Part shown: one piece after another, positions 1 through 64,000 of the stretch
Numbering within the stretch: the stretch's first letter is position 1
How the letters are laid out: every line of letters starts with the position of its first letter
Source of the DNA: Spirochaetia bacterium
GTDB taxonomy: Bacteria > Spirochaetota > Spirochaetia > CADAEX01
Length of the DNA stretch: 64,000 nucleotides
NCBI GenBank assembly: GCA_017554185.1
Contig: JAFZIU010000106.1
Span: 4,338 to 68,337 of the forward strand
Direction: 5' to 3'
The notes under the pieces: generated by a model
What the model was told of the DNA's origin: nothing
What the model saw: only the letters and a program-made list of their open reading frames with translations
Database searches by the model: none
Program-made: the position numbers and the translations under genes

Positions 1-592
1 AGAAGCTCTCGCCTATAGTTGCACCCGGGTGGATGTCGATTCCAGTCCTGGAATGGGCCCGCTCGCTCATCATCCGTGGAATGATGGGCACGTTCTCCTT
101 ATAAAGCTCGTGTGCGATTCTATGGGTGGCAATTGCCTCAAGGAACGGATAGCTGAACACAATCTCATCTAGTGATTCTGCAGCAGGGTCCCCTTTCTTT
201 GCTGCCTCTATATCGGTGATTAAAGTGGCACGGATCTGGGGCAGTGCCTTGAAAAGGGCTTCCATGACCTGCAGGGCCCGTTTCTCGCAGCTGCATCCGT
301 CGCATCCAGTGGAAAGTGTGCAGTTGTATTTAAGGCAGTCCTTGAGGAACCGCATGAACATATAGCTCACGTATCTGAGTCTTTCATTAAGGAAGGAGAG
401 CATCTCGTTCTCCCTTATCTTGTCGTCACAGTAGCAGCCTGGGAACAGGATGGAGAGCAGGTTGTCAAGGATGTCGTAGACTCCTTTTCGGCCGGTGAAG
501 CCCAGCTCGTCATTGATCTCCACGTGGTACTTGTTCCTGATGCTTTCTTCCAGCTGTCCAGCTGTTTCTGAAATAAGTGCATTTATATCCAT
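1..592 (-). CDS. cysE: serine O-acetyltransferase, N-terminal part (5' end at 592, runs off window start)
   Basis: Reverse-strand ORF from ATG at 590-592; translation MDINALISETAGQL...IHPGATIGESF shows a SATase_N-like helical N-domain then the hexapeptide-repeat motif GIDIHPGATIGE typical of CysE; truncated by window edge so absent from ORF track. Confidence 0.7.
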   Translation of the reverse strand, partial: MDINALISETAGQLEESIRNKYHVEINDELGFTGRKGVYDILDNLLSILFPGCYCDDKIRENEMLSFLNERLRYVSYMFMRFLKDCLKYNCTLSTGCDGCSCEKRALQVMEALFKALPQIRATLITDIEAAKKGDPAAESLDEIVFSYPFLEAIATHRIAHELYKENVPIIPRMMSERAHSRTGIDIHPGATIGESF

Positions 593-758
593 GGCTTTGA
601 GAATATATCAGAATGGGGAAAATGGCAACCATTTATTTTTCTTTATATTATAATAAAATAACAAATTATTATTTTTATGCTTTTCTTTTTGCCCAAAGGG
701 GTGTATAATCTATGCATAAAAATGCACCATTGTGTGTACAACTATTTTGGGAGGAATT

Positions 759-1805
759 ATGAAAAAATTACTTATTGCAGTTCTTCTGACAGCAATGATA
801 GTTGGAAATGCTGCAGCAGTAGATGTAGACTTCTATGATCTTCCTGATGCATGGGCAGCTCAGTTTGGAAATATTGAGGACCAGCTGCGGGAAAAGATTC
901 AGGAAAAATATGGTAAATATGAGGAAGGCGAGAAGCTTAACAAAGGTATCGGAAATGCCAGCGTTCTTGCTGCCAACGGTGGTTATATGCGGACTGCAAA
1001 CGGCTACGACTGGGTTACTGTAGCACTCAGCGTAAATAGTGGTGTAGCCATGGACAGCGGATCTCTGTTTAAGTTTGACGATGAATTCATTGATGATTTT
1101 AAGGATGAAGGAGACCTGTACATGGGTGCAGGACTTCAGCTTATCACTGCATCTGTAGGCTTCAATCTGGGACATCTTCTTAAATGGGACCACGGTCTGT
1201 ATTTAACACTCAAGGGTGGTGTAAGCAAGTTCAAAACCGGTGATTTTGATTTTGATGCATACAACATGGGATTCATGGTCAACTATCAGCTGGTTGAGGC
1301 TAAGGGACTGGGAAATGGACATCTTCTTAAATGGAGAGGTCTTAATATAGGTGCAGGACTCAACTATTTCAAGTCAACATTTGAGTGGACAGTTAACAAT
1401 CTTGAGCCTATTGATGTAAATCAGGGCGGCCAGAAGTTTACTTACGACACAGACCTGGATGTTAAGTCCGAGACTTCCCGTTTCATAATTCCTGTAGAGA
1501 TTAATACTGGTATCAAGCTGACTATCTTAGAACTCTTCGGAGGACTGGGAGCTGACTTCATGTTCGGCGGTGACAACGAGGTTTCTGTCAACTCTATTGC
1601 AGAGGTTACCAAGTCAGATTCAACAGATGTAGGTCATGCACGGATGAAGATGTCTAAGGACGGCGATCTGGATACTGTAAAGTTCAGATTTACAGTAGGC
1701 CTTGGATTCTCTCTGGGCCCAGTTCGTATCGAGATTCCATACACACAGTACTTTGATGATAATTACATCGGAGCTCTCGGTATTATCGGCGGTGTAGCAT
1801 TCTGA
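759..1805 (+). CDS. outer-membrane beta-barrel protein (signal peptide, C-terminal aromatic residue)
   Basis: Start moved to ATG 759 (MKKLLIAVLLTAMIVGNAAAVD signal peptide) preceded by GGGAGG RBS and TG-TATAAT extended -10 at 702-709; alternating amphipathic beta-strand-like sequence, ends ...GGVAF. Confidence 0.6.
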   Translation: MKKLLIAVLLTAMIVGNAAAVDVDFYDLPDAWAAQFGNIEDQLREKIQEKYGKYEEGEKLNKGIGNASVLAANGGYMRTANGYDWVTVALSVNSGVAMDSGSLFKFDDEFIDDFKDEGDLYMGAGLQLITASVGFNLGHLLKWDHGLYLTLKGGVSKFKTGDFDFDAYNMGFMVNYQLVEAKGLGNGHLLKWRGLNIGAGLNYFKSTFEWTVNNLEPIDVNQGGQKFTYDTDLDVKSETSRFIIPVEINTGIKLTILELFGGLGADFMFGGDNEVSVNSIAEVTKSDSTDVGHARMKMSKDGDLDTVKFRFTVGLGFSLGPVRIEIPYTQYFDDNYIGALGIIGGVAF

Positions 1806-1806
1806 T

Positions 1807-2910
1807 ATGAAGCTTGAGAATCATATAGATTCTGAAATATTACAAAAGCGTATGTATCCCCGGGTAGAAGACATCCGGGGATGCTTTTTTCGCGATCTTA
1901 CCGCCATAATCCATTCCTATCCCTACAGGCGGCTTAAGCATAAGACACAGGTCTTCTTTGCTCCCCACAACGACCATATCTGCACCCGTATGGAGCATGT
2001 GATGCATGTGGCCACAATCTCTGTGACAATCTGCAAGGCTCTTGGGCTGGACACCGACCTTGCCTGGGCAATAAGCGTGGGGCACGACCTTGGACACACC
2101 CCCTTCGGTCACACTGGCGAAAGCATTCTTTCAAAGTATCTTGAGAAGCAGGGCGGTTTCTGCCACGAGATCTATTCCCTCCGGGTGGTGGATCACCTGA
2201 TCAACGGCGGCAAGGGAATCAACCTGACCTATGCAGTGCGGGACGGCATAATAAACCACTGCGGCGAGAAGTTCGAGCAGTATCTGGAGCCGGCTGCTGT
2301 GCCATGTGTGCCGGAAGAGGTGAAGAGCCGATCTTTCTATCCATGTACATGGGAAGGAATTGCTGTGCGTATGTCCGACAAGATTGCATACCTGGGGCGG
2401 GACCTTGAGGATGCGATGCGGATCGGTCTGGTGAAAGAGGAAGAGATTCCCGACATTGTCATAAGCACTCTTGGCGACGATAACAGCAGTATGATAAACA
2501 CTATGGTATGTGATGCGGTGAATAACGCTGAGAAGCTGGGCAGGATAGGCTTCTCCGACCCGGTTTACGAGGCTATGGTGTGCCTTAAGAAGTTCAACTA
2601 CGAGCATATCTACCAGAGCCAGGAGCTTATAAAGTATGACCAGCGTATCCATCGGCTTATCGATACACTGTGGGAATACCTTGGCGAGATATTTGACCGC
2701 TATGGCTTTGACTGCAGTCGGTATGAGGGGGAGCAGACCAATGTGGCTGACGAGTTTGCAGGGTATCTTAAGAAGATGGAGGCCTTCTACAGGACCGAGG
2801 AGGATTTCTCCTATGTCATCCCGGATTACATAGCAGGAATGACCGATAAGTTCGCCATAGATTCTGCCACCGAACTGGTCTCTCCAAGGCAGTTCAGCTA
2901 CAATATTTGA
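1807..2910 (+). CDS. HD-domain phosphohydrolase, dGTP triphosphohydrolase-like
   Basis: HD motif HVMHVATISVTICKALGLD...VGHDLGHTPFGH; size and motifs of short dGTPase-like family. Confidence 0.65.
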   Translation: MKLENHIDSEILQKRMYPRVEDIRGCFFRDLTAIIHSYPYRRLKHKTQVFFAPHNDHICTRMEHVMHVATISVTICKALGLDTDLAWAISVGHDLGHTPFGHTGESILSKYLEKQGGFCHEIYSLRVVDHLINGGKGINLTYAVRDGIINHCGEKFEQYLEPAAVPCVPEEVKSRSFYPCTWEGIAVRMSDKIAYLGRDLEDAMRIGLVKEEEIPDIVISTLGDDNSSMINTMVCDAVNNAEKLGRIGFSDPVYEAMVCLKKFNYEHIYQSQELIKYDQRIHRLIDTLWEYLGEIFDRYGFDCSRYEGEQTNVADEFAGYLKKMEAFYRTEEDFSYVIPDYIAGMTDKFAIDSATELVSPRQFSYNI

Positions 2911-2947
2911 TGTTGACAGGAATATTTCCTTACCTTATAATGAAATT

Positions 2948-3457
2948 ATGGGATTATTACCAGAAATAAAGAACAGATTCAGCGTGAGGCATTTTAAGAA
3001 TGTGCCTTTAGAGCCGGAAAAGCTAAGCCGCATACTCGAGGCTGGACGGCTGGCTCCTTCTGCTAAGAACCGCCAGCCATGGCGTTTTCTGGTTGTTGAT
3101 GACCCTGCAATAAAGAGCAGAATCGCAAGTGCCGCTTATGGCCAGCAGCATGTGCTGGATGCAGGTGCTGTAATTGTGGCCTGTTCCACCAATGTTGAGT
3201 ATGTAATGCCCAACGGCCAGCCGTCCTACCCAATCGACATAACTTTCGCAGTCTCATTCATGATGCTGCAGGCAGAGAAAGAGGGATACGGCAGCTGCAT
3301 TGTCACCATGTTCAACGAATCTTCAGTGCACGATATCCTTACTCTTCCATATTCCATGCGGGTTGTCATGATGCTGGCAGTAGGAGAGAAGGACGAGGAG
3401 CAGTCCCACACCGACCGTAAGCCCACATCCCAGGTCATCTCCTTCAATCACTGGTGA
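2948..3457 (+). CDS. nitroreductase-family NAD(P)H oxidoreductase
   Basis: 169 aa; RHFKNVPLEPEKLSRILEAGRLAPSAKNRQPWRFLVV matches nitroreductase N-terminal FMN-binding signature. Confidence 0.65.
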   Translation: MGLLPEIKNRFSVRHFKNVPLEPEKLSRILEAGRLAPSAKNRQPWRFLVVDDPAIKSRIASAAYGQQHVLDAGAVIVACSTNVEYVMPNGQPSYPIDITFAVSFMMLQAEKEGYGSCIVTMFNESSVHDILTLPYSMRVVMMLAVGEKDEEQSHTDRKPTSQVISFNHW

Positions 3458-3460
3458 TTA

Positions 3461-4315
3461 TCAGTCCAAGTAAACAGTTTTTGTAGTATCTTTGATCTCA
3501 AAGCCCAGACTTTTATACAGCTTTATCGCATTCTTGTTTCCAGAGCGGACAAAGAGGGAAGGAATCTTGTGCTCCTCCTCTATGATGAACCTGCACAGTG
3601 CAGCCACTGTGTTGAGTGCATAACCTTGGTTCCTGAAGCGTGGTACCGTGAAGACTCCTCCCACCTGTATATGGTCAAAGCCTCTGGCATTAGTGTTTGC
3701 CTTTGATACATACCTGAAGCCCCGCCTTGCATAGAAGCAGAACTCATTGGTCAGGATGGACCTGAGCCACCGGAAGGTCTCCATTGTATCCTGAGAATCG
3801 GGGTTCAGCAGCACCTCCTGCCTTTCGTAGGTTTTCTGGAGAGGGAAGAGCGGAAGAAGCTGCCGTGTTGAGCCCCTTAGTATCCGCATCTTCTGCGGGG
3901 GTGTCATCTGCGGCATCTTGAATCTGTCTGGCTCCAGCTCCATTATATAGTGCTCCACAACCTGCTGACGCTGTCCGCAGGAGAACTTATCCAGGAACAT
4001 ATCCACCGCCTCTGTTTTTCCAGACACTGAAGTAGGGAGAAATACTGTGTTTCCAGCCAGGGCCGACACATAGTTCACATCCTCCTGACGGAAGAAAAAC
4101 TGGTTGCCCATGACAGGCATTACCCTGCCGTAGTCGGTGAAGAATAGGGCTGCATCAAGAGTATTGCCGTAAGTGTGTGCAATGATAGGCTTTGAACTCT
4201 TTCTGGTCCCAGAGATCATAGGAACTGTATCAATGCAGCTTATCTCCTGGGGCTTCACCAGTGCAGTAAGCTTTTCTATGAAATCTTCAACCCTGTCTAT
4301 TTTAACCCAGCTCAT
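3461..4315 (-). CDS. GNAT-family N-acetyltransferase with N-terminal unknown domain
   Basis: C-terminal ~100 aa show GNAT motifs (QVGGVFTVPRFRNQGYALNTV...NKNAIKLYKSLGFE); 4-nt overlap with upstream GH3 gene suggests operon. Confidence 0.5.
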   Translation of the reverse strand: MSWVKIDRVEDFIEKLTALVKPQEISCIDTVPMISGTRKSSKPIIAHTYGNTLDAALFFTDYGRVMPVMGNQFFFRQEDVNYVSALAGNTVFLPTSVSGKTEAVDMFLDKFSCGQRQQVVEHYIMELEPDRFKMPQMTPPQKMRILRGSTRQLLPLFPLQKTYERQEVLLNPDSQDTMETFRWLRSILTNEFCFYARRGFRYVSKANTNARGFDHIQVGGVFTVPRFRNQGYALNTVAALCRFIIEEEHKIPSLFVRSGNKNAIKLYKSLGFEIKDTTKTVYLD

Positions 4316-5979
4316 TCTGTCTCCTTGAGAGGGATGGGGACTTTACCTGTGGGGATGTAGTCTCCTGCCATAGCGGCCAGCCCTGCAGCTATGGATGAAC
4401 TGTTCCTGCCGTACACTGCAATCCCTTTTGCCCAGGTGACATCGTTTATGAATGCCGGGGTCAGAAGGGAGAACACCACTATATCATCCTTGAAAATATA
4501 AAGGCGCGAAAGCATCTGGGCATGGGCAGGGCTTGCCACGCAGAACACCACCTTGTCGTACTTTGGAATAAGGTGTCCCAGCTCGTATGGATGCCAGCTG
4601 TCTGTGTCGTAGAAGTAGGGGACAGTCTGGTATGTGTCTGCCTTCGGATACCGTCTGAGGACTGTGGAAAGGAAATAGCGTGGGCCTACAAAAAGAACCT
4701 TCTTTCCCTCAATTGAAATGAAATCCTCATCCGCATCCCGTATGAACGAGACACTCCTGCAGCACTGGCGGTAGAAAAATCTTTCGGCCTCCCTGTCGGG
4801 GAAGAATTTTTTCACCTGTTCCATATCAGGAATCATTGCCTTTTCTCCCTGAGGCTTAAGATACTTAAGCTTAAGGGTAAGAGTCCTTAGGACACTTTCC
4901 TGCACCTGATGCCTGAAATCAGGGTCTTTCCTCATCTCCTGGACAATCAGCTGATGTGCTGTATCAAAGGTCTCTGCATCCTTGGAGACCAGCACCATGT
5001 CGGCTCCGCTTCTTATGGATTCAAGGCAGGCAAAGGCTGTATCGCGGGTATATGACCCTGCACCTGCCATAATCATGTCATCTGTAATGATAAGGCCCTG
5101 GAATCCCAGCCTGCCCCGGAGCACGGTCTTGAGCAGCACCTGGGATATGGTGGCAGGTCTGTTGCTGCCAGTAATCTTGGGATATGCCAAATGGCCGGCC
5201 ATGACAGCCGGAACACCATCTTCTATTAGAATTTTATATGGTATCAGGTCGCTCTCTTCTATCTCGCTCAAGGTGGCTTTTATTACCGGCAGTGTGCCGT
5301 GCGAATCCTTGTCGGTGCGGCCGTGCCCCGGGAAATGCTTGGCCGTTGCAATTATGCCGGCCTCTTCGGCCCCATGGTACCAGGCTTTGGCCAGTTCGGC
5401 AGTCTGGGCCGGGTCGGCGCTGAAGGCCCTGGGACCGATGACAATGTTATCTGGATTGGAATAGATATCCACAGTGGGGGCAAAGTTCATGTTTATCCCC
5501 AGCACCTTCAGCTGTCTGTTGATGTAGAGGGCCGACATAAGGGAATCGCTGAGTATGCCGGAAGCACCCAGCGACATGTTGCCTGCAGTCTCCGAGGTCT
5601 TCTCCTTTATATGCCGTACCCAGCCCCCTTCCTGGTCGGTGGCGGCAAGCAGGGGAATCCGCAGTCTGGTCTTTAAAGCCTTTTCCTGCATCATGCCGAT
5701 GTTCTCGGCAAGCTGGGGGAGGGACCCCACATTCTTTCCGAATATCTTGATTCCCCCCAGATTCCGCTCTTCTATCCATTGTATGGCAATCTCATCAGGA
5801 TCTGGGCCGGGGTAGCTTATCATAAAAAGCTGACCAGCCAGCTCCTCGTCGCTCATTGCCAGAATCAGCTTAAGAGCAAGGGAGCCCTCTTCATCCTCCT
5901 GCCAGAAATCCACATTCTGGGCAGAAAGAGAGAAGCATATAAGAAGACAGAAGAGAAAAGAGAGGAAAAGCTTTTTCAG
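4312..5979 (-). CDS. glycoside hydrolase family 3 beta-N-acetylhexosaminidase (NagZ-like) with C-terminal extension; probable non-ATG (CTG) start
   Basis: GH3 motifs incl. KHFPGHGRTDKDSH; ORF track starts at GTG 5913, but in-frame upstream LKKLFLSLFFCLLICFSLSAQN is a textbook signal peptide with GGGAGAGG SD 7 nt upstream of CTG at 5977-5979 overlapping trxB stop (CTGA). Confidence 0.6.
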   Translation of the reverse strand: MKKLFLSFLFCLLICFSLSAQNVDFWQEDEEGSLALKLILAMSDEELAGQLFMISYPGPDPDEIAIQWIEERNLGGIKIFGKNVGSLPQLAENIGMMQEKALKTRLRIPLLAATDQEGGWVRHIKEKTSETAGNMSLGASGILSDSLMSALYINRQLKVLGINMNFAPTVDIYSNPDNIVIGPRAFSADPAQTAELAKAWYHGAEEAGIIATAKHFPGHGRTDKDSHGTLPVIKATLSEIEESDLIPYKILIEDGVPAVMAGHLAYPKITGSNRPATISQVLLKTVLRGRLGFQGLIITDDMIMAGAGSYTRDTAFACLESIRSGADMVLVSKDAETFDTAHQLIVQEMRKDPDFRHQVQESVLRTLTLKLKYLKPQGEKAMIPDMEQVKKFFPDREAERFFYRQCCRSVSFIRDADEDFISIEGKKVLFVGPRYFLSTVLRRYPKADTYQTVPYFYDTDSWHPYELGHLIPKYDKVVFCVASPAHAQMLSRLYIFKDDIVVFSLLTPAFINDVTWAKGIAVYGRNSSSIAAGLAAMAGDYIPTGKVPIPLKETE

Positions 5980-6905
5980 ATGTAGGCCTCTCCCTTGAGT
6001 TCATCCACCAGAATGCCGGCATAGTGGGCTGCAACTGCGCCGTCTGAGCAGGCGGTCACCACCTGGCGGAAGGGGGAGGTGCGCACATCGCCCACAGCGA
6101 AAAGCCCCTTCAGGGAGGTCTCCATGCGGCTGTCGGTTTCAATATACCCTGCTTCGTCCATGTTGACCCCTTCTGCCAGCTGGTTCTGTGGCAGAATGCC
6201 GGTGAAGATGAACACCGCATCGGTGTCCTGCTCATATTGTATTCCATTCTCCATAAGGACCGCCGACTCCACCTTGTTTGTTCCCTTTATCTCGGTGCAT
6301 GTGGTGTTGAACCGCACCTCTATGTTCTTGTTGGACAGCACCCTGTCGGCCAGGGCTTTCTGTGCCCGGAACCTATCCTTCCGGTGTATTATTATTATCT
6401 TGTCGCTGAGGTTTGCAAGGTACAGGGCCTCGGAGCAGGCTGTGTCGCCGCCGCCGACTACAATTATTTTCTTGTCCCTGAAAAAGGCTCCGTCGCAGGC
6501 GGCACAGTAGGATACGCCCCGGCCGACAAATTCATCCTCGCCCTTAGCACCCAGCTTCCTGTGCTTGGCACCGGTGGCCAGGATTACGGTATATGCTTTG
6601 AACACACCGCTGTCGGTGGTTATTGTGAACATATCATTCTGTTTTGAAATAGACTGTACAGATGCGGCCAGGAACTTGGCACCGAACTTGTCGGCCTGGG
6701 CTTTCATCCTGCTGCAGAGCTCTGCGCCGCTTATGGGATTCTCGAAGCCGGGGTAGTTCTCCAGGTCTGTTATGTTCAGGCTCTGGCCCCCTACAGAAGC
6801 TTCCTCTATAAGCAATGTCCTAAGGTTTGCCCGGGCTCCGTACTGGGCAGCTGTAAGACCTGCCGGTCCTGCCCCTATGATGATGAGATCAAAAGATGTC
6901 TCCAT
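5976..6905 (-). CDS. trxB: thioredoxin-disulfide reductase
   Basis: FAD GxGxxG (IIGAGPAGLTAA), redox-active CAACDGAFF motif, second NAD(P) fold VVGGGDTACSEA. Confidence 0.9.
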   Translation of the reverse strand: METSFDLIIIGAGPAGLTAAQYGARANLRTLLIEEASVGGQSLNITDLENYPGFENPISGAELCSRMKAQADKFGAKFLAASVQSISKQNDMFTITTDSGVFKAYTVILATGAKHRKLGAKGEDEFVGRGVSYCAACDGAFFRDKKIIVVGGGDTACSEALYLANLSDKIIIIHRKDRFRAQKALADRVLSNKNIEVRFNTTCTEIKGTNKVESAVLMENGIQYEQDTDAVFIFTGILPQNQLAEGVNMDEAGYIETDSRMETSLKGLFAVGDVRTSPFRQVVTACSDGAVAAHYAGILVDELKGEAYI

Positions 6906-7003
6906 GTTCCCCTCCGGTTTTTATGATACCGAAATTTTCTATTGTCTGCAACCAAAATCATTAGTATTTTTTAGGTATACCGAGACAATTAAGAGGCACA
7001 AAA

Positions 7004-9580
7004 ATGAATCAGGAAAAATTTACAGTCAAGACTCAAGAAGCAATTATGGAAGCTCAGCGCCTTGTGACCAAGTACAATCACCCGGTCCTTGAGCCCGAGC
7101 ATCTCCTGCTTGCCCTCCTTACCCAGCAGGATGGCATTATTCCGCCTCTGGTGGACAAGCTGGGAGCAGGAAAAGATTTACTTATATCAGACACAGAGCG
7201 CCTTATACAGCGTCTTGCCCGTGCTTACGGCGGAGTGGCCCAGGTAAGTCTGAGCAATGCATCATATCAGATATTGAACGAGGCCGAGAAAGAGGCAGAC
7301 AACCTTAAGGATGAATACATAAGCACAGAGCATATCTTCATTGCAATTGCAATGTCAGACACTGAATGCGGCCGTATGCTCAAGGGGCATGGCATAACCA
7401 AGGATTCGATCCTCCAGACACTGGTGGCTATCCGCGGCAATCAGCGGGTGACAGACCAGAATCCGGAAGGCAAGTTCCAGACTCTGGAGAAATATTGCCG
7501 TGACCTTACCGAGCTGGCTCGTCGTGACAAGCTGGATCCTGTAATCGGAAGAGACGAGGAGATCCGCCGTGTCATGCAGGTTCTTTCAAGACGTACCAAG
7601 AACAACCCTGTGCTCATAGGAGAGCCTGGTGTAGGTAAGACCGCAGTTGTAGAGGGACTTGCCCGCCGTATTGTGGCTGGTGATGTCCCCGATTCCCTCA
7701 AGAATAAGAAGCTCTTGGCCCTTGATATGGGAGCCCTGGTGGCTGGTGCCAAGTTCAGGGGCGAGTTCGAGGAACGGCTCAAGGCTGTGCTCAAGGAAGT
7801 TACCGAGAGCAACGGCAATATCATCCTCTTTATTGATGAGCTCCATACCCTTATGGGTGCTGGTGCTGCAGAGGGGGCAATGGATGCCTCCAACTTGCTT
7901 AAGCCTGCCCTGGCTCGTGGAGAGCTCCGCTGTATCGGTGCCACCACTCTGGATGAATACCGGAAGTATGTGGAGAAGGATGCGGCCTTCGAAAGGCGGT
8001 TCCAGACTGTCTATACTAAGGAGCCTTCTGTTGAGGATACAATCGCTATTCTCCGTGGTCTTAAGGACAGATACGAGGTGCATCACGGTGTGCGGATCAA
8101 GGACGAGGCCATCATTGCATCGGCAGTACTTTCCGACCGTTACATCACATCAAGGTTCCTGCCGGACAAGGCTATCGACCTTATGGACGAGGCTGCCAGC
8201 AAGCTTAAGATGGAGATTGAAAGCCAGCCTACCGAACTGGACAAGATAGAGCGGAAGATTCTGCAGCTCAATATCGAGAAGCATGCCCTTACACGGGAGA
8301 CAGACGATGCCTCCAAGGAAAGGCTTGCCAATATTGAGAAGGAGCTGGCCGAGCTTAAGAACAAGCAGGATGCCATGAAACTCCAGTGGAAGAACGAGAA
8401 GAGCGCCATCGACGAGATCCGCGGTCTCAAGGAGAAGCTTGAGAGCCTTAAGAGCGAGGAGGCCAAGTACGAAAGGGAAGGCAACCTGGCCAAGGCCGGC
8501 GAGATAAAGTATGGCCTTATCCCTCAGATCGAGGCACAGCGGAAGGCCAAGACAGAGCAGCTCCAGAAGATCCAGGGAGAGAGCAGCATGCTCCAGGAAG
8601 AGGTTGGCGAGGAGGACATTGCCCGGGTTGTATCGGCCTGGACAGGTATTCCTGTATCCAAGATGATGGCCTCCGAGATAGAGAAATACATCAATCTTGA
8701 GTCTATCCTCAGCAAGCGTGTGGTAGGGCAGGAGAAGGCTATACAGGCTGTATCCGACGCTATCAGACGTAACAAGACAGGCCTTTCGGAAGAGGGTAAA
8801 CCTCTTGGAACCTTCATTTTCCTGGGACCTACAGGTGTTGGAAAGACAGAGCTGGCCAAGACACTGGCCGACTTCCTCTTTGATGACGAGCACGCCCTTA
8901 CCCGTATCGATATGAGCGAGTATATGGAGAAGCACACAGTCTCCAGGCTTATCGGGGCTCCTCCGGGATATGTGGGCTACGACCAGGGCGGACAGCTTAC
9001 CGAGGCAGTGCGGAGAAGGCCATACTCTGTAATTCTGTTTGACGAGATCGAGAAGGCACATCCGGATGTATTCAACATCATGCTGCAGCTTCTGGATGAC
9101 GGCCGGCTTACCGATGGACAGGGACGGGTTGTGGACTTTAAGAACACTATTATTATCATGACCAGCAATCTGGGAAGCGAGTATATCCTGCAGGTGGACG
9201 ACCCCGAGAAGGCAAGGCCGCAGGTGGATGCACTTTTACGCCAGACCTTCAAACCCGAGTTCCTGAACCGTATTGACGAGATCATCATGTTCAACAGGCT
9301 GGGCGAGGAACATATCGGCAAGATTGTGGATATCGAACTTGAACATATTGCCAACCGGCTCAAGGCACGGAAGCTTGGCATCACAGTATCCGACGCAGCA
9401 AAGAAGCTGTTTGTCAAGGAAGGTTACCAGCCGCAGTTCGGAGCAAGGCCTCTCAAGAGGACTATCCAGAACATGCTGCAGAACCAGCTGGCAAAGCACC
9501 TTCTGGCAGGGGAGTTCCCCGAGGGTTCCACTATCGCAGTGGATGCCAAGGATGGCAATTTGACTTTTGCCAAAAAGTGA
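7004..9580 (+). CDS. clpB: ATP-dependent chaperone ClpB
   Basis: 858 aa, Clp N-domain, two AAA+ modules (GEPGVGKT; GPTGVGKT), long middle coiled-coil, C-terminal D2-small domain. Confidence 0.95.
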
Positions 9581-9597
9581 TTTAAAATTAAATTTTA

Positions 9598-9631
9598 GGG
9601 GACTTTCTTTTTGAAAGTCCCTTTTTTTTTG
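9598..9631 (+). terminator. rho-independent terminator after clpB
   Basis: GGGACTTTC-tttt-GAAAGTCCC stem followed by T9. Confidence 0.8.
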
Positions 9632-9659
9632 CCTTTGGATTCTATATACTTAAGCCAAG

Positions 9660-11018
9660 ATGAAGAAAGAGCTTACCGAAGGCAAGATGCTTCCGATCCT
9701 GATCGCATTCTCTGTGCCGTTCCTCATATCCTGCTTCCTCCAGACCTTCTACGGTCTGGCAGACCTGTTCATAACAGGGCAGTACAACGGCGCCTCCACC
9801 ATCACTGCTGTGGCGGTTGGCAGCCAGGTGATGCATATGCTCACTGTGGTCATAGTGGGGCTTTCCATGGGTGGCACCATTGCCATAGGAAGGGCAGTGG
9901 GGGCTAAGGATTCTAAAGGCGCGGCAAAGAGTGTGGGAAACACTGCCACCATCTTTCTGGTGTTCTCGGTTCTTGCTTCGGTTATCCTTGTTTTCGCGGC
10001 AGACGGTATTATCAGACTTATCGAGACACCGCCCGAGGCAGTGAAGGAGACCCGGCAGTACCTTACCATCTGCTTTATAGGAATTCCCTTCATCACCGCA
10101 TACAATGTGATAAGCAGCATTTTCAGGGGCTTCGGTGATACCAAGACCCCCATGTACTTTGTGCTGGTGGCCGGCATTGTAAATATAGTGCTGGACTACA
10201 TACTTATCGGCCCGCTAGGGATGGGGGCTGCCGGGGCTGCCATGGCCACCGTGGCGTCCCAAGTGCTCAGCGTGCTGCTGGCCTTCATAGTGCTTAAGAA
10301 GACCGACACCGGCATCTCGGTTTCAAAGAAAGATTTTGTCATAGACAAGGCTGTCTTCTCAGCAATCCTGAAAGTGGGGGTTCCTATTGCAGTCCAGGAG
10401 GGTTTTATCCAGATATCTTTCCTAGTAATCACCGCAATCGCCAACACCCGGGGTGTCACTATAGCGGCCAGCGTAGGCATTGTGGAAAAGCTTATCTGCT
10501 TCTTCTTCCTGGTGCCCTCTGCAATGCTGTCGTCGGTGTCGGCCATCGCAGCACAGAACGCCGGGGCAGGCAAGGACAGAAGAGCAACCCAGGTGCTTGT
10601 CTACGGCATTGTGATATGCGTCTGCTTCGGGGCAATAATATTTACAATATGCCAGTTCTTTGCAGAGCCTATAGTAAGGCTTTTTGTAAAGAGCGATGAA
10701 GGGGTCGTCCACTACGGCGGCCAGTACCTGCGCTCTTATACCATAGACTGCATGCTGGCCTGCATCCACTTCTGCTTCAGCGGCTATTTCTGCGCCTACA
10801 ACAAGGCATTCTACTCATTCATACACAACGTGCTTTCTGTAATCCTGGTGCGTATTCCGGGCACCTACCTGGCAGTCATACTCTGGCCAGCAACCTTGTA
10901 CCCAATGGGACTGGCCGCCCCGGCAGGCTCCCTCCTGTCCAACATCATCTGCGTTGTATTCTTTATTCATCTGTGGCACAGCAGGAAGCTCCGTCACACT
11001 GAACTTGTTTCAGAGTGA
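9660..11018 (+). CDS. MATE-family multidrug/oligosaccharidyl-lipid exporter
   Basis: 452 aa, 12 predicted TM segments, duplicated MatE-like halves. Confidence 0.75.
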   Translation: MKKELTEGKMLPILIAFSVPFLISCFLQTFYGLADLFITGQYNGASTITAVAVGSQVMHMLTVVIVGLSMGGTIAIGRAVGAKDSKGAAKSVGNTATIFLVFSVLASVILVFAADGIIRLIETPPEAVKETRQYLTICFIGIPFITAYNVISSIFRGFGDTKTPMYFVLVAGIVNIVLDYILIGPLGMGAAGAAMATVASQVLSVLLAFIVLKKTDTGISVSKKDFVIDKAVFSAILKVGVPIAVQEGFIQISFLVITAIANTRGVTIAASVGIVEKLICFFFLVPSAMLSSVSAIAAQNAGAGKDRRATQVLVYGIVICVCFGAIIFTICQFFAEPIVRLFVKSDEGVVHYGGQYLRSYTIDCMLACIHFCFSGYFCAYNKAFYSFIHNVLSVILVRIPGTYLAVILWPATLYPMGLAAPAGSLLSNIICVVFFIHLWHSRKLRHTELVSE

Positions 11019-11020
11019 CA

Positions 11021-12706
11021 CTATTCTTCTTTCATCACAGTGAAACTTCCGCTGGAGGAGCCTGCCGGACAGTCCACAGTGATTATGATGCCTGATATTC
11101 CTGTCTTGGATGTCACCAGCGCACTGGTGTAGTAATTTGTATTCGGTATATCCTGTCCTTTTACATAATGAAATCCAGTATCGCCATCAGGAATAACAAT
11201 ACCGCCATTATCATCACCGCTGCCGGAACTGCTTGTTTCTCCGCCGTCATCGCACGCTATTATACATGCCAGACAGCAGATCAGTAGGAACGTTCCAAAC
11301 TTCTTCCTCTTCCTGTGCAGCAGTAAAAGGGATACAAAGAGACCAATGCCCGCCGCTGCCTTCGGGTAGGAAGGAACAAGAATAGATTTTGTGTTATTTC
11401 TGAAGCAGACAATTCCTGATCTACCAGCAGGATACTTCCATAGATTTCCCAGGCCTGTGGTTTCGTAGTATGGCGATTGAGCCTCCACTATATTTATGCC
11501 ATGAACCCAGGTTTTGCTGTCGTTTACGGTATTACTTGTCCAGCAGGCATCTAGTATATCCTCAACAATATGAGTTATAAGCAGGCCATCTTCAAGACCT
11601 GCCCACCCGGTGCCGGTCAAGTTTCTTTTTTTGCCTTCGAGAATAAGGTACTGGCTGCCGTCGTCTGTAAGGTTTATTTTCCAGGCCTCGCGTGAAGTCT
11701 CTGTATCAGAGAAATTGAAAGTCTGAGGCTTGGCTGTAGGGGTGATTGTGGTGGGGGTAAGCCATCCCATATAGTACTTCTCCCAGGCCAGCAGCGGGAC
11801 GGGATCTAAAGCTTTACCACTTCCCCAGCTGCCGCCGCCCATCAGACTCCAGTCTCCTGCTCCTGCAGTTTCAGATGTGGTGTCATATAAATCTACAAGT
11901 CCTAAAGAATGGCCATATTCGTGGCAGAATGTTCCCAAGGCTCCTTCGTTACTAGCATATAAACATTCTGGTTGTATAGTATAAGCATTAAAATATTTTC
12001 CGCCATATTTTAAATATGGATGCGTTGCCCGCCCATTGATATATGCAGAATATATAAACCATCTTAGGGAGTAGATGTCTTTAAGATTAATGCCTTCTTC
12101 TTCTCCGATTCCTGCATGGATAACGAAAAAAGTATCAATTTCACCATTACCGTCATAATCCCATTTAGATAAATTTTCAACACTGAAAACTGAGGGATTA
12201 TTTGTTATAGCTTTATCAACGGCCTCCCACGCAATGTCACCCGTCAAAGTGTCCAGATCCATATTATCACTTTTAATTTCGTTGGTTCCGTAATGGGCCT
12301 TGTCATGATCAAGAGTATAGGGACCTATCACTGTAAAAGTAAGGTTAAGCTTACCATCGGACATATCCTGGTAGTATTTGCGCATGGAATAAGTGTTGTT
12401 CTGCAGTAAATCCAGGTAGTAGTTTCTGTAATCTTCATCAGTTGCACCAGCACCTAATAAACTGAATTGTTTATCGCTAAATTCAACCAGAATGACCAGA
12501 ATATTACGGTCTCCACCGACGGCGGGGGAGAGGGGAGAGATTTTCTGCAGCGATGAATCGGAAGCCTGTTTGGAAGGGCTTCTGAAAGGGGCCTGTGTTC
12601 CTGGAAGATGGATGCAGCCCCCATGTTTTGTACCCGGTTTGGGCGGTACAGCATAAAGTACAGCTGCTATGAGGCACAATAAAACAATACCAACCAGTTT
12701 TTTCAT
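11021..12706 (-). CDS. secreted M6-like (immune inhibitor A-type) zinc metallopeptidase with unusual C-terminal membrane hairpin and tail
   Basis: Signal peptide MKKLVGIVLLCLIAAVLYA; zinc motif FCHEYGHSLGLVDLYD (HExxHxxGxxD); C-terminus has TM-RKRKK-TM followed by ~75 aa Ser/Gly/Asp-rich tail. Confidence 0.6.
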   Translation of the reverse strand: MKKLVGIVLLCLIAAVLYAVPPKPGTKHGGCIHLPGTQAPFRSPSKQASDSSLQKISPLSPAVGGDRNILVILVEFSDKQFSLLGAGATDEDYRNYYLDLLQNNTYSMRKYYQDMSDGKLNLTFTVIGPYTLDHDKAHYGTNEIKSDNMDLDTLTGDIAWEAVDKAITNNPSVFSVENLSKWDYDGNGEIDTFFVIHAGIGEEEGINLKDIYSLRWFIYSAYINGRATHPYLKYGGKYFNAYTIQPECLYASNEGALGTFCHEYGHSLGLVDLYDTTSETAGAGDWSLMGGGSWGSGKALDPVPLLAWEKYYMGWLTPTTITPTAKPQTFNFSDTETSREAWKINLTDDGSQYLILEGKKRNLTGTGWAGLEDGLLITHIVEDILDACWTSNTVNDSKTWVHGINIVEAQSPYYETTGLGNLWKYPAGRSGIVCFRNNTKSILVPSYPKAAAGIGLFVSLLLLHRKRKKFGTFLLICCLACIIACDDGGETSSSGSGDDNGGIVIPDGDTGFHYVKGQDIPNTNYYTSALVTSKTGISGIIITVDCPAGSSSGSFTVMKEE

Positions 12707-12779
12707 TTTTCAGGCACTGTCCCTTCTTATTAATAATAACAGTGTATTTGGCATGTTGCAACAGGAAACGGTTTGGAGT

Positions 12780-14138
12780 ATGATTTTAGCGATGAAACAC
12801 GGATACGACACAGAAGATCTTATTGCCGCACTGGCCACCCCCTGGGGAGAGAGCGCCCTGGCTGTCATCCGTACATCAGGCACAGGCTCGATTGAGAAGA
12901 TAGCTTCTATTTTTAAAGGAAACAAAGATTTGACATCACTCCCTGGTTATTCCCTGGCATATGGCATGCTGATGGATGGAAATACAGCTGTGGACCAGGT
13001 GGTGCTGGGCATTTACCGTGCCCCCAAGAGCTACACAGGGGAGGATATGGTGGAACTCTACTGCCACGGAAGCCTGCCCGGAATAGAGGCTGTAATGGAG
13101 CTGCTCTATAAGACAGGCTTCCGTGCCGCCCAGCCGGGGGAGTTCACGCTGCGCAGTTTCCTGAACGGCAAGGTGGACCTGACCAAGGCCGAGGCTGTTA
13201 ACGAGCTAATCCTTTCCAAGAGCCGGCAGGCTCAGGGCCTTGCCCTGGACCGGCTCTCCGGCAGCATTTATGATGCCATAGACCGGGCCAAGCACCTTCT
13301 TGCCGACATTCTTGCCGCAGTTGAGATACAGCTGGACTACGCCGAAGACGAGGCCGACCCTGCTGCCGGATTCGATATGGACAAGCTGGATAAAGCTGCC
13401 GACATGTTAAGCCGCCTTGCCGCCACCTACCAGGTGGGCAAGCTTTATAAAGAGGGCATACGCATAGCCCTGGCCGGGCGGACCAATGCAGGCAAGTCTA
13501 AATTGTTCAACCTATTCCTCAAGGAAGACCGTTCCATTGTTTCCGACATAAAAGGTACTACCCGGGACTATATAGAATCCTCTGTTGCAGTAAAAGGCAT
13601 TCCTGCTGTCCTTATAGACACCGCAGGGCTCCGTGAATCGAGCGATCCGGTGGAGGCCGAGGGAATACGGCGCAGCAACATGGTCATTGAGAATGCCGAT
13701 ATAATCCTTTACCTGGTTGATGCCTCCGAGGGGCTTTCTGACGAGGATAAGGCTTTTATAAAAGACCATCCATGCATACCGCTCTGGAACAAGACCGACA
13801 TCTGCACCCGGCCTGCCCCGGATGGGTTTGTACCCATAAGCGCTGTCACCGGCGCCGGGTTTGCAGAGCTTGAGGAGCTTATTTTTGCCAAGGCTATGGG
13901 AAATCGCAAGGTGGATATGGCCGAGGCTGTCATCGATTCCCAGCGGCAGAAGGAGCTTATAGACAGGTCTCTGGATGCAATAGGGAAGGTGAAGATAGGC
14001 ATGGCCGCCGAAATGCCGCTTGATGTGGTGGCCGTGGATCTTGAAGAGGCTGTGAACGCCCTTGGGGAGCTGACCGGCGAGATAACCAGCGCCGATATTC
14101 TGGAGAATATGTTCTCCCGTTTCTGTGTAGGTAAATAG
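12780..14138 (+). CDS. mnmE: tRNA modification GTPase MnmE
   Basis: Start moved to ATG 12780 (MILAMKHGYDTEDLIAALATP...) to remove overlap with convergent peptidase; GTPase G1 GRTNAGKS, C-terminal CVGK. Confidence 0.9.
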   Translation: MILAMKHGYDTEDLIAALATPWGESALAVIRTSGTGSIEKIASIFKGNKDLTSLPGYSLAYGMLMDGNTAVDQVVLGIYRAPKSYTGEDMVELYCHGSLPGIEAVMELLYKTGFRAAQPGEFTLRSFLNGKVDLTKAEAVNELILSKSRQAQGLALDRLSGSIYDAIDRAKHLLADILAAVEIQLDYAEDEADPAAGFDMDKLDKAADMLSRLAATYQVGKLYKEGIRIALAGRTNAGKSKLFNLFLKEDRSIVSDIKGTTRDYIESSVAVKGIPAVLIDTAGLRESSDPVEAEGIRRSNMVIENADIILYLVDASEGLSDEDKAFIKDHPCIPLWNKTDICTRPAPDGFVPISAVTGAGFAELEELIFAKAMGNRKVDMAEAVIDSQRQKELIDRSLDAIGKVKIGMAAEMPLDVVAVDLEEAVNALGELTGEITSADILENMFSRFCVGK

Positions 14139-14139
14139 A

Positions 14140-16020
14140 ATGGACTTTGATGCAATAGTTATCGGCGGCGGCCACGCGGGAATCGAGGCAGCCCTTGCTC
14201 TTTCCCGGCTGGACTTCAACACTCTGCTTATAACCCAGAATATAGATACCATCGGAAAGCTTTCCTGCAACCCGGCGGTGGGAGGCCTGTCCAAAGGCAA
14301 CATAGTGCGGGAAATCGACGCCCTGGGAGGCGAGATGGCCCACCTTATAGACCACACCATGATCCAGTTCCGCATGCTTAACAAGAGCCGGGGTCCTGCT
14401 GTGCAGGCTCCCAGGGCGCAGGCCGACAAGTTTGCATACAGCGCACTGGCCAAATACACACTTGAGCACCAGAAAAGCCTCCATCTGTTCCAGGACACAG
14501 TGACAGACTTCATCCTCTCTTCTGACGGGCATTCAATAGAGGGAGTAATAACCGAACGCAACATGCGCTTCACTGCCCGGGCCGTGGTCCTTACCACCGG
14601 CACATTCATGGAAGGGCGCATATTCATAGGCCCTTATTCCAAGGTCTCCGGCCGTATAGGCGAGCCTGCCGCGGAAGGTCTTGGTGTAAGCCTCAGGCGC
14701 ATGGGCTTTGATGTGGGGCGGCTCAAGACCGGCACCCCGGCCCGGATAAAGCGCAGTTCTCTGGATTATGACAAGATGGAGATGCAGCCTGGCGACGAGG
14801 AGGTGCTCCAGTTCTCGTTCTTCGGAGAAAAGACAGTGCGCCCCAAGGTGCCCTGCTGGATCACTTATACAAATGAAAAGACACACCAGATAATTCGGGA
14901 TAACTTCCATCGTTCCCCTTTGTTCTCGGGCAAGATAGTGGGCACCGGTCCCCGGTACTGCCCGTCAATAGAGGACAAGGTGAAGCGGTTCCCAGACCGG
15001 CCCAGACACCAGATTTTTGTTGAGCCGGAGGGGCTGGATTCCGAGGAGATGTACCTTAACGGCATCTCCTCCTCCCTGCCGGAGGAGGTGCAGAATCAGT
15101 TCCTGCACACACTGCCCGGCCTGGAGCATGTGGAGGTGGTGCGCCCCGGGTATGCTGTGGAGTACGACTACCTTAACCCGCTGCAGCTTTATCCTTCCCT
15201 TATGACCAAGCGGCTCAAGGGGCTTTTCATAGCCGGGCAGACCAACGGCACCTCCGGCTACGAGGAGGCAGGATGCCAGGGGCTTATGGCCGGCATCAAC
15301 GCCGGCATGTACCTGCAGGGAAAGGCGCCGTTGGTTCTTTCCCGCACCGAGGCTTACATCGGCGTTCTTATCGACGACCTTGTTACACTGGGCACCAAAG
15401 AGCCTTATAGAATGTTCACCTCCAGAGCCGAGCACCGCCTTTCCCTGCGGCACGACACTGCCGATTTCCGCCTTCTGGAGAAGGGCTGGCAGGCCGGTCT
15501 GGTGCCGGAGGAAGTGCATCAGCAGTTTATTGAGAAACGCACCAAGATAGACGAGGTAAAGGAGCTTCTTTCCCAGCGGCACCTTGGTGAGAAAGAGCTG
15601 GCGAAGGCTGAAATAACAGAATTAAAAGAGACTCTCAGCCACCACATCGGGAAGAGCTTCGACCAGATAATCCGGGACCCGGAGATAAGGCTGGAACAGC
15701 TTCTTCCGTTGGATCCTTCCATAGGAAGCGGAGTACGGAAAGAGTGGCTTGACCAGATAGAGCTTGATATAAAGTACGACGGCTACATAGCCCGTCAGGA
15801 GCGGCAGAACAGCCGCATAGAGCGTATGGAGAAGCTGCGTATTCCCGAGAACTTTGACTACGATGCGGTGGAAAGCCTTTCTGCCGAGTCCCGCCTTAAG
15901 TTCAAAGAGGTGCTTCCTGCCACACTGGGGCAGGCCTCCCGCATCTCCGGAGTGCGGACATCTGACATAGCAATCCTTATGATTCATTTAGGGAAGAAGA
16001 ATGGAAGCACTGCTGGATAA
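14140..16020 (+). CDS. mnmG: tRNA uridine 5-carboxymethylaminomethyl modification enzyme MnmG (GidA)
   Basis: 626 aa, FAD motif AIVIGGGHAGIEAA, full-length GidA homology. Confidence 0.95.
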   Translation: MDFDAIVIGGGHAGIEAALALSRLDFNTLLITQNIDTIGKLSCNPAVGGLSKGNIVREIDALGGEMAHLIDHTMIQFRMLNKSRGPAVQAPRAQADKFAYSALAKYTLEHQKSLHLFQDTVTDFILSSDGHSIEGVITERNMRFTARAVVLTTGTFMEGRIFIGPYSKVSGRIGEPAAEGLGVSLRRMGFDVGRLKTGTPARIKRSSLDYDKMEMQPGDEEVLQFSFFGEKTVRPKVPCWITYTNEKTHQIIRDNFHRSPLFSGKIVGTGPRYCPSIEDKVKRFPDRPRHQIFVEPEGLDSEEMYLNGISSSLPEEVQNQFLHTLPGLEHVEVVRPGYAVEYDYLNPLQLYPSLMTKRLKGLFIAGQTNGTSGYEEAGCQGLMAGINAGMYLQGKAPLVLSRTEAYIGVLIDDLVTLGTKEPYRMFTSRAEHRLSLRHDTADFRLLEKGWQAGLVPEEVHQQFIEKRTKIDEVKELLSQRHLGEKELAKAEITELKETLSHHIGKSFDQIIRDPEIRLEQLLPLDPSIGSGVRKEWLDQIELDIKYDGYIARQERQNSRIERMEKLRIPENFDYDAVESLSAESRLKFKEVLPATLGQASRISGVRTSDIAILMIHLGKKNGSTAG

Positions 16021-16624
16021 AGGGCTTTTGGAACTTGGCATCTCTCTTTCGGCCGCTCAGCAGAAACAGCTTGAGACCTACTGGTCCGAACTGGCTTTGT
16101 GGAACGGCAAGTATGGCCTTGTGAACGCCTCAGGCGAAGCTCTTGTGATCAAGCATTTCCTCGATTCACTTTCCGCAGTTCCATTGCTGAAAACCATGAC
16201 ATTTGACACAGCCTGCGATGTAGGCTCTGGCGGCGGTTTCCCCGGCCTTGTGCTTGCAGTTGCATTCCCTGACAAAAAGTTCACCCTTATAGAACGCTCA
16301 GGCAAGAAGGCCCTGTTCCTTGCCAACACAGCAGTCATGATGCACGCTTCCAATGTGGAAGTCAAATCCGAGGATGCAGACCTGGTGAAAGAGCAGTTCG
16401 ACCTGGTTTTATTCCGGGCTTTGGGACAGTTCAACCAGTATTTTCCAACCCTGTACCGGCTTACAGCATCCGGTGGACACCTTTTTGCCTTCAAGGGAAG
16501 GCAAGAGGAGATACAGCACGAGATCCAATCCCTTGCAGCAGAGATTCAAGACAAGACAGAAATCAGATCTGCCCATGTTCCATTTCTGGAGGATGAGCGG
16601 AACTTTGTGATAATAAAGCGGTAG
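16001..16624 (+). CDS. rsmG: 16S rRNA (guanine527-N7)-methyltransferase RsmG
   Basis: 207 aa, SAM motif DVGSGGGFPGLVLA; follows mnmG with 20-nt overlap. Confidence 0.85.
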   Translation: MEALLDKGLLELGISLSAAQQKQLETYWSELALWNGKYGLVNASGEALVIKHFLDSLSAVPLLKTMTFDTACDVGSGGGFPGLVLAVAFPDKKFTLIERSGKKALFLANTAVMMHASNVEVKSEDADLVKEQFDLVLFRALGQFNQYFPTLYRLTASGGHLFAFKGRQEEIQHEIQSLAAEIQDKTEIRSAHVPFLEDERNFVIIKR

Positions 16625-16635
16625 AGGAGGCTTGT

Positions 16636-17472
16636 ATGACATTTGTACCTGGTGTTTTCTGTGAGAAAAAGGAAGAACGGAGCTGGTGGTTCCTTTTCAA
16701 GAAGGATAAAGTGCTCTATTTCGGGCAGGAAAACGATATCCGTTTCCCTGAGCTTATCTCTCCGTCCGAGCTTGGACTCAAGACTACAGAGCCACAGTTC
16801 ATAGGCACCATTGATGGAAAGAACGCCTTTGCCGCCCAGGTGTTTGAAGGGGAGGAGATCTGCTACAACTGCTGCGGCGTGGCCCAGTACAACTACTCAG
16901 GCCTCCGGGAGCTCTACACTGCAGTCGGCCGCGAGATGTTCACAATAGTGGGCCGTGCCCTCCATATCTGCCGCTGGCACGAAAGCTGGAAGTTCTGCCC
17001 AAGCTGCGGTGCTCCCATGGAGGATTCAAAGACAGAGCGGGCCAAGGTCTGCACTAAATGCGGCCGCATCGACTACCCGGTTCTCTCTCCTGCTGTAATC
17101 ACAGCTGTGACCAAGGGGGACAAGCTCCTTCTGGCCCACAATGTACGCTTCACAGACGGCCGCTACAGCATAATCGCCGGCTTTATTGAGAGCGGCGAGA
17201 GCGCAGAGGATGCAATCCGGCGCGAGATTATGGAAGAGGTTAAGATCAAGGTCAAGAACATACGCTACTTCGGCAGCCAGTGCTGGCCTTTCCCCAATTC
17301 CTTCATGCTGGGCTTCACTGCCGAATACGAATCTGGCGAAGTCACCCCCGACGGGGTGGAGATAGACAAGGCCGGGTGGTTCTCGGCCGACGAGCTTCCT
17401 AAGCTACCATCCTTTGCCAGCATAAGCAGGGCTCTGATCGAGGATTTCAAGAAAAACCACCCTGTTAAATAA
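16636..17472 (+). CDS. nudC: NAD+ diphosphatase (NudC-type Nudix hydrolase with zinc ribbon)
   Basis: Zinc ribbon CPSCG...CTKCG, Nudix box GFIESGESAEDAIRREIMEEVKI. Confidence 0.75.
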   Translation: MTFVPGVFCEKKEERSWWFLFKKDKVLYFGQENDIRFPELISPSELGLKTTEPQFIGTIDGKNAFAAQVFEGEEICYNCCGVAQYNYSGLRELYTAVGREMFTIVGRALHICRWHESWKFCPSCGAPMEDSKTERAKVCTKCGRIDYPVLSPAVITAVTKGDKLLLAHNVRFTDGRYSIIAGFIESGESAEDAIRREIMEEVKIKVKNIRYFGSQCWPFPNSFMLGFTAEYESGEVTPDGVEIDKAGWFSADELPKLPSFASISRALIEDFKKNHPVK

Positions 17473-17645
17473 CTTTTTGTTATTTAAATTATGAAAAAAA
17501 ATACTCAAAAATCGGCCTGTTGGTAAAATCAGAAGGTAGAAGAAAAAACCATAATATAGTAAACTTTTTTCGGCTATATAAATATAGTCTATACTTTACG
17601 GAGTATGAACGTAAGTTTCACATAATAACCGACAGGAGGATTAAG

Positions 17646-19196
17646 TTGGGTAACAAAGAAGCCTTACAGAAGTTTAAGGACATGCGTTCCAAAATGCTTG
17701 CAGGCGGCGGTGATGACCAGATCGCTAAGCAGCATGAGAGAGGAAAGCTGACTGCCAGAGAGAGAATCAACCTTCTTTTCGACGAGGGTTCATTCATTGA
17801 AGACGGCACCTACATGACAGGACGTGCCGACAAGTTCGGACTCGACAAGAAGAAATTCTTGGGAGACGGAGTTGTAACTGGCTGCGGAAAAGTTGACGGA
17901 AAGCAGGTTTTCGTTTCATCACAGGATTTCACAGTCCTTGGCGGATCCCTGGGAGAGATGCATGCAGAGCGCATTGCAAACGCACAGGCTCTTGCACTTA
18001 AGAACGGAACACCATTCGTTCAGGTTAACGATTCCGGCGGAGCAAGAATCCAGGAAGGTATCCTGGCCCTCGGCGGTTATGGAAAACTCTTCAGAAACAA
18101 CACTATTTCTTCCGGTGTAATCCCACAGATTTCTGTAATCTTAGGACCATGTGCCGGCGGAGCAGTTTATTCACCAGCTATCACAGACTTCATCTTCATG
18201 GTTGACGGTGTTTCCAACATGTACATCACCGGACCAGATGTAATCAAGGCTGTAACAGGCGAGGAAATCTCTCACGAGGCTCTCGGCGGAGCAGGAGCAC
18301 ACTGCGGAATCAGCGGTGTAGCACACTTCCGGTATCCTACCGAGGAAGCTTGTCTTGAAGGCGTAAGAAAGCTTCTCAACTATCTCCCTGCAAACAACAT
18401 GGAGCCATCTCCGGTTGCACCTTGCACAGACCCTGTTGACAGAGAGACCCCGGAGCTCATGGACATTCTCCCGGACAACATCAACCAGGGCTATGACATC
18501 AAAGAGTTCATCTACTCAATCTTCGATGCAGACAGCTTCCTGGAAGTACAGGCAGACTTCGCAAAGAACGTTGTAGTAGGTTTCGCAAAGCTGAACGGCC
18601 GGACAGTGGGCGTTTTCGCAAACAACCCTAAGTTCTTCGCCGCTTCCCTGGATATCAACTCATCCGACAAGGGTGCACGGTTCATCCGGTTCTGCGATGC
18701 ATTCAACATTCCTATCGTTTCACTGGTAGACGTACCGGGCTTCCTCCCAGGCGTTGAGCAGGAGCACGGTGGAATCATCCGCCACGGAGCAAAGATCCTC
18801 TACGCTATTGCAGAGGCAACAGTTCCAAAAGTAGCACTTATCATCAGAAAGTCCTACGGTGGAGCATTCATCGCAATGTCTGCTAAGCAGCTGGGCTATG
18901 ACCGGACACTGGCATTCCCGACATCACAGATCGCTGTAATGGGCGCTCAGGGTGCTGCAAACATCATCTTCAGAAAAGAGATCAATGCTGCTGCTGATCC
19001 AGCTGCAAAGAGAGCAGAGAAGATTGCAGAGTTCGAGGCAGAGGTTATGAACCCATTCGTTGCAGCCGGCTACGGATATGTTGACGATGTCATCGATCCT
19101 AAGTATGCAAGAATCGAGCTCATCAGATCTGTAGAGATGCACATCACCAAGAGAGAAGACAGACCTGCTAAGAAGCACGGAAACATTCCTCTGTAA
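17646..19196 (+). CDS. mmdA: methylmalonyl-CoA decarboxylase alpha subunit (carboxyltransferase, propionyl-CoA carboxylase beta-chain family)
   Basis: Start set to TTG 17646 preceded by AGGAGG at 17634-17639 (6-nt spacer); N-terminus MGNKEALQKFKDMRSKMLAGGGDDQIAKQHERGKLTARERINLLFDEGSF matches MmdA/PccB. Confidence 0.85.
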   Translation: MGNKEALQKFKDMRSKMLAGGGDDQIAKQHERGKLTARERINLLFDEGSFIEDGTYMTGRADKFGLDKKKFLGDGVVTGCGKVDGKQVFVSSQDFTVLGGSLGEMHAERIANAQALALKNGTPFVQVNDSGGARIQEGILALGGYGKLFRNNTISSGVIPQISVILGPCAGGAVYSPAITDFIFMVDGVSNMYITGPDVIKAVTGEEISHEALGGAGAHCGISGVAHFRYPTEEACLEGVRKLLNYLPANNMEPSPVAPCTDPVDRETPELMDILPDNINQGYDIKEFIYSIFDADSFLEVQADFAKNVVVGFAKLNGRTVGVFANNPKFFAASLDINSSDKGARFIRFCDAFNIPIVSLVDVPGFLPGVEQEHGGIIRHGAKILYAIAEATVPKVALIIRKSYGGAFIAMSAKQLGYDRTLAFPTSQIAVMGAQGAANIIFRKEINAAADPAAKRAEKIAEFEAEVMNPFVAAGYGYVDDVIDPKYARIELIRSVEMHITKREDRPAKKHGNIPL

Positions 19197-19210
19197 TATT
19201 GGAGTAGAGT

Positions 19211-19558
19211 ATGGATATAGAAGTATTCAGCTATACACTGGTTTCCACAATCGTCGGACTTTTTGTGGTATTCTCCTTCCTTGCTATCCTGGCTATCGTC
19301 ATGGTTATCCTGGGAAAATGGGATATTGCAAAATCCAAGAAAGCAGCTCCTAAGGCTGCAGCTGCCGCTCCTGCCGCACAGGCAGAGGCTCCGAAGGCAG
19401 AGAGCATGGACTGGCTTATCGCTGCTGTAGCCGCATTTGTGGCACAGGACGAGGAGCCTGTATCTGCAGAGGCATGGACACCAAGTGATATTTTAAGAGA
19501 GAGCCCATGGGCAAAGGCACCGCGGGTATCAAAAAGACTTTCTGGAGTTAACAGATGA
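19211..19558 (+). CDS. mmdD: Na+-decarboxylase gamma/delta subunit (OadG/MmdD family)
   Basis: 115 aa, single N-terminal TM, Ala/Pro-rich linker, OadG-like architecture. Confidence 0.7.
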   Translation: MDIEVFSYTLVSTIVGLFVVFSFLAILAIVMVILGKWDIAKSKKAAPKAAAAAPAAQAEAPKAESMDWLIAAVAAFVAQDEEPVSAEAWTPSDILRESPWAKAPRVSKRLSGVNR

Positions 19559-19980
19559 AAAAAGAGATTAATTTTGAGTTCGATGGTAACAAGTATAAAG
19601 TAGACGTTGAGTCAGACGGTGAAAACCTTGTTATCACAAAAGATGGAAAGACATACAATGTAAAGCTTATCGGCGGCGCTGCTAAGAAGCCAGCTCCACG
19701 GAAGGCTCCTGCTGCAGCACCTGCAGCAGCTCCTGTTGCCGCTCCTGCACCAGTTGCAGCTGCAGGCGCAAAGGACGTAGTAGCCCCAATGCCTGGAACA
19801 ATCAAGGATGTAAAGGTAAAGGTCGGCGACGCAGTGAAGAACGGACAGCTGGTCTGCATCATGGAAGCTATGAAGATGGATATGGAAGTGTTTGCTTCTG
19901 CTGACGGAACTGTAGCTGAAGTTTGCCTTGCAGGCGGTTCCAGCGTACAGAAGGGCCAGGCTATCGTTAAACTGGCATAA
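19555..19980 (+). CDS. mmdC: biotin carboxyl carrier protein subunit
   Basis: Ala/Pro linker then biotinyl domain with [12 protein letters not shown] (EAMKM biotin-lysine motif). Confidence 0.85.
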
Positions 19981-19991
19981 GGGGTAATTGC

Positions 19992-21107
19992 ATGTTTGAA
20001 TTATTGACAAATTTCTTGTCCAATACAGGTTTTGCAAACCTTACATGGCAGTACCTGGTCATGATCGGCATGGGCTGTTTCCTGCTGTATCTGGGTATTG
20101 TGCGTGGGTTTGAGCCGCTGCTCCTGGTTCCGATCGGATTCGGTTGTATTCTCTGCAACCTTCCTATCACAGGACTTATGGAGGAAGGCGGTCTGCTTAG
20201 GTACTTCTATTTCGGAGTAGAGCACGGTCTGTTCCCACCTATCATCTTCCTTGGTATCGGTGCAATGACAGACTTCGGTCCGCTTCTGGCAAACCCGATC
20301 ACATTCCTTCTGGGTGCAGCTGCCCAGCTGGGTATCTTCGTCACCCTTATCGGAGCAAGAGCCCTGGGATTCACATTCTGTGAAGCTGCTTCCATCGGTA
20401 TCATCGGCGGAGCCGACGGTCCTACCGCTATCTTCCTGACATCCAAGCTGGCACCGCACCTCCTGGGACCTATCGCTGTTGCAGCATACTCCTACATGGC
20501 ACTGGTTCCATTTATCCAGCCACCTATCATCAAGGCTCTTACCTCCAAGAAAGACCGGATGATCCACATGGCAGAGGTACGGCAGGCTTCCAAGACTGTA
20601 AAGATCCTGTTCCCTATCATCGTATGTATCCTGGCATCATTGCTGGTACCAGATGCAGCATCCCTTTTAGGTATGCTCATGCTGGGTAACCTGTTCAAGG
20701 AGTGCGGTGTTACAGAAAGACTTACCAAGACAGCTGGAAACGAGCTTATCAACATCGTTACCATCTTCCTGGGTCTTGCAGTAGGTTCCAAGATGTCTGC
20801 AGAGCACTTCCTGACAATCCAGACAATCATGATCATCTGTATGGGTCTGGTTGCATTCTGTTTCGGAACTGCAGGTGGAGTTCTCCTGGGACAGCTTCTC
20901 AAGATCATCACAAAGGGCAGAGTAAACCCGATGATCGGTGCTGCCGGAGTATCGGCTGTACCAATGGCTGCCAGAGTAGTCCAGAAGGTAGGACAGCAGG
21001 AAGATCCTTCCAACTTCCTCCTTATGAACGCTATGGGACCGAACGTTGCCGGAGTTATCGGATCTGCAGTTGCTGCAGGTATCCTCCTTTCTCTGTCACG
21101 CGGCTGA
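19992..21107 (+). CDS. mmdB: Na+-transporting decarboxylase beta subunit (OadB/MmdB)
   Basis: 371 aa polytopic membrane protein with OadB-family conserved stretches ([23 protein letters not shown]). Confidence 0.85.
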
Positions 21108-21123
21108 TAAACTGATTTATCGT

Positions 21124-21155
21124 CAAGCTCCCCGATTGGGGAGCTTTTTTTTGCC
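21124..21155 (+). terminator. rho-independent terminator after mmd operon
   Basis: AGCTCCCC-gatt-GGGGAGCT stem then T8. Confidence 0.8.
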
Positions 21156-21198
21156 TTTTCGGCTTGAAAAAAGGGGATTTTCAAGGTAACATTTACCT

Positions 21199-21861
21199 AT
21201 GGCAGAACCGAAATTCAAAGCAGCCCTTTTTGATGTGGACGGCACACTCTATCCGCAGAGCTTCTTCATCAAGACCAGCATCCAGTTCATGCTTATGCAT
21301 CCGCTCCTGAGCGCTGCTTTCAGGCAGCTCAGGCACGATGTGCGTGAGTTCGGGGGCGTGGAGGATCTGCACCTTGCCCAAGTGTCGCTATGCGCCGGAT
21401 ACCTCAGAATTCCGGCAGAGAAGGCTCAGGTGCTCCTGGAAAAACACATCTACGGCACTTTTATGGATATGCTGAGCAAGGCAGAACCATACCCCGGGGC
21501 AGAGCCTCTCCTGGCATCCCTTAAGAATGCAGGGCTCAAGCTGGGGGTAATAACCGACTATACCGTGGGTAAAAAGCTTTCTGCCCTGGGGCTCGACCAA
21601 TACTGGGATGTGGCAGTGTCTGCCGATGAAATCGGACACCTTAAGCCGGAGCCCGATGCCTTCCTTCTGGCAGCCGAAAAACTGAAAATTTCTCCAGAAC
21701 AGATAATTTATGTTGGAAATGAATATAAATATGATATAATAGGGGCAAAGAAGGCGGGAATGAAAGCTGCACACCTGGCTCAGAAGCCTGTTCCAGACAG
21801 CGCTGCAGACATGACATTCTCCGATTTCAGGGATTTACAGGGCTATATACTTGGGAATTAA
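21199..21861 (+). CDS. HAD-superfamily hydrolase (subfamily IA-like)
   Basis: Motif I ALFDVDGTLYPQ, motif IV-like YVGNEYKYDIIGAKKAGM. Confidence 0.65.
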   Translation: MAEPKFKAALFDVDGTLYPQSFFIKTSIQFMLMHPLLSAAFRQLRHDVREFGGVEDLHLAQVSLCAGYLRIPAEKAQVLLEKHIYGTFMDMLSKAEPYPGAEPLLASLKNAGLKLGVITDYTVGKKLSALGLDQYWDVAVSADEIGHLKPEPDAFLLAAEKLKISPEQIIYVGNEYKYDIIGAKKAGMKAAHLAQKPVPDSAADMTFSDFRDLQGYILGN

Positions 21862-23161
21862 CGGCGTAAACATTTTCTTCTTTTTATTTTCTCTTGGTGT
21901 TGAACTTCTGATTCTTTTTGCATTCATGAGGTCCAACACTGCCAGCCGTTATCTGGACAGAATGCGGGCTTTCTACAACAGCAGGACTCAGGAGCTGGAC
22001 AAGATAGTGGAAGACCGCAAGACAGCCCTCAATGATATCAAACTTGCAATGGAAGGAAGCGAGCAGAATGCCAGGGAACTGATCAAAAGCTTTGAGACCA
22101 GCTTCAATATGGTGAAAAAACGGGATGACGAGATCAAAATCCTGAGCGACCAGCTGAACACTTTCCGCAGTGCGTTCAACGAGATGGCCGATGCCTCCCA
22201 GAAGGCAGACAAGAACCTGCAGCTTCTTAAGCAGGAGTCCAAGAATGTGGAGATAGTCCGCCGCAGCGTACAGAACCTTACCTCTCAGCTTGGAGAAATA
22301 AAGGAAAAGACAGATTCCATACTGTCAGAATTCAACAGGAAGAATGAGGAAGACTTCGAGCAGCTAAGGCTTAACCTTCTTAATACTGTGAATCTGAACA
22401 TGGGTTCCCTTAAGGATGGCCTTGAGATGGCCGGAAAACGGCTTGACACCTTCAATACACAGATAGAGGAGCTGACCGGACGGCAGGCTCTGGTCTCCGA
22501 GAATGCAGTCAAGGATCTTACGATAGCAATGAACTCAAAGCTCGATTCTTTCAGGGAGAGCATAGAGTCCTTCGGAAAAAGCTATATGGAGCGGCTTGAG
22601 CTTCTTAAGGATAAGAACACTGCGGTTGAGTCTGAGTTCTTCGCAGCCCTGGACAAGGAGAGCAGAGCGCGGCTTGAGGTTGTGCGGGGCGAAATTGAGA
22701 AGGAATTCACCGATTATCAGGCATCAATCAGCGAAAAGATTGCATCGGTGGACAACCTTAAGCAGGATATAGAGACCCTGGGGTCAACCTTGCAGCAGAT
22801 TAAAACCGGTATGGCTGATGTGACCAAGGCTGTGGAGAGCATAGGAAAGCTTGATGAAAAGCTTGCTGCCGCCGAAGAGCGCCTCACCAGGATTGACAAG
22901 GTTATGGAGTGGCTTGCCAAGACCGAGACCCGCCTTAACGATTCCATCCGCAAGGGAGAAGAGACTATAGCAGTCCTTGGAGAGCTGGTGGAAAAGCCTG
23001 TCCCTATATCGGCCCCCGATACCCAGATGTCCCAGACCGAAAGGAACGAAACCGCAAAACAGCTTATCCAGCGGGGCTGGACAAATGAGAAAATTGCCGA
23101 AACCCTCGGCATCAGCGAAGGCGAAGTAGACCTTATCAGAGATTTTTATTCATCTAACTAA
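21851..23161 (+). CDS. membrane-anchored long coiled-coil protein with C-terminal helix-turn-helix-like motif
   Basis: N-terminal hydrophobic segment (INGVNIFFFLFSLGVELLILFAF), ~350 aa heptad-rich coiled coil, C-terminus AKQLIQRGWTNEKIAETLGISEGEVDLIRDFY resembles sigma70 region-4/LuxR HTH; start codon uncertain (TTG 21851 or ATG 21926). Confidence 0.45.
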   Translation: MGINGVNIFFFLFSLGVELLILFAFMRSNTASRYLDRMRAFYNSRTQELDKIVEDRKTALNDIKLAMEGSEQNARELIKSFETSFNMVKKRDDEIKILSDQLNTFRSAFNEMADASQKADKNLQLLKQESKNVEIVRRSVQNLTSQLGEIKEKTDSILSEFNRKNEEDFEQLRLNLLNTVNLNMGSLKDGLEMAGKRLDTFNTQIEELTGRQALVSENAVKDLTIAMNSKLDSFRESIESFGKSYMERLELLKDKNTAVESEFFAALDKESRARLEVVRGEIEKEFTDYQASISEKIASVDNLKQDIETLGSTLQQIKTGMADVTKAVESIGKLDEKLAAAEERLTRIDKVMEWLAKTETRLNDSIRKGEETIAVLGELVEKPVPISAPDTQMSQTERNETAKQLIQRGWTNEKIAETLGISEGEVDLIRDFYSSN

Positions 23162-23243
23162 TTATTTTTTCTCCAAATTATTGACTATTATATTTTCTTA
23201 TTAGTATCTTTTATTTAAAGAAAACATCTGAGGTTACACAAAA

Positions 23244-23846
23244 ATGAAAAAGGGTACTGAGGAAGAAATTATAGAACAGGAAATCAAGCCGGAAGCTTCT
23301 GACAAGGCCGAAGAGCTTAAAGCAGAAGAAAAAGCTGCAGAAAAGCCTGCCGAGCCTGCTGATGAAGCTGAAGCCCTCAAGGAGCAGATCCAGAAGCTTG
23401 AGGCCGAGAAGGCCGAGATGAAGGACCAGTTCCTCCGCAAGGCTGCCGACTTTGACAATTTCCGCAAACGCCTTATCCGGGACAAGGAAGATGCTGTAAG
23501 CTTTGCCAACACCTCTCTTTTGACCGATCTTATTGATGTTCTTGACGACTTTGAGCGGGCCGAGGAGGCTGCAAAGAAGTCCAAGGATTTCGATACTCTG
23601 GCAAACGGCGTTGACCTTATCGAGAAACGGCTTATGGGACTCCTGGAGAAGAAGTGGGGTCTTACAAAGTACGTTCCTGTGAACGAGGCATTTGATCCCG
23701 AGAAGCACGAGGCTCTTATGATGACAGAGTCTCCTGATGTAAAGGAACCTACTGTTGCAGAGGTGTTCCAGAACGGATACATCCTGCACGGCAGAGTGAT
23801 ACGGCATGCAAAGGTAAAAGTGAGCATGCCTGCAAAAAATAATTGA
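23244..23846 (+). CDS. grpE: nucleotide exchange factor GrpE
   Basis: 200 aa, acidic N-terminus, GrpE core FLRKAADFDNFRKRLIRDKEDA. Confidence 0.9.
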   Translation: MKKGTEEEIIEQEIKPEASDKAEELKAEEKAAEKPAEPADEAEALKEQIQKLEAEKAEMKDQFLRKAADFDNFRKRLIRDKEDAVSFANTSLLTDLIDVLDDFERAEEAAKKSKDFDTLANGVDLIEKRLMGLLEKKWGLTKYVPVNEAFDPEKHEALMMTESPDVKEPTVAEVFQNGYILHGRVIRHAKVKVSMPAKNN

Positions 23847-23874
23847 AAATTTTTTTCTATAAGGAAGGAATAAT

Positions 23875-25845
23875 ATGGGAAGAGTAATTGGTATTGATCT
23901 TGGAACAACAAACTCGTGTGTTTCAGTTATGGAAGGGGGAGAACCCATTGTAATTGCAAACTCCGAAGGACAGCGGACTACTCCGTCTGTTGTGGCTTTT
24001 ACAGACAAAGGTGAGAGGCTTGTAGGACAGCCGGCCAAGAACCAGATGGTTACAAACCCCGAGAACACTGTCTATTCAATCAAGCGGTTCATCGGATGCA
24101 AATACGGCGAAATGGCTGCCGATGCCGCACTTATGCCATATAAGATGGAAGCTGGCCCTGCCAACGACATCAGAGTCAACATCAGAGGCAAGCAGTACTC
24201 TGCACCGGAGATCTCTGCAGCAGTTCTCCAGAAGATGAAGAAGACTGCCGAGGACTATCTTGGCGAGCCTGTGACAGAAGCTGTAATCACAGTTCCTGCT
24301 TACTTCAACGACGCACAGCGTCAGGCAACCAAGGATGCAGGTAAGATTGCAGGCCTTGAGGTAAAGAGAATTGTAAACGAGCCTACAGCCGCATCACTTT
24401 CCTACGGCTTCGGCAAAGATAAGAAAGAAGAGAAGATCGCAGTATACGACCTGGGCGGCGGTACATTCGATATCTCCATCCTGGAGCTTGGCGACGGCGT
24501 TTTCGAGGTTAAGTCCACCAACGGCGATACCCATCTGGGAGGCGATAACTTTGACCAGGAAGTAATTCATTGGATGATCGACACATTCAAGGCTGACACA
24601 GGAATCGACCTGTCCAAGGACAGAATGGCACTCCAGCGGCTTAAGGAAGCTGCAGAGAAGGCAAAGATTGAGCTTTCAAGCTCTCAGTCCACAGAGATCA
24701 ACCTGCCGTTCATCACAGCAGATGCAACAGGTCCTAAGCACCTTCAGATGTCCCTTACACGGGCTAAATTCGAAGGTATGGTGGAGCATCTCATCAACAA
24801 GACAAAGGAGCCATGTGTCAAAGCTCTTAAGGATGCAGGTCTTTCTGCTTCCGAGATTGACGAGGTTATACTGGTAGGCGGTTCCACCAGAATTCCTGCT
24901 GTACAGACTATGGTAAAGCAGATCTTCGGCAAGGAGCCTAACAAGAGCGTCAACCCGGACGAGGTTGTAGCAATGGGTGCAGCAATCCAGGGCGGAATCC
25001 TGGGCGGCGATGTAAAGGACATCCTGCTTCTTGATGTAACTCCGCTTTCACTGGGTATCGAGACCTTGGGCGGTGTATTCACCAAGCTGATCGAGCGGAA
25101 CACTACTATTCCTACACGGAAGAGCCAGATCTTCTCAACTGCAGCAGACGGCCAGACCGCAGTTTCCATCCATGTGCTCCAGGGCGAGAGAGAGATGGCT
25201 GCAAACAACAAGACACTGGGCAACTTTGACCTGGTAGGCATTCCACCTGCACCACGGGGAGTTCCACAGATCGAGGTTACTTTCGATATCGATGCCAACG
25301 GTATTGTCCATGTTTCTGCAAAGGATATGGCAACAGGCAAAGAGCAGAGCATCAAGATCGAGTCCTCCTCCGGACTTTCCGAGAGCGAGATTGACCGGAT
25401 GGTAAAAGAGGCCGAGGCACATTCCGAGGAAGATAAGAAGGAAAGGGCAAGAATCGAGGTCAAGAACGAGGCAGACAGCATGATCTACCAGACCGAGAAG
25501 TCATTGAAGGACTACGGCGACAAGATCGGCGCCGACGACAAGGCTAAGATTGAAGCAGCCCTCAAGGATCTTAAGGAAGCTGCAAAGACCGACAACATCG
25601 ACGACATCAAGGCTAAAATGGAGACACTCAAGCAGTCTGCATATAAGCTGGCAGAGCAGATGTATGCTGCAAACGCCGCAAAGAACGGCGGTGCAAACCC
25701 AGGTGCAGGAGCTGCAGGTGCAGGTCCTAATCCGGGTGCCGGTGCTCAGGCAGGCCCGAACCCAGGTGCTGGTGCACAGGGTGGCCCTAAGAGCGGCACA
25801 GTAGATGATGTAGACTTCGAAGTAGTGGACGACGACAAGAAATAA
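23875..25845 (+). CDS. dnaK: molecular chaperone DnaK (Hsp70)
   Basis: 656 aa, Hsp70 signatures [27 protein letters not shown]; C-terminal GPNPGAGAQ repeats. Confidence 0.97.
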
Positions 25846-26978
25846 TGGCAACCAAGAGAGATTACTATGAGGTTTTGGGGGTGGAGAAATCTGCCTCCAA
25901 AGAAGACATTAAAAAAGCTTACAGAAAGCTGGCTATCAAATACCATCCCGACAGGAATGCCGGAAACCCCGAGGCCGAGGAGAAGTTCAAGGAAGCTACC
26001 GAGGCCTACGAGGTGCTTGGAGATGATAAGAAGCGCCAGGCCTACGACCAGTTCGGCTTTGCCGGGGTAGAGGGCAACATGGGTGCAGGCGGAGCACACG
26101 ACTACTCCAACGTATTCCATGATTTCCAGGATATCTTCGGCGGCGATTTCTCTATCTTCGACACCTTCTTCGGCGGTGGCGGCAGCTCCAGAGGGGGCCG
26201 TGGCTACGGCGGCCAGTACCGGGGTGCCGACTTGAGGTACAACCTGGACATCTCCTTCAAGGACGCAGTATATGGCACCAAGGTGGAGATATCCTATAAC
26301 CGCAATGTAAGCTGCACAGAATGCAACGGCACTGGCGCCTCCGCTGGCTCTGGACGAAAGATGTGTCCAACCTGCGGCGGAACTGGCCAGGTACGCCGGA
26401 GTTCTGGCTTCTTCTCTCTCGCATCCACATGCTCTACATGCCATGGCGAGGGATCCATCATAGAAAAGCCTTGCAGCCACTGCGGTGGCAGCGGCACCAA
26501 CCGCAAGGTGCAGAAGATCAAGGTCACCATTCCTCCTGGAATAGAGCCGGACAGGCAGATAAGCATACCTGGCCAGGGCGATGCCGGGCCTGCAGGCGGC
26601 GTTCCGGGCGACCTTTATATATTTGTCAACGTGCGTCCTCACGAGTACTTTGAGCGCAGCGGCAACGACCTTTACTGTGTTGTTCCTATCAACGTGGCCC
26701 AGGCATCGCTTGGCTGCAGCATTAATGTGGACACACTTGACGACAAGAAGGTAAAGCTCAAGATTCCGGCAGGAATCCAGAACGGCAAGCTTCTCCGCCT
26801 TAAGGGCGAGGGAGTTCCTTTATATCATAATCCTAACAAGAAGGGCGACCTTTATATCAAGATACAGATTGTGACACCCGAGCATCTTTCATCCAGAGCC
26901 AAGGCCCTTATGGAAGAGCTTTCCCAGCAGCTGGGCGAGAACGAGAACCCTAAGCCGGTACGGCTTTCTTCCTTATAA
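25845..26978 (+). CDS. dnaJ: chaperone DnaJ
   Basis: J-domain with HPD, G/F-rich region, four CxxCxGxG zinc-finger repeats; start overlaps dnaK stop (TAATG). Confidence 0.95.
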
Positions 26979-26981
26979 ACG

Positions 26982-28202
26982 GTGTCTATGGCAGAAGTGC
27001 ACTCCCGATGCTACAAAGTAAGCGAGATCACTAAATGCATCAAGGACTATCTGGAGGGTGAATACTACTCAATCCAGATAGAGGGAGAGGTCTCGGGTTT
27101 CAAGCCTTCAAGCTCAGGACATTACTATTTTACCCTTAAAGACTCATCTGCAGCCATAAGCGCAGTCCTCTTTTCCCGTTCTGTAAAGAACGCAGGCTAT
27201 CTGCCCAAGGACGGCGACCTGGTTGTGGTTACAGGCAGTGTGACAGTCTACGCCAAGAGCGGAAACTATCAGATTGTCTGTTCCTACATAGAAAAGGCGG
27301 GGCAGGGCGATATCTTCGCCGAGCTTGAGAAGCGCAAGCAGCGCTTGGCCGCTGAGGGGCTTTTCGACGAAGAGAGGAAACGGCCTATTCCGCCGTATCC
27401 AAAGCGCATAGGGGTTGTCACATCCCCCAGCGGCGCCGCCATCAGGGATATCCTGAGGGTGCTCAAGCGTCGTAACAATACCATAGACCTTGTGATACTG
27501 CCTGCCCCGGTGCAGGGGGACGAGGCGGCGCCTATAATCGCGGCCCAGATACGGCGGGCCAACATGTTCAAGCTGTGCGACGTACTCTTGGTATCCCGTG
27601 GCGGCGGTGCCCCGGAGGACCTGTTGCCATTCTCCGACGAAGAGGTGGTGCGGGCCGTGGCAGCTTCGGAGATTCCAACCATTTCTGCGGTTGGACACGA
27701 GATAGATGTTGTGCTTACCGACTTTGCCGCAGACCTCCGGGCCCCGACGCCATCGGCTGCCGCCGAAGTTGTATCAAGGGAGGCAGAGAACGTTATAGAC
27801 CGCATACAGGAGTGCAGCCAGTCTATAAAGGATGAGATGCTGGATCGGCTTGACAGGGCCCGCCTGGTTATGGAGAATTGTTCTAAAGAAAACCTTAAGC
27901 GGAGCATGGAAGGTCTTCTGGACGATATGCACCAGAACCTTGATGACCAGCACGAGGATCTGGTCCGCTCTGTGCAGGACATACTTAAGGAGAACCGCCA
28001 CAGGCTTGAGCTTATATCCGGCAGCCTCAAGGCATCTTCCCCGGAATCGATTCTTAAGCGGGGATATGCAGCAGTATACAACAAGAGCTCAGACCAGTAT
28101 GCAGGTTCTGCAGCCTCTATCAAAGCCGGAGACCGGCTTAATATCACCTTCTGGGACGGCACAGCAGCTGCCGTTGCCGAGAAACAGGGAGAAGAGAAAT
28201 GA
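26982..28202 (+). CDS. xseA: exodeoxyribonuclease VII large subunit
   Basis: OB-fold N-terminus (VSGFKPSSSGHYYFTLKD), catalytic core, coiled C-terminal region; GTG 26982 or ATG 26988 start. Confidence 0.85.
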   Translation: MSMAEVHSRCYKVSEITKCIKDYLEGEYYSIQIEGEVSGFKPSSSGHYYFTLKDSSAAISAVLFSRSVKNAGYLPKDGDLVVVTGSVTVYAKSGNYQIVCSYIEKAGQGDIFAELEKRKQRLAAEGLFDEERKRPIPPYPKRIGVVTSPSGAAIRDILRVLKRRNNTIDLVILPAPVQGDEAAPIIAAQIRRANMFKLCDVLLVSRGGGAPEDLLPFSDEEVVRAVAASEIPTISAVGHEIDVVLTDFAADLRAPTPSAAAEVVSREAENVIDRIQECSQSIKDEMLDRLDRARLVMENCSKENLKRSMEGLLDDMHQNLDDQHEDLVRSVQDILKENRHRLELISGSLKASSPESILKRGYAAVYNKSSDQYAGSAASIKAGDRLNITFWDGTAAAVAEKQGEEK

Positions 28203-28441
28203 GTTTTGAAGACAGACTTACCCGGCTTGAAGAGATCAACGACAATATGAAGGATGGGGGAATCCCTATCGAAAAGGCTATGAAGCTCTTTGAGGAGGGG
28301 ATAAAGCTGGCATCCTCCCTGGAGAAAGAAATAGGCAAGATGGAGCGGAAGGTAGAGATCCTCATCAACAAGCCCGACACCCCCGAAGAAGAGCCCAAGC
28401 TTGAGCTTTTCACCGATGTGGACGAGGAAGAGAAAGACTAA
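28199..28441 (+). CDS. xseB: exodeoxyribonuclease VII small subunit
   Basis: 80 aa helical protein, 4-nt overlap with xseA. Confidence 0.8.
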   Translation: MSFEDRLTRLEEINDNMKDGGIPIEKAMKLFEEGIKLASSLEKEIGKMERKVEILINKPDTPEEEPKLELFTDVDEEEKD

Positions 28442-28872
28442 GGCTTAATAAACTCCACCTTGTCTCCAGCCTTTATTCCATGCCTGTCAAAGGCTCCATG
28501 ATTCACCTCTAAAGCATACCTTACTGAATACCTGGAATCCACTGTCCGTGTGGAAAGCGGCTCCATATCATATATCTCCCTGATAGTCCCGTCTGCTGCA
28601 ATGTAGGCGATGGAAAGAGGTATTGTGGTGTTCTTCATCCAGAAGGATTTCTTTGCGTCCCGGTCGTAGACAAAGAGCATACCCCGGTCTTCCTCCAGGC
28701 TTTCCCGTCCCATAAGCCCTTTCTCCTGGCTTTCCAGGGTATCTGCTGTCTCTACAGTTATCTCCCACTGGTTAATCCTTATGACTTGAGTCTGCAGATC
28801 ACTATTCTTACTGCATGAAAAAGGGGCAAAACCCACCAGCAGCAGAAAAAGAATGAGGCGGAATTCTTTCAT
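28438..28872 (-). CDS. secreted DUF192-family protein
   Basis: Signal peptide MKEFRLILFLLLVGFAPFSCS; DUF192/COG1430-like core (MGRESLEEDRGMLFVY...PLSIAYIAADG). Confidence 0.55.
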   Translation of the reverse strand: MKEFRLILFLLLVGFAPFSCSKNSDLQTQVIRINQWEITVETADTLESQEKGLMGRESLEEDRGMLFVYDRDAKKSFWMKNTTIPLSIAYIAADGTIREIYDMEPLSTRTVDSRYSVRYALEVNHGAFDRHGIKAGDKVEFIKP

Positions 28873-28994
28873 ACTTACAGTTTAGACCAAGAAATTTTGG
28901 TTGTCAAACTGCTAATAATTATTTTTATTATACTAATTGATATAAAACCCCAAAAAGAGTAAAATTACCCGCAGAAATTATTGGAGGTAATAGA

Positions 28995-31007
28995 ATGTTA
29001 CTCGCACTTATTGCCGTGCTTGCAGCTGCATTTGGCCTTTGCGTGGCATTTATGCTTGCAAAGTGGATCGGATCATGCGATGCCGGCACAGACAGAATGA
29101 AAGAGATCTCTGGATTCATCAGAGAAGGAGCTTTTGCTTTCCTGAAGAGAGAGTACAAGTCAATGGCTATCGTTATTGTAATTCTCTTCTTTGTAATTGG
29201 TTTTGCACTTAACTGGACAACCGCTGTCCTCTACCTTTTCGGTGCCCTGCTTTCAGTTCTTGCCGGATTCTTCGGTATGAACGTAGCTACCAAGGGTAAC
29301 GTGCGGACTGCAGCAGCAGCTAAGGACTCCGGAATGAACAAGGCCCTCAAGGTTGCCTTCAGATCCGGTGCAGTAATGGGACTCTGCGTTTCCGGCCTGG
29401 GACTTCTGGGTGTCGGAATTGTAGTTACAGCTCTTGACCTGGCAACAGTGACACAGTGTATCACCGGATTCGGTTTCGGTGCATCCTCTATGGCACTCTT
29501 CGGCCGTGTAGGCGGCGGTATCTATACAAAGGCAGCAGACGTAGGAGCTGACCTTGTAGGTAAGGTTGAGGCAGGAATCCCTGAGGACGACCCACGTAAC
29601 CCGGCAGTTATCGCAGATAACGTAGGAGACAACGTAGGTGACGTTGCAGGTATGGGTTCAGACCTTTTCGAGTCCTATGTAGGATCCATCATCTCTGTAA
29701 TCACTCTGGCAGCTGTAGCAGCAGCCAACAACCCATTCGGCTTCTCAAAAGAGACAGCAGCTGTATTCCCGCTTATCATCTCTGCAATCGGAATCATTGC
29801 ATCTGTAGTAGGAATCATGGGTGTAAAGGGCAAAGAGGGACAGAACCCTGCATCTGCTCTTAACATGGGAACATATATCAGCGGTATCGTAGTTATCATC
29901 GCTGCCATCATCCTGTCAAAGGCTATGCTGGGAACATTCAGCTATGCATGGTCAATCATCGCAGGTCTTATCGTAGGTATCGCAATCGGAAAGGTTACCG
30001 AGATCTACACATCTGCAGATTACAAATATGTAAAGAAAATCGGCGAGCAGTCACAGACTGGTGCTGCAACAACCATCATCTCCGGTCTCGGAGTTGGTAT
30101 GATGTCCACCCTGTGGCCTATCATCTTCGTATGTATTGGCGTATTCGTAGCATATAAGTTCGGTGGAATGTACGGAATCGCACTTTCTGCAGTAGGTATG
30201 CTCTCCACAACAGGTATGACAGTTGCAGTTGATGCTTACGGTCCTGTATCTGACAACGCAGGTGGAATCTCCGAGATGTCCGAGCTTCCAGAGGGCGTAA
30301 GAAAGATCACCGATACCCTGGACTCTGTAGGTAACACCACAGCAGCTATCGGAAAAGGCTTTGCAATCGGTTCTGCAGCTCTTACAGCACTGGCTCTGTT
30401 CGTTGCTTACGCTGCAGTCTCCAACCTCAAGGCTATCGACCTCTTGAATCCTATCGTAGTAGTAGGTCTTTTCATCGGATCTATGCTGCCGTTCCTGTTC
30501 TCTGCTATGACAATGAACTCTGTAGGAAAGGCTGCCAACCAGATGATCGAAGAGGTTAGACGCCAGTTCAGAGAGGACAAGGGAATCATGGCTGGAACAT
30601 CCAAGCCTAACTACAAGCAGTGTGTATCCATCTCCACAGGAGCTGCTCTTAAAGAGATGATCATGCCTGGCGTTATGGCAATTATCGCTCCTATCGCAGT
30701 AGGTATCATCCTTGGACCAGCTGCTCTGGGCGGAATGCTGGCTGGATCCCTGGCTGCAGGTGTTCTCCTTGCTATCATGATGGCTAACGCTGGTGGAGCA
30801 TGGGACAATGCAAAGAAGTATATCGAAGGCGGCGCTTACGGCGGAAAGGGTTCTGACACCCACAAGGCTGCAGTTGTCGGCGATACTGTTGGTGACCCGT
30901 TCAAGGATACATCCGGTCCTTCCATCAACATCCTCATCAAGCTGATGACAATCATCGCAGTAGTATTTGCTCCGCTGTTTGTTTCTATCGGCGGTCTTCT
31001 TAAATAA
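28995..31007 (+). CDS. hppA: membrane-bound pyrophosphate-energised cation pump (K+-dependent subtype by GNTTAA motif)
   Basis: 670 aa, ~16 TM, conserved DNVGDNVGD and [17 protein letters not shown] motifs (Ala at K/A position indicates K+-dependent clade, possibly Na+-pumping). Confidence 0.9.
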
Positions 31008-31030
31008 GCTGCAAACTGGATAAAATATAA

Positions 31031-31059
31031 AGGCGTCCTTTTCGGGACGCCTTTTTTTG
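31031..31059. terminator. bidirectional rho-independent terminator between hppA and convergent flavodoxin-like gene
   Basis: AGGCGTCC-ttttcg-GGACGCCT followed by T7; A-run on the other side gives U-run for the minus strand; second imperfect hairpin at 31071-31100. Confidence 0.75.
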
Positions 31060-31105
31060 TACTATTTTTTTGTCATTCTGAAACAAGTTCAGCATGACAA
31101 TCAGG

Positions 31106-31675
31106 TCAGTCAAGAAGCCATGCAGCCATCTCGTCGGCAGCTTTAAGGTCGTCTGGTTTTTCCATTATGCTGCCTGGTACATTTGCATTTCCTGCCACAT
31201 GTGCTTTTTCTGTCCTGAAACCAGCGATGGCAAAGTTCTTAAGGTTGGTGTCAACCATCTGGGTATAGATATCGACAGGACCGAATCCTGCGAAGAAATA
31301 TCCTGCAATCTTCTTGTCTTTTCTGCCGGCCATGGAGAAATCGCTCTGGGTAAAGTCCATAAAGGAGTAGGTTCTGTCCAGGAAAGCCTTGAGCTGAGCC
31401 GGGAACTGATCCCAGTGAACTGGTGCAAGAATCAGCAGGGCATCGCATGAGTCAATCTGAGGGATAAGGGCGGTAAAATCATCCCGCTGGATACAGTTCG
31501 GGGTATGCTGCTTCTTGCAGGCATCGCAGGCCAGACATGGGTTTACAGCTTTTTCTCCAATGCGGAATGCAGTGATTTCTGCTTTACCAGCCAGCTTTTC
31601 TGCAAAGTATTGCTCAAGGGCATAGGAATTGCCATTTTTTCTTTTGCTTGCATTGATGATAAGTATTTTTTTCAT
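31106..31675 (-). CDS. flavodoxin-like fold NAD(P)H-dependent FMN reductase / quinone reductase family protein
   Basis: Start at ATG 31675 (MKKILIINASKRKNGNSY) with AGGAGG 5 nt upstream; flavodoxin_2 / NADPH-dependent FMN reductase-type N-terminus. Confidence 0.65.
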   Translation of the reverse strand: MKKILIINASKRKNGNSYALEQYFAEKLAGKAEITAFRIGEKAVNPCLACDACKKQHTPNCIQRDDFTALIPQIDSCDALLILAPVHWDQFPAQLKAFLDRTYSFMDFTQSDFSMAGRKDKKIAGYFFAGFGPVDIYTQMVDTNLKNFAIAGFRTEKAHVAGNANVPGSIMEKPDDLKAADEMAAWLLD

Positions 31676-31775
31676 TATTTCCTCCTGTTTTCTCTTCATT
31701 ATATCATACTTGTCTTATAGTATTCATTCTATTATAATATTGACTATAACTTTTAGTTATTGCAAGGAGACTGAT

Positions 31776-32666
31776 ATGACTACTTCCCAACTGGAATGTT
31801 TTATAAAAGTGGCTGAGACGTTGAATTTCAAGAATGCAGCTACCCAGCTTTTTATCTCTCAGCCTGCTGTCAGCAAGCAGATTCTTTCCTTGGAGAATGA
31901 GCTGGATACCAAGCTTTTTATCCGGTCCTCCCACTATGTGCTTCTTACCCAGGAAGGAAAGGCTTTTTTGGACAATGCCAGGAATATCCTTAAGCTTACT
32001 TATCAATCTAAGCAGATTATAGCCAGCCATAAGACTTCTCAATCTGACACGCTCAGGATTGGGTATTCAGAGCCCCATGAGATGATTCGCCTTACTGATT
32101 CTCTCTGCACCATGAGGAAAAAGTATCCTCAGTTCTATCCCGTTTTTACTATGGACAGCCTGGATATGAATCTGACTAAGCTGGAGCATGGAGATTTGGA
32201 TGTTTGCTTTACATTCCTTAATTTTGTCAAACCCTATGAGAATCTGATGTTTGTCCCAGTGACAAGCCAGAAGATGATATGTCTTCTGTCCGCAAATCAT
32301 CCGAAAGCTAAGAAAAGGGCCATATCCTTTGAGGAACTTAAGATGGAAAGTCAGATAATAACTGTTCCCTTTCACCTTAGAAGCCGTTACCACTCAGGTC
32401 ATGATGAGCCATCTTTCCCTACAGCCGAAGGGCAGAGGATTATAATCTGCAGCAATGCTACCGAGGCTTATGCATTGGTGAGCGCCGGGTATGGGTATTG
32501 TGTGCTTCCTGAGTTTGCCGTAGTTCCAGATACGGCTCTAAGCTTCCTGCAATGGGAATATGCTACCGATTTTGTGTATGGAATGGTATATTCCAAAGAA
32601 AAGAGAAGCAGTATGCTTAAGGATTTTGTCCAGGTTGTAAAGCATAAGCCTGAAAATCGCTCTTAG
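31776..32666 (+). CDS. LysR-family transcriptional regulator
   Basis: Start at ATG 31776 (AAGGAGA RBS); N-terminal HTH MTTSQLECFIKVAETLNFKNAATQLFISQPAVSKQI; divergent from the flavodoxin-like gene. Confidence 0.85.
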   Translation: MTTSQLECFIKVAETLNFKNAATQLFISQPAVSKQILSLENELDTKLFIRSSHYVLLTQEGKAFLDNARNILKLTYQSKQIIASHKTSQSDTLRIGYSEPHEMIRLTDSLCTMRKKYPQFYPVFTMDSLDMNLTKLEHGDLDVCFTFLNFVKPYENLMFVPVTSQKMICLLSANHPKAKKRAISFEELKMESQIITVPFHLRSRYHSGHDEPSFPTAEGQRIIICSNATEAYALVSAGYGYCVLPEFAVVPDTALSFLQWEYATDFVYGMVYSKEKRSSMLKDFVQVVKHKPENRS

Positions 32667-33238
32667 AGCAGCATAAGGCCGGTCACCAGTGGGATAAGCA
32701 GGTTGTCGTAGTCTTTTATGGGCAGAAGTTCTGTCAGGGTTGCAGCAAAGGCTACAGCTGCGGTTTTGGTGATGCTGCAGCCGGTGGCGTGGAAGGCCAG
32801 CATGAACACGGTGGCAAAACAGGCGGCTGACCCGGCCCAGGTCTTGCCTGTGCAGGGAATCTGGGTTCTGCCGAAGCTTTTGCCCACCAGGCAGGCGGCT
32901 GTGTCGCCGAAGGCCAGGGCATAGATAGCTATAGCCGCTGCAGGCATAGGGTAGAGTGCCAGTGCTCCCATGGCTCCCAGGGCCAGTGTCACCGGCGCTT
33001 TCGCAAAGTGGATCATATCCTGGGAACGGAACGCCTTTGCCTTTATTTCGGAGAACACTGGCACGTAATGGCCGGTCAGCCGCTGGAATTCAGACCAGGA
33101 GTAGATAACAATGCCGGCGCTGAGTAAAAAATAGGCCAGCTGGTAGCTGTAGCCGGCTATGAATGGGACAAATACTATAAGTGAATGTATAATCTTTCTG
33201 CAAGCTTCCTGCTGCACAACACTGATAATTCTCTGCAT
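32663..33238 (-). CDS. polytopic membrane protein, polyprenol/dolichol kinase-CTP transferase-like (COG0170-like)
   Basis: 191 aa, 5-6 TM, conserved stretch AFGDTAACLVGKSFGR reminiscent of CTP-dependent polyprenol kinase / CdsA-like families. Confidence 0.35.
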   Translation of the reverse strand: MQRIISVVQQEACRKIIHSLIVFVPFIAGYSYQLAYFLLSAGIVIYSWSEFQRLTGHYVPVFSEIKAKAFRSQDMIHFAKAPVTLALGAMGALALYPMPAAAIAIYALAFGDTAACLVGKSFGRTQIPCTGKTWAGSAACFATVFMLAFHATGCSITKTAAVAFAATLTELLPIKDYDNLLIPLVTGLMLL

Positions 33239-33337
33239 ACCTTCTTAATCGGCAGTTTTTCAAAAAAGTCAAATGAATAAGTAAATATCAATTGTGTTTT
33301 TAGCTATGTTATTATAAAATTTATATAGGAGGGGGTT

Positions 33338-33892
33338 ATGGGCAAGTATTATGAGATGAACATCGTGGGCTGCATCCGCAGGCTTCCCATCGTAAGAATA
33401 GAAGACAATCTGGATATCGCAAGCTTTGTCCTCCTGGGAGACGCAGAGCTGGTTGTAAAGGCTGCCCAGGTGCTGGACAGCAAACTGCCGGAGGCCGATT
33501 ATCTAATCACAGCCGAGGCCAAGGGTATTCCGCTGGTTCAGGAACTTGCCCGGCTCCGCAATATGAAACGCTATTTTGTTGCGCGCAAAAGCGTAAAGCC
33601 GTATATGACAGATCCCTTTGTCACCGAAGTCTATTCAATAACCACCAAGAAAAAGCAGATCCTGTGCCTGGACAAGGAGGAGAGCGACCTTATCAATGGC
33701 AAGAGGATCCTTATTGTGGATGATGTTATCAGCACAGGCGAGTCCCTTAAGGCTATGGAGACCCTGGTGGAGAAGGCCGGAGGCAATATTGTGGGCAAGG
33801 CCTGCATCCTGGCCGAGGGCGATGCAAAGAACCGCAAGGATATCATTTATCTCGAGGCACTTCCTGTATTCCCGGTTACTAACGAAAGATAG
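33338..33892 (+). CDS. type I phosphoribosyltransferase, adenine-PRTase-like
   Basis: Apt-like layout: hood region, KRILIVDDVISTGESL PRPP-binding loop (variant of VLIVDDLLATGGT); first gene of ECF operon, AGGAGGGGG RBS. Confidence 0.6.
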   Translation: MGKYYEMNIVGCIRRLPIVRIEDNLDIASFVLLGDAELVVKAAQVLDSKLPEADYLITAEAKGIPLVQELARLRNMKRYFVARKSVKPYMTDPFVTEVYSITTKKKQILCLDKEESDLINGKRILIVDDVISTGESLKAMETLVEKAGGNIVGKACILAEGDAKNRKDIIYLEALPVFPVTNER

Positions 33893-33901
33893 GCATAAGA
33901 A

Positions 33902-35566
33902 ATGGACTACAGGGTAGAGGGCATAACCTATAAATACAGCAAGGACGGCAGAACTGTCCTGGACAATGTGAGCTTTTCCATTGAACAGGGAAAGGTTACA
34001 GCCATAGTAGGTCCTTCGGGCTGCGGCAAGACTACGCTGCTTGAGATCTTGAGCGGAGTCATCCCCACACTTATTTCCAGCGGGCAGCTGTCCGGCACAT
34101 TCCAGAAGCCGGAAGACAGCCTGGTAAGTGTTGTAAGCCAGACACCGGAGAACCAGCTTTTCGGCTACGGGGTGGAGGATGCCATTGCATTCGGCCTTGA
34201 GAACATGGGTATTCCGCAGGCAGAGATTGCACAGCGGATGGACTATGTTCTTGATCTTTTAAGCCTGCAGTATCTGCGGGCCCGGAGCGTGGCAAACCTT
34301 TCGGGCGGCCAGCGGCAGGCTGTGTGTATAGCATCGGTTCTTGCAATGCAGCCCGACATCCTTATCATGGACGAGCCTGTAAGCTCGCTGGACCCTAACG
34401 GCAAGAGCCTTGTACAGATGGTGCTCAAGCAGATAAGCCTGGACGGAAACACTGTAATACTGGTGGACAACAACCTGGTATGGTCTGCCGGCATAGTGGA
34501 CCATGTAATAGGAATGATGGACGGCAAGGTGGTGTTCGACGGCAGCAAGGAGGATTTCTTCCAGGACTTCGAGCTGCAGCATAAGCTGGGGGTGATCATA
34601 CCTCAGGAGGTTGAGCTCTACCGCGGTCTTCTCCCATATTTCCCCAAGCTCAAGATGTTCTATACAGTAGAGGACGGTCTTATGCAGCTTGCAGAGATGG
34701 TGAACACCAAGCTGTTTGCAAAAAGCTACACAGAAGAGGAGGAGACAGGGGAGAGCATAATATCGGTGCATAACCTTGAGAAGGTGTTCAGCGACAACTT
34801 CCATGCCCTTAAGGATGTGAATGCCAATATCCCGAAGGGGAAGATAACAGCTGTCCTGGGGCAGAACGGATCGGGCAAGACCACTTTTGTAAAGCATCTG
34901 AACGGTCTTTATAAGCCTACTACCGGTGATGTGCGCTACAAGGGCGAATCGCTTCTGGAGAAGTCTGTGGCCCAGATATCACGGAACATAATACTGGTGT
35001 TCCAGCACCCGGAGCATATGCTGTTCGAGGAGACAGTGGAGGCCGAGCTCACATTCTGCGCACGTATGCAGAATATCCCGTTCACCGAGGAAAAGATAAC
35101 CGAGGTGCTTACCAAGTACAATCTGCTTGAAGAAAGGAATACCTTCCCCCTCAACCTTTCCATGGGCAAGAAGCATACACTTACTATTCTTTCTGTCCTT
35201 TTCTCCAGTGCCGATGTAATCATACTTGATGAGCCTACACTGGGCATGGACGGCTTCCTTATGAAAGAACTGGAGGCCCTGATAAAAGGACTTAAGGAGC
35301 AGGGGAAGACTGTAATTATAATAAGCCACGAGATTCCTATGGTGTTCCGCACTGTGGACGATGCCATCATCCTGAACAACGGAAATAAGATATTCCAGGG
35401 GACCAAGCAGCAGCTGGCGATCCGCGATGATATTTTCGACAAGATACATATTTCGATGCCTCCTGCAGTGGTTATGTCCAAGGCACTGGGCTTTGACAAG
35501 ATCTGCTACAATGTTGATGAGTTTGTAGAACAGGCCAAGGCTTTGACAAGAAAGGAGGCAGAGTGA
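33902..35566 (+). CDS. ECF transporter fused tandem ATPase (EcfA-EcfA')
   Basis: Two ABC modules with Walker A GPSGCGKTT and GQNGSGKTT, two LSGGQ-like signatures (LSGGQRQAV; LSMGKKHTL). Confidence 0.85.
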   Translation: MDYRVEGITYKYSKDGRTVLDNVSFSIEQGKVTAIVGPSGCGKTTLLEILSGVIPTLISSGQLSGTFQKPEDSLVSVVSQTPENQLFGYGVEDAIAFGLENMGIPQAEIAQRMDYVLDLLSLQYLRARSVANLSGGQRQAVCIASVLAMQPDILIMDEPVSSLDPNGKSLVQMVLKQISLDGNTVILVDNNLVWSAGIVDHVIGMMDGKVVFDGSKEDFFQDFELQHKLGVIIPQEVELYRGLLPYFPKLKMFYTVEDGLMQLAEMVNTKLFAKSYTEEEETGESIISVHNLEKVFSDNFHALKDVNANIPKGKITAVLGQNGSGKTTFVKHLNGLYKPTTGDVRYKGESLLEKSVAQISRNIILVFQHPEHMLFEETVEAELTFCARMQNIPFTEEKITEVLTKYNLLEERNTFPLNLSMGKKHTLTILSVLFSSADVIILDEPTLGMDGFLMKELEALIKGLKEQGKTVIIISHEIPMVFRTVDDAIILNNGNKIFQGTKQQLAIRDDIFDKIHISMPPAVVMSKALGFDKICYNVDEFVEQAKALTRKEAE

Positions 35567-36387
35567 TGGATTATCTGAAGTACGTCGACTCAAGCTCCTT
35601 CCTCCATAAGCTGGATCCAAGGACCAAGTTTGCTTTCTTTGTGGCCATGGCTGTCCTCACCAGCGTCATAAAATCCTTTGTGGCACTGACATTCCTGCTC
35701 TTATTCTTCATAGGAATGTGGAAAAGCTGTCATATAGGGACCCAGATCCTGACACTGCTTGCAAAGCTTAAGATACTGCTTCTGTTCATCTTCCTGCTGT
35801 GGTCTATTCTGGGTATGTTCTCTGTCCCCGAGGTGGATGGAGGCCCTATATTCTTCCAGACCACATTCAGCTGGATGGGGAAGCCGCATATCTTCTGCTT
35901 CGACTGGTATGACCTGTATAAGGGTGCAGTCTATCCTCTGCGTATATTCCTTATGATTTCCTCTTTCTACACCGTGCTCCTGACCACCAACTTCAGCGAG
36001 ATGATACTTGGACTGCGCAAGTGGCATATCCCTTATTCTGTGGCATTTGCCATCGGTCTTATCTTCCAGATCATCCCGATTACCATTAACGAGCTCCAGG
36101 CCATCATGGATGCCCAGAGTTCCCGGGGACTTGAGATAGACAAATGCGGCTGGGCCACAAAGGTCAAGAATTATGTCACATTCTCGTTCCCGCTGCTGTT
36201 CAGGGTTATTGGAAAAGGACAGGCTATTTCCCTGGCCATGCACTACTACAAGCTGGACTTCTCGGTCAAGCGGACTGCATACAAGGTTATAAAGGCCAGC
36301 AGGCTTGATATTTACTTCGTTGCTGCAAATGTTGTGGCAATCGCTATAACTATAGTGCTCAGAATTATGTACTACATACCGGTCTGA
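35563..36387 (+). CDS. ECF transporter transmembrane component EcfT (CbiQ family)
   Basis: 274 aa, 5-6 TM, CbiQ/EcfT family layout with conserved coupling-helix region (FAIGLIFQIIPITINE...RG); 4-nt overlap with EcfA. Confidence 0.75.
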   Translation: MMDYLKYVDSSSFLHKLDPRTKFAFFVAMAVLTSVIKSFVALTFLLLFFIGMWKSCHIGTQILTLLAKLKILLLFIFLLWSILGMFSVPEVDGGPIFFQTTFSWMGKPHIFCFDWYDLYKGAVYPLRIFLMISSFYTVLLTTNFSEMILGLRKWHIPYSVAFAIGLIFQIIPITINELQAIMDAQSSRGLEIDKCGWATKVKNYVTFSFPLLFRVIGKGQAISLAMHYYKLDFSVKRTAYKVIKASRLDIYFVAANVVAIAITIVLRIMYYIPV

Positions 36388-36402
36388 GCAGGAGGAGGTT
36401 TT

Positions 36403-37182
36403 ATGATTAAACGATGGGAAGAACTTACCAGAGATGAAATAGGGGCCCTGGATAAGGACAAGAGCATAGTGGCTCTGCCGCTCTCTGCCACCGAGCAGCA
36501 TGGTGCGCATCTTCCTGTGGGAACCGATGCCATCATTCTCTCCACATTGATCGACAAGATTATAGAAGGGGAGAAGTTCGAGAAGGGCAACCTTATCTTT
36601 GCCCCTCAGTTTTTGATTGGAAAGAGCAACGAGCACATGTGCTTCCCTGGCACCCTTACATTCAAGGCAAAGACCTACTACTCCATGATCTACGATATTG
36701 CAGGAAGCATAGCTCACCACGGCTTCAAGAAGCTGGTGCTGTTCAACAGCCACGGCGGAAACACCGATATGGCAAACCTTATAAGCAGGGATCTGCGGAT
36801 TGATTTCGGGCTGCAGGTGTTTGTGTTTGACTGGTGGTTCACCGACTTCTGGGCCGACGGTCTTAAGGGGCTCAAGGAGTCCGGCATGTACGGTGTCTTC
36901 CATGCCTGCGAGCTGGAGACAAGCCTTATGCTGGAGGCAAGGCCCGACCTGGTCTACATGGACAAGGCTGTGGACGAGGATCCTGCCGACTGCTTCAAGG
37001 GCGACAAGTATGTTACAGTCTTCGGACCTGTGAATGCGGGCTGGAAGACCAACGATGTGACAAAGAGCGGTGTAATCGGGGCACCTACATTTGCCACAGC
37101 AGAAAAGGGGAAAAAGCTTTTTGATTACGCGTGCAAGAAGCTTATTAATATATTCAGCGAAATTGCAGATATAAATTATTGA
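36403..37182 (+). CDS. creatininase-family amidohydrolase (creatinine amidohydrolase / ArfB formamidopyrimidine-nucleotide deformylase family)
   Basis: N-terminus IVALPLSATEQHGAHLPVGTDAII and later HGGN...ELETS conserved metal-binding residues of creatininase fold. Confidence 0.7.
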   Translation: MIKRWEELTRDEIGALDKDKSIVALPLSATEQHGAHLPVGTDAIILSTLIDKIIEGEKFEKGNLIFAPQFLIGKSNEHMCFPGTLTFKAKTYYSMIYDIAGSIAHHGFKKLVLFNSHGGNTDMANLISRDLRIDFGLQVFVFDWWFTDFWADGLKGLKESGMYGVFHACELETSLMLEARPDLVYMDKAVDEDPADCFKGDKYVTVFGPVNAGWKTNDVTKSGVIGAPTFATAEKGKKLFDYACKKLINIFSEIADINY

Positions 37183-37196
37183 AAAGAGAGGGAAAC

Positions 37197-37784
37197 ATGG
37201 CTAAAAAATTCTCATTCGTCAATATCATCTTCTTTGTAGTATTTGGTGTATTGACTGGAGTTCTCTGGGCATACCTGTGCCCAATTCCACTTATTCCTGG
37301 AGCAGTTCACTTCAGGACATTCGCTTTTATCATTCCGGTTATCGGCTATCTCTTCGGACCTGTTACAGGATTCTTTGCAGGCTATATCGGAACACTTGTA
37401 TGGTCTCTGCTTTCAGGAATGTTCATTCCGCTGCATTCTCCGATTGCAGATGGTATCACAGTAGGTCTTTCTGCAGCACTTCCTGCATTCTTCCATCTTA
37501 AGAATGGAAAGATTGACCTTGTAGAGCTTATTGATCAGAACAAGAAAGCATTTATTGGAAAGTGTCTTTTCTTAAGCGTATTCTTCGGTATCCTCATGAT
37601 CCTTTCCACCAGTGCTTCTCTTGCTTATTTCCTTATGGGCGAGCAGAGCTATATGGAGAATTACATTTTCTGTATCGTCTGGATTGGAATCGCCGATGTA
37701 GTGCCTATCGCTCTTACTCCATTTGTTGTTGTTCTCCTTGCAAAACGGATGAAGAACATCAGAAACATCATTCCATACGTATAA
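37197..37784 (+). CDS. ECF transporter substrate-specific (S) component, unknown substrate
   Basis: 195 aa, 6 TM; start at ATG 37197 after GAGAGGG; paralogous to S component at 60653-61198 (shared FGPVTxFxAGxxGTxxxxxLSG block at identical spacing). Confidence 0.6.
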   Translation: MAKKFSFVNIIFFVVFGVLTGVLWAYLCPIPLIPGAVHFRTFAFIIPVIGYLFGPVTGFFAGYIGTLVWSLLSGMFIPLHSPIADGITVGLSAALPAFFHLKNGKIDLVELIDQNKKAFIGKCLFLSVFFGILMILSTSASLAYFLMGEQSYMENYIFCIVWIGIADVVPIALTPFVVVLLAKRMKNIRNIIPYV

Positions 37785-37813
37785 ATGAAAATATAAAAGA
37801 CACGCGTAAACAA

Positions 37814-37842
37814 AGCCGGGGCACCCACCCCGGTTTTTTTTA
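37814..37842 (+). terminator. rho-independent terminator after ECF operon
   Basis: CCGGGG-caccca-CCCCGG then T8. Confidence 0.8.
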
Positions 37843-37944
37843 TCGAGCTGTACCCTTATCTGTGCTCTAATATTGACTATCTTAAGTGTTTGTGGTACAA
37901 AAGCTATACATGCGTTGACGAAAATCCAGTAGGACGCCGATAAC

Positions 37945-38160
37945 CTTCCAAGAGAGCTGCCGGGCGGTGCAAGGCAGTGGAGGCCGGTGCTCCGAATTAC
38001 CTTTCCGAGCAGCGCCTTGAAACACCCCCAAGGTGGAGTAGTGGTCGCCGGGTCCGCCCGTTACAGCGCAAGGGTATGTCTGTACCTGATAAGGCTCTTC
38101 CTGCGAAGGTAGGGCAAACAGAGGTGGTACCGCGGGAACTCTCGCCCTCTGTGTTTTCTT
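37945..38160 (+). promoter_or_regulatory. T-box riboswitch leader with intrinsic terminator
   Basis: AGAGAG 37951-56, GGTGCAA 37966-72, GAGTAG 38036-41, F-box CCGTTA 38058-63, exact T-box core GGTGGTACCGCGG 38123-35, terminator ACAGAGG...(GCGGG-aact-CTCGC)...CCTCTGT 38118-38152 then GTTTTCTTT. Confidence 0.75.
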
Positions 38161-38198
38161 TAGATAAACACCGGGATTACATTTTTAGGAGAATCATA

Positions 38199-39836
38199 AT
38201 GGTTATTACAGATCTTCTTGAACGCAATTCTAGATTGTATGGTGGAGAGTGTGCACTGGTGGAGATTAACCCATCAGAGAGCCGGGATAAGGCAGTTACA
38301 TGGCGTGAGGCCAGTCTTATAGAGGGCTCCCAGGATGCACCATACCGCCGTGAGATGTCCTGGCGCTCCTTTGACCGCAGGGCAAACCGCATGGCAAACC
38401 TGCTCTTGAGCCGAGGCCTCAAGCGGGGCACCAAGGTGGGCATCCTTATGATGAACTGCCTGGAGTACCTGCCTATCTACTTTGGAATACTCAAGGCCGG
38501 CTGCATTGTAGTTCCTATGAACTTCCGCTATTCCAGCGAGGAGATTGCCTACTGCCTTGACCTGGCCGATGTAGAGACTCTTATCTTCGGACCTGAGTTC
38601 ATAGAGCGTATGGACGCGATCCAGGACCGGATCCCAAAGGTTAAGTATCAGCTCTTTGTAGGAAAGAACGGGCCTTCATATACCGAAAACTTCTTCGACC
38701 TTATGCATTTTTTCTCACCCGATGCACCTCCTGTGCTCTTTACCGAGGATGACTTTGCAGCTATCTATTTCTCATCCGGCACCACCGGATTCCCCAAGGC
38801 AATCCTCCACAAGCACCGCTCACTTATAAGCTCATGCATGGTGGAGCAGAATCACCACGGACAGACACGGGATGATGTATTCCTGTGCATTCCTCCGCTG
38901 TACCACACCGGTGCCAAGATGCACTGGTTCGGAAGCCTCCTTGCAGGAAGCAGGGCTGTGCTCCTCAAGGGCATCAAGCCGGAATGGATTTTACGCACTA
39001 TTACAGAAGAGAAATGCACCATCGTATGGCTCCTTGTGCCATGGGCTCAGGATATACTGGATGCAATCGATTCAGGCCGCATCAAGCTGGAGCACTATAT
39101 GCTGGACCAGTGGCGGCTTATGCACATCGGAGCACAGCCGGTGCCTCAGAGCCTTATCCAGCGGTGGCTCAAGGTGTTCCCGAACCATCAGTACGACACA
39201 AACTACGGCCTTTCCGAGTCCATCGGGCCAGGCTGTGTTCACCTTGGAGTGGAGAATGTCCACAAGGTGGGTGCCATCGGTAAGGCCGGCTATATGTGGC
39301 AGACCAAGATTGTGGATGACAAGCATAACCCGGTCAAGCAGGGCGAGGTAGGCGAGCTGGCTGTAAAGGGTCCTGGTGTCATGGAATGCTACTATAAGAA
39401 CCCCAAAGCCACCGCCGAGTCACTTGCTGACGGCTGGCTCTTCACCGGCGACATGGCCAAGGAGGATGAGGATGGCTTCATCTATCTGGTTGACCGGAAG
39501 AAGGATGTCATCATCACCGGTGGCGAGAACCTCTATCCTGTGGAGATTGAGAACTTCCTCCGCAAGTTTGACAAGATCAAGGATGTGGCTGTGATCGGAT
39601 TCCCTGATCCAAGGCTTGGAGAGATTGCAGGTGCCATCATCGAGATCAAGGAAGGTATGACCTGCACCGAGGACGAGATAAACGAGTTTGCCCAGGGTAT
39701 GCCACGCTATAAGCGGCCTAAGAAGATAATCTTTGCAAAGGTTCCCCGGAATCCTACCGGAAAGATAGAGAAGCCGCTCTTACGCAAGATGTACAGCACC
39801 ACCAACCTGGTTGCAGAGGAGATCGGCGAAAAATAA
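38199..39836 (+). CDS. AMP-forming acyl/aryl-CoA ligase (ANL superfamily)
   Basis: Start ATG 38199 after AGGAGA; motifs SSGTTGFPKA (A3), YGLSES (A5), TGD (A7), PRNPTGKIEK (A10); ORF-track N-terminal extension is the T-box leader. Confidence 0.8.
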   Translation: MVITDLLERNSRLYGGECALVEINPSESRDKAVTWREASLIEGSQDAPYRREMSWRSFDRRANRMANLLLSRGLKRGTKVGILMMNCLEYLPIYFGILKAGCIVVPMNFRYSSEEIAYCLDLADVETLIFGPEFIERMDAIQDRIPKVKYQLFVGKNGPSYTENFFDLMHFFSPDAPPVLFTEDDFAAIYFSSGTTGFPKAILHKHRSLISSCMVEQNHHGQTRDDVFLCIPPLYHTGAKMHWFGSLLAGSRAVLLKGIKPEWILRTITEEKCTIVWLLVPWAQDILDAIDSGRIKLEHYMLDQWRLMHIGAQPVPQSLIQRWLKVFPNHQYDTNYGLSESIGPGCVHLGVENVHKVGAIGKAGYMWQTKIVDDKHNPVKQGEVGELAVKGPGVMECYYKNPKATAESLADGWLFTGDMAKEDEDGFIYLVDRKKDVIITGGENLYPVEIENFLRKFDKIKDVAVIGFPDPRLGEIAGAIIEIKEGMTCTEDEINEFAQGMPRYKRPKKIIFAKVPRNPTGKIEKPLLRKMYSTTNLVAEEIGEK

Positions 39837-39839
39837 TCT

Positions 39840-40658
39840 ATGGGTCTTATCTCCTCCCTCTACGAGAAAAAGAAGATGTCCCTGGTCATGGGGATACTCA
39901 ATGTCACACCAGACTCCTTCTATGCCGCAAGCAGGAAGGAGTCGGTCTCTTCTGCCCTTGATGCAGCCCTGGCTATGGAACAGGACGGTGCAGATATCAT
40001 CGATATCGGGGCAGAGAGCACAAGACCTGGCTTCACACCAGTGAGCGCCGAAGAGGAGAGAGAGCGTATAATCCCTGTAATAAAAGAGATCCGGAAGCAC
40101 ACAGCAGTCCCCATCTCGGTGGATACCCGTAAGGGTGCTGTGGCACAGGCGGCTCTGGATGCAGGGGCCCACATTGTTAACGATATTTCTGCCGGCACCT
40201 ATGATTTTTCAATAATTCAAATTGTAAAAAATTATAAATGTGATATTATATTAATGCACAGTCAGGAAAAGGCTCTTTATTCTGATGTGGTGAAAGAGGT
40301 CAGGGACTATCTTTTGTCCCGTGCCGAAGCCTTTAAGAACGCTGGTGTTCCGGCAGACAAGATTACGCTGGATCCGGGCTTAGGCTTTGGGAAGGATACG
40401 GAGCACAACCTTGATTTGATGCGCCAGATGGGGCAGATTGCAGCGCTGGGTTACCCGGTTCTCATAGGGTGTTCCAGAAAGCGCTTTGTAGGTGCAGTGA
40501 CTGGTGCCGATGTGGAAGGCAGGCTGGCCGGGACACTGGCGGTTAACGCCTTTGCCGCTGCCCATGGTGCTGCTGTGCTCAGGGTTCATGATGTGAGGGA
40601 GACATCTGATATGGTCAAGATGCTCTTCTCCCTTGGAGATATTGCAGTCAGGAGGTGA
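39840..40658 (+). CDS. folP: dihydropteroate synthase
   Basis: Pterin-binding domain MGILNVTPDSFY, ...DIGAESTRPG, LIGCSRKRF. Confidence 0.85.
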   Translation: MGLISSLYEKKKMSLVMGILNVTPDSFYAASRKESVSSALDAALAMEQDGADIIDIGAESTRPGFTPVSAEEERERIIPVIKEIRKHTAVPISVDTRKGAVAQAALDAGAHIVNDISAGTYDFSIIQIVKNYKCDIILMHSQEKALYSDVVKEVRDYLLSRAEAFKNAGVPADKITLDPGLGFGKDTEHNLDLMRQMGQIAALGYPVLIGCSRKRFVGAVTGADVEGRLAGTLAVNAFAAAHGAAVLRVHDVRETSDMVKMLFSLGDIAVRR

Positions 40659-40661
40659 CGA

Positions 40662-41453
40662 TTGGAAAGTTTAGTCTCTTTCTTCTCAACCTATATCCGG
40701 CCGTTCCTGGATGTGGTTGTCCTTGCTTTTCTGATCTATCAGGTTTATAAGATTCTCCTCCAGAACAACGCCCTCCCTGCCATCAAAGGTGTGGTTGCGG
40801 CCGCAGCTCTCTATGCTCTTGCCTTTATCCTTAAGCTTGATACAATACTCTGGATACTCAACAGGCTGGCTGGTGCTCTTATCATCATCGTTGTAATCAT
40901 CTTCCAGTCCGAGATCCGAAACTTCTTTATCAAAGTGGGACAGAGCCGCTTCCTGCAGAGGCGCCACAGGACAATCGGAACCGAGGTTGAGTCTGTAGTA
41001 AGCGCAGCAGAGATTCTATCTTCTATGAAGAGGGGAGCCCTGATTGTCTTTTCCCGTCAGACCGGACTTAAGAACATAATAGATACAGGAACAATCCTGA
41101 ATGCAGATATCTCATCAAGCCTTATCGTAACTATTTTCGGTAAAGATACTGCGCTGCATGACGGAGCCATCATCATAGCTGGAAAGAAGATTGTGGCTGC
41201 TGGATGCTTCCTGCCGCTCTCGGAACAGAAGGGAATAAGAAAAAGCTTTGGAACACGGCACAGGGCTGCCCTGGGAACAGCAGAGACCACCGATGCAGTT
41301 GTCTTGATTGTATCAGAAGAGTCCGGTGCAATCTCTCTGGCTTACAATTCTAACATCTATTATGAACTTAAGCATGATGAGCTCTTGAGCACTCTGAATA
41401 ATCTGGTGGTACTGGGACTTGCCCAGAGCGACAGCGGGGAGGATGAGGAATGA
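40662..41453 (+). CDS. cdaA: diadenylate cyclase CdaA (c-di-AMP synthase)
   Basis: N-terminal TM helices, DAC domain with TALHDGAIII, GTRHRAALG, SEESGAIS motifs. Confidence 0.9.
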   Translation: MESLVSFFSTYIRPFLDVVVLAFLIYQVYKILLQNNALPAIKGVVAAAALYALAFILKLDTILWILNRLAGALIIIVVIIFQSEIRNFFIKVGQSRFLQRRHRTIGTEVESVVSAAEILSSMKRGALIVFSRQTGLKNIIDTGTILNADISSSLIVTIFGKDTALHDGAIIIAGKKIVAAGCFLPLSEQKGIRKSFGTRHRAALGTAETTDAVVLIVSEESGAISLAYNSNIYYELKHDELLSTLNNLVVLGLAQSDSGEDEE

Positions 41454-42493
41454 ATCTTGGAAGATCTTTCAAAATTATCACCCGGAACTGGGCTGCAAAG
41501 CTTTTCTGCTTTGCTATTGCCGTTGTCATTGTGCTGTTCAACAGGATGAGCAAGATAGAGGAGCGTACTGTGAATGTTCCTTTCAAGCTCTATACAAACA
41601 CCGAATATATGACCACCCAGGATATTCCTCGGACTATCAAGGTATTGCTGCGTGGAAACAAGGATGACATCTATTCTATCATGGGAACTGATCTTACCGC
41701 TTTTGCAGATTTCACCAATGTGGCAGAGAACGGGAGCTACGACAGACCCATAAAGATAGAGCGCAGTGGAAGTGCTCTGTACATAACTCCGCTGGAGATT
41801 CATACAACACCTAACCAGGTCAATTTTGCCTTCGAGCGCAAGACTATAAAGCGTATTCCGCTGGAGCCTGTGATAAAAGGAACACCTGCCGAAGGATACG
41901 AGATCTCTGGTACACTCCTTTCCCCGAACTTTGTGACAGTTGAAGGCCCCGAGAGCGTCCTTGATTCGATTTCTTCTTTCAAGACCACCTCTGTGGATCT
42001 GGACGGTCACTCCGACAACTTCTCTGTCCAGGTCGGAGTTGAGAACAACAGTAAATTTGTACGCGTCCTCAATTCTGATGTAAGGCTTTCACTGAGTATT
42101 GCTAAGATTATGGTTGTAAGGACAGTCCAGAATGTAACTATACTGCTGGCCCATTGTCCTGATGACCTGACTGCAGTGCCAAATGTTCAGGCCGGTTCCA
42201 TCAAGCTGGAAGTAAACAGCCAGAGGGCAGATACCATATCTGCATCCTCCATGAAGCTGGTGGCAGAGCTCGGCAACATCAAGGAGCCTGGAACATATGT
42301 GCTTCCTCTTAAGCCTGCAATACCAAAGAGTATGAACATGGTCGGCTTCTCGCCGGATACTGTGGAGATAACTGTCACTTCCAAGAACATTACACCACAG
42401 GATACACCTGCAGAACCGGCGGCCGCAGCCCCTGCAGAAGCACCGGCCCCAGCCCCAGCCCCAGCTGCACCAGCAGAAAAACCTGCTCAGTAA
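41450..42493 (+). CDS. cdaR: YbbR-domain protein (CdaR, regulator of CdaA)
   Basis: N-terminal TM, repeated YbbR-like beta domains, Pro/Ala-rich C-terminus; follows cdaA with 4-nt overlap. Confidence 0.75.
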   Translation: MNLGRSFKIITRNWAAKLFCFAIAVVIVLFNRMSKIEERTVNVPFKLYTNTEYMTTQDIPRTIKVLLRGNKDDIYSIMGTDLTAFADFTNVAENGSYDRPIKIERSGSALYITPLEIHTTPNQVNFAFERKTIKRIPLEPVIKGTPAEGYEISGTLLSPNFVTVEGPESVLDSISSFKTTSVDLDGHSDNFSVQVGVENNSKFVRVLNSDVRLSLSIAKIMVVRTVQNVTILLAHCPDDLTAVPNVQAGSIKLEVNSQRADTISASSMKLVAELGNIKEPGTYVLPLKPAIPKSMNMVGFSPDTVEITVTSKNITPQDTPAEPAAAAPAEAPAPAPAPAAPAEKPAQ

Positions 42494-42505
42494 AAGAGGT
42501 AAGCC

Positions 42506-43249
42506 TTGGCAAATATCAAGCTTACTGTTGCATATGACGGTACAGCCTACTGCGGCTGGCAGATTCAGAATGATGACGACACAATCCAGGGACGCATGGA
42601 GAAAGCCCTTGAGAAGCTGCATGGCCACCCTGTAAAGCTGACCGGGGCAGGGCGCACCGATTCAGGTGTCCATGCCAGGGGACAGTGCGCCAACTTCATC
42701 ACCGACATGGCTATGCCTGTGGAGAAGTTCAGGGAGGCCCTAAACTCTTTTTTGCCGCCCGATATCAGGATTCTTAAAAGCGAGGAGGTGGAGGATAGCT
42801 TCCATGCCCGCTATGACGCTACAGAGCGCATTTATAAATACTATATGCTGCCCAGAGCTTTGAGCTATCCCTGGCTTGAGCGGTACTGTCTGACTTTGAA
42901 GTGCGCACCCGACATAAACAGGCTGAATGAACTGGCAGCCCCATTGGTAGGATTGCATTCCTTTTCATCCTTTGCATCTGTGATGGAGGATGGCTATCCC
43001 ATGGAGCGGACAGTGAACTCTGCTGTGTTCTACCAGAAGAACGGCTACACTGTGTTCAAGATATCAGCCGACGGCTTTTTAAGACGCATGGTGCGCTCCA
43101 TTGTGGGCACTGTGCTTGATCTGTATGAGAAAGGGGAGGATGGAAAAGCCATGAAGGCTGTCCTCGATGCCCGGGACCGTTCTGCGGCAGGAGCCTGTGC
43201 AGCTGCCAAAGGACTTTTCCTCGACCAGGTGATATATGGGAAACATTGA
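42506..43249 (+). CDS. truA: tRNA pseudouridine(38-40) synthase TruA
   Basis: LTVAYDGTAYCGWQIQ and GAGRTDSGVHARGQ catalytic Asp motif. Confidence 0.9.
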   Translation: MANIKLTVAYDGTAYCGWQIQNDDDTIQGRMEKALEKLHGHPVKLTGAGRTDSGVHARGQCANFITDMAMPVEKFREALNSFLPPDIRILKSEEVEDSFHARYDATERIYKYYMLPRALSYPWLERYCLTLKCAPDINRLNELAAPLVGLHSFSSFASVMEDGYPMERTVNSAVFYQKNGYTVFKISADGFLRRMVRSIVGTVLDLYEKGEDGKAMKAVLDARDRSAAGACAAAKGLFLDQVIYGKH

Positions 43250-43916
43250 ATCTGAATTATACAAATTGATTGATAATACTCAGGACTATATACAGTACGG
43301 CATGATATCGGACAGGAAACTGCCCGAGATGATGCTTAAGAAAGAGGTTCCCGATTCACTTGAGAAGATTGCGGGAGAGGTTGCCCAGTGCAGCAGATGC
43401 AGGCTTTGCGAGAAGCGGAAGAATGTGGTGCCTGGAATAGGTGTGCTTAACCCCGATGTGCTGGTGGTGGGCGAAGGCCCGGGCGGCGACGAGGATATCC
43501 AGGGGCTTCCGTTTGTAGGAAGGGCGGGCCAGTACCTGGACAAGTGGCTTGATGCAATAGGGCTTTCAAGGCATACCAACTGCTTTATCGGCAATGTGGT
43601 AAAGTGCCGCCCGCCTATGAACAGGGACCCGCAGCCCGATGAGATAGCATCCTGCCTGCCGTATCTAGAGCGCCAGATTGCCATTATCAAACCCAAGTTC
43701 ATACTCACCGTAGGCCGCATCTCATCGGCTGTCCTTGCAGGACAGGAGGCCGGAATCGGCCGGCTGCGGGGCAGAACGTACAGCTTTAGGGGCATTCCCC
43801 TTATTCCCACCTACCACCCCAGTGCAGTGCTCCGGGATCCGAGCCTGAGAAAGCCTGTATGGGACGACCTTCGCCGTCTTAAGGCCGAGCTTGAAGAGAT
43901 AAAGAATGTTCATTAA
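43236..43916 (+). CDS. family 4 uracil-DNA glycosylase (4Fe-4S)
   Basis: CSRCRLC...GEGPGGDEDIQGLPFVGRAGQ...VKCRPP motifs of UDG family 4. Confidence 0.85.
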   Translation: MGNIESELYKLIDNTQDYIQYGMISDRKLPEMMLKKEVPDSLEKIAGEVAQCSRCRLCEKRKNVVPGIGVLNPDVLVVGEGPGGDEDIQGLPFVGRAGQYLDKWLDAIGLSRHTNCFIGNVVKCRPPMNRDPQPDEIASCLPYLERQIAIIKPKFILTVGRISSAVLAGQEAGIGRLRGRTYSFRGIPLIPTYHPSAVLRDPSLRKPVWDDLRRLKAELEEIKNVH

Positions 43917-45858
43917 AGTTGCCTTCAACCTTCCGCTTAAGAAAGTGTTCACATACCTTCCTCCCGAAAAAGGGGAGTGTGCGGTGGGAATGCGGGTCAA
44001 GGCCCCTTTCGGCCGCCGGGAGGTGCAGGGCTTTGTGGTGGAAGTTGCCGAAAGCCTGGACGAGGATGTATCAAACCTTAAGGCAATAACCAAAATAATG
44101 GAGAGCGAGCCTCTCTTCGATAAATCTACATGGCAGACAGCCCTCTGGATTGCCGACATGTATATGTGCGGCTGGGGCGAGGCTCTCTATGCCATGCTGC
44201 CAGGCGGCAAGCGGGAGAAAGACCTTGAGGACGAGATGGAGGGCTCCTATGGGCTTCCAGGCTCTATCACCCTTACCGACGAACAGCAGAATGCCGTGAA
44301 CAGCGTTCTTGAAGGCACAGAATCCCTTTTCTATATCCACGGCATAACAGGAAGCGGCAAGACCGAAGTGTTCCTTACTCTGGCCGAGAAAATGCTTGAA
44401 GAGGGCAGGGGAATCATCTACCTGGTTCCTGAGATTGCCCTGACCCACCAGATGGTGGATGCAGTCAAGAAGCGGTTTGCCGACACAGTAGCTGTGCTCC
44501 ATTCGGCCCTTACACCGGCCCAGCGCCTTAAGCAGTGGCGCCGTATACAGAGCGGGGAAGCCAAGGTGGTCATCGGAGCAAGGAGCGGCATATTTGCCCC
44601 GGTCCAGAACCTGGGACTTATCATAATAGACGAGGAGCACGAGAACTCCTATAAATCGGGCTCTTCCCCGCGGTACCATGCACGGCAGGTTGCCATGTAC
44701 AGAGCCAAGAAAGAGAAAGCCAAGCTGGTCATGGGCAGCGCAACTCCGTCGGTAGAGGCTTACCACCTTATGGAGAATGGGACTATAAAGAGGCTTTCTC
44801 TTACCAGGCGTGTATCGGGCGGTCAGCTGCCCCAGATACAGGTGGTGGACATGAGCAAGGAGCATTATGCGATTTCTTATGTGCTCCGTAAAGAGATTAC
44901 CAGGGTATGTGCAGAGGGCAGGCAGGTTATCCTCTTCCTGAACCGCCGCGGTTTCTTCTACAACTTCTCCTGTATCGACTGCGGCTACGAGGCAAAGTGT
45001 TCCCACTGCTCCATACCGCTTACATATCATAAGGACAGAGGTCTTTTGATTTGCCACTACTGCGGCTACTCCCAGCGCCCGGAGCGGGCCTGCCCGCAGT
45101 GCGGCTCGCTTCAGGTGGGGTACGGCGGCTTCGGCACCGAGAAGATAGAGGACGACATACAGCGCCTTTTCCCCCACCTGCGTACCCTCCGCCTGGACAG
45201 CGACACCGCGACCGACAAAGGGCATACCAAGACAGTGCTGGACAGCTTTGCAAAAGGGGAGGCCGATATCCTTTTAGGCACCCAGATGGTGGCCAAGGGC
45301 TTCAACTTCCCGAAGGTGTCGCTGGTGGGCATTATCCTGGCCGATACTACGCTGCAGATGCCGGATTTCCGTTCTGCCGAACGGACATTCTCGCTCCTTA
45401 CCCAGGTGTCGGGCCGGGCCGGGCGCTATTCGGCCGGCGGCAAAGTCATTATCCAGACGTGCAGGCCTGCAAGCTATGCCATAGCCTGTGCTGCCGCCTT
45501 GGATGAGAAAGGCTTCTACAAGCAGGAACTTATGTCCCGTAAGATGCTGGGTTTCCCGCCGTTTTCCAGGCTTTTCCGCTTTGTGTTCCGCAGCAAGAAC
45601 CAGGAAAAGGCATCGGGAGCTGCCTCTGACTTTGCCCAGATGCTGTCACAGATGCAGCCTTCCGGTTACCGTTTCCAGATGCTGGGGCCGGCCGAATGCC
45701 CATTGGCTGTGATTTCAGATAACTACAGATATCAGATTATTATTAATACAGACAGGTTTGCCTCTGCCCACGGCATTCTTTCGGCAGCTTTGGCTGCCTT
45801 CAAAGCCCCATCCGGTGTCTATGTGGAAGCAGATGTGGATCCTTTGAGCCTTATGTAA
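43906..45858 (+). CDS. priA: primosomal protein N' (replication restart helicase PriA)
   Basis: 650 aa, Walker A GITGSGKT, DExH IIIDEEHE, Cys-rich zinc module CIDCGYEAKCSHCS...CHYCGY...CPQCGS. Confidence 0.95.
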   Translation: MFIKVAFNLPLKKVFTYLPPEKGECAVGMRVKAPFGRREVQGFVVEVAESLDEDVSNLKAITKIMESEPLFDKSTWQTALWIADMYMCGWGEALYAMLPGGKREKDLEDEMEGSYGLPGSITLTDEQQNAVNSVLEGTESLFYIHGITGSGKTEVFLTLAEKMLEEGRGIIYLVPEIALTHQMVDAVKKRFADTVAVLHSALTPAQRLKQWRRIQSGEAKVVIGARSGIFAPVQNLGLIIIDEEHENSYKSGSSPRYHARQVAMYRAKKEKAKLVMGSATPSVEAYHLMENGTIKRLSLTRRVSGGQLPQIQVVDMSKEHYAISYVLRKEITRVCAEGRQVILFLNRRGFFYNFSCIDCGYEAKCSHCSIPLTYHKDRGLLICHYCGYSQRPERACPQCGSLQVGYGGFGTEKIEDDIQRLFPHLRTLRLDSDTATDKGHTKTVLDSFAKGEADILLGTQMVAKGFNFPKVSLVGIILADTTLQMPDFRSAERTFSLLTQVSGRAGRYSAGGKVIIQTCRPASYAIACAAALDEKGFYKQELMSRKMLGFPPFSRLFRFVFRSKNQEKASGAASDFAQMLSQMQPSGYRFQMLGPAECPLAVISDNYRYQIIINTDRFASAHGILSAALAAFKAPSGVYVEADVDPLSLM

Positions 45859-47031
45859 TTATTTAGCCAGCAGGTTGTTCAAAGCTGTATCGGCAGCCTG
45901 CTTGATCTCCAGCGGCCATCCTGCATTCTTGGCCACTATAAGCTGGTCTGCAGCATTTGCATCCCCTGAATTTCCAAGAGAGTTGATGACCATGAGCACA
46001 GTCTTATGGTTTTCGTATTTTGTAGCCCCTTCCCGGGTGTAATTGTTCTGTTCTCTCAAGTACTCAGTAAGCACCTTGACTCCGTTCTGACAGTGCGGTG
46101 CCGCCTTTATGGCCAGGTTTGTGAAGGTAGGATTGTAAGAACCATATAGGATTTTCTTGATAGCCTCCTCGGTTCCTCTTACCTTGTATGGAGACTTCTC
46201 TATAGTTGCGCAGGCATTGAGCATATAATCCCCGAACTCGTAGTCGTTTACAATAGTCTGGGTAAAGATGTAGGCTGCCAGATCCACCTTCTGCACTTCC
46301 AGTGCATTTGATTTCCGGCTTATATCAAGGATAAGGGTTCGTCCCTTTGAGCTGTGCTCCCGGTCGGAAATATCCTTGAGAACAGATGTGGGGTTGCGCA
46401 CAATCACAGCCATTGCCTTGGCAGCCCGGTCCTGAACTCCGGACTCCTTTGAATAGTCGCTCATCCTGGTATAGAAAAGAGGTTCATAGTATGATTTTGA
46501 ATGGAGTCTTTCCAGTGCAACCACACAGGACAATGCTGTTTCCTCATTTTCCTTAAGCATATTCTCATAGCCGTTTGTTATATAGAAATACTGCTTTGTG
46601 TTGGAGTCTTCCAGAAGCTCTATGATGCTGTCGGAATACTGCACTGCACCTATCTTCCCAAGTGCTTCGGCAGATGTTCTTATAAGCTGGTTGTTGTCTG
46701 ATTCCTTGAAAATTGTGAAGATTATTTCTGCGTTCTCATTGGAATTGGTCTCTCCAAGGCGGTAGATAAGGACATTCTTGAAGGCATCCACAGCTTCTTC
46801 GCTCTGGTCTGCATACTTTCCGTCCATAGTCTCCTTAAGCTTACCAGATGCATATGCACCGGCAATACGGTCTGAACTGTCAAATGCATTCTCAAGCAGT
46901 TCTGTCTTATATTCCAGGTCCGACTGCTCCATAATCCTTAACATGGTCATGGACTGGTCAAAGGTTCCGGCGCTGATCGGGAGTGCAATGCAGAGGGTCA
47001 GAAGGGCAGATGCAAATATCTTTCTCATCAT
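45859..47031 (-). CDS. secreted HEAT/PBS-lyase-like repeat protein
   Basis: Signal peptide MMRKIFASALLTLCIALPISAG; repeated helical units with EALGKIGA / LGNSGDANAADQL HEAT-like signatures. Confidence 0.45.
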   Translation of the reverse strand: MMRKIFASALLTLCIALPISAGTFDQSMTMLRIMEQSDLEYKTELLENAFDSSDRIAGAYASGKLKETMDGKYADQSEEAVDAFKNVLIYRLGETNSNENAEIIFTIFKESDNNQLIRTSAEALGKIGAVQYSDSIIELLEDSNTKQYFYITNGYENMLKENEETALSCVVALERLHSKSYYEPLFYTRMSDYSKESGVQDRAAKAMAVIVRNPTSVLKDISDREHSSKGRTLILDISRKSNALEVQKVDLAAYIFTQTIVNDYEFGDYMLNACATIEKSPYKVRGTEEAIKKILYGSYNPTFTNLAIKAAPHCQNGVKVLTEYLREQNNYTREGATKYENHKTVLMVINSLGNSGDANAADQLIVAKNAGWPLEIKQAADTALNNLLAK

Positions 47032-47037
47032 ATCATC

Positions 47038-48168
47038 CTACCTGTCGTACAGGAGACAGCTCTGTTCAAGCTGCTCCAGCTCCCTGCCGTCGCCCGAGAA
47101 AGTGGTCTTGAGCACTTTCAGATACTGCTCCGAATAGGTATAGGTTATATACCACTGAAGCTTCTTATCTTCGCCCTGGAATTCCTCCCGGTAAATCAGA
47201 CCGTTGCGGAATGTAGACCTGTGCTGTGCCAGAAGGTTGTCGTCCCTGTCATAGGCACTTTCGCAGATAAGGTTTCCATTTTTGTCGAATTCATTTATGA
47301 AATATTCAGACAGGATTCCATTGGCGCTGTAGCTGTCCACCCTGGTGTTCCTGCCGTTTGTGTAAGTATAAATATTGTAGGAGAGGAGGGTCTTGCTGCC
47401 GTTGTATACACGCCATTCGGCGGTCCGGCCTGCCTCGTTGTATTCATATTCTTCTATTGCAATAAGCTTGTTGGTTCCGTTGAACAGAAGCTGTTCAGTT
47501 ATCTTGCCTGCCTCGTTCCTGTTTATAACATAGTAGCGGATGATGTTGTTATCCTTGTCCAGATACATCTTCCGGTCGGTGTGCACCTCGATTTTCTCAG
47601 TTACAACCTGTTCAATCAGCTCATTGTGGATATCGTATGTCTCGACCTTCACAGGAGTGAGCTTGTCCTGACCATAGGTATAGACCGACGATAATATGAC
47701 ATTCCCATTCTCTCTCTTGGTTTCTTTAAGAGGGACATGGATCTTTGTGAACTTTATTCCGGTTTCTGCAGTCTGCTGTTCCTGCTCTTTCTCTTTATCA
47801 GTTTCGGGCTCCTTGGCCTTTCCCTTGTCCTTCGACTTCTTCTTATCTTTCTTCTGTTCTTTTTCTTTAGGCTTTACCTTTTCTTTAACAGGTTCTTTCT
47901 CTTTAGCCTGCTCTATTTCTTTGGCTGGTGTCTGTTCCTGGGGCTGTTCTATTTCTTTGGCCGGTTCCTGTACCTGGGGCTGTTTTTCTTTGACCTGTGT
48001 CTGCTCTTCGGGCTGTCCGGCTTCTTTAGCTGGCGCCTGTTCTTTTGGCTGTTCCTTTGCTTCGGGCACAGCTTCTGGGACAGATTCTTTTTTCTGAGGT
48101 GTTGCTGTGGAACATGCTGTCAGAATCAGGCAAGCCGCAATAAGCAGCCAAGCCAGGCGTTTGGCCAT
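47038..48168 (-). CDS. lipoprotein with PEQK-rich tandem-repeat linker and YD/RHS-like repeats
   Basis: Lipobox LILTAC; ~110 aa of (EQPAKEIEQ)-type repeats encoded by ~27-30-nt tandem DNA repeats (47800-48100); C-terminal YEYNEAGRTAEW, YTYTNGRN, YDRDDNLL motifs resembling YD repeats. Confidence 0.55.
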   Translation of the reverse strand: MAKRLAWLLIAACLILTACSTATPQKKESVPEAVPEAKEQPKEQAPAKEAGQPEEQTQVKEKQPQVQEPAKEIEQPQEQTPAKEIEQAKEKEPVKEKVKPKEKEQKKDKKKSKDKGKAKEPETDKEKEQEQQTAETGIKFTKIHVPLKETKRENGNVILSSVYTYGQDKLTPVKVETYDIHNELIEQVVTEKIEVHTDRKMYLDKDNNIIRYYVINRNEAGKITEQLLFNGTNKLIAIEEYEYNEAGRTAEWRVYNGSKTLLSYNIYTYTNGRNTRVDSYSANGILSEYFINEFDKNGNLICESAYDRDDNLLAQHRSTFRNGLIYREEFQGEDKKLQWYITYTYSEQYLKVLKTTFSGDGRELEQLEQSCLLYDR

Positions 48169-48360
48169 AATTTCTCCATCCTGATATAAAAACCCGCAAA
48201 GCCGCTTGGAGATAATCTCTTGAACTCATGGTTCAGGTGGGTTTTTAGTCCTCAGATCTCATGAGTATTCCCGAAGGAATGTCAATTTAATCCTGGAAAA
48301 ATCCCTCTTCTATGGTTTGCTCCAAGAGATTTCCACTCCGCCCGCACCCCGCAGGCACTC

Positions 48361-48651
48361 TTATTCTTCTTCTGTCAGTGCAGCATCTATGCTGCTGATA
48401 AGCCGCTGAGCCAATGCCTCTGCATCGGTCCTGTCTTTTTCAGCGGAATTCTGTTCCCTGAAAAGCTCATCTATTAAATTTATACAAGTTAATAAAGATA
48501 TTTTCAAGGGTTCTTTGATATGGAATGATGATTGTGCTTTATTTATTTCCTGCTCGAGGTATGACAGGATTCTGTTGATATAATCAGGATCCTCATTCGT
48601 CTGGAACGAGAATGAGGACCCCAATAAATTAATCTTGAAAGTGTTGCTCAT
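48361..48651 (-). CDS. zapA: cell division protein ZapA
   Basis: 96 aa; N-terminal FKINLLGSSFSFQTNEDPDYINRILSYLEQEI matches ZapA fold signature. Confidence 0.7.
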   Translation of the reverse strand: MSNTFKINLLGSSFSFQTNEDPDYINRILSYLEQEINKAQSSFHIKEPLKISLLTCINLIDELFREQNSAEKDRTDAEALAQRLISSIDAALTEEE

Positions 48652-48662
48652 ATAAGCTTAGA

Positions 48663-49046
48663 TCAGAAAATATTGAGCTGATCCTTGCTGCTGTCATCTG
48701 GACCCAGCTGGATATTCAGGCTCTCTTCCTGTGGAGCTGAGAAAGAGAATGCGCTTTGTGCATTCTTGACTTCTTTCACATGGGATGGAGTGCTGGAAAC
48801 AGGCTCCAGGTTGTCGAAGTCATCAAAAATCTTGATGGCGTTGGCCAGTTCGTTCTCAACTTCATCATTGCCGCTCTTAAGAGAGGAGACAATGCTCTCC
48901 AGCTCTTCTTCCCGCATCTTTGCATTTGAGAGGTTGGTGCGGAGCTGTGCGTTCTCGGCCCTGAGTGCCTTGATCATCTCGATTGCTTTTGCAATGCGGT
49001 CTTCCAATGCCTTGATCTGTTCCATTATGCTCATCCTATACTCCAT
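48663..49046 (-). CDS. coiled-coil cell-division protein, ZapB-like
   Basis: 127 aa, N-terminal leucine-zipper-like coiled coil (IMEQIKALEDRIAKAIEMIKALRAENAQLRTNL); start codon overlaps rplT stop. Confidence 0.45.
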   Translation of the reverse strand: MEYRMSIMEQIKALEDRIAKAIEMIKALRAENAQLRTNLSNAKMREEELESIVSSLKSGNDEVENELANAIKIFDDFDNLEPVSSTPSHVKEVKNAQSAFSFSAPQEESLNIQLGPDDSSKDQLNIF

Positions 49047-49405
49047 TAAGCCTTAAGGGCTTCTTTTGCTTTTTCTACAAGTGCTGTGAAAGCAGCCTTG
49101 TCCTCGATAGCCATGTTGGAAAGTGCCTTCCGGTTAAGAACGATGTTTGCCTTTGCCAGGCCGTTCATGAACTGTGAATAGGTAGTTCCCTGGTTTCTGC
49201 ATTCTGCGGAGATTCTGGCAATCCAGAGTGATCTGAAGTGTCTTCTTCTCTGCTTTCTGTGGTCATAAGAATTCTGAAGAGCTCTTGCAACTGTCTCTTT
49301 TGCTGTCTTGAAAAGCAGGCTTCTTGAGCCTCTGAATCCTTTTGCTCTCTCTAAGATTTTCTTTCTTCTATCATGACGTCTTGTTCCGTCCACTGCTCTT
49401 GGCAT
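49046..49405 (-). CDS. rplT: 50S ribosomal protein L20
   Basis: 119 aa basic protein MPRAVDGTRRHDRRKKILERAKGFRG... Confidence 0.95.
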   Translation of the reverse strand: MPRAVDGTRRHDRRKKILERAKGFRGSRSLLFKTAKETVARALQNSYDHRKQRRRHFRSLWIARISAECRNQGTTYSQFMNGLAKANIVLNRKALSNMAIEDKAAFTALVEKAKEALKA

Positions 49406-49426
49406 AATCTAACTCCTTTAATTTGA

Positions 49427-49624
49427 TTAACTGTAAGGCATCAAAACCTTTGCTCTTGCCTGCTCAGCCTTGCTGAGGATTCCAGAATGTCTAAGGTTTC
49501 TCTTCCGCTTTGTTGACTTCTTGGTCAGAATATGACGCAAGCCCATCTTTTTGTACTTGATCTTTCCTGTTCCGGTAAAGGAATATCTTTTTGCCGCAGA
49601 TTTGCGAGTCTTCATTTTTGGCAT
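49427..49624 (-). CDS. rpmI: 50S ribosomal protein L35
   Basis: 65 aa [26 protein letters not shown]... Confidence 0.9.
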
Positions 49625-49635
49625 TTAGACGCCTC

Positions 49636-50154
49636 CTATTTTTTGCCCTTTGGACTCAATAACATGGACATGTAACGACCCTCCATCATGGGGGCCTTGT
49701 CCAGATTATACTCACCGTTCAGAAGCTCCAGGATCTTCTCCAGAGTCTCACGACCGATCTCGGTGTGGGCCAGCTGGCGTCCCTTGAACCTTACGGTGAT
49801 CTTTACCTTGTTTCCTTCGTCGAGAAATTCTTTAACGTGTTTGGTTTTGAACTGCAGGTCATGTATTTCGATTAATGGCTGCATTCTTACTTCTTTTATT
49901 TTAATCTGCTTCTGCTTCTTCTTTGACTCCTTGAGCTTCTTCTCCTGGTCAAAGACGAATTTTCCATAATCCAGCAGCTTGCAGACTGGCGGATTGGCCT
50001 GGGGTGCCACCTCAACTAAATCGTAGCCCCTTTCCTGCGCTAAAGTAAGTGCCTCCTGAATTGATACGACGCCTTTCTGTTCGCCGTTTTCATCCAACAG
50101 TCTAACTTCTCTAACTCTTATACCCTCATTGATTCTTAATTCCTTTTCAGCCAA
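49636..50154 (-). CDS. infC: translation initiation factor IF-3 (TTG start)
   Basis: 172 aa; INEGIRVREVRLLDENGEQKGVVSIQEAL... ; non-AUG (TTG) start typical of autoregulated infC; AGGAGG upstream. Confidence 0.9.
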   Translation of the reverse strand: MAEKELRINEGIRVREVRLLDENGEQKGVVSIQEALTLAQERGYDLVEVAPQANPPVCKLLDYGKFVFDQEKKLKESKKKQKQIKIKEVRMQPLIEIHDLQFKTKHVKEFLDEGNKVKITVRFKGRQLAHTEIGRETLEKILELLNGEYNLDKAPMMEGRYMSMLLSPKGKK

Positions 50155-50264
50155 TAGTCCTCCTATATAAAATCTGTAATAATATGTTCAAAAAAAATAT
50201 CATATACAAATAATTTAGTCAATATCGGCTCCGAAATGACGATAAATGTGTATAGGGAACAGTG

Positions 50265-51176
50265 ATGACCGGCACATCATACACAATTATAGGCGGGGAA
50301 AAACAGAACAATACCCCACATACAATACCATGGACTCTTCTGGTGCTCAACCGTGGGCGCTCTGCGCTGCAGACACAGCAGCTGGGGTTTGCCGAGATTA
50401 TCTCCATAGAAAGCTCGACCCATAGGAAAAGGGAGGCTGTTCCCAATGTCAAGACACTTATAACCGACACCTCTGTAAACCCGGGGGAGCAGATAAACAT
50501 CGGCATAAGTGCTGCCAGTTATCCATTTGTGGCTGTAATCTGGAACGATATGCAGCTCAAGACCCTGTTCTCGCCCCAGTTCATACGGGAGGTGGAGGAC
50601 AGCGGTGCTGTGTGTTCTGTTCCGATGCTCTACAGCCACCATGGCGACCTTATCCCCTCCATCCCGACCCCGGCAAGCAGCATGCGCACTGTAAAGACTA
50701 TTCCCATGACAGCAATAGTTACAGGAACTGCCGCACTTTATCCCTTCGACTATGCCGGTATTTACAACAAAAAGCTGTTCCAGCTTGCCGGGGGCTATGA
50801 TGCCGAGATGAACTCAAGCTTCTGGCAGAAGATGGACTTCGGGTTCCGCAGCTGGCTGTGGGGCGAGCGGATAGTGCTCAATGCATCGCTTAGAATCTTC
50901 TATACATGCGATTTCCAGCAGGACGACCAGACCATAGACAACTCTTACCGCCGTTTCTATCTGCGGAACCTGGCTGTAAGGGTGAAGGACAATCTTGCAT
51001 ACCTGCCTAAATCAGGTGTCTTCAGCTATATTATAAGGTCGGGCGAAGGGCCCATGGTGGCTGTGTCCGAATACAAAGAGACTGCAGAATGGATAGATCG
51101 GAACAGCACCCGGTTCATCCAGAGCGGCCGTGCACTGGTGGAGAACTGGCAGCATAGGATGGAGGAAGACAGGTAA
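50265..51176 (+). CDS. hypothetical protein (possible degenerate GT-A glycosyltransferase-like fold)
   Basis: 304 aa, no signal peptide; GYDAEMNSSFWQKMDFGFRSWLWGERIV loosely resembles GT2 C-terminal region; otherwise unrecognised. Confidence 0.3.
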   Translation: MTGTSYTIIGGEKQNNTPHTIPWTLLVLNRGRSALQTQQLGFAEIISIESSTHRKREAVPNVKTLITDTSVNPGEQINIGISAASYPFVAVIWNDMQLKTLFSPQFIREVEDSGAVCSVPMLYSHHGDLIPSIPTPASSMRTVKTIPMTAIVTGTAALYPFDYAGIYNKKLFQLAGGYDAEMNSSFWQKMDFGFRSWLWGERIVLNASLRIFYTCDFQQDDQTIDNSYRRFYLRNLAVRVKDNLAYLPKSGVFSYIIRSGEGPMVAVSEYKETAEWIDRNSTRFIQSGRALVENWQHRMEEDR

Positions 51177-51180
51177 CAGC

Positions 51181-52206
51181 ATGGGCAGAAAACTTATTTT
51201 CATCATTCTGCTTTTCCTTGCCGCCTCTGCCATATTCGGTGCCGACACCGATATCTTTGCCTTTGCCAAGACCATCTCCGGCCGGGTTATATGGGATTCC
51301 CGCACAGGATCTGGCCAGCTTTCCACATCCCGCTATGTATATAACTTTATCCCGGGCGTTCCCTGGGTGGTATCGGACAAAGGGGATAAGATAGGGCAGG
51401 ATGCCGTTTACCTCAAGAACGGGATGATCATGATTCCCGATGCCTTGGCAAAGGCTATCTCAAGCTATCAGCACGCCTCGGTCAAGAAGGACACCAGCGG
51501 CCACAGGGTGGCAGCCATATTCATAGACCCAGGCCATGGCGGCAAGGACCCGGGTGCCATTGGAACCCACAAGAAGAACGGCAGGACATTCCGGGTCATG
51601 GAGAAGAGCGCAGTCCTGGATGTAGGTAAGAAGCTGCGTGCCCAGCTTGTCTCCGCATATCCAGACAAAAAGATAATCATGAGCCGCACCGGCGACACAT
51701 ATCCGACCCTTGACGACCGTGTGAAGATGGCAAACAGAGTAAAGCTGGGACCCAACGAGACCATCCTTTTTGTTTCGATCCATGCCAATGCTTCCCTGAA
51801 GCCTCAGGCCAACGGCTTTGAGGTGTGGTATCTGCCCCAGGCCTACCGCCGTACAGTTGTAGATTCACAGTCCATAGACTCCACCAACAAGAACCTCCTT
51901 TCGGCAGTGAACACTATCACCGAGGAGGAGCTTTCCATGGAGAGCGAGCTTCTGGCTAAGTCGGTCATGAGCGGTATGAATGATAAGATAGGAAAAGATA
52001 TACCATGCCGCGGAATCAAGCAGGAATCCTGGTTCGTGGTGCGCAACGCCAAGATGCCTTCTATCCTTATAGAGATAGGGTTTGTCACAAATCCTAAGGA
52101 AGGGGAGCTGCTCTCCAGTTCCAGCTACTTGCAAAAAATCTCCGATGGAATCTATAATGGTATAAAAGACTTTGTCTATACTTTTGAGCATTCGGGGAAA
52201 AAATGA
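51181..52206 (+). CDS. N-acetylmuramoyl-L-alanine amidase (Amidase_3, AmiC-like)
   Basis: Start at ATG 51181 (signal peptide MGRKLIFIILLFLAASAIFGA); zinc-ligand motifs IFIDPGHGGKDPGA and VSIHANA, ...GFVTN. Confidence 0.8.
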   Translation: MGRKLIFIILLFLAASAIFGADTDIFAFAKTISGRVIWDSRTGSGQLSTSRYVYNFIPGVPWVVSDKGDKIGQDAVYLKNGMIMIPDALAKAISSYQHASVKKDTSGHRVAAIFIDPGHGGKDPGAIGTHKKNGRTFRVMEKSAVLDVGKKLRAQLVSAYPDKKIIMSRTGDTYPTLDDRVKMANRVKLGPNETILFVSIHANASLKPQANGFEVWYLPQAYRRTVVDSQSIDSTNKNLLSAVNTITEEELSMESELLAKSVMSGMNDKIGKDIPCRGIKQESWFVVRNAKMPSILIEIGFVTNPKEGELLSSSSYLQKISDGIYNGIKDFVYTFEHSGKK

Positions 52207-52649
52207 AAAGAGTGTTCCAGATTACAGTTTCAGTGGCTCTAATCGCTCTGGTAGTATTTGCTGTCTGTTACTACAGGCACCAGAATGTCTATACCGAGCG
52301 CACCCTTTTCTTCGTGGAGCCAGTATCCAAGGCGGTGGTCATGGAGCATCGGCTGATTGCCGAGAAGCATGACCTTGAGCTGAATGTGGAGCTCCTTATA
52401 AAGGACGAGCTCCTGGGCCCCTCTCTTCTGGTGCGGGACAGCGTGTTCCCCAAGAGGACCAGGCTTAACCATGTTCTGCTCCGGGACAATATTCTATATG
52501 CCGACCTGAGTATCGAGGCTATGTTCCCGTCGGCCCACAGCGGCCTTAACTTCAAGGACAGCATCCAGATCCTGGAAAAGACAATCTCCTTCAACTTCCC
52601 AAAAATAGAAAACATAGTGGTCACTATTGACGGAAGCATTCCTAATTGA
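52203..52649 (+). CDS. GerMN-domain protein (amidase-associated)
   Basis: 148 aa, N-terminal TM/signal; GerMN-like beta-rich domain; 4-nt overlap with amidase gene. Confidence 0.45.
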   Translation: MKRVFQITVSVALIALVVFAVCYYRHQNVYTERTLFFVEPVSKAVVMEHRLIAEKHDLELNVELLIKDELLGPSLLVRDSVFPKRTRLNHVLLRDNILYADLSIEAMFPSAHSGLNFKDSIQILEKTISFNFPKIENIVVTIDGSIPN

Positions 52650-52695
52650 TGTATTGACATTTTTTCGGCAGTGTTATATAAACTTCTAATGTCAA

Positions 52696-52768
52696 GCCGC
52701 TGTAGCTCAGTTGGTAGAGCAATAGACTGAAAATCTATGTGTCATCAGTTCGATTCTGATCGGTGGCA
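52696..52768 (+). tRNA. tRNA-Phe (anticodon GAA)
   Basis: GCCGCTGTAGCTCAGTTGGTAGAGCAATAGACTGAAAATCTATGTGTCATCAGTTCGATTCTGATCGGTGGCA: cloverleaf with D-loop AGCTCAGTTGGTAGAGC, anticodon loop CTGAAAA, T-loop GTTCGATTC; upstream TTGACA-17-TATAAA promoter at 52655-52683. Confidence 0.9.
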
Positions 52769-52773
52769 GGTAA

Positions 52774-52803
52774 AACTGGATCTCTAAGGTCCAGTTTTTT
52801 TTT
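52774..52803 (+). terminator. rho-independent terminator after tRNA-Phe
   Basis: AACTGGA-tctctaagg-TCCAGTT then T9. Confidence 0.8.
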
Positions 52804-52838
52804 GCTTGATTATACTCTAATAAATAGATATACTTTTA

Positions 52839-53459
52839 TTGATGAAAAACTTGAACAAGAAATTAATTCTTCTGCTTGCATTGCTTGTTTTAATATCCGG
52901 CTCCCTCTTTGCCGCATCTGATGATGACGATGAAGACACCTATGTAGAAAGCTTCAGCCTGGGCGACCAGATGTTCTTTATAAATGGAGGAGTCTTTATT
53001 CCTCTGTTCTTCTTTGACAGGAGTTTAGATGTCATGGAAACCAACCTGACCTTGGGAGGAACCGGTTCTCTCTGCTGGCAGGTATTCCTGACCAATCATC
53101 TCTCGCTTGGCGGCGAGCTTGGAGGTATGTTTGCCTTAAGCCCCAACAGGCGTGTTCTTTATATGATACCCCTTACAGTCAAGGCAACCTACTGGTTCAG
53201 ATTCTATCCCTTTGAGATACCAATATCCCTGGGGCTGGGCGGTAACCTCTCTATCCTTGAGGAAGCGGCTCATATCGATTTCATAGCCAAGCCTGCTGTA
53301 GGCTTCTATTGGAACTTCAACGAGGAGTGGGCTTTCGGAGCAAATGTCACCTATTGGTTTGTACCACAGATATATTCTGGAAGCGGAAAAGTTCAAAGCA
53401 GCCACAGCATGTTCGGAAACTTCATGGATGTGTCTTTATCTGTGCTGTTCAGGTTCTAG
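52839..53459 (+). CDS. small outer-membrane beta-barrel protein (OmpW/OmpA-barrel-like)
   Basis: Signal peptide MMKNLNKKLILLLALLVLISGSLFA, acidic DDDDED stretch, alternating beta-strands, C-terminal ...LFRF. Confidence 0.5.
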   Translation: MMKNLNKKLILLLALLVLISGSLFAASDDDDEDTYVESFSLGDQMFFINGGVFIPLFFFDRSLDVMETNLTLGGTGSLCWQVFLTNHLSLGGELGGMFALSPNRRVLYMIPLTVKATYWFRFYPFEIPISLGLGGNLSILEEAAHIDFIAKPAVGFYWNFNEEWAFGANVTYWFVPQIYSGSGKVQSSHSMFGNFMDVSLSVLFRF

Positions 53460-53468
53460 GAGGCAGGT

Positions 53469-54644
53469 ATGGGTAAAAAGATTCTTTCTATAGCTCTGAT
53501 TTTTATCTCAATATATCTGCTTATATCCTGCAACGAGAGCGAGATCGGCGTCTTCTACGGCTTGAGCAAAGAGGAGAAGGTAAAGAACTATGCTCTGCCT
53601 GACCACTGTACATCCGAGAGCATGATCAAGACAGGTGGCTATCTCTATGTGGCGGCAAGCTCAATTTATAAAAAACAGGCCGAAGGCGGCGAGCTGGACT
53701 GGCACAAGATAAAATCTCCTTCAGGATATCACAACGTTACAGAGATGGGGTTGGCCAACGATACAATCTTTATCTTGGCCTACGATTCCGATGATGCAAA
53801 GCCATATCTTTTCAGCGGTACAGGCGACGGCACATGGGAAAAGAAAGATACCTCGGCAATAGAAAAAACCATTTCCCGCATGAGGGTGGCCAATAACACT
53901 ATCTTTATCACCGACAGGGAAGGACACCTGTATTATTCAAATGATGATGGAGCTTCTTTTACACAGGATACTTCTCTTACCGATTCCAAGCTGTTCTCTA
54001 CTTCCACCGGAAACTTCGACATGGTTTATGGTGGCGGCAGTTATTACCTGAATGCCCAGTACAAGCTGTACAGGGGTAATCCAGGCGGCTGGACAGAGTT
54101 CACACCAACCCATGATGGAAAGATCTGGAAGGATAAAGAGGATGTATTTACACGCCTTTATTATGATGAGGATGATGACCGGCTCTACACAGCAGACAAT
54201 GCAGGTTATATATATGCAGTAGATTCACCATCCGGTGCCTCCGGCACATCCTGGGTCAAGAGCGACCACCACGCAAGGAGCGGCATGGGGCTCCAAGGCC
54301 TTATAGTCCTGCGTATTCCTACTTCCAATGGCTCGACCCGCACATTGCTTGTGGCAGGCTCTGGAATCAACGCCGGCCATGGCTATTACATAGTGGACAA
54401 TCCGCGGACATCGGAGAGGAAATACCTTGATCCAGAACCACCTAGGAACAGAGATTATACTACTATAATAAGCGATTATTACGATTACAACGCTTTCAAT
54501 ATTTCCAAGGCGGCTATAAACTCATTCTTTATAGATGAGTATGCCGACGGCACCAGCTTTGACTTCTATGCTCTTACCTATGGCTACGGTGTATGGAAGA
54601 ATACCAACAAAGGCGGCTACGAGAGGGCCTGGAACCAGGAATAA
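53469..54644 (+). CDS. lipoprotein with BNR/Asp-box repeats (beta-propeller-like)
   Basis: Lipobox LLISC; Asp-box-like repeats SGTGDGTWEK, SNDDGASFTQ. Confidence 0.5.
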   Translation: MGKKILSIALIFISIYLLISCNESEIGVFYGLSKEEKVKNYALPDHCTSESMIKTGGYLYVAASSIYKKQAEGGELDWHKIKSPSGYHNVTEMGLANDTIFILAYDSDDAKPYLFSGTGDGTWEKKDTSAIEKTISRMRVANNTIFITDREGHLYYSNDDGASFTQDTSLTDSKLFSTSTGNFDMVYGGGSYYLNAQYKLYRGNPGGWTEFTPTHDGKIWKDKEDVFTRLYYDEDDDRLYTADNAGYIYAVDSPSGASGTSWVKSDHHARSGMGLQGLIVLRIPTSNGSTRTLLVAGSGINAGHGYYIVDNPRTSERKYLDPEPPRNRDYTTIISDYYDYNAFNISKAAINSFFIDEYADGTSFDFYALTYGYGVWKNTNKGGYERAWNQE

Positions 54645-54657
54645 TCTAGGAGAGTAA

Positions 54658-56286
54658 ATGAAAAAGATTCCAGTTCTGACACTTAAGATTGTAACTCTTA
54701 TAGCAGTAGCCAGCTTATTACTGAGCACGGCTCTGTTCTTTATCGGTTATACCCAGTTTGAGCGGCAGTTTGACCGGCAGTACAAGTCCCATATTCTCTC
54801 TATAGCCCATACTGCAAGGGAATTTTTAAATGCCGACTTGTTCGAGGAATATCTTAAGACCAACAAACCCGACGGCTCCTGGTATGCAGTCCATGATGTA
54901 CTGCAGAAGATGGTAAACAAGTTCAATCTGGACCTGATGTATGTCTCCTGTGTAGAGCCCCCGGAATTCACCAAGATTCATTATATTTATAACCCAGTAC
55001 GTCCCGCTGGCCGGTTTAAAGAATACCCTATGGGATACACCGAGAATTATGTGCAGAAAAAATATAACGAGTCGGCTCACCGTATTTTTGAGAAAGGGGA
55101 GGAGCTGGTACGTCATACCCCGGATTCAAAAAGCGGTCCCCATATAACAGCCAATATTCCGGTGCGCAACAGTATGGGGGCTGTAGTGGCCATGCTGGGT
55201 GTCAGGTTGCCTACCCAAGAATTTGTGGATGTCCAGAAAACTTATATCTACTGGACACTTTTGACCCAAGGTATTCTTCTGCTTATCTACATCATTTTCT
55301 TTGTATACTATTATCGTAAGCAGTTTATAAACCCGATGCTGGCTATAACCAAGGAGGCCCAGCGGTTTGCCTCCGACTCAAGCAGGATAACTGATATAAC
55401 TAAGACAGTTAAGAACAGGGACGAGATAGGTACCCTTGCCCAGTCTGTTAATAAAATGGAAAAGGATATCCAGGATTATATTACAAACCTTACCAAAGTC
55501 ACCTCCGAAAAGGAGCGGATGAACACAGAACTTAACATTGCCACCGGAATACAGGCGGGGCTTCTGCGAAAGGATTTCATAGAGGAGAATACTGTCTCGA
55601 TCAGGGCCAGCATGACCCCTGCCAAGGAGGTAGGCGGCGACTTTTATGACTTTTCTATGCTGGACGACCACCACGCTCTGGCCATTGTGGCCGATGTATC
55701 GGGCAAAGGGGTGCCAGCCGCCCTGTTCATGGCCATGGGCACCACACTGCTCCGGGATCACATAGCCCTTATGCTCCGCAGCAGCACATCTCTGGTAAGC
55801 GAAGTTGGGCTGGTGAACAACATACTTTGCCGTAACAACGAAGGCGGGCTTTTTATAACAGCGTGGATAGGAATTCTGAATACCCAGACAGGGCGGCTGG
55901 CCTACATTGATGCAGGCCACAACCCACCTATGATCAAGCTTGGGGCCGGCGATTTCGCATTCATTCCAAGGGCAAAGAAAGGGCTTCCGCTGGCATCTAT
56001 GGAGGACTTCCCCTATAAACTCAATGAGATTTTCCTCAAGCCGGGAGACAGGCTCTTCCTATACACAGATGGTGTAACCGAGGCTCAGAACAAAGAGCAG
56101 AAACTGTTTGGCGAAGATCAGCTGCTTCAGTATGCCGTATCACATCAGGCCGAGACCCAGGCTCAGTTCATGGAGAATCTTATTAAAGCCCTGGCCGATT
56201 TCCAGAGCGGCTGCGACCAGTTCGACGACATAACTATGTTGATGATGGACTACAAGGCAGAAGCCGGCTGTTCCGAAGATAAATAA
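54658..56286 (+). CDS. membrane sensor PP2C-type serine phosphatase (periplasmic domain-HAMP-SpoIIE/PP2C)
   Basis: N-terminal TM, ~160 aa extracytoplasmic domain, second TM, HAMP (MLAITKEAQRFASD...), C-terminal PP2C/SpoIIE domain (GGDFYDF...DVSGKG...YTDGVTEA). Confidence 0.8.
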   Translation: MKKIPVLTLKIVTLIAVASLLLSTALFFIGYTQFERQFDRQYKSHILSIAHTAREFLNADLFEEYLKTNKPDGSWYAVHDVLQKMVNKFNLDLMYVSCVEPPEFTKIHYIYNPVRPAGRFKEYPMGYTENYVQKKYNESAHRIFEKGEELVRHTPDSKSGPHITANIPVRNSMGAVVAMLGVRLPTQEFVDVQKTYIYWTLLTQGILLLIYIIFFVYYYRKQFINPMLAITKEAQRFASDSSRITDITKTVKNRDEIGTLAQSVNKMEKDIQDYITNLTKVTSEKERMNTELNIATGIQAGLLRKDFIEENTVSIRASMTPAKEVGGDFYDFSMLDDHHALAIVADVSGKGVPAALFMAMGTTLLRDHIALMLRSSTSLVSEVGLVNNILCRNNEGGLFITAWIGILNTQTGRLAYIDAGHNPPMIKLGAGDFAFIPRAKKGLPLASMEDFPYKLNEIFLKPGDRLFLYTDGVTEAQNKEQKLFGEDQLLQYAVSHQAETQAQFMENLIKALADFQSGCDQFDDITMLMMDYKAEAGCSEDK

Positions 56287-57430
56287 ACAGATACATCAGC
56301 AGGATAGGGTAGAATGCGCTGCAGCACCCCTGTACTCCAAGAGCCAGCAGGACTATGGCGGCAGCACACAGCATAGCCTGAATGCGGGAGAACCACATCA
56401 GAAGCTGCTTCTTGCCAAATATCTTGGACACAATGAATATGATCAGCAGAGGATTGCACCACAGTATGTTCAGGTTTTTGTCCCCCGCATAATGGTCAGA
56501 GATAAACCACCAGTAGCAGATCATCATCCCGACCACCCAAGGGGCGGCCACAAGTATGCATTCAAACACATCCAAAAGCTTTTCATTGCCTGGCAGCAGC
56601 GAAAGCAGAATAAGGAACAACAGCCCTATGGCAAATACCATGAACGGCTGGGTAAAAACCCCTGGGCGCCCTGGGTGCTCCACATGGGCGTTATGTATCA
56701 TCTGGACTTTATCCACCAGCTTACGGCCGTCGGGAAGGTAGGCACTGTCGAACAACCGTTCTGTCAGTTCCGGAAGGAAAAAGGCATGCTCCGGCTTGAC
56801 CTTCTCGTCGGTGTTAAGTCCCAGCGCTATCTGTATCCCCAGGTCGTACCACGGCACTGTATCTAAATAATCCCTTATCCAGTCACGGTAAGTCCGGCTG
56901 GTTATCTCTTTCCATATATGCTCATCATACTTCAGCGGTCCCACACATTTCTCAAGCACAGCCACCATCTGCGAAGAACAGTTGGCCGCAAGGAAGTCGT
57001 ATTTGTAGTATTTGTTCTCTTCCTTGGAATTCCATTCCAAGAATTCGTATATTTTGTCTATTTCCGCCTGGTTCAGGTTCAGCCGCTGCCGGGACACATA
57101 CCGTTTATGATTAACATATTTTTGTAATTCTTTGGAATAATCTACCCTGAACAGGAAAAAGTCCAGCTTGCCTTTAAGGAAATTACGCACAAAGCCGGGC
57201 TTCTCAAAGTTGAATGTACCATAGTTGTATAAGGTGAACATAGGGTCGTTATTTGAATCCTCCGGGTTGTTCCGCAGGATCAAAAAACAGCTGTGGCCAT
57301 AGTGGGCATATATTTTCATTCCCGGACCTACTGTTATTATGTTCACTTCCTCTTTATATCTAGCAAAGATGGGATAGTCACAGATAGAGACAATAATAGA
57401 GATAATAATTAAAGCTAAGAGCTTTCTCAT
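56234..57430 (-). CDS. membrane protein of unknown function (N-terminal extracytoplasmic domain + C-terminal polytopic region)
   Basis: Start preferred at ATG 57430 (MRKLLALIIISIIVSI...) rather than TTG 57487 which would sit inside the divergent promoter; 5 C-terminal TM helices; 53-nt convergent overlap with PP2C gene. Confidence 0.4.
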   Translation of the reverse strand: MRKLLALIIISIIVSICDYPIFARYKEEVNIITVGPGMKIYAHYGHSCFLILRNNPEDSNNDPMFTLYNYGTFNFEKPGFVRNFLKGKLDFFLFRVDYSKELQKYVNHKRYVSRQRLNLNQAEIDKIYEFLEWNSKEENKYYKYDFLAANCSSQMVAVLEKCVGPLKYDEHIWKEITSRTYRDWIRDYLDTVPWYDLGIQIALGLNTDEKVKPEHAFFLPELTERLFDSAYLPDGRKLVDKVQMIHNAHVEHPGRPGVFTQPFMVFAIGLLFLILLSLLPGNEKLLDVFECILVAAPWVVGMMICYWWFISDHYAGDKNLNILWCNPLLIIFIVSKIFGKKQLLMWFSRIQAMLCAAAIVLLALGVQGCCSAFYPILLMYLFIYLRNSRLLPCSPSST

Positions 57431-57480
57431 CAGTTTTATACTAAGGCAGGTCAGGCCATTCTGCAAGTGCTTAATTATTC

Positions 57481-57509
57481 TTGACAATTTGGTTGGGGGG
57501 GGGTAGACT
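57481..57509 (+). promoter_or_regulatory. sigma70-like promoter with G9 homopolymer in 17-bp spacer (candidate phase-variable)
   Basis: TTGACA (57481-86), 17-nt spacer atttggttGGGGGGGGG (G-run 57495-57503), -10 TAGACT (57504-09), then GGGAGGAG RBS and ATG 57529. Confidence 0.6.
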
Positions 57510-57528
57510 GTAAAAAATGGGAGGAGAT

Positions 57529-57912
57529 ATGAAATCTAATAAAGCTCTTAGATTTATAGTACTGCTTATAGCAGTTATGGCATTCTTTATGGTATATGCT
57601 TCCACTGGAGATTCATCTGGTACATCAAAGGAAAAAACAGGTGTAGACACTAGCTTTAAGGGAACATATGTGTATACTTTCCAGGGCAACAACAAAGACA
57701 TTTTTGAATTTTATGAAAACGGAAATATGAAGGTTTATGAAAAAATGGGGGATAATCCTAAAGAATGGCAAGAAGATGGCAAGTATACTCTTTCTGCTGA
57801 TGGCAAAAAAATCATTTGTGATGGTGAAGTGCACGGAATCTCTTATTTTATGCTCAGCGATGACAAATCATATATGACTGCTAGTAACGGATGGCTTTTG
57901 TATAAAGAGTAA
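57529..57912 (+). CDS. small secreted protein of unknown function
   Basis: 127 aa; signal peptide MKSNKALRFIVLLIAVMAFFMVYAS; GGGAGGAG RBS. Confidence 0.5.
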   Translation: MKSNKALRFIVLLIAVMAFFMVYASTGDSSGTSKEKTGVDTSFKGTYVYTFQGNNKDIFEFYENGNMKVYEKMGDNPKEWQEDGKYTLSADGKKIICDGEVHGISYFMLSDDKSYMTASNGWLLYKE

Positions 57913-57932
57913 ATTTGAGTTAAATAATTCAA

Positions 57933-57959
57933 GGGCTGCACTCAAGTGCAGCCTTTTTC
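57933..57959 (+). terminator. rho-independent terminator
   Basis: GGCTGCAC-tcaa-GTGCAGCC then T5. Confidence 0.75.
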
Positions 57960-58033
57960 ATTACCTTGACAATTGCATATATTGGCTTTAATATTTTAAT
58001 GTATAAAAATATAGTTATTTCTGGGAGAGAACC

Positions 58034-58843
58034 ATGAAAAAGTTGTTTTTAACCGTTGCAATAGTGCTCATGACAACAGTTGCTTTTGCCGATGACGCTG
58101 AGGCCAAGAAGCTTCTGGATGCCTATAAAATGGTTGAGGTTGAGGCCGAGAACTATACATTTGCAGTAGGTGTCACCGAAGTGACCCAGCAGCTCTACGA
58201 GGCAGTCTTCGAGGAGAATATCTTCAAGTTCAAGTTCAAGCTGCTGCCGGCAGAAAGCATGAGCTTCTACGATGCCATCTATTTCTGTAATTATCTGAGC
58301 AAGTTAGCCGGTTATGATCCTGTATATGCAATTGATGAAGAGTTTGACATTGACAACTGGGATTATGCTCCGCACACAGGACAGAAGATAGAATTGGGTC
58401 ATTTAACATGGGACCAGACAAAGAACGGATACAGGCTTCCGATGATTGCAGAATGGAAGTATTGCGCTGACGGGGATGAGGAATACCTTTACAGCGGAAG
58501 CGACAAGCTGGACACTGTTGGCTGGTACGAAAAGAACAGCGATTTCAAGACCCACAATGTGGGAAAGAAGAAACCGAACGGCTTCGGCCTTTACGATATG
58601 AGCGGCAATGTATGGGAATGGTGCTGGGACCAGAATCCTAAGTTCACCCACGATGTCCGCTATTACTGCGGCGGCTCATACAAGACCACCGAGAAACAGT
58701 GTGCAACCAAGGTCACATCCTCCGGCAAGCCCGAGAAAGGTTCTGTCAATGTAGGAATCCGCCTGTTCCGCTCAACTGTTCCTCCAGAGCCTGAAAAGCC
58801 TGTGGAAAAGCCAAAGCAGAAGCCAAAGATGACTGTCAACTGA
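58034..58843 (+). CDS. secreted FGE-sulfatase (formylglycine-generating enzyme-like) domain protein
   Basis: Signal peptide MKKLFLTVAIVLMTTVAFA; FGE-like motifs GYRLPMIAEWKYCA and GNVWEWCWD; Pro/Lys-rich C-terminus; upstream TTGACA-17-TAATAT promoter (57965-57993). Confidence 0.6.
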   Translation: MKKLFLTVAIVLMTTVAFADDAEAKKLLDAYKMVEVEAENYTFAVGVTEVTQQLYEAVFEENIFKFKFKLLPAESMSFYDAIYFCNYLSKLAGYDPVYAIDEEFDIDNWDYAPHTGQKIELGHLTWDQTKNGYRLPMIAEWKYCADGDEEYLYSGSDKLDTVGWYEKNSDFKTHNVGKKKPNGFGLYDMSGNVWEWCWDQNPKFTHDVRYYCGGSYKTTEKQCATKVTSSGKPEKGSVNVGIRLFRSTVPPEPEKPVEKPKQKPKMTVN

Positions 58844-58844
58844 T

Positions 58845-59234
58845 ATGAAGAGATTTGCACTGCTGTTTATAGTTGCCATTGCTCTTTGCATATTATTCGG
58901 ATGTGACGGCTCATCAGATGGAAGCAGTTTGAAAGTAGGTGCTTTTGAAGGTGGTTATTATCACACCACCAGCAGCGACGGTTTCAGACTCGATTTTAAA
59001 GATGGTAAGTGCGCAATTTATTATTCACCTGACTTGACTACCGAGCGTTGTATAGGAGAAAGTCCTTTCTCTGAGTCTACCGACCCAAATGGAAGAAAAA
59101 TGCTTACCCTTGATAATAGTATTGAAGGTCAAAGTTATTTTATTGTTATCAACGATGGTAATAATCTGAAGAATAATAAGGACTGGGAATATACCAAGTT
59201 CCCATCTGAAGGCTTTAATTGGCTTAATCCCTAA
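58845..59234 (+). CDS. small lipoprotein, unknown function
   Basis: Lipobox ILFGCDGSSDGS; 129 aa. Confidence 0.45.
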   Translation: MKRFALLFIVAIALCILFGCDGSSDGSSLKVGAFEGGYYHTTSSDGFRLDFKDGKCAIYYSPDLTTERCIGESPFSESTDPNGRKMLTLDNSIEGQSYFIVINDGNNLKNNKDWEYTKFPSEGFNWLNP

Positions 59235-60583
59235 AGATAAACGATGAAAATATAGAGTGTGCAGATGCCCATTGCCAGGATCGAGGCAGGGGCAAGCCAC
59301 TTGCAGTACCGTCCCCAGCTTACCGGATGACCAGATTTTGCACATATTGATGTCCCCACCACATTTGCCGATGCTCCGATAGGGGTGGCGCATCCGCCTA
59401 CGTCGGTACCCATTGAAAGAGTCCATGCCAGGGTGTGCATGCTGACCCCGGTGGTGGCTGCCAGGGATTCTATTATAGGTATCATGGTGGCAGTGAAAGG
59501 GATGTTGTCCACAAATGCACTGGCAATGCCCGATACCCACATTACAATGCCGATCATCAGGTAAGGGTTGCCGCCGCTTATTGCCTTGATTCCCCTGGCT
59601 GCTATTCCCAGTACGCCGGTAAGCTCAAGACCGCTTATAACCACGAAAAGCCCTGTGAAGAACAGCAGGGTCTTGTAGTCTACCCGCTTTAAAATAAAGA
59701 AAATATATCTTGGGGCAGCCAGGAAAGTTATGACTGACATGATCACCCCGATGGTTGGCACGGTGAGCCCGGTCTGAGCATGGGTCACTAAAAGCACTAC
59801 GGCACATATGAATGTGATTATGCTGAGCACAAACTCTCTGAACGAGGTCAGGACTGCCACAGGACGTGGGAACTTTCTCGGGTCTATAGATGAGGTCCTG
59901 ACATTAAGCTCCTTGCGGAATGCAAAATAGAAGAATACAACAGCTGCTATAAGCGACAGCAGGGCCATGGTTCCTGTGTTGCGCAGGAAGTCCCCGAATG
60001 TGTAGCCCAGAGAAGTTCCAATTATGATGTTAGGAGGATCTCCGCACATGGTAGCACTCCCTCCGATGCTGGCGCAGAAAATCTCAGGCAGGATCATGGG
60101 GATGGGGTTGAATCCAAGACGGTTGGCCAGTTCTACAGTAATGGCCGCCAGAAACAATATTACAGTTATACTGTCTATGAACATGGAAAGGATAGCCGAC
60201 AGAAGCATGAAGGAGATGAAAATGGGAATGACTCTGTAGTGCACTATCTTTGCAATCCACATGCATAGCCAGGTGAAGAAGCCGGTGCGTGCCATGCCCT
60301 CGACCATAATCATCATTCCCGCGATGAATATGATAGTGGCCCAGTTTACGCCGCTGTTTATGGATGCCTCTACATTCTTTGCATACCAGAAGCTTGTGGC
60401 TGTCATTGAATTAAGGCTTAGTGAAGTCCATACTGCATCCATGCTGTGCATGCAGATGCCGAATACAATGATCAGGGTTGCTGCCGCCCCGGTCAGGGTA
60501 ATATAATGACGCTCAAACTTTTCGCTTATTATAAATGCGAACATGATGACAAAAATTAAGACAGCCAATATTTGTGCCAACAT
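59231..60583 (-). CDS. ArsB/NhaD-superfamily anion/citrate-type permease
   Basis: 450 aa, ~12 TM, duplicated-halves topology typical of ArsB/NhaD/CitMHS permeases. Confidence 0.55.
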   Translation of the reverse strand: MLAQILAVLIFVIMFAFIISEKFERHYITLTGAAATLIIVFGICMHSMDAVWTSLSLNSMTATSFWYAKNVEASINSGVNWATIIFIAGMMIMVEGMARTGFFTWLCMWIAKIVHYRVIPIFISFMLLSAILSMFIDSITVILFLAAITVELANRLGFNPIPMILPEIFCASIGGSATMCGDPPNIIIGTSLGYTFGDFLRNTGTMALLSLIAAVVFFYFAFRKELNVRTSSIDPRKFPRPVAVLTSFREFVLSIITFICAVVLLVTHAQTGLTVPTIGVIMSVITFLAAPRYIFFILKRVDYKTLLFFTGLFVVISGLELTGVLGIAARGIKAISGGNPYLMIGIVMWVSGIASAFVDNIPFTATMIPIIESLAATTGVSMHTLAWTLSMGTDVGGCATPIGASANVVGTSICAKSGHPVSWGRYCKWLAPASILAMGICTLYIFIVYL

Positions 60584-60652
60584 GTTATGAATATTAAAAC
60601 TTTAATAATTTTTATTCAAGCAACTGCTGCCTGACATATATTTTTTTAATAT

Positions 60653-61198
60653 TTAGCTCCTGAAGTTGACGAATGGAGGATATGCTTTCTTCACGGCGGA
60701 GTAGAGGAGGTATCCACCGATTATTCCTGCCAGGTTCTGGACTATGTTTCCCGGAATCTCAACCACAGCAGCTCCTGCTCCAGCCATAATGCTTCCGACT
60801 GCGAAGTATCCGCCTGCCATGATTACAGTTCCCACTGCAAACACAATGATTCCGGAGAGTATCACAGAGAAATTGTTTTCCTTCTTAAGCAATATCTTGA
60901 ATATAAGGCCTACTGCAAGGCCCTGAAGACCGTGGATGATGAAGGAGAAAGGTGCCCACTGGGAGAATCCGCTGAGGATATCGGCAATAGCAGTACCAAG
61001 ACCACCAGCTATGAATGCAGTTACAGGACCGAAGGAGAGGGCTGTGAAGTAGATTGCCAGGTCGCCAAGGTTTATATAGCCACGGGTTGGGGCTACCGGT
61101 ATTCGCACTGCAATGGTCATGACCACAGTGACAGCTGTCAGGATTGCTGCTGATGCTATTTTAAAAGATGTAGATTTAACGCTTGAAACTGTTTTCAT
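60653..61198 (-). CDS. ECF transporter S component (solitary), paralog of 37197-37784
   Basis: Start at ATG 61198 (MKTVSSVKS...) with GGAGGG RBS; 6 TM; shares FGPVTAFIAGGLGTAIADILSG block with the operon-encoded S component. Confidence 0.55.
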   Translation of the reverse strand: MKTVSSVKSTSFKIASAAILTAVTVVMTIAVRIPVAPTRGYINLGDLAIYFTALSFGPVTAFIAGGLGTAIADILSGFSQWAPFSFIIHGLQGLAVGLIFKILLKKENNFSVILSGIIVFAVGTVIMAGGYFAVGSIMAGAGAAVVEIPGNIVQNLAGIIGGYLLYSAVKKAYPPFVNFRS

Positions 61199-61341
61199 TT
61201 TGTCCCTCCAGAGTATTACCAACCAAATTGGTAGGCAAGTCAAAAATATATCGAAACAAACTATTTATGTCAAGCGCAAATTTTTTGTTATATTTTTTAA
61301 TGTTACTTGAAACACAATATAGCTCTGATATAAAATAAACC

Positions 61342-62763
61342 GTGATAACCAAAAACATCTTTTCAAACATCTGCCCATTGGACCACAGGTACTACCTTGC
61401 CAACCGCGCCGTATTCGACGAACTGGCAAAATACCTGTCCGAAGAGGCTGTAATCAGGTACTCTGCTCTGGCAGAGGCCGCACTGGTAAAGACACATGTA
61501 TATCTTAACATGGAACACCCTGAGCAGTACTATGCTGCAGTGGATGAGGCAATAGCTAAGGTCCAGCCCGACGAGGTTTATGCCGAAGAGGAGAAGACCC
61601 AGCACAACATCCGGGCTCTGGTGAACGTGATCAAGCGTTACATTCCCAGAGAGCTGAGCCCGTATGTCCACCTGGGGGCCACCTCGGTGGATATAATGGA
61701 TACTTCTGCTGCAATGCGCATCAGGGATGCGGTGCAGAAGGTTATTCTGCCTCTCCTCATCGAGGTGGAGGATCTTCTGATAAAGATCGCAGCCGAACAG
61801 GCTGCCACCCCCCAGGTGGGCCGCACCCATGGCCAGCATGCCGTTCCTATAACACTGGGCTTTGCCTTTGCCGAGTATGTATCCCGCCTGGGCAAATCCA
61901 TAATCGAGATAGAGAAGCGCTCCCATAACCTCCGCGGCAAGCTGGCCGGGGCTGTAGGTGCATACAACTCCACCAGCCTTATGGTCAAGGATCCCGAGGC
62001 TATGGAGAAAAAGTACCTTGAGTTCCTGGGACTTGAGCCCTCGGAGCACTCCACTCAGCTGGTGGAGCCTGAGTACCAGCTGCGGCTGCTACTGGAGATC
62101 AACACAGCCTTCGGCGTCATAGCCAATCTGGCTGACGACATGCGTAACCTGCAGCGTTCCGAAATCTCCGAGATCAGGGAGATGTTCACCTCCACACAGG
62201 TGGGCTCTTCCACCATGCCGCAGAAACGCAACCCATGGAACAGCGAGCACGTCAAAAGCCAGTGGAAGGCCTTTGCTCCGCGCATCATGACCTTCTTCAT
62301 GGACCAGATATCAGACCATCAGCGGGACCTGACAAATTCTGCATCACAGCGCTTTATCACCGACTATCTGGCAGGCTTCTCTGCAGCAGTTAACCGGCTT
62401 AAGAAAGTGCTCTCATCCCTCCATGTGGACAAAGAGCGGCTTATGAAGAACCTCTCCTTCACTGGAGACTTGGTCCTGGCCGAGGCTGCCTACATCCTTC
62501 TTTCCTGCGGCGGAGAGCCCGATGCCCACGAGATTATCCGCAAGATAACCCTTGAGAGCGAGAAGACAGGGGAGAGGATGTGCGCAATCCTCAAGAAAAA
62601 CGATAAAATCTGGAACACAATAAAAACTCAGATGGAGAGGACAATCGGCATAGAGCCCGAGGAGTTCTTCAGCCATCCGGAGCTATACCGCGGCCTTGCA
62701 TCCCAAAAGGCTGCAAAGCTTGCAGCTAAGTATAAAGCAGAGATGGAGAAGCTTAAGAAATGA
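61342..62763 (+). CDS. purB: adenylosuccinate lyase
   Basis: 473 aa; fumarate-lyase superfamily signature region TSTQVGSSTMPQKRNP. Confidence 0.9.
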   Translation: MITKNIFSNICPLDHRYYLANRAVFDELAKYLSEEAVIRYSALAEAALVKTHVYLNMEHPEQYYAAVDEAIAKVQPDEVYAEEEKTQHNIRALVNVIKRYIPRELSPYVHLGATSVDIMDTSAAMRIRDAVQKVILPLLIEVEDLLIKIAAEQAATPQVGRTHGQHAVPITLGFAFAEYVSRLGKSIIEIEKRSHNLRGKLAGAVGAYNSTSLMVKDPEAMEKKYLEFLGLEPSEHSTQLVEPEYQLRLLLEINTAFGVIANLADDMRNLQRSEISEIREMFTSTQVGSSTMPQKRNPWNSEHVKSQWKAFAPRIMTFFMDQISDHQRDLTNSASQRFITDYLAGFSAAVNRLKKVLSSLHVDKERLMKNLSFTGDLVLAEAAYILLSCGGEPDAHEIIRKITLESEKTGERMCAILKKNDKIWNTIKTQMERTIGIEPEEFFSHPELYRGLASQKAAKLAAKYKAEMEKLKK

Positions 62764-63986
62764 ATATTGTAGTTATCGGCGCCCAGTGGGGCGATGAGGG
62801 AAAAGGAAAAATCGTAGACTACCTTGCAGGTGATGCATCTGTTGTAACCCGGTTCTCCGGCGGTGCTAACGCAGGACACACAATTGTAAATGGCGGCGTC
62901 ACCTATAAACTGCACCTGGTTCCATCGGGCATTGTATATCCGGGAAAGACTGTAATCCTGGGAACCGGCATGGTCATCGATGTGGAATCCCTCTTTGCAG
63001 AGCTGAAGACTCTGGAGGAGCAGGGAATAGCATGGAAAGGACGTGTCCTTATCTCTGAGCGTGCCCATCTTGTGTTCCCGACCTACAAGGCTATGGACCT
63101 GGAGATGGAGAAAAAGCGCCGGAACCCTATAGGCACCACAGGCCGTGGAATCGGCATAGCCTATGCACAGAAGGCAGATAGGGACGGAGTGCGCTGCTGC
63201 GACCTTTTCAACCCCGATGTATACAAGACTCTTAAGGATGAGGAAAAAGCCTTCATCGAGCCTTACATGAGCCGCATAAAGGAGATGATTGTTGATCCTG
63301 TATCCTACATGGCAGAGCGCAAGGATGCAAACAAGCTCTTCGAGGGAGCACAGGGAGCGCTTCTGGACATCGATACCGGAACCTATCCTTATGTTTCATC
63401 CGGCTACTCAATTGCATCCGGAGCATGTGCAGGCGGCGGAATCGGTGCATTGGACATTGATGCTGTCTACGGAGTATTCAAGGCATACAACACAAGGGTG
63501 GGCAACGGACCGTTCCCAACTGAATTCGACCATAATGCAGAAGGGGAGCTTGAGAACAAGGTGCGTGTTACAGGCCGGGAATTCGGTGTAACAACAGGAC
63601 GGCCCAGACGCTGCGGCTACCTAGACCTGGTGGCCCTTAAATACGCATGCCGCGCCAACTCCATAAGCGATCTGGTGCTTACCCACCTGGATATCTACGA
63701 CGATATGGAAGAGATCAAGGTGTGCACCGCCTATGAATATGAGGGAAAGAAGATCACCGACTTCCCGGCACGTGTGGATATTCTCGAGAAGGCAAAGCCT
63801 CTCTACCAGACCTTCAAGGGGTGGAAAAAGAATATCTCCGGCACCAAGAAGTATGAGGATCTGCCTCAGAAGGCATGGGAATATGTGGAGTTCATCGAGA
63901 AGTATACAGAGACTCCGATAACCATCATCTCGGTCGGCTACGAAAGGGATGACACCATGATCAGAAAACCGGTATGGACAAAATAA
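62760..63986 (+). CDS. purA: adenylosuccinate synthetase
   Basis: N-terminal P-loop GAQWGDEGKGKIVD, GAN..HT, TTGRGIG motifs; 4-nt overlap with purB. Confidence 0.95.
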   Translation: MNIVVIGAQWGDEGKGKIVDYLAGDASVVTRFSGGANAGHTIVNGGVTYKLHLVPSGIVYPGKTVILGTGMVIDVESLFAELKTLEEQGIAWKGRVLISERAHLVFPTYKAMDLEMEKKRRNPIGTTGRGIGIAYAQKADRDGVRCCDLFNPDVYKTLKDEEKAFIEPYMSRIKEMIVDPVSYMAERKDANKLFEGAQGALLDIDTGTYPYVSSGYSIASGACAGGGIGALDIDAVYGVFKAYNTRVGNGPFPTEFDHNAEGELENKVRVTGREFGVTTGRPRRCGYLDLVALKYACRANSISDLVLTHLDIYDDMEEIKVCTAYEYEGKKITDFPARVDILEKAKPLYQTFKGWKKNISGTKKYEDLPQKAWEYVEFIEKYTETPITIISVGYERDDTMIRKPVWTK

Positions 63987-64000
63987 TAGTACTGGATTTC

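Follow-up and report, generated by a model that had tools for sequence, protein, structure and literature searches.

The window analysed here, a stretch of 64,000 nucleotides from a Spirochaetia bacterium, harbours a genuine five-gene operon (33338-37784) encoding a phosphoribosyltransferase (PRT), a fused EcfA-A' ATPase, EcfT, a creatininase-family hydrolase and an S component, in this order. Its most probable role, in which we place moderate confidence, is that of an uncharacterised importer scavenging purine bases or their derivatives, equipped with a salvage PRT and a hydrolase that acts on the base pool. No description of such a system was found in a literature search.

Organisation and gene products of the operon

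The genes point in the same direction and are tightly packed, as the sequence-only reading had stated, but they number five rather than six, the ATPase being one fused ORF of 554 aa. The PRT gene is preceded by an intergenic leader of 99 nt (33239-33337) containing a strong Shine-Dalgarno sequence (AGGAGGGGG, 33327..33335, + strand) 2 nt upstream of ATG 33338, and the operon is closed by a strong intrinsic terminator (37812..37845, + strand), whose stem (37812-37837; 10 pairs, 6 of them G-C) is followed by a T-run. Of the signals claimed initially, the RBS and the terminator are thus present, whereas a promoter belonging to the operon is a plausible prediction, because the single consensus sigma-70-like match (33165-33193) falls within the divergent upstream gene. 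Likewise, overlapping starts had been proposed for three junctions and one of them stands: at the EcfAA'/EcfT junction (GTGATG), the stop codon TGA (35564-35566) overlaps with the start of ecfT, which is probably ATG 35566 and otherwise GTG 35563, and the junction sequence contains the RBS AAGGAGG. The EcfT and creatininase genes, however, are separated by a 15-nt spacer with its own RBS (AGGAGGAGG), and the creatininase and S genes overlap only if TTG 37179 is used as start. The alternative ATG 37197, preceded by a 14-nt gap, is the favoured prediction because it fits the N-termini of homologues (MAKKFSF or MKKKFSF) and the RBS.

Profile searches upheld the family assignments of the enzymes, the ATPase and EcfT. 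The first gene (33338..33892, + strand) encodes a type I PRT of 184 aa that belongs to the PRK07322/Thermus-APRT-like subfamily (Pribosyltran PF00156, 44.3 bits; NF005592, 236.6 bits, cut-off 143) and stays below the cut-offs of the Apt, Xpt, Hpt and PyrE equivalogs, with 34.5 bits for the Xpt model TIGR01744 (cut-off 164). Full-length alignments were obtained with Thermus-type adenine/guanine PRTs (PDB 5ZGO, 6FSP and 1VCH) and with adenine phosphopsicosyltransferase (7F06) at E values of 1e-24 to 1e-36, the best being ~1e-36 for 5ZGO and 6FSP. Its PRPP loop, VDDVISTGES, had been taken for atypical but is usual for the subfamily (VDDVVSTGST in 5ZGO, VDEVISSGGT in 7F06, VSDVVASGET in 1VCH). Since the protein aligns full length with deposited adenine and adenine/guanine PRTs and passes NF005592, it is predicted to be a purine-base salvage enzyme. 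We know of no link between the genes for Thermus-type PRTs or 7F06 and ECF transporters.

The transporter is made up of the fused ATPase (33902..35566, + strand; TIGR04521, 353 bits, cut-off 330; TIGR04520, 341 bits, cut-off 315; two ABC_tran domains, PF00005), the transmembrane component EcfT (35563..36387, + strand; PF02361 CbiQ, 89.6 bits) and a substrate-capturing S component of 195 aa (37197..37784, + strand, counted from ATG 37197). The AlphaFold model of the latter (pLDDT 82.4) shows an ECF S-component fold, as its best Foldseek matches in the PDB come from this class, chiefly RibU, BioY, ThiT and PanT, at 13-18% identity. Its score against PF07155 is 20.4 bits, under the cut-off of 26.7, and it matches just 42 representative clusters in 1.84 billion. 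This S component represents a small family without a characterised relative and a previously undescribed specificity family.

Conservation and purine riboswitches of related operons

Neighbourhoods were scanned with an S-component profile in one genome per species, which yielded 77 loci, 63 of them evaluable. The order PRT-EcfAA'-EcfT-creatininase-S is kept in 49 of the 63, which span at least six families in two phyla and include Lachnospiraceae, Oscillospiraceae, Christensenellaceae, Sporolactobacillus, Peptococcaceae and rumen Spirochaetia. Thus, the five-gene operon occurs in dozens of anaerobes, and co-occurrence of both enzymes with the transporter, on which the sequence-only reading had made its proposal depend, extends across many families. 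The flanking genes differ between taxa, which indicates that the five genes move together as one set. Incidental adjacency, that is a PRT and a hydrolase unrelated to the ECF transporter, is already contradicted by this analysis and by the short spacers, the one leader and the one terminator; we give it hardly any credence.

Departures from the common arrangement are informative as well. In PRT-less clusters (L037, L040, L071-L073) the creatininase gene adjoins the same S component, and such clusters carry genes for Ade-like proteins, a cyclase, DUF1989, M20 or isochorismatase proteins and UbiX/UbiD; conversely, PRT-only operons exist (L006, L007, L026, L033, L034, L046). Both arrangements speak against the proposed order of events, in which the imported base would be phosphoribosylated before being hydrolysed, whereas the broader idea of heterocyclic-base salvage is supported. 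The PRT-creatininase pair also recurs beside unrelated importers, namely Bmp-type nucleoside ABC importers accompanied by nucleoside hydrolases (53-58% identity for the hydrolase, 50-60% for the PRT). In several loci the creatininase gene lies beside sugar-type genes (BtpA, M42 peptidase, FGGY pentulose kinase) with no obvious base-degrading enzymes (L078), a clustering that a purely base-directed role of the hydrolase leaves unexplained.

Base salvage is sharpened to purines by the purine riboswitch RF00167, which scores 48-67 bits (gathering threshold 37) directly upstream of the PRT gene in related loci and was located by nhmmer in 23 loci. In the window, neither an Rfam scan nor nhmmer with the riboswitch profile detected a riboswitch in the leader (33239-33337), so that the link to purines rests on the orthologous operons; the rumen Spirochaetia host of the window has the operon without this element. 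The aptamer core retains the ligand-contacting U/U/C, spans 60 nt and carries extra nucleotides in J2/3 and J3/1, matching the guanine-II riboswitch (Hamal Dhakal et al. 2022, PMC9295807; structure, PMC12445698), although the positions equivalent to A41 and G62 differ in the 23 loci. The location directly before a type I PRT gene is shared too: the guanine-II class is reported most often upstream of 'PRT' genes of unassigned specificity (PMC9295807, section 7; PMC12445698). These papers tabulated the first downstream gene only, and the ECF and creatininase genes are not discussed there (PMC9295807; PMC12445698).

Regarding the direction of the switch, a segment, (UAU)GGUGUUCUU, overlaps the 3' strand of P1 and pairs over 10-11 bp with the 5' arm of a downstream terminator (-11 to -22 kcal/mol). 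When the aptamer was sequestered in equilibrium folding, the method used here for switch direction, the computed terminator probability rose from 0.04 to 0.68 in L043, from 0.43 to 0.98 in L045, from 0.19 to 0.74 in L063 and from 0.19 to 0.97 in L064, while several other loci gave no clear difference. The platform looks like an OFF switch resembling that of xpt-pbuX, a direction opposite to that of the published guanine-II examples, which are ON switches (PMC9295807; PMC12445698). We take the guanine riboswitch as a reporter of purine sufficiency and not as proof that guanine is transported. Biosynthesis genes, too, are under G-box control in B. subtilis.

The creatininase-family hydrolase and its possible reactions

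The hydrolase (36403..37182, + strand; 259 aa) is a metal-dependent amidohydrolase of the creatininase family (PF02633, 224 bits). It shares the fold of creatinine amidohydrolase (P. putida, PDB 1J2T), ArfB and BrbF, and alignment to the P. putida enzyme shows conservation of E, H, D, H, H and E, so the ligands of the binuclear metal centre and the catalytic His are intact. The match to solved creatininases amounts to only 60-62 bits, however, and the creatininase motif HYEN reads HGGN in the window protein, which lies below the cut-off of every NCBIfam equivalog, including creatininase (111.6 bits), MftE (104.7 bits), IolN and ArfB (NF033501, 21.6 bits, cut-off 180). Whereas creatininase, ArfB and BrbF serve creatine or riboflavin metabolism, the genomic context of this hydrolase is one of purines and nucleosides. 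Our leading guess for its reaction is hydrolysis or closure of the ring of a 6-oxopurine.

The sequence-only reading had instead pointed to riboflavin or pterin synthesis: the ECF system would import a formamidopyrimidine base, the PRT would convert it to the nucleotide and the hydrolase would deformylate the latter by ArfB/BrbF chemistry. The hydrolase does share its family with ArfB, a bacterial creatininase-family AFRPP formamidase, BrbF, exists (PMC9478397), and the FapyG amine corresponding to N9 could in principle attack PRPP. However, the ArfB score is far below both the cut-off and the creatininase and MftE scores, the hydrolase accompanies the S component in clusters without a PRT, the regulatory RNA found is purine-specific, and the related loci scanned lack rib and fol genes as well as FMN and THF riboswitches. 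Proximity of folP, which had been placed simply 2 kb downstream, carries little further: in the window, an AMP-ligase gene and a T-box leader (37906-38152) intervene besides the terminator, in L002 it lies 3 kb further off behind opposite-strand genes, and it is adjacent in no locus outside the Spirochaetia. The folP neighbourhood is thus limited to the closest MAGs, being non-contiguous even there, and we consider this reading very improbable.

A less unlikely alternative, though one we would not favour, is that transporter and hydrolase form the entry to anaerobic hydrolytic ('xanthinase') purine degradation. That is, the hydrolase would open the xanthine or guanine ring to give 4-ureido- or 4-guanidino-imidazole-5-carboxylate, using up purine that is imported or in surplus as a source of nitrogen, with the PRT taking the share needed for nucleotides. 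Opening of the acyl-guanidine lactam by creatininase, which yields a guanidino acid, may be viewed as a five-membered-ring analogue of N1-C6 opening in guanine or xanthine, and the hydrolases of salvage-type and catabolic-type clusters have all motifs in common. Moreover, the genes for S component and hydrolase occur within islands (L037, L040, L068, L071-73, L086) that contain Ade-like, guanine-deaminase-like, cyclase, DUF1989, isochorismatase/M20, UbiX/UbiD and BMC shell genes, although the catabolic set of L068 lacks the hydrolase. The xanthinase cluster is said to comprise four hydrolases of different families and a prFMN decarboxylase. A 'xanthinase pathway' cluster has been reported in Clostridia and Bacilli, and as far as that secondary account goes (PMC12507026, citing Tong et al. 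2023), our related loci from these groups are similar in encoding several hydrolases and a UbiD/UbiX decarboxylase together with the S component and the creatininase-family enzyme; the window operon encodes none of the later enzymes but a PRT. Downstream catabolic enzymes are also absent from the 48 similar operons, so that ring opening would lead nowhere metabolically unless they are encoded elsewhere, and repression by purines would be unusual control for a catabolic pathway.

Still more doubtful is a third possibility, in which a modified base from RNA or cofactor turnover, e.g. N-acylated or carbamoylated adenine (the t6A/ct6A base), is imported and the hydrolase strips or opens the modification, leaving the plain base to the APRT-like PRT or, where the PRT is absent, to an Ade-like enzyme. 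A scarce compound would suit an ECF transporter. The closest solved relatives of the PRT were deposited as adenine PRTs, its NCBIfam subfamily is named adenine PRT, and no S-component locus combines a PRT gene with an Ade-like gene; in addition, where the enzyme pair occurs with nucleoside ABC importers, nucleoside hydrolases and other amidohydrolases (M42, isochorismatase, M20) are encoded alongside. Yet the scores of the Ade-like proteins (486 and 453) only just reach or fall short of the adenine deaminase cut-off of 472.5, so these proteins may not be adenine deaminases, no specific gene indicates any candidate modified base, and the PRT-only operons imply that the imported compound is usable directly.

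Relation to known systems and proposed function

In B. subtilis, xpt-pbuX combines a xanthine PRT with an NCS2 purine permease under repression by a guanine riboswitch. The related operons described here are alike in placing a purine PRT and a putative purine importer on one transcript behind RF00167 and a terminator/antiterminator platform (for xpt-pbuX type operons in C. difficile, see PMC11477304). They differ from xpt-pbuX in that an ATP-driven ECF system takes the place of the secondary permease, the PRT is of the PRK07322 subfamily and not an Xpt, a creatininase-family hydrolase is added, and the aptamer core of the related loci is guanine-II-like. A second parallel is provided by QrtT/QueT-dependent salvage of queuosine precursors, exemplified by queK-qrtT-queL of C. 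difficile under a preQ1 riboswitch (PMC11477304), where genes for converting enzymes, including a hydrolase, are likewise transcribed together with that of an ECF S component serving a (deaza)purine-type base, under the control of an end-product riboswitch. However, the S components show no detectable sequence relation, the window system has its own EcfAA'T module, it relies on a PRT and a creatininase-family hydrolase rather than a nucleoside hydrolase and a radical-SAM lyase, and the riboswitch of its related loci is of the purine/guanine class.

In the purine-scavenging reading that we prefer, EcfA-A', EcfT and their private S component would capture a purine base or close derivative at low external concentration, and both cytoplasmic enzymes would work on the imported pool. 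The PRT would convert base and PRPP to the nucleoside monophosphate. The hydrolase would act on the free base or imported compound and not on the PRT product, because its orthologues adjoin the S component in PRT-less clusters and pair with nucleoside importers and hydrolases; it may trim or re-close a purine-derived compound to yield the PRT substrate, or cleave a 6-oxopurine at its lactam ring. A point against this reading is that ECF importers normally serve vitamins and trace compounds, not bulk purines. Guanine, acting via the riboswitch, would turn off the whole operon in many Firmicutes, and such repression follows the logic of a purine-scavenging system.

The five-gene operon and its ECF importer

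The operon spans positions 33338-37784 (+) and comprises five consecutive open reading frames joined by short junctions. Its first gene (33338-33892, +) encodes a type I phosphoribosyltransferase (PRT) of 184 aa, which matches NF005592/PRK07322 with 236.6 bits (cut-off 143), and is followed by genes for a fused EcfA-EcfA' ATPase (EcfAA'; 33902-35566, +; 554 aa), for EcfT (35563/35566-36387, +; 274/273 aa), for a creatininase-family hydrolase (36403-37182, +; 259 aa) and for a small membrane protein, the S component (37197-37784, +; 195 aa). Upstream of the first ATG, that is the start of the PRT gene, there is a strong Shine-Dalgarno sequence, AGGAGGGGG, and the last stop codon is followed by a G+C-rich 10-bp hairpin with a T-run, confirming the ribosome-binding site and strong terminator described in the sequence-only reading. 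The latter was also right about the substance of the operon, but erred in three details: it had counted six genes instead of five and three overlapping starts instead of one, as EcfAA'/EcfT is the sole overlapping junction, and it had regarded the PRPP loop of the PRT as atypical, which is in fact the normal loop of the PRK07322 subfamily. The gap between the EcfT and hydrolase genes measures 15 nt and contains a ribosome-binding site. For the S component, the ATG at 37197 is preferred over the overlapping TTG at 37179, based on the N-termini of homologues and a ribosome-binding site.

The ATPase combines EcfA and EcfA' as two halves of one protein (TIGR04520, 340.7 bits, cut-off 315; TIGR04521, 353.3 bits, cut-off 330), and EcfT matches the CbiQ family over residues 11-227 (PF02361, 89.6 bits, cut-off 25). 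The S-component gene is the last of the operon, next to the ECF module. The operon is accordingly predicted from its gene products to encode an ECF importer with a dedicated, group I-like module. Comparison of the S component with profiles of known S families yielded scores below the cut-offs for both PF07155 (20.4 vs 26.7) and PRK13661 (16.5 vs 99). An AlphaFold model built with 18 homologues as input (pLDDT 82.4, pTM 0.84) retrieved ECF S components from the PDB at all of ranks 1-12 in a Foldseek search (probability 0.98-1.00, TM 0.46-0.57), namely RibU, BioY, ThiT, PanT and two unnamed S components, at 13-18% identity; FolT and CbiM were further S-component matches at lower rank. Searching 1.84 billion representative proteins with an S-component profile returned 42 matches, 36 of them at E<=1e-10 and many fragmentary. 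Together with the 13-18% identity to solved structures, this small number indicates a small, compact family without detectable sequence kinship to the characterised ones. Thus, the protein is a member of a new S family, and the suspicion that it lies outside the well-characterised vitamin families is borne out by the sub-cut-off profile scores and the low identity to solved S components. NCBI records name the family 'aminotriazole resistance protein', a name that no Pfam or NCBIfam model supports and that looks like a propagated misannotation.

Conservation and predicted riboswitch control in related loci

With the S-component profile, 77 loci were found in a scan in which each species was represented by a single genome; their neighbourhoods were scored by tblastn with the proteins of the window, and 63 of the loci were evaluable. 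The order PRT-EcfAA'-EcfT-hydrolase-S is kept in 49 of these 63, so the co-occurrence of PRT, hydrolase and ECF genes, on which the sequence-only reading had made its proposal depend, is indeed conserved. Carriers are found among Lachnospiraceae (Eisenbergiella, Acetatifactor, Roseburia), Oscillospiraceae, Christensenellaceae, Sporanaerobium, Peptococcaceae and Thermotaleaceae, and further include eleven Sporolactobacillus species and five rumen Spirochaetia MAGs. The nearest relatives of the window are Spirochaetia MAGs, with 96-99% identity for the flanking hppA and 85-99% for the operon proteins. Genes beyond the five are conserved within genera only, which argues that the five-gene unit moves as a block. 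As conservation of the flanks stops at the genus level, flanking genes were dismissed as a clue to function; in the window, the neighbours of the operon are the housekeeping genes dnaK, dnaJ, xseA, hppA, folP, cdaA, truA and priA.

Divergent from the operon, positions 32663-33238 (-) encode a predicted membrane protein of 191 aa without a Pfam or NCBIfam match, whose gene is kept at this position in Spirochaetia MAGs only (79-91% identity). Between hppA and this gene, the segment 31106-32666 carries an FMN-reductase-like gene (PF03358, -) and a LysR regulator gene (+). It represents a small lineage-specific insertion next to the operon, since hppA directly adjoins the membrane protein gene in the closest MAG loci (L001, L002, L004, L005).

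An RNA element upstream of the window operon was detected neither with Rfam (E<=1) nor by nhmmer with a riboswitch profile. In nine of nine more distant loci tested, the purine riboswitch RF00167 directly precedes the PRT gene (Rfam, 48-67 bits, gathering 37). An nhmmer profile built from these matches hit 23 of the 77 loci (E 6e-17 to 4e-25) and gave no further match, either in the loci or in the window. The element is located ~130-250 nt ahead of the start of the PRT gene (related loci L042-L067 and L076). Compared with B. subtilis xpt, the aptamers retain the equivalents of the ligand-contacting U22, U47, U51 and C74, and have one extra nucleotide in J2/3 and three to four in J3/1. The stretch U7 to A66 covers 60 nt, just as in the published 71-nt guanine-II crystal construct (PMC12445698), and the core agrees with guanine-II at G33, U34, U36, C37, U38, A39, C40, C59, C64, U65 and A66, with differences at positions 41 and 62. 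By these core criteria, the riboswitches of the related loci appear to belong to the guanine-II class. Aptamers of the guanine-II class have an affinity of ~10 nM for guanine and do not accept xanthine, and they reportedly lie 'most commonly' ahead of PRT genes with a base specificity that 'has not been established'; the survey tabulated the first downstream gene only (PMC9295807). In the 23 riboswitch loci, the PRT gene heads the ECF-hydrolase operon, and this gives a context to the PRT genes of reportedly unestablished specificity in the guanine-II literature. The rumen Spirochaetia lineage appears to have acquired the operon without the riboswitch, and guanine-riboswitch control is predicted in many Firmicutes.

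To judge the direction of control, the leaders were folded. In each of them, a terminator hairpin and its U-run lie 28-75 nt upstream of the start codon. A conserved (UAU)GGUGUUCUU overlaps the 3' strand of P1, in some loci also C64, and pairs over 10-11 bp with the 5' arm of the terminator (-11 to -22 kcal/mol in the duplex analysis). In this model, (UAU)GGUGUUCUU would serve as an antiterminator in competition with P1, that is the classical OFF arrangement. When the aptamer was sequestered in partition-function calculations, terminator probability rose in four riboswitch loci (L043, L045, L063, L064) and never clearly fell; several loci showed no computed difference. Equilibrium folding of whole leaders gave minimum free energy structures that were inconsistent across loci; the constrained partition-function and duplex analyses were more informative, albeit not proof, and automatic terminator detection missed between one locus (partition function) and four loci (duplex). 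From the antiterminator/P1 competition and the terminator probabilities we infer repression by guanine, which fits a scavenging function. The OFF-like platform that folding suggests for the 23 loci differs from the published Paenibacillus guanine-II examples, which are ON switches. It may be added that in the 23 riboswitches a conserved GGUGUUCU following P1 is complementary to a conserved AGAGAACACC in the 5' arm of the terminator.

The phosphoribosyltransferase and the creatininase-family hydrolase

The PRT domain is recognized by PF00156 (44.3 bits, cut-off 26.3). Assignment as a bona fide Apt, Xpt, Hpt or PyrE was rejected, as every equivalog score fell below its cut-off (TIGR01090 apt, 40.9 vs 185.85; TIGR01744 XPRT, 34.5 vs 164.45; TIGR01203 HGPRT, 25.3 vs 150; TIGR00336 pyrE, 37 vs 106.8). 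Full-length alignments were obtained with PDB entries 5ZGO, 6FSP, 7F06 and 1VCH, and the PRPP-binding loop of the protein, ILIVDDVISTGES, corresponds in the alignment to VDDVVSTGST of 5ZGO. The entries 5ZGO and 6FSP were deposited as adenine and adenine/guanine PRT. As for the base used, guanine is suggested by the riboswitch in orthologous operons, whereas adenine is suggested by the solved relatives.

The hydrolase matches PF02633 with 224 bits (cut-off 31.3). Its EQH, GTD, NSH and HACELE motifs align with the P. putida creatininase residues E34/H36, D45, H120 and H178/E183, for which metal-binding or catalytic roles were reported by Yoshimoto et al. 2004. As the ligands of the binuclear metal site and the catalytic His are kept relative to this enzyme, the hydrolase is probably active. 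More specific assignments were rejected. For creatinine amidohydrolase proper, TIGR04448 gave 111.6 bits (cut-off 235), and the hydrolase has HGGN where creatininase has HYEN. Scores for MftE and IolN were likewise insufficient (104.7 vs 172 and 73.8 vs 245, respectively), and mycofactocin and inositol genes are absent nearby. A PDB sequence search returned only creatininases and two structural-genomics entries, without a close solved relative, and the source records name all homologues just 'creatininase family protein'.

The sequence-only reading had speculatively proposed salvage of a formamidopyrimidine (FAPy) base into the riboflavin/pterin pool, with the PRT acting first and the hydrolase following by ArfB chemistry. 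Neither part of this proposal is supported. The profile of the FAPy-nucleotide deformylase ArfB (NF033501) gave 21.6 bits (cut-off 180) and aligned with residues 22-132 only. The supposed linkage to folP (39840-40658, +) is broken by a terminator, a T-box leader (37906-38152, +; RF00230, 95.6 bits, gathering 93) and an acyl-CoA-ligase-like AMP-binding gene (38200-39836, +), which follows the leader and ends 3 nt before folP. Only the closest MAGs share the folP neighbourhood, which is interrupted even in the related locus L002, and the related loci that were scanned contain neither rib/fol genes nor FMN/THF riboswitches. A creatininase-family FAPy-nucleotide formamidase, BrbF, does exist in bacteria (PMC9478397), making FAPy chemistry not absurd, but the evidence favours purines. 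As to the order of reactions, among the 63 evaluable loci the PRT occurs without the hydrolase in six, the hydrolase without the PRT in five, and neither in three. The presence of hydrolase and S component in loci lacking the PRT indicates that the hydrolase needs no PRT product and thus argues against phosphoribosylation preceding hydrolysis.

Three side observations concern these regions. The T-box, whose specifier is probably UAC (Tyr), is unusual in preceding an acyl-CoA-ligase-like gene in an apparent Spirochaetia genome. The AMP-binding gene starts at ATG 38200, the listed ORF start at 37977 running through the T-box leader. Moreover, a second PRT-like gene (~31% identical) adjoins the ECF operon in several loci without the creatininase-family gene (L006/L007, positions 4086-4815 of the locus; L026/L029/L033, e.g. 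6978-7586 (-) in L026).

Loci without the PRT look catabolic in their gene content. In three of these from Clostridia (L037, L040, L068), genes for Ade-like, cyclase (PF04199), DUF1989 and M20 proteins, with the hydrolase gene between the latter two except in L068, are followed by EcfAA'-T-S. In L071-L073 from Cohnella and Paenibacillus, genes for a nucleoside-type ABC importer and an isochorismatase precede EcfAA'-T-hydrolase-S, and UbiX, UbiD, bacterial microcompartment (BMC) shell genes and then Ade-like, cyclase and DUF1989 genes follow. The BMC block, situated between the UbiX/UbiD and the Ade-like/cyclase/DUF1989 genes, consists of three PF00936 shell genes, plus EutN in L086, and two genes for unannotated proteins (~10.5-12.6 kb in L071-L073, 14.0-16.7 kb in L086); it is a candidate microcompartment for hydrolytic purine or imidazole catabolism. 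The hydrolases of salvage-type and catabolic-type loci have ATEQHGxHLPVGTD, IGKSNEH, NSHGGNTD, FVFDWWFTxFW, YGVFHACELETSLML and GWKTxDVTxSGVIG in common, and as every motif is shared, they are presumably one enzyme.

Looking up catabolic-type hydrolase homologues in other assemblies revealed the enzyme pair beside a different kind of importer. In this context, both enzymes belong to the same subfamilies as their window counterparts (hydrolase, 53-58% identical; PRT, 50-60% identical, NF005592 225 bits). The gene order in this case is DeoR regulator, BtpA, creatininase, Bmp-type ABC importer, nucleoside hydrolase, M42 peptidase and FGGY pentulose kinase, often with an isochorismatase and a guanine-deaminase-like amidohydrolase in addition. 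This module, with BtpA/SgcQ and a PRK07322-type PRT just upstream, recurs in L078, L080, L082, L083 and L086-L088, and one version of it is present in >900 assembly blocks; its BtpA, M42 and DeoR components echo the uncharacterised sgc operon of E. coli. L086 also carries the full UbiD/BMC/Ade-like/cyclase/DUF1989 island. Judging from gene content, PRT and hydrolase form a conserved enzyme pair whatever the importer type, and their metabolic surroundings appear to be purine base and nucleoside metabolism throughout.

The xanthinase cluster of Tong et al. is said to comprise four hydrolases of different families and a prFMN decarboxylase, and the islands around the S and hydrolase genes in L037, L040, L068, L071-L073 and L086 resemble it in their several hydrolases and UbiD/UbiX. 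A gene set of this type, that is several hydrolases plus a UbiD/UbiX prFMN decarboxylase, is absent from the window. For this hydrolytic anaerobic purine route, the 'xanthinase pathway', a gene cluster is reported in Clostridia and Bacilli (PMC12507026, citing Tong et al. 2023). Assignment of the island hydrolases to single steps of the pathway was abandoned, as several chemically sensible mappings fit equally well.

What might the hydrolase do? In the creatininase reaction, a guanidino acid and its lactam are converted into each other. For a six-membered ring, the analogue of this lactam bond is N1-C6 in guanine or xanthine, and by analogy opening or closing of the 6-oxopurine ring is our leading guess. 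In xanthine, the N1-C6 bond is the one cut by classical xanthine amidohydrolase (PMC3519856). The data would fit just as well with a hydrolase that trims an imported purine derivative or acts on it like a deaminase. Its partnership with the PRT, kept across three importer types, and its presence in purine-catabolic, microcompartment-bearing islands make the hydrolase a well-defined candidate for a missing reaction in anaerobic purine metabolism.

Scavenging of purines as the predicted role

Taken together, an ECF module, a new S family, a PRT and a creatininase-family hydrolase constitute, as far as could be established, a real, conserved and undescribed system; no description of an ECF-creatininase-PRT system was found in the literature. 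We lean towards scavenging of purines or purine derivatives as its general role. The system combines known kinds, namely riboswitch-controlled base salvage and an ECF importer with co-encoded processing enzymes, and is not a categorically new mechanism.

A bolder and rather improbable version builds on the fact that creatininase also runs in the ring-closing direction, from creatine to creatinine. Here, the S component would capture 4-ureido- or 4-guanidino-imidazole-5-carboxylate, a purine with its ring opened, which has leaked from neighbours that ferment purines; the hydrolase would close the ring to yield xanthine or guanine, from which the PRT would make XMP or GMP. If true, this would be a new salvage route recycling purine-degradation intermediates in anaerobic communities, and the same hydrolase would be the ring-opening 'xanthinase' in genomes with the catabolic island.

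Anaerobic purine metabolism is an active field owing to the clearance of urate and purines in the gut, and the system bears on two topics under active study, namely guanine-II riboswitches and the anaerobic degradation of purines. Known substrates of ECF importers are vitamins, metals and queuosine precursors. With a purine-regulated ECF system that possesses an S family of its own, the class would come to include nucleobase scavenging by anaerobes of gut, rumen and fermenter.

Follow-up and report, generated by a model that had tools for sequence, protein, structure and literature searches.

The locus lies on the forward strand of a 64,000-nt stretch of DNA (the window) from an uncultured Spirochaetia bacterium and comprises a T-box leader, a gene encoding a ligase of the ANL superfamily and the tightly packed genes folP-cdaA-ybbR-truA-udg-priA (Table 1). 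All named relatives of the PriA protein stem from Spirochaetia or Spirochaetales MAGs, bearing out the earlier impression of a spirochaete-like window, and the gene order given in the original prediction, from the ligase to priA, is correct, including the 3-nt gaps. Within this block, folP spans positions 39840-40658 and cdaA positions 40662-41453 of the plus strand. The T-box unit is insulated against upstream transcription by the terminator of an ECF-S-like gene; as this terminator is canonical, the organism does use canonical terminators. It is followed by a promoter-like element, which was missed by a simple promoter scan because its -10 element does not end in T. The hexamers of this promoter are kept in all six members of the lineage to which the window belongs (window lineage), and the DNA further upstream is unalignable.

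Table 1. Features of the T-box locus, numbered from the first nucleotide of the window.
Feature	Position	Strand	Details and basis
Intrinsic terminator of the upstream ECF-S-like gene	37812..37841	+	10 pairs and T8 run, strong, canonical; terminator scan
Promoter-like element	37873..37901	+	-35 TTGACT 37873-37878, 17-nt spacer, extended -10 TGgTACAAA 37893-37901; read from sequence
T-box leader (Stem I, Stem II, IIA/B, Stem III, antiterminator)	37906..38152	+	Rfam RF00230, covariation, conservation
Stem I	37912..38010	+	K-turn UGA/GAGC, specifier loop 5' AUCCAGUA / 3' GAAUUACC, AG bulge AGAGAG 37951-37956; Rfam alignment
Candidate specifier UAC (Tyr)	37998..38000	+	followed by C38001 and helix UUUC 38002-38005
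Stem II and Stem IIA/B	38013..38068	+	Stem II 38013-38047, F-box CCGUUA 38058-38063; Rfam alignment
Stem III	38094..38115	+	in the family, both partners vary in 6 of 7 pairs
Antiterminator	38118..38152	+	A1 ACAGAGG/CCUCUGU, 7-nt bulge UGGUACC 38125-38131, A2 GCGGG/CUCGC; Rfam structure line
Weak competing hairpin, candidate weak terminator	38145..38186	+	CCC-UCU-GUGUUU...AAACAC-C-GGG 38145-38175, AUUACA, U5 38182-38186; folding, about -8.4 kcal/mol
U-rich tract GUUUUCUUU	38153..38161	+	directly 3' of the antiterminator; invariant in the window lineage, absent at this place in Clostridial homologues
Shine-Dalgarno sequence and ligase start	38187..38201	+	AGGAGA 38187-38192, ATG 38199; read from sequence, homologues start MVIT
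ANL-superfamily ligase, 545 aa	38199..39836	+	Pfam, motifs, synteny
folP-cdaA-ybbR-truA-udg-priA	39840..45858	+	tightly packed 3' of the ligase; gene calls, same block without the ligase in loci L168 and L169

Identity of the leader

Positions 37906-38152 form a true T-box leader of class I (transcriptional type). The scan with the Rfam covariance model RF00230, which had been proposed along with the original prediction of a canonical T-box, resulted in a match to the complete model (positions 1-219) with 95.6 bits and an E-value of 1.1e-19, exceeding the gathering threshold of 93 bits and confirming the class-I sensing domain. The predicted motifs were all found in place on the plus strand, i.e., AGAGAG (37951-37956), GGTGCAA (37966-37972), GAGTAG (38036-38041), the F-box CCGTTA (38058-38063) and the exact 13-mer GGTGGTACCGCGG (38123-38135). 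The start of the element had been set at 37945, about 40 nt downstream of the true start, which excluded the 5' side of Stem I, including the K-turn and the AGUA motif. Stem I contains the GA/K-turn, a specifier loop with an S-turn built from AGUA (37928-31) and GAA (37994-96), the AG bulge and the distal loop GGGCGGUGCAAGG (37962-37974).

The same element is present in more than 45 related loci, which were detected with an nhmmer profile of homologous leaders. In 30 homologous leaders, 88% of the positions paired in the Rfam-derived structure can pair, compared to 35-53% with shifted partners, and in 31 of 45 pairs both sides have changed. Helices 1-5, which form Stem I, covary; for Stem II and Stem IIA/B, covariation is seen in helix 6, and helix 7 does not vary; compensatory changes in Stem III are visible also inside the spirochaete lineage. 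Moreover, the leader is 86-94% identical within the window lineage vs. 47-64% at the four-fold degenerate sites of the ligase gene, and a second Spirochaetia MAG, GCA_024402405.1 (locus L170), contains the same leader with an RF00230 score of 125.2 bits. A chance resemblance or a functionless dead fragment might be suspected from a score only 2.6 bits over the gathering threshold and from the unremarkable MFE z-score of the whole leader (-0.15, a value uninformative for a multi-domain switch), but this explanation has a negligible probability and counts as refuted already by the E-value across the full model, by homologous leaders reaching 140 bits and by the strong covariation and purifying selection.

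The window leader shares most of its architecture with the class I T-boxes of RF00230 such as the Bacillus subtilis tyrS and glyQS leaders: Stem I with K-turn, S-turn specifier loop, AG bulge and distal loop, Stem II, Stem IIA/B with the F-box, Stem III, the 14-nt T-box sequence, the UGGN bulge in the antiterminator and, in its most likely reading, the preferred UAC form of the specifier. It differs in its Spirochaetota host and in the regulated gene, which encodes an ANL ligase and not a tRNA synthetase, a classical biosynthetic enzyme or a transporter. Further differences are a specifier loop of 8+8 nt vs. 7+7 nt, a U-tract directly after the antiterminator and a competing terminator that is weak, iso-energetic with the antiterminator and set apart from its U-run. 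What is new for this known T-box class is the phylum, the additional regulon member and the unusual expression platform. The published surveys consulted list none for Spirochaetes (PMC2494555 Table 3; PMC3766115), so that an extension of the lineage range, one of the two alternatives offered originally, is plausible.

The specifier and the sensed tRNA

The antiterminator bulge reads UGGU and matches a discriminator A. tRNA-Tyr(GUA) with A73 is consistent with pairing to both UAC and UGGU. Within the 64-kb window no tRNA-Tyr gene is present, the sole tRNA gene there being a tRNA-Phe gene. The UAC register is obtained by counting from the bulge's 3' end and taking positions 2-4, which is the default frame of the TBDB for specifiers (PMC7778990). 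UAC makes up 99% of the Tyr specifiers and UUA 1% of the Leu specifiers, and the third specifier position shows a strong preference for C (PMC7778990 Table 1; PMC7778990). In the homologous leaders, the closing helix is preceded by GAA-UAC-(C/A) in about 20 loci and by GAA-UUC-(C/A) in about 10 loci, and the class to which the window belongs reads GAAU-UAC-C ahead of the same UUUC helix. With 8 nt per side instead of 7, the specifier loop of the window leader belongs to a conserved subclass comprising the window lineage, L117, L100/L120 and L170. Two places had originally been put forward for the specifier: the CGAAUUACC loop holds, with UAC as its most likely triplet, whereas the G-UUA-C internal loop turned out to be the F-box. 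Taken at the level of sequence, the specifier most likely reads UAC and the leader most likely senses tRNA-Tyr, and we infer Tyr over Leu.

The 7-nt loops of the leader family place the codon directly after the S-turn GAA, and this register would give UUA in the window leader, which would then sense tRNA-Leu(UAA), with the ligase serving leucine supply, e.g., by activation of isovalerate for reductive carboxylation. tRNA-Leu also fits a discriminator A, and the 8/8-nt loop, as a conserved subclass, is no random indel. However, the 3'-anchored register of the TBDB gives UAC, and UUA, with its low share of the Leu specifiers, violates the third-position rule for C (PMC7778990). Furthermore, the UACC-UUUC stretch is identical to that of the Tyr-class relatives, and the ligases of the 8/8-loop subclass are as close to the ligases of the Tyr/Phe class as those are among themselves and have the same SSF neighbor, which makes a leucine specifier improbable. 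An enlarged specifier loop with overlapping triplets, here UUA/UAC/ACC, is shared with the two-codon T-box of Clostridium acetobutylicum (Saad et al., 2013, as cited in PMC7778990); this system is a precedent for register ambiguity only, and the window leader shows no sign of reading more than one tRNA.

Antiterminator and expression platform

The antiterminator has a folding energy of -14.4 kcal/mol. The conserved T-box sequence AGAGGUGGUACCGCGG (38120-35) forms its 7-nt bulge, the pairing of A1 and A2 follows the model, and A2 covaries. In the Rfam structure, the pairing ACAGAGG...CCUCUGU, taken for an intrinsic terminator in the original prediction, is in fact helix A1 flanking the UGGUACC bulge. 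The canonical terminator CCUCUG...CAGAGG with U6 of all non-spirochaete relatives examined is absent in the window lineage. The only competing structure is the hairpin 38145-38175, which shares C38146-47 and G38151-U38152 with the antiterminator; since it overlaps the 3' strand of A1, the two structures are mutually exclusive. Its arms are invariant, and its loop and spacer vary (L088-L093, L170). The alternative state reaches -13.9 kcal/mol, i.e., +0.5 kcal/mol relative to the antiterminator in the window and +0.1 to +0.5 kcal/mol across the window lineage, compared to 19 non-spirochaete relatives whose terminator side exceeds the antiterminator in stability by 7-20 kcal/mol and directly adjoins U6-7. 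The hairpin is neither more stable than the antiterminator nor adjoined by a U-run, as the U5 sits 6 nt from the stem. By thermodynamics alone, the predicted default of the window leader should be read-through. Two further candidates were examined and rejected. For translational control, the leader contains no good anti-Shine-Dalgarno sequence; the sole pairing, UUUUCUU/AGGAGAA, is weak, compatible with the antiterminator and not kept in L089. For a decay of the terminator owing to the essential genes folP/cdaA downstream, GCA_024402405.1 has the same atypical platform with only the ligase after the leader.

The sensing domain might be intact with the on/off attenuation lost in spirochaetes, so that read-through would be constitutive and the leader conserved for mRNA stability, tRNA-dependent fine-tuning or pausing. 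This would fit an antiterminator that is as stable as the alternative structure and transcribed first, the loss of the terminator possessed by every non-spirochaete relative examined and the perfect 7-bp helix A1, which is found in the window lineage only. Nevertheless, over its full 290 nt the leader is conserved far beyond the level of synonymous sites, and this holds for the specifier loop, Stem II, Stem III and the two arms of the weak hairpin; a pure relic would decay. The leader is also kept in a second Spirochaetia lineage with a ligase identity of 83% and a PriA identity of 65%. We consider a loss of attenuation unlikely, if worth bearing in mind.

The presence of an antiterminator-shaped hairpin abutting an invariant U-tract and the disappearance of the canonical terminator could also mean that gating is non-canonical. 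A horizontally acquired T-box would then have been rewired, so that tRNA-Tyr charging gates the ligase together with an essential folate/c-di-AMP/replication-restart operon by a possibly inverted or thermodynamic mechanism, and the T-box would serve housekeeping genes as a general sensor of growth or starvation. Such a rewiring appears doubtful. It is even less probable that the hairpin 38118-38152 and the adjacent GUUUUCUUU are a real terminator, with tRNA binding to the bulge modulating termination with altered or inverted logic. Its stability of -14.4 kcal/mol, its perfect 7-bp basal helix and the adjoining tract of 6 U in 8 nt, which shows no variation in the window lineage or L170 (though partly mere loop in the alternative hairpin) and occurs at that position in no Clostridial relative, would suit a terminator. 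However, the invariant 3' arm AAACACCGGG would be left unexplained, because it is transcribed after the decision point, a shut-off on starvation opposes the logic of every homologous leader of the family, a 7-nt bulge is unusual for terminators, and the terminator scan did not call this hairpin.

The ligase, its gene clusters and the origin of the cassette

The first regulated gene was expected to encode an ANL-family ligase, and the domains PF00501 (AMP-binding, 2e-72) and PF13193 (AMP-binding_C, 1e-10) in the 545-aa protein agree with this. The SSGTTGFPK motif and the lysine of the C-terminal GKIEK are invariant in 12 homologues, placing it in the ANL superfamily. None of the NCBIfam models, including those for named acyl-CoA ligases such as FadD, MenE and malonyl-CoA synthetase, reaches its cut-off, the best being PRK06187 with 414 bits vs. 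476 and the others far below; in the PDB, FadD13 and FadD5 come closest (E 4e-69). As there is no close characterized homologue in the PDB or NCBIfam, the putative substrate is derived solely from the neighbors in other genomes. Judged by its sequences and gene context, the ligase family is highly conserved, uncharacterized and linked to iorAB.

Of 150 related loci, 36 have a T-box upstream of a ligase of this family, and the pairing of leader and ligase recurs in gut and rumen Clostridia. Neighbors of the ligase among 161 loci are iorA/B (86), an SSF transporter (43) and a PaaK-like ligase (32). In Clostridia and other anaerobes the cluster consists of a Na+/solute symporter, the ligase, an arylpyruvate:ferredoxin oxidoreductase (iorAB), a PaaK-like ligase and sometimes an aminotransferase, often with a Tyr/Phe T-box at its head. 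As an example, L015 carries a Tyr-type T-box ahead of the ligase and a further T-box, for Phe, ahead of iorAB-paaK; in L081-84 a Phe T-box precedes iorA; and one Spirochaetales MAG contains ligase-iorA-iorB-aminotransferase. A T-box 2.8 kb upstream of the ligase of L044 belongs to asnS-asnA and is unrelated. An extension of the T-box regulon had been suggested for this organism; the ligase does lie behind a T-box, but the arrangement is not specific to the organism, since Tyr/Phe T-boxes precede the same ligase family in many Clostridia. These Clostridial leaders (L001, L013-L015, L022-L028, L033, L040, L057, L081 and others) are homologous to the window leader (nhmmer E-values down to 1e-61), precede ligases of the same family (67-77% identity) at the same position relative to the ligase start and have the same T-box core GAGGUGGUACC(G/A)CGG. 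They differ by canonical CCUCUG...CAGAGG terminators with U6-7, which are 7-20 kcal/mol stronger than the antiterminator, and they usually head SSF-ligase-iorAB-paaK operons, whereas the window cassette consists of leader and ligase only, before folP.

The conserved transporter-ligase-iorAB-PaaK cluster suggests that aryl acids are salvaged for Tyr/Phe. Judged by its gene context, the ligase most likely activates an imported aromatic acid, e.g., an arylacetate, to the CoA thioester, and control by Tyr/Phe T-boxes implies induction on aromatic amino-acid shortage, i.e., an anabolic direction. In Methanococcus maripaludis, according to the work cited in PMC4162585, aryl acids feed aromatic amino-acid synthesis via IOR, the indolepyruvate/arylpyruvate:ferredoxin oxidoreductase, and for Bacteroides an AMP-forming arylacetate-CoA ligase linked to IOR was described, for which an anabolic role is proposed (PMC13285125). 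The clusters resemble this route in that the gene for an AMP-forming ligase is found together with iorAB and an aminotransferase gene. They differ in that the ligase is a 545-aa FadD-like ANL enzyme and not the PaaK-type arylacetate ligase of about 430 aa that also occurs in these clusters, and the window differs in having no iorAB near the ligase, whose substrate is putative. No homologues of iorAB, SSF or PaaK are present within the 64-kb window, and the gene after the ligase in the window lineage is folP. A literature search found no paper tying T-boxes to iorAB, phenylacetate or this ligase family.

Synteny indicates that folP-cdaA-ybbR-truA-udg-priA is an ancestral spirochaete housekeeping operon, whose juxtaposition with the ligase is lineage-specific and no designed regulon. 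In related Spirochaetia (L168, L169) folP-priA synteny exists without the cassette, and in the MAG GCA_024402405.1 (L170) the cassette is found without folP at another locus; relative to these spirochaetes, the cassette of the window is an insertion. The PriA relatives are Spirochaetia with an identity falling to 55-70%, and the ligase is 77% identical to that of Oscillospiraceae. A neighbor-joining tree of the ligase, computed without support values, nests the window lineage among T-box-bearing loci. The GC content of 0.47-0.54 over the cassette and its flanks is uninformative as a mark of recent transfer. We propose that leader and ligase form a traveling cassette that Spirochaetia acquired horizontally from a Clostridia-like donor and that is kept under purifying selection. 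An internal folP promoter was considered less likely, as no promoter-like site on the plus strand and no raised synonymous conservation was found at the 3' end of the ligase gene.

The best overall explanation, a Tyr T-box switch in front of an aryl-acid ligase that arrived as a cassette by horizontal transfer, has in our estimate a probability of about 0.6. In this scheme, the leader would be transcribed from the conserved promoter, the Stem I specifier UAC would recognize tRNA-Tyr, and the UGGU bulge would check the free 3' end of the tRNA with its discriminator A. Uncharged tRNA-Tyr is expected to stabilize the antiterminator and to allow transcription into the ligase gene. As no terminator-like or promoter-like site is detectable on the plus strand at the 3-nt ligase/folP junction, transcription would presumably run on into folP-cdaA-ybbR-truA-udg-priA. 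Without stabilization by tRNA, the weak hairpin and the U-rich tail would attenuate transcription. The putative aryl-CoA product may then undergo reductive carboxylation to the arylpyruvate and finally yield Tyr or Phe, as the gene context suggests.

As a summary, a functional-looking, selectively maintained T-box is now placed in Spirochaetota. A portable cassette of leader plus gene offers a route of entry, for which the host RNA polymerase and tRNA suffice. The spirochaete leader lacks a strong terminator yet is conserved, and thus provides a natural experiment on the minimal T-box expression platform. For the abundant uncharacterized ligase family of gut and rumen anaerobes and its iorAB neighbors, the Tyr/Phe specifiers act as a built-in label: induction by uncharged aromatic tRNA argues for the anabolic direction, from the aryl acid to the amino acid, a direction that is debated for the IOR systems of the gut, and the label makes the substrate of the ligase directly testable.

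Identity of the leader and of its host

The Rfam 15 scan of the whole window returned two matches above threshold, one tRNA and one T-box leader (RF00230), the latter with 95.6 bits against a gathering threshold of 93 (E 1.1e-19, full model). As this score barely exceeds the threshold, independent support was sought. A sequence profile combining the window leader with eleven leaders upstream of homologous genes detected this element in over 45 loci, many of which reach 100–140 bits with Rfam. In an alignment of 30 homologous leaders the structure implied by Rfam is 88% paired, compared to 35–53% when the 3' partners are slid by 1–3 columns, and changes on both sides are present in 31 of 45 pairs. 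The T-box is thus real. Each motif listed in the original prediction for 37945-38160 is present where it had been placed, but the interval starts about 40 nt too late and misses the 5' strand of Stem I.

A spirochaete host had been predicted, and this is correct: named relatives of the window PriA all come from MAGs assigned to Spirochaetia, Spirochaetales or Spirochaetota, with identities dropping from 92% to 65–70% and to about 55%, and the rest of the window encodes chromosomal housekeeping functions (mnmE, mnmG, rsmG, dnaK, dnaJ, xseA, clpB, H+-PPase, purA, purB). Six surveyed Spirochaetes genomes contained zero T-boxes (PMC2494555, Table 3), and in another survey their range comprised only Firmicutes, Actinobacteria, Chloroflexi, Deinococcus-Thermus and Geobacter (PMC3766115). 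The suggested extension of this range is plausible within the literature searched.

Comparison of the window with five contigs carrying 88–97% identical ligases (together the window lineage) indicates that the leader is maintained in these spirochaetes. Identity is 86–94% across the 293-nt leader as opposed to just 47–64% at four-fold degenerate ligase sites, and among the six no alignment is possible for the 300 nt preceding the leader. Moreover, where Stems II and III have substitutions, these are compensatory, and the -35 TTGACT and extended -10 TGgTACAAA are kept in 6/6, up to where similarity ends.

Features of the window and of related loci
Feature	Location	Position	Remarks
Carboxyltransferase and OAD-beta subunit	window	17520-21107	suggests a Na+-pumping methylmalonyl-CoA or oxaloacetate decarboxylase; ordinary context
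Phosphoribosyltransferase, ECF transporter (fused double ATPase, T component), creatininase-family amidohydrolase, S-component-like membrane protein	window	33338-37784	upstream of the leader; S-component-like protein weakly matches riboflavin S component only; conserved beside the cassette in L089, L093
Strong canonical terminator	window	37812-37841	closes the upstream genes
T-box leader, RF00230	window	37906-38152 (+)
Specifier UAC (most likely)	window	37998-38000	followed by C and a UUUC helix identical to the Tyr class
ACAGAGG / CCUCUGU	window	38118-24 / 38146-52	antiterminator helix A1
Weak hairpin CCC-UCU-GUGUUU / AAACAC-C-GGG	window	38145-38175	about -8.4 kcal/mol
Shine-Dalgarno AGGAGA	window	7 nt before ATG 38199
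Ligase, first ORF behind the leader	window	38199-39836 (+)	545 aa, ANL superfamily; AMP-binding and AMP-binding_C domains
tRNA-Phe(GAA)	window	52696-52768	sole tRNA gene; ortholog at the syntenic place in L168
SpoIIE-type PP2C phosphatase	window	54658-56286	ordinary context
Extra 1–1.4 kb between ECF-S-like gene and T-box promoter	L089; L093	3743-4708; 3300-4710	carried by these close relatives, missing in the window (37785-37905)
SNF-family Na+ symporter	L170	1139-2524	directly upstream of the T-box, outside its control
Cobalamin riboswitch (Rfam 53.1 bits)	L169, related Spirochaetia contig	335-459	ahead of a TonB-dependent receptor
Two T-boxes	L015 (Pseudoflavonifractor)	5705-5952; 7727-7966
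Phe T-box	L081-L084, spore-forming Clostridium-like contig	11970-12243	ahead of iorA-iorB-paaK-ACT-aminotransferase; 545-aa ligase 4 kb upstream, behind a different leader
Adjacent perfect palindromes GTTATTATAATAAC, TTGTAATTTATTACAA	L094-L099	e.g. L094 4880-4960	~60-140 nt upstream of the ligase start, just before a TTGACC promoter
Tandem repeat AGAGAAAGTCAG, at least 5 copies	L045 (Thermoguttaceae MAG)	about 5790-5880	upstream of the ligase

Specifier and expression platform

Compared by their 3' side, the specifier loops of homologous leaders fall into three classes, which precede the closing helix with GAA-UAC-(C/A) (Tyr, about 20 loci), with GAA-UUC-(C/A) (Phe, about 10 loci, among them L081-84, where the T-box immediately precedes iorA, and the second T-box of L015) or with GAAUUACC (the window lineage, L117, L100/L120 and L170, a locus in a second Spirochaetia MAG). 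In the GAAUUACC class each loop strand is longer by one nucleotide (8+8 vs 7+7). Counted from GAA, the window triplet would be UUA, making the T-box Leu-specific; the bulge UGGU, implying a tRNA discriminator A, fits this reading too, as discriminator A is compatible with Tyr, Phe and Leu alike. TBDB by default counts from the closing helix and takes positions 2-4 from the bulge's 3' end, which yields UAC instead, and in the TBDB specifier table UAC represents 99% of Tyr and UUC 99% of Phe T-boxes but UUA only 1% of Leu T-boxes, with a structural preference for C at the third position (PMC7778990). Register, specifier frequencies and third-position preference make a Tyr-specific (UAC) T-box most likely, a reading we hold with moderate confidence; a Leu-specific (UUA) element is its less likely rival. 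The G-UUA-C loop, earlier offered as second candidate for the specifier, is the F-box and contains no specifier.

The ACAGAGG segment, formerly assigned to an intrinsic terminator, is, in the Rfam structure, part of antiterminator helix A1, which flanks the UGGUACC bulge. In all non-spirochaete relatives examined, the antiterminator 3' strand (CGUCCUCUG...) pairs with a downstream ...CAGAGGACG immediately followed by U6-7, and the terminator side is 7–20 kcal/mol more stable than the antiterminator. This terminator 3' arm is gone in the window lineage and in L170. The antiterminator of the window competes with a weak hairpin, followed by a variable 5–6-nt spacer and U5-6 just ahead of the Shine-Dalgarno sequence, and the two states are iso-energetic (antiterminator -14.4, alternative -13.9 kcal/mol). 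The description as a canonical T-box therefore applies to the sensing element but not to the platform, which has no canonical strong terminator such as the same organism uses elsewhere, upstream of the leader.

Three models were considered. A low-amplitude canonical switch is favored, because it follows the logic of all relatives and because the competing hairpin is conserved: both of its arms are invariant in the window lineage and L170 and only loop and spacer vary, so that the hairpin seems to matter. Its tail in L170, UAUUAUUUUUU, is more terminator-tail-like. Less favored is a rewired switch; the tract GUUUUCUU directly 3' of the antiterminator is likewise invariant and gives the antiterminator itself the look of a terminator. 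Less favored, too, is a leader that now reads through constitutively. Terminator decay owing to essential downstream genes is unsupported, as L170 has the same platform with the ligase alone downstream.

The ligase family and its putative function

The 545-aa ligase matched no NCBIfam model at its curated cut-off, the best being the PRK06187 'long-chain-fatty-acid-CoA ligase' subfamily (414 vs 476 bits), and the closest solved structures are mycobacterial FadD13 and FadD5 (E 4e-69). Thousands of very close relatives exist (8000 candidates, all E < 1e-30), with 67–77% identity in Oscillospiraceae, Lachnospiraceae, Ruminococcus, Victivallales, Thermoguttaceae, Smithella and Dehalobacter genomes and in many gut/rumen metagenome contigs. 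Mapping of neighbors by tblastn in 161 non-redundant loci revealed a conserved cluster with iorA/iorB (arylpyruvate/indolepyruvate:ferredoxin oxidoreductase; 86 loci), a Na+/solute symporter (SSF; 43) and a PaaK-like ligase of about 430 aa (32), which frequently comes with an ACT protein and an aminotransferase; no iorAB, SSF or PaaK homologs were found within the 64-kb window. A T-box precedes the ligase or SSF-ligase in 36 of the 150 loci having enough upstream sequence, and the association, thought to be exceptional in the original prediction, is thus recurrent in Firmicutes.

T-boxes turn genes on in response to uncharged cognate tRNA. Tyr and Phe T-boxes heading the ligase and the iorAB operon should therefore increase aromatic amino acid supply. 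An aromatic acid would be imported, converted to its CoA thioester by the AMP-forming ligase, reductively carboxylated by IOR to the arylpyruvate and finally transaminated. Such a four-step aryl-acid route is known from Methanococcus maripaludis (as cited in PMC4162585), and for Bacteroides it was proposed in a 2026 paper, in which the AMP-forming ligase linked to IOR proved to be an arylacetate-CoA ligase (PMC13285125). In a Spirochaetales MAG, ligase-iorA-iorB-aminotransferase form one block. Judged from this context, the 545-aa ligase probably activates aromatic acids for aromatic amino acid supply. As the PaaK-type ligase is also present in the clusters, each of the two ligases may handle only some of the aryl acids.

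L015 carries a Tyr-type T-box (UAC, CAA replacing the usual GAA) ahead of the 545-aa ligase and a Phe-type T-box (UUC) ahead of iorA-iorB-paaK, suggesting that the two ligases differ in the aromatic amino acids they serve. Other loci are organized without a T-box ahead of the ligase. The ligase-iorAB loci L094-L099 (77–79% identity, one ligase labeled Spirochaetales by NCBI) carry palindromes that look like operators for a DNA-binding regulator replacing the T-box. In the Clostridial loci L002, L005, L009 and L081, the last ~120 nt before the ligase contain a promoter (TTGACTTTAGCG...TAAAAT) directly followed by a terminator-like hairpin (GUCCUCUGC...GCAGAGG and U-run) of the sequence type of T-box terminators, which could be a remnant after loss of the sensing domain or a different short attenuator.

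Operon context and origin of the cassette

Behind the ligase, folP, cdaA, ybbR, truA, a family-4 uracil-DNA glycosylase gene and priA follow with 3-nt gaps or overlaps, exactly in the predicted order. No promoter-like or terminator-like sites were found on the + strand around the ligase/folP junction, and the gap measures 3–8 nt in all members of the window lineage, which makes co-transcription of folP-priA with the ligase likely. The ligase 3' end shows no excess synonymous conservation.

Two Spirochaetia contigs with 65% and 70% identical PriA keep the folP-priA block together with its distal neighbors (HEAT-repeat protein, ZapA, L20, L35, IF3); folP is preceded there by argS or a divergent trkA, and leader and ligase are absent. 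One of these contigs belongs to the MAG GCA_024402405.1, another contig of which (L170) encodes a ligase of 83% identity. It is preceded by the same leader (Rfam 125.2 bits), and the pair is flanked by an SNF-family transporter on one side and a convergent trkH on the other. The presence of the cassette elsewhere in this MAG, on another contig than a folP-priA block without it, shows that leader and ligase move as a unit; folP-priA is an ancestral operon, merely located downstream of the cassette in the window lineage. The boundary upstream of the cassette appears to be a rearrangement hot spot. Tyrosine or other hydrophobic amino acids are the substrates of some bacterial SNF-family members.

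In a neighbor-joining tree of 159 ligases, which carries no support values, the window lineage groups with T-box-less ligase-iorAB loci and GAAUUACC-class T-box loci, and this group adjoins Clostridia with Tyr and Phe T-boxes. Together with the 77% identity of the ligase to Oscillospiraceae, compared to 55–70% for PriA among spirochaetes, this points to acquisition of the cassette by horizontal transfer from a Clostridia-like donor. GC content is uninformative in this respect.

The finding adds a T-box in a phylum without earlier report, within the literature searched, and its expression platform without canonical strong terminator is a further point of interest. Clostridial relatives of the cassette head clusters which, judged from gene context, probably serve aryl-acid salvage. 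Membership in a T-box regulon thereby provides a functional lead for a very abundant uncharacterized ligase family, and a lead on the working direction of gut IOR clusters.

Follow-up and report, generated by a model that had tools for sequence, protein, structure and literature searches.

A poly-G promoter spacer as a candidate slipped-strand switch for a small signal-peptide protein in uncultured ruminant-gut spirochaetes

Promoter-repeat switches are known from several bacteria, including the TA repeats of Haemophilus influenzae hifA/hifB, the poly-A tract of Mycoplasma hyorhinis vlp, and the poly-C tract of Bordetella pertussis fim. These repeats lie within or beside the promoter spacers of surface-structure genes, and that of hif also sits in a divergent intergenic region. 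To our knowledge, nearly all documented cases of repeat-driven phase variation come from host-adapted pathogens. Among genes with a poly-G tract between the -35 and -10 hexamers are porA of Neisseria meningitidis, for which a spacing of 17 nt is optimal as outlined in PMC7864442, and tp0126 of Treponema pallidum, an OmpW homologue whose transcription is optimal with a 17-nt spacer (PMC7864442). The latter study reports that 76% of 17 tested, not previously studied T. pallidum poly-G tracts of at least 8 nt vary in length. Poly-G tracts of 7-11 residues also lie beside the promoters of T. pallidum tprE/G/J and tprL, where they vary within isolates and shorter tracts are permissive (PMC7864442); for tprL, a porA-like mechanism was explicitly ruled out by the authors (PMC7864442). 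Among the treponemes compared in PMC8049484, Treponema ruminis, a bovine gut commensal, has the fewest homopolymeric tracts.

We identified a poly-G tract of the spacer-embedded kind in a 64,000-nt stretch of a spirochaete genome assembled from a metagenome (contig JAFZIU010000106.1), which we call the window and whose positions are used throughout. The adenylosuccinate lyase encoded in the window is at most 69% identical to that of any named relative, all of which are Spirochaeta or Spirochaetales MAGs, and loci related to the one described here came from yak-reticulum and water-buffalo-rumen MAGs as well as ruminant gut metagenome assemblies. On these sequence grounds the host is an uncultured ruminant-gut spirochaete and not demonstrably a Treponema.

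The tract lies in the 98-nt intergenic region, conserved overall, between two divergent genes. The initial annotation had placed a TTGACA and a TAGACT around a 17-nt spacer ending in nine G residues, with a reverse-strand gene at 56234-57430 on one side and a forward-strand gene at 57529-57912 on the other. When the sequence was re-read, the positions of both hexamers, the spacer, and the G9 run proved exact, and the gene layout was as described. Positions 57480-57531 read cTTGACA-ATTTGGTT-GGGGGGGGG-TAGACT-gtaaaaaatgggaggagat-ATG, the whole stretch also being given as cTTGACAatttggttGGGGGGGGGTAGACTgtaaaaaatgggaggagatATG. The elements of the locus are as follows:

57481 to 57486, forward strand: -35 hexamer TTGACA, a perfect consensus, invariant in 20 of 20 related contigs
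57487 to 57503, forward strand: 17-nt spacer between TTGACA and TAGACT, made up of ATTTGGTT and G9
57487 to 57494, forward strand: non-G half of the spacer, ATTTGGTT, 8 nt here and 9 nt in other lineages, variable at 6 of 9 columns
57495 to 57503, forward strand: G9 homopolymer, the element that varies in length; relatives all have uninterrupted G here, 8, 9, 10, or 11 long
57504 to 57509, forward strand: -10 hexamer TAGACT, which keeps consensus T1, A2, and T6 and is invariant in all relatives
57510 to 57528, forward strand: short leader, with an A6 run (57512-57517) and a Shine-Dalgarno GGAGG (57520-57524)
57529, forward strand: start codon ATG of the regulated gene, with TAGACT ending 19 nt upstream
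57529 to 57912, forward strand: regulated gene, an open reading frame for a 127-aa protein with an N-terminal signal peptide lacking a lipobox Cys
57933 to 57958, forward strand: intrinsic terminator, a 9-bp GC-rich stem followed by U5
57966 to 57994, forward strand: promoter of an operon encoding an FGE-sulfatase-domain lipoprotein, TTGACA, 17 nt, TAATAT, identified from a consensus scan and from relatives
52696 to 52768: tRNA-Phe, with a canonical promoter TTGACA-17-TATAAA upstream and a T9 terminator

The optimal spacer of sigma-70 promoters is 17 +/- 1 bp. A consensus scan of positions 56000-59500 returned the poly-G promoter as the joint best sigma-70-like match (10/12, spacer 17), tied with the FGE-gene promoter. 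Since the tRNA-Phe and FGE promoters share this design, the organism evidently relies on sigma-70-type promoters with 17-nt spacers. The hexamers that frame the G tract are the best consensus matches; they do not vary among the lineages and are suitably positioned ahead of a ribosome-binding site and an ATG. Transcription would begin near 57516-57517, judging from the distance to the -10 hexamer, and the leader, GTAAAAAATGGGAGGAGAT, is nearly invariant among relatives. The A6 run near this presumed start is itself polymorphic in length (A5 in contig L003, A7 in L012-L015), and L016 and L018 carry A6 with an extra T in the same leader run, downstream of the -10. An in-frame ATG at 57517 was considered as the start codon; most relatives have one more A ahead of the main ATG (...GATAATG), which shifts the 57517 codon out of frame, and we therefore take 57529 as the real start.

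The G9 run is a real outlier in this genome, in which G/C homopolymers are otherwise strongly avoided. No other run of G or C in the 64 kb (49% G+C) exceeds 6, the next longest being two C6 runs, and the counts of G/C runs of lengths 1-6 are 16363, 5519, 1019, 223, 44, and 2. Extrapolating this run-length decay gives an expectation of about 0.03 runs of at least 9, compared with 0.34 under a zero-order base-composition model. The G9 run and the G8-G11 runs of its relatives reach the length at which homopolymers become prone to slippage (about 8 or more G/C). No other tandem repeats of note were found near the locus. A G-quadruplex was also considered and set aside on reasoning alone, as one G run cannot give four separated G blocks.

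We propose, with a probability of roughly three in four, that this is a promoter-spacer homopolymer contingency locus operating as a slipped-strand poly-G switch. Slipped-strand mispairing at replication would cause the tract to gain or lose G residues, and the G count would set both the distance and the rotation between the -35 and -10 hexamers, and with them promoter strength. A spacer of 17-18 bp would be near-optimal and leave the gene on, while one of 20 bp would presumably be too long for RNA polymerase to contact both hexamers, turning expression off or very low. If slippage occurs at high frequency within populations, as we suppose, on/off expression together with allelic diversity of the product could allow a population to escape targeting of an envelope or secreted protein. 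Phage, host antibody, and predators are candidate targeting agents, speculatively.

Relatives of the locus were gathered by looking up exact protein matches, scanning GTDB, and scanning metagenomes for the pattern, which yielded 20 contigs beyond the window; once contigs at least 99% identical were merged, these and the window represent about 13 lineages. The independence of the contigs is uncertain, because some assemblies may be re-assemblies of the same samples. The GTDB genome scan with the divergent Lnb-like protein gave two loci only, which suggests that the clade is poorly represented among GTDB species representatives. A strict scan for the promoter, allowing a variable gap, returned no match among JGI metagenome contigs, and a looser pattern returned a single contig, L022. 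One relative, L018 (JAFZYX010000235.1), is a 1.5 kb contig that carries the spirochaete locus and was binned in the Ruminococcus sp. MAG RGIG8224, a placement that is almost certainly a binning error.

All 20 related contigs carry TTGACA-N8/9-Gn-TAGACT-GTAAAAAATGGGAGGA followed by a start codon. The architecture is kept even in L020, whose flanks are 76% identical to the window, and where the mature protein has been replaced; in L019 and L022 the upstream flank has no detectable similarity to the window, yet the tract and promoter are retained. From lineage to lineage, the hexamers, leader, and ribosome-binding site show little or no change. The non-G half of the spacer occurs as ATTTGGTT, ATTCGGCAC/T, AGTTCGAGA, or AGTTCGCTT, and with 6 of its 9 columns variable the spacer sequence as such is unconstrained. 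By comparison, none of the 8 shared G columns is substituted (0/8 vs 6/9, Fisher p = 0.007). Save for one N8/N9 difference, length variation is confined to the G tract, and is given here as non-G half, tract, and total spacer:

Window, L001 to L005, and L009: N8, G9, spacer 17
L006 and L007: N8, G9, spacer 17; 96% identical to the window
L008: N8, G10, spacer 18; 97.6% identical to the window
L010: N9, G11, spacer 20
L011: N9, G9, spacer 18; 99.1% identical to L010, with the same protein
L017: N9, G9, spacer 18
L012: N9, G11, spacer 20
L013 and L015: N9, G9, spacer 18
L014: N9, G9, spacer 18
L016 and L018: N9, G8, spacer 17
L019: N9, G8, spacer 17
L022: N9, G11, spacer 20; 97% identical to L019
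L020: N9, G11, spacer 20; the relative with 76% identical flanks

By lineage (about 13), the tract is G8 in 2, G9 in 6, G10 in 1, and G11 in 4, and the spacer measures 17 nt in 4, 18 in 5, and 20 in 4. The initial annotation had suggested looking for orthologous loci that differ in tract length, and such loci exist over the range G8-G11, including between strains that are 97-99% identical: L010 has G11 and L011 G9 (99.1% identity), L019 has G8 and L022 G11 (97%), and L007 has G9 and L008 G10 (98.8%).

The adjacent FGE promoter serves as an internal control. It had been put forward from the start as a fixed-state comparator free of a G tract, and it behaves as one everywhere: its spacer is 17 nt in 17 of the 17 related loci that contain it, though the spacer sequence changes. 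Because this spacer is fixed on the same contigs, general indel noise and assembly sloppiness can be ruled out as the source of the variation. All comparison sequences are short-read metagenome assemblies or MAGs, every tract length is an assembly consensus, and homopolymers are error-prone, all of which would favour reading the length differences as sequencing or assembly errors. We regard that as very improbable, since the differences are mostly of 2-3 bases at the consensus level, lengths recur in separate assemblies (G8 in L016 and L018; G9 in L013, L014, and L015), and other features of these contigs, the FGE spacer among them, are free of length noise. The two promoters also share a CTTGACAATT context, as had been noted initially. 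The sharing is real, but a role as a shared regulatory motif was rejected because the window contains no excess of the 10-mer (5 matches allowing one mismatch vs 5.2 expected).

If the length differences are genuine, the spacer could nonetheless be an ordinary fixed one that is prone to indels, with slow neutral or slightly deleterious length polymorphism rather than a selected and quickly reversible switch. Consistent with this, 6 of the 13 lineages have G9 as their consensus. So does every contig that matches the window at 99.9% or better; the five nearest of these (99.9-100%) are joined by the 96% identical L006/L007 pair in having G9, so the tract is not wildly unstable at the consensus level. 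A neutral tract, however, should decay by substitution, whereas this one is uninterrupted in all lineages while the adjoining bases vary. Moreover, G11, with its 20-bp and predicted near-dead promoter, occurs in four backgrounds with an intact gene and ribosome-binding site, strains 99% identical lie two G residues apart, and the neighbouring FGE promoter never changes spacer length. We therefore consider a merely indel-prone spacer unlikely. Together, the invariant surroundings, the pure G columns, and the fixed FGE spacer suggest that the tract is a selected mutable element and not an accident. A counterpoint to reading it as a switch is that promoter output may be much the same at spacers of 17 and 18.

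The distribution of lengths has a further property. Spacers of 16 or 19 are absent from the approximately 13 lineages, a small sample, and a simple random walk in single steps would not predict this absence. Rather than spreading smoothly, the lengths look two-state, with G11 found in four separate backgrounds.

The gene on the other side of the intergenic region bears on what else the tract might do. The Lnb family, to which its product is related, has been characterised in Bacteroides. The relevant features are:

56234 to 57430, reverse strand: divergent Lnb-like membrane protein of 398 aa, with PF13387 Lnb_N (1.4e-17) and PF25221 5TMH_Lnb (4.3e-13)
57442 to 57470, reverse strand: putative promoter of the Lnb-like gene, TTGCAG, 17 nt, TAGTAT, read by eye

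Both Pfam domains score above their gathering thresholds, while against the NCBIfam equivalog model NF051878 the protein reaches 158 bits, below the cut-off of 550; we accordingly call it Lnb-like and not a proven Lnb lipoprotein N-acyltransferase equivalog. The gene probably has its own promoter, TTGCAG-17-TAGTAT. On this side CTGCAA is invariant, and the -10 is TAGTAT, TACAAT, or TACTAT depending on the lineage, with TAnnAT kept. The consensus promoter scan did not list this pair for the Lnb side and proposed TTGTCA-18-CAGAAT instead. As the C tract, seen from this strand, lies upstream of the putative Lnb -35, it should not alter the spacing of the Lnb promoter. The transcript of this Lnb-like gene, encoded here in a spirochaete, appears near-leaderless: the putative -10 TAGTAT lies 11 nt before the ATG and a Shine-Dalgarno is absent. 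At 64-66% identity, the N-terminal coding region (within 57360-57439) is the least conserved part of the gene; a 12-nt tandem repeat lies within it at 57384-57409.

The tract could be mainly a regulator-binding or structural element, providing extended -10-like G residues or an upstream element for the Lnb-like gene, with length variation incidental. Its purity is conserved, it abuts the -10 so that G residues always occupy -13 to -15, and it lies about 60-70 nt upstream of the Lnb start codon in the conserved 98-nt intergenic region; there is also a precedent in the CRP homologue that acts with poly-G length at the T. pallidum tprE, G, and J promoters (PMC7864442). A binding site, however, should keep its length, and this tract changes by up to 3 bp amid invariant surroundings. 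It also lies outside the spacer of the putative Lnb promoter, and it persists with its promoter in L019 and L022, where the upstream flank differs. A primarily regulator-binding or structural role is, in our view, improbable, more so than an indel-prone fixed spacer.

Returning to a slippage-driven switch of the forward gene, its effect would be confined to one transcription unit. The terminator after the gene is strong (-19.8 kcal/mol for the 50-nt stretch, z = -5.2) and the next operon has its own promoter, indicating that the poly-G promoter controls a single gene. Switching at the translational level was considered from a 140-aa gene call in one relative (P0003; L012, 2388-2810), whose ATG arises from ...CAT+G and whose frame reads through the tract. 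This call is without a ribosome-binding site, its ATG is absent from the window (...GGTTG...), and at other tract lengths the frame is shifted or stopped; translational frameshifting from this ATG is a gene-calling artefact confined to one lineage. A spurious 68-aa open reading frame has similarly been called across the promoter in L013 (1100-1306), and tract length alters which spurious frames become annotated.

The regulated product is predicted to be a small signal-peptide protein with a lipocalin-like beta-barrel. A Pfam search of the 127-aa protein gave no match. The AlphaFold model (pLDDT 80) has a hydrophobic helix at residues 5-24, predicted to serve as a signal or anchor, and then a disordered linker followed by an 8-stranded beta-barrel. 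Foldseek matches in the PDB were weak (best E = 2.7e-3, TM 0.4-0.56), though the structures hit were consistently small lipoprotein barrels of lipocalin-like type, namely 3lhn, T. pallidum Tp17/TP0435, YedD, and a Bacteroides lipocalin. When 1.8 billion representatives were searched with a profile, a handful of small relatives were recovered along with repeats within a Lipocalin_4/DUF5640 protein; the profile reaches that protein, P0011, at E = 1e-8, and P0011 carries Lipocalin_4 at 3e-25. In the relatives P0007, P0008, and P0009 a lipobox Cys follows the same signal peptide.

The downstream operon and one more distant gene complete the neighbourhood:

58034 to 58843, forward strand: FGE-sulfatase-domain lipoprotein, in the downstream operon with its own promoter
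58845 to 59234, forward strand: 129-aa lipoprotein, beginning after a 1-nt gap behind the FGE gene and 27% identical to the regulated protein
52839 to 53459 (about), forward strand: TP_0126-family (OmpW-like) outer-membrane protein (PF27340), 4 kb upstream and following tRNA-Phe

In another contig (L021) the relatives P0008 and P0009 occupy the same position after FGE genes. Given this recurring position behind FGE genes, the small barrels may function together with the FGE-domain lipoprotein. In L012 the regulated gene and the FGE operon are separated by an inserted gene for a 409-aa AAA_14/DUF4143 ATPase (2856-4085), which lies on the opposite strand.

The mature domain of the regulated protein is strikingly exchangeable. 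The segment encoding it (57610 to 57927, forward strand) behaves as a replaceable allelic cassette in comparison with L013-L016, L018, L019, L020, and L022. BLASTN similarity to the type-B contigs stops at 57609 and resumes at 57928-57932, with nucleotide identity of 37-56% inside the segment vs 90-100% in the flanks, and the window and type-B proteins have the same signal peptide but only 45% identity over their whole length. The protein types found behind this promoter and signal peptide number at least four (P0001/2/3, P0005/6, P0007, and P0010). The flanks are themselves a mosaic of 79-85% and 98-100% identity blocks, which suggests recombination between strains. Signal-peptide proteins with a hypervariable mature domain are typical contingency genes.

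We tentatively extend the hypothesis, at somewhat less than even odds, to a contingency system of two layers in a lineage of commensal rumen spirochaetes. An expression head comprising the poly-G promoter, leader, and signal peptide would flip between two discrete states, on at 17-18 bp and off at 20 bp, while three to four or more unrelated-looking mature-domain cassettes would be exchanged behind it by recombination between strains. Such a system, if it exists, would suggest strong targeting of a small lipocalin-like envelope protein, whether by phage, host IgA, or protozoa, in a non-pathogen.

More generally, the locus offers a clean and comparatively well-supported case in uncultured ruminant-gut spirochaetes, recovered from metagenome assemblies alone, and the FGE promoter beside it supplies an internal control. 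It singles out a family of small, unannotated, hypervariable secreted proteins that are probably under strong diversifying pressure, and amplicons of the tract would offer a simple way to measure on/off population structure in rumen samples.

Set against the known promoter-repeat switches, the locus differs from hif in that the divergent hif promoters have overlapping spacers that both contain the repeat, whereas here the tract apparently lies in one of two. The precise counterparts are porA of N. meningitidis and tp0126 of T. pallidum. The comparison with the tpr genes drawn in the initial annotation is loose: at tprE/G/J and tprL the tract lies at or after the -10 near the transcription start, and hexamer spacing is unchanged (PMC7864442). 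In porA, spacer poly-G slippage grades transcription from high to none and the envelope product is antigenically variable, as outlined in PMC7864442 and known more generally, and it is in these features that the present locus is proposed to resemble it. The porA system differs in belonging to another phylum and a pathogen, and in encoding a porin with expression data, compared here with a small signal-peptide protein predicted to be lipocalin-like. With tp0126 the locus shares both the class Spirochaetia and a poly-G tract in the promoter spacer; the regulated gene is unrelated, the host here is a gut commensal rather than a pathogen, and the window's own TP_0126-family gene is without a G tract, no G/C run having been found near it in a run scan of the window. 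The mechanism is already known, and the poly-G locus adds a probable case of the porA/tp0126 kind, with modest added interest from its occurrence in an uncultured commensal rumen spirochaete and its coupling to allelic cassette diversity of the regulated protein.
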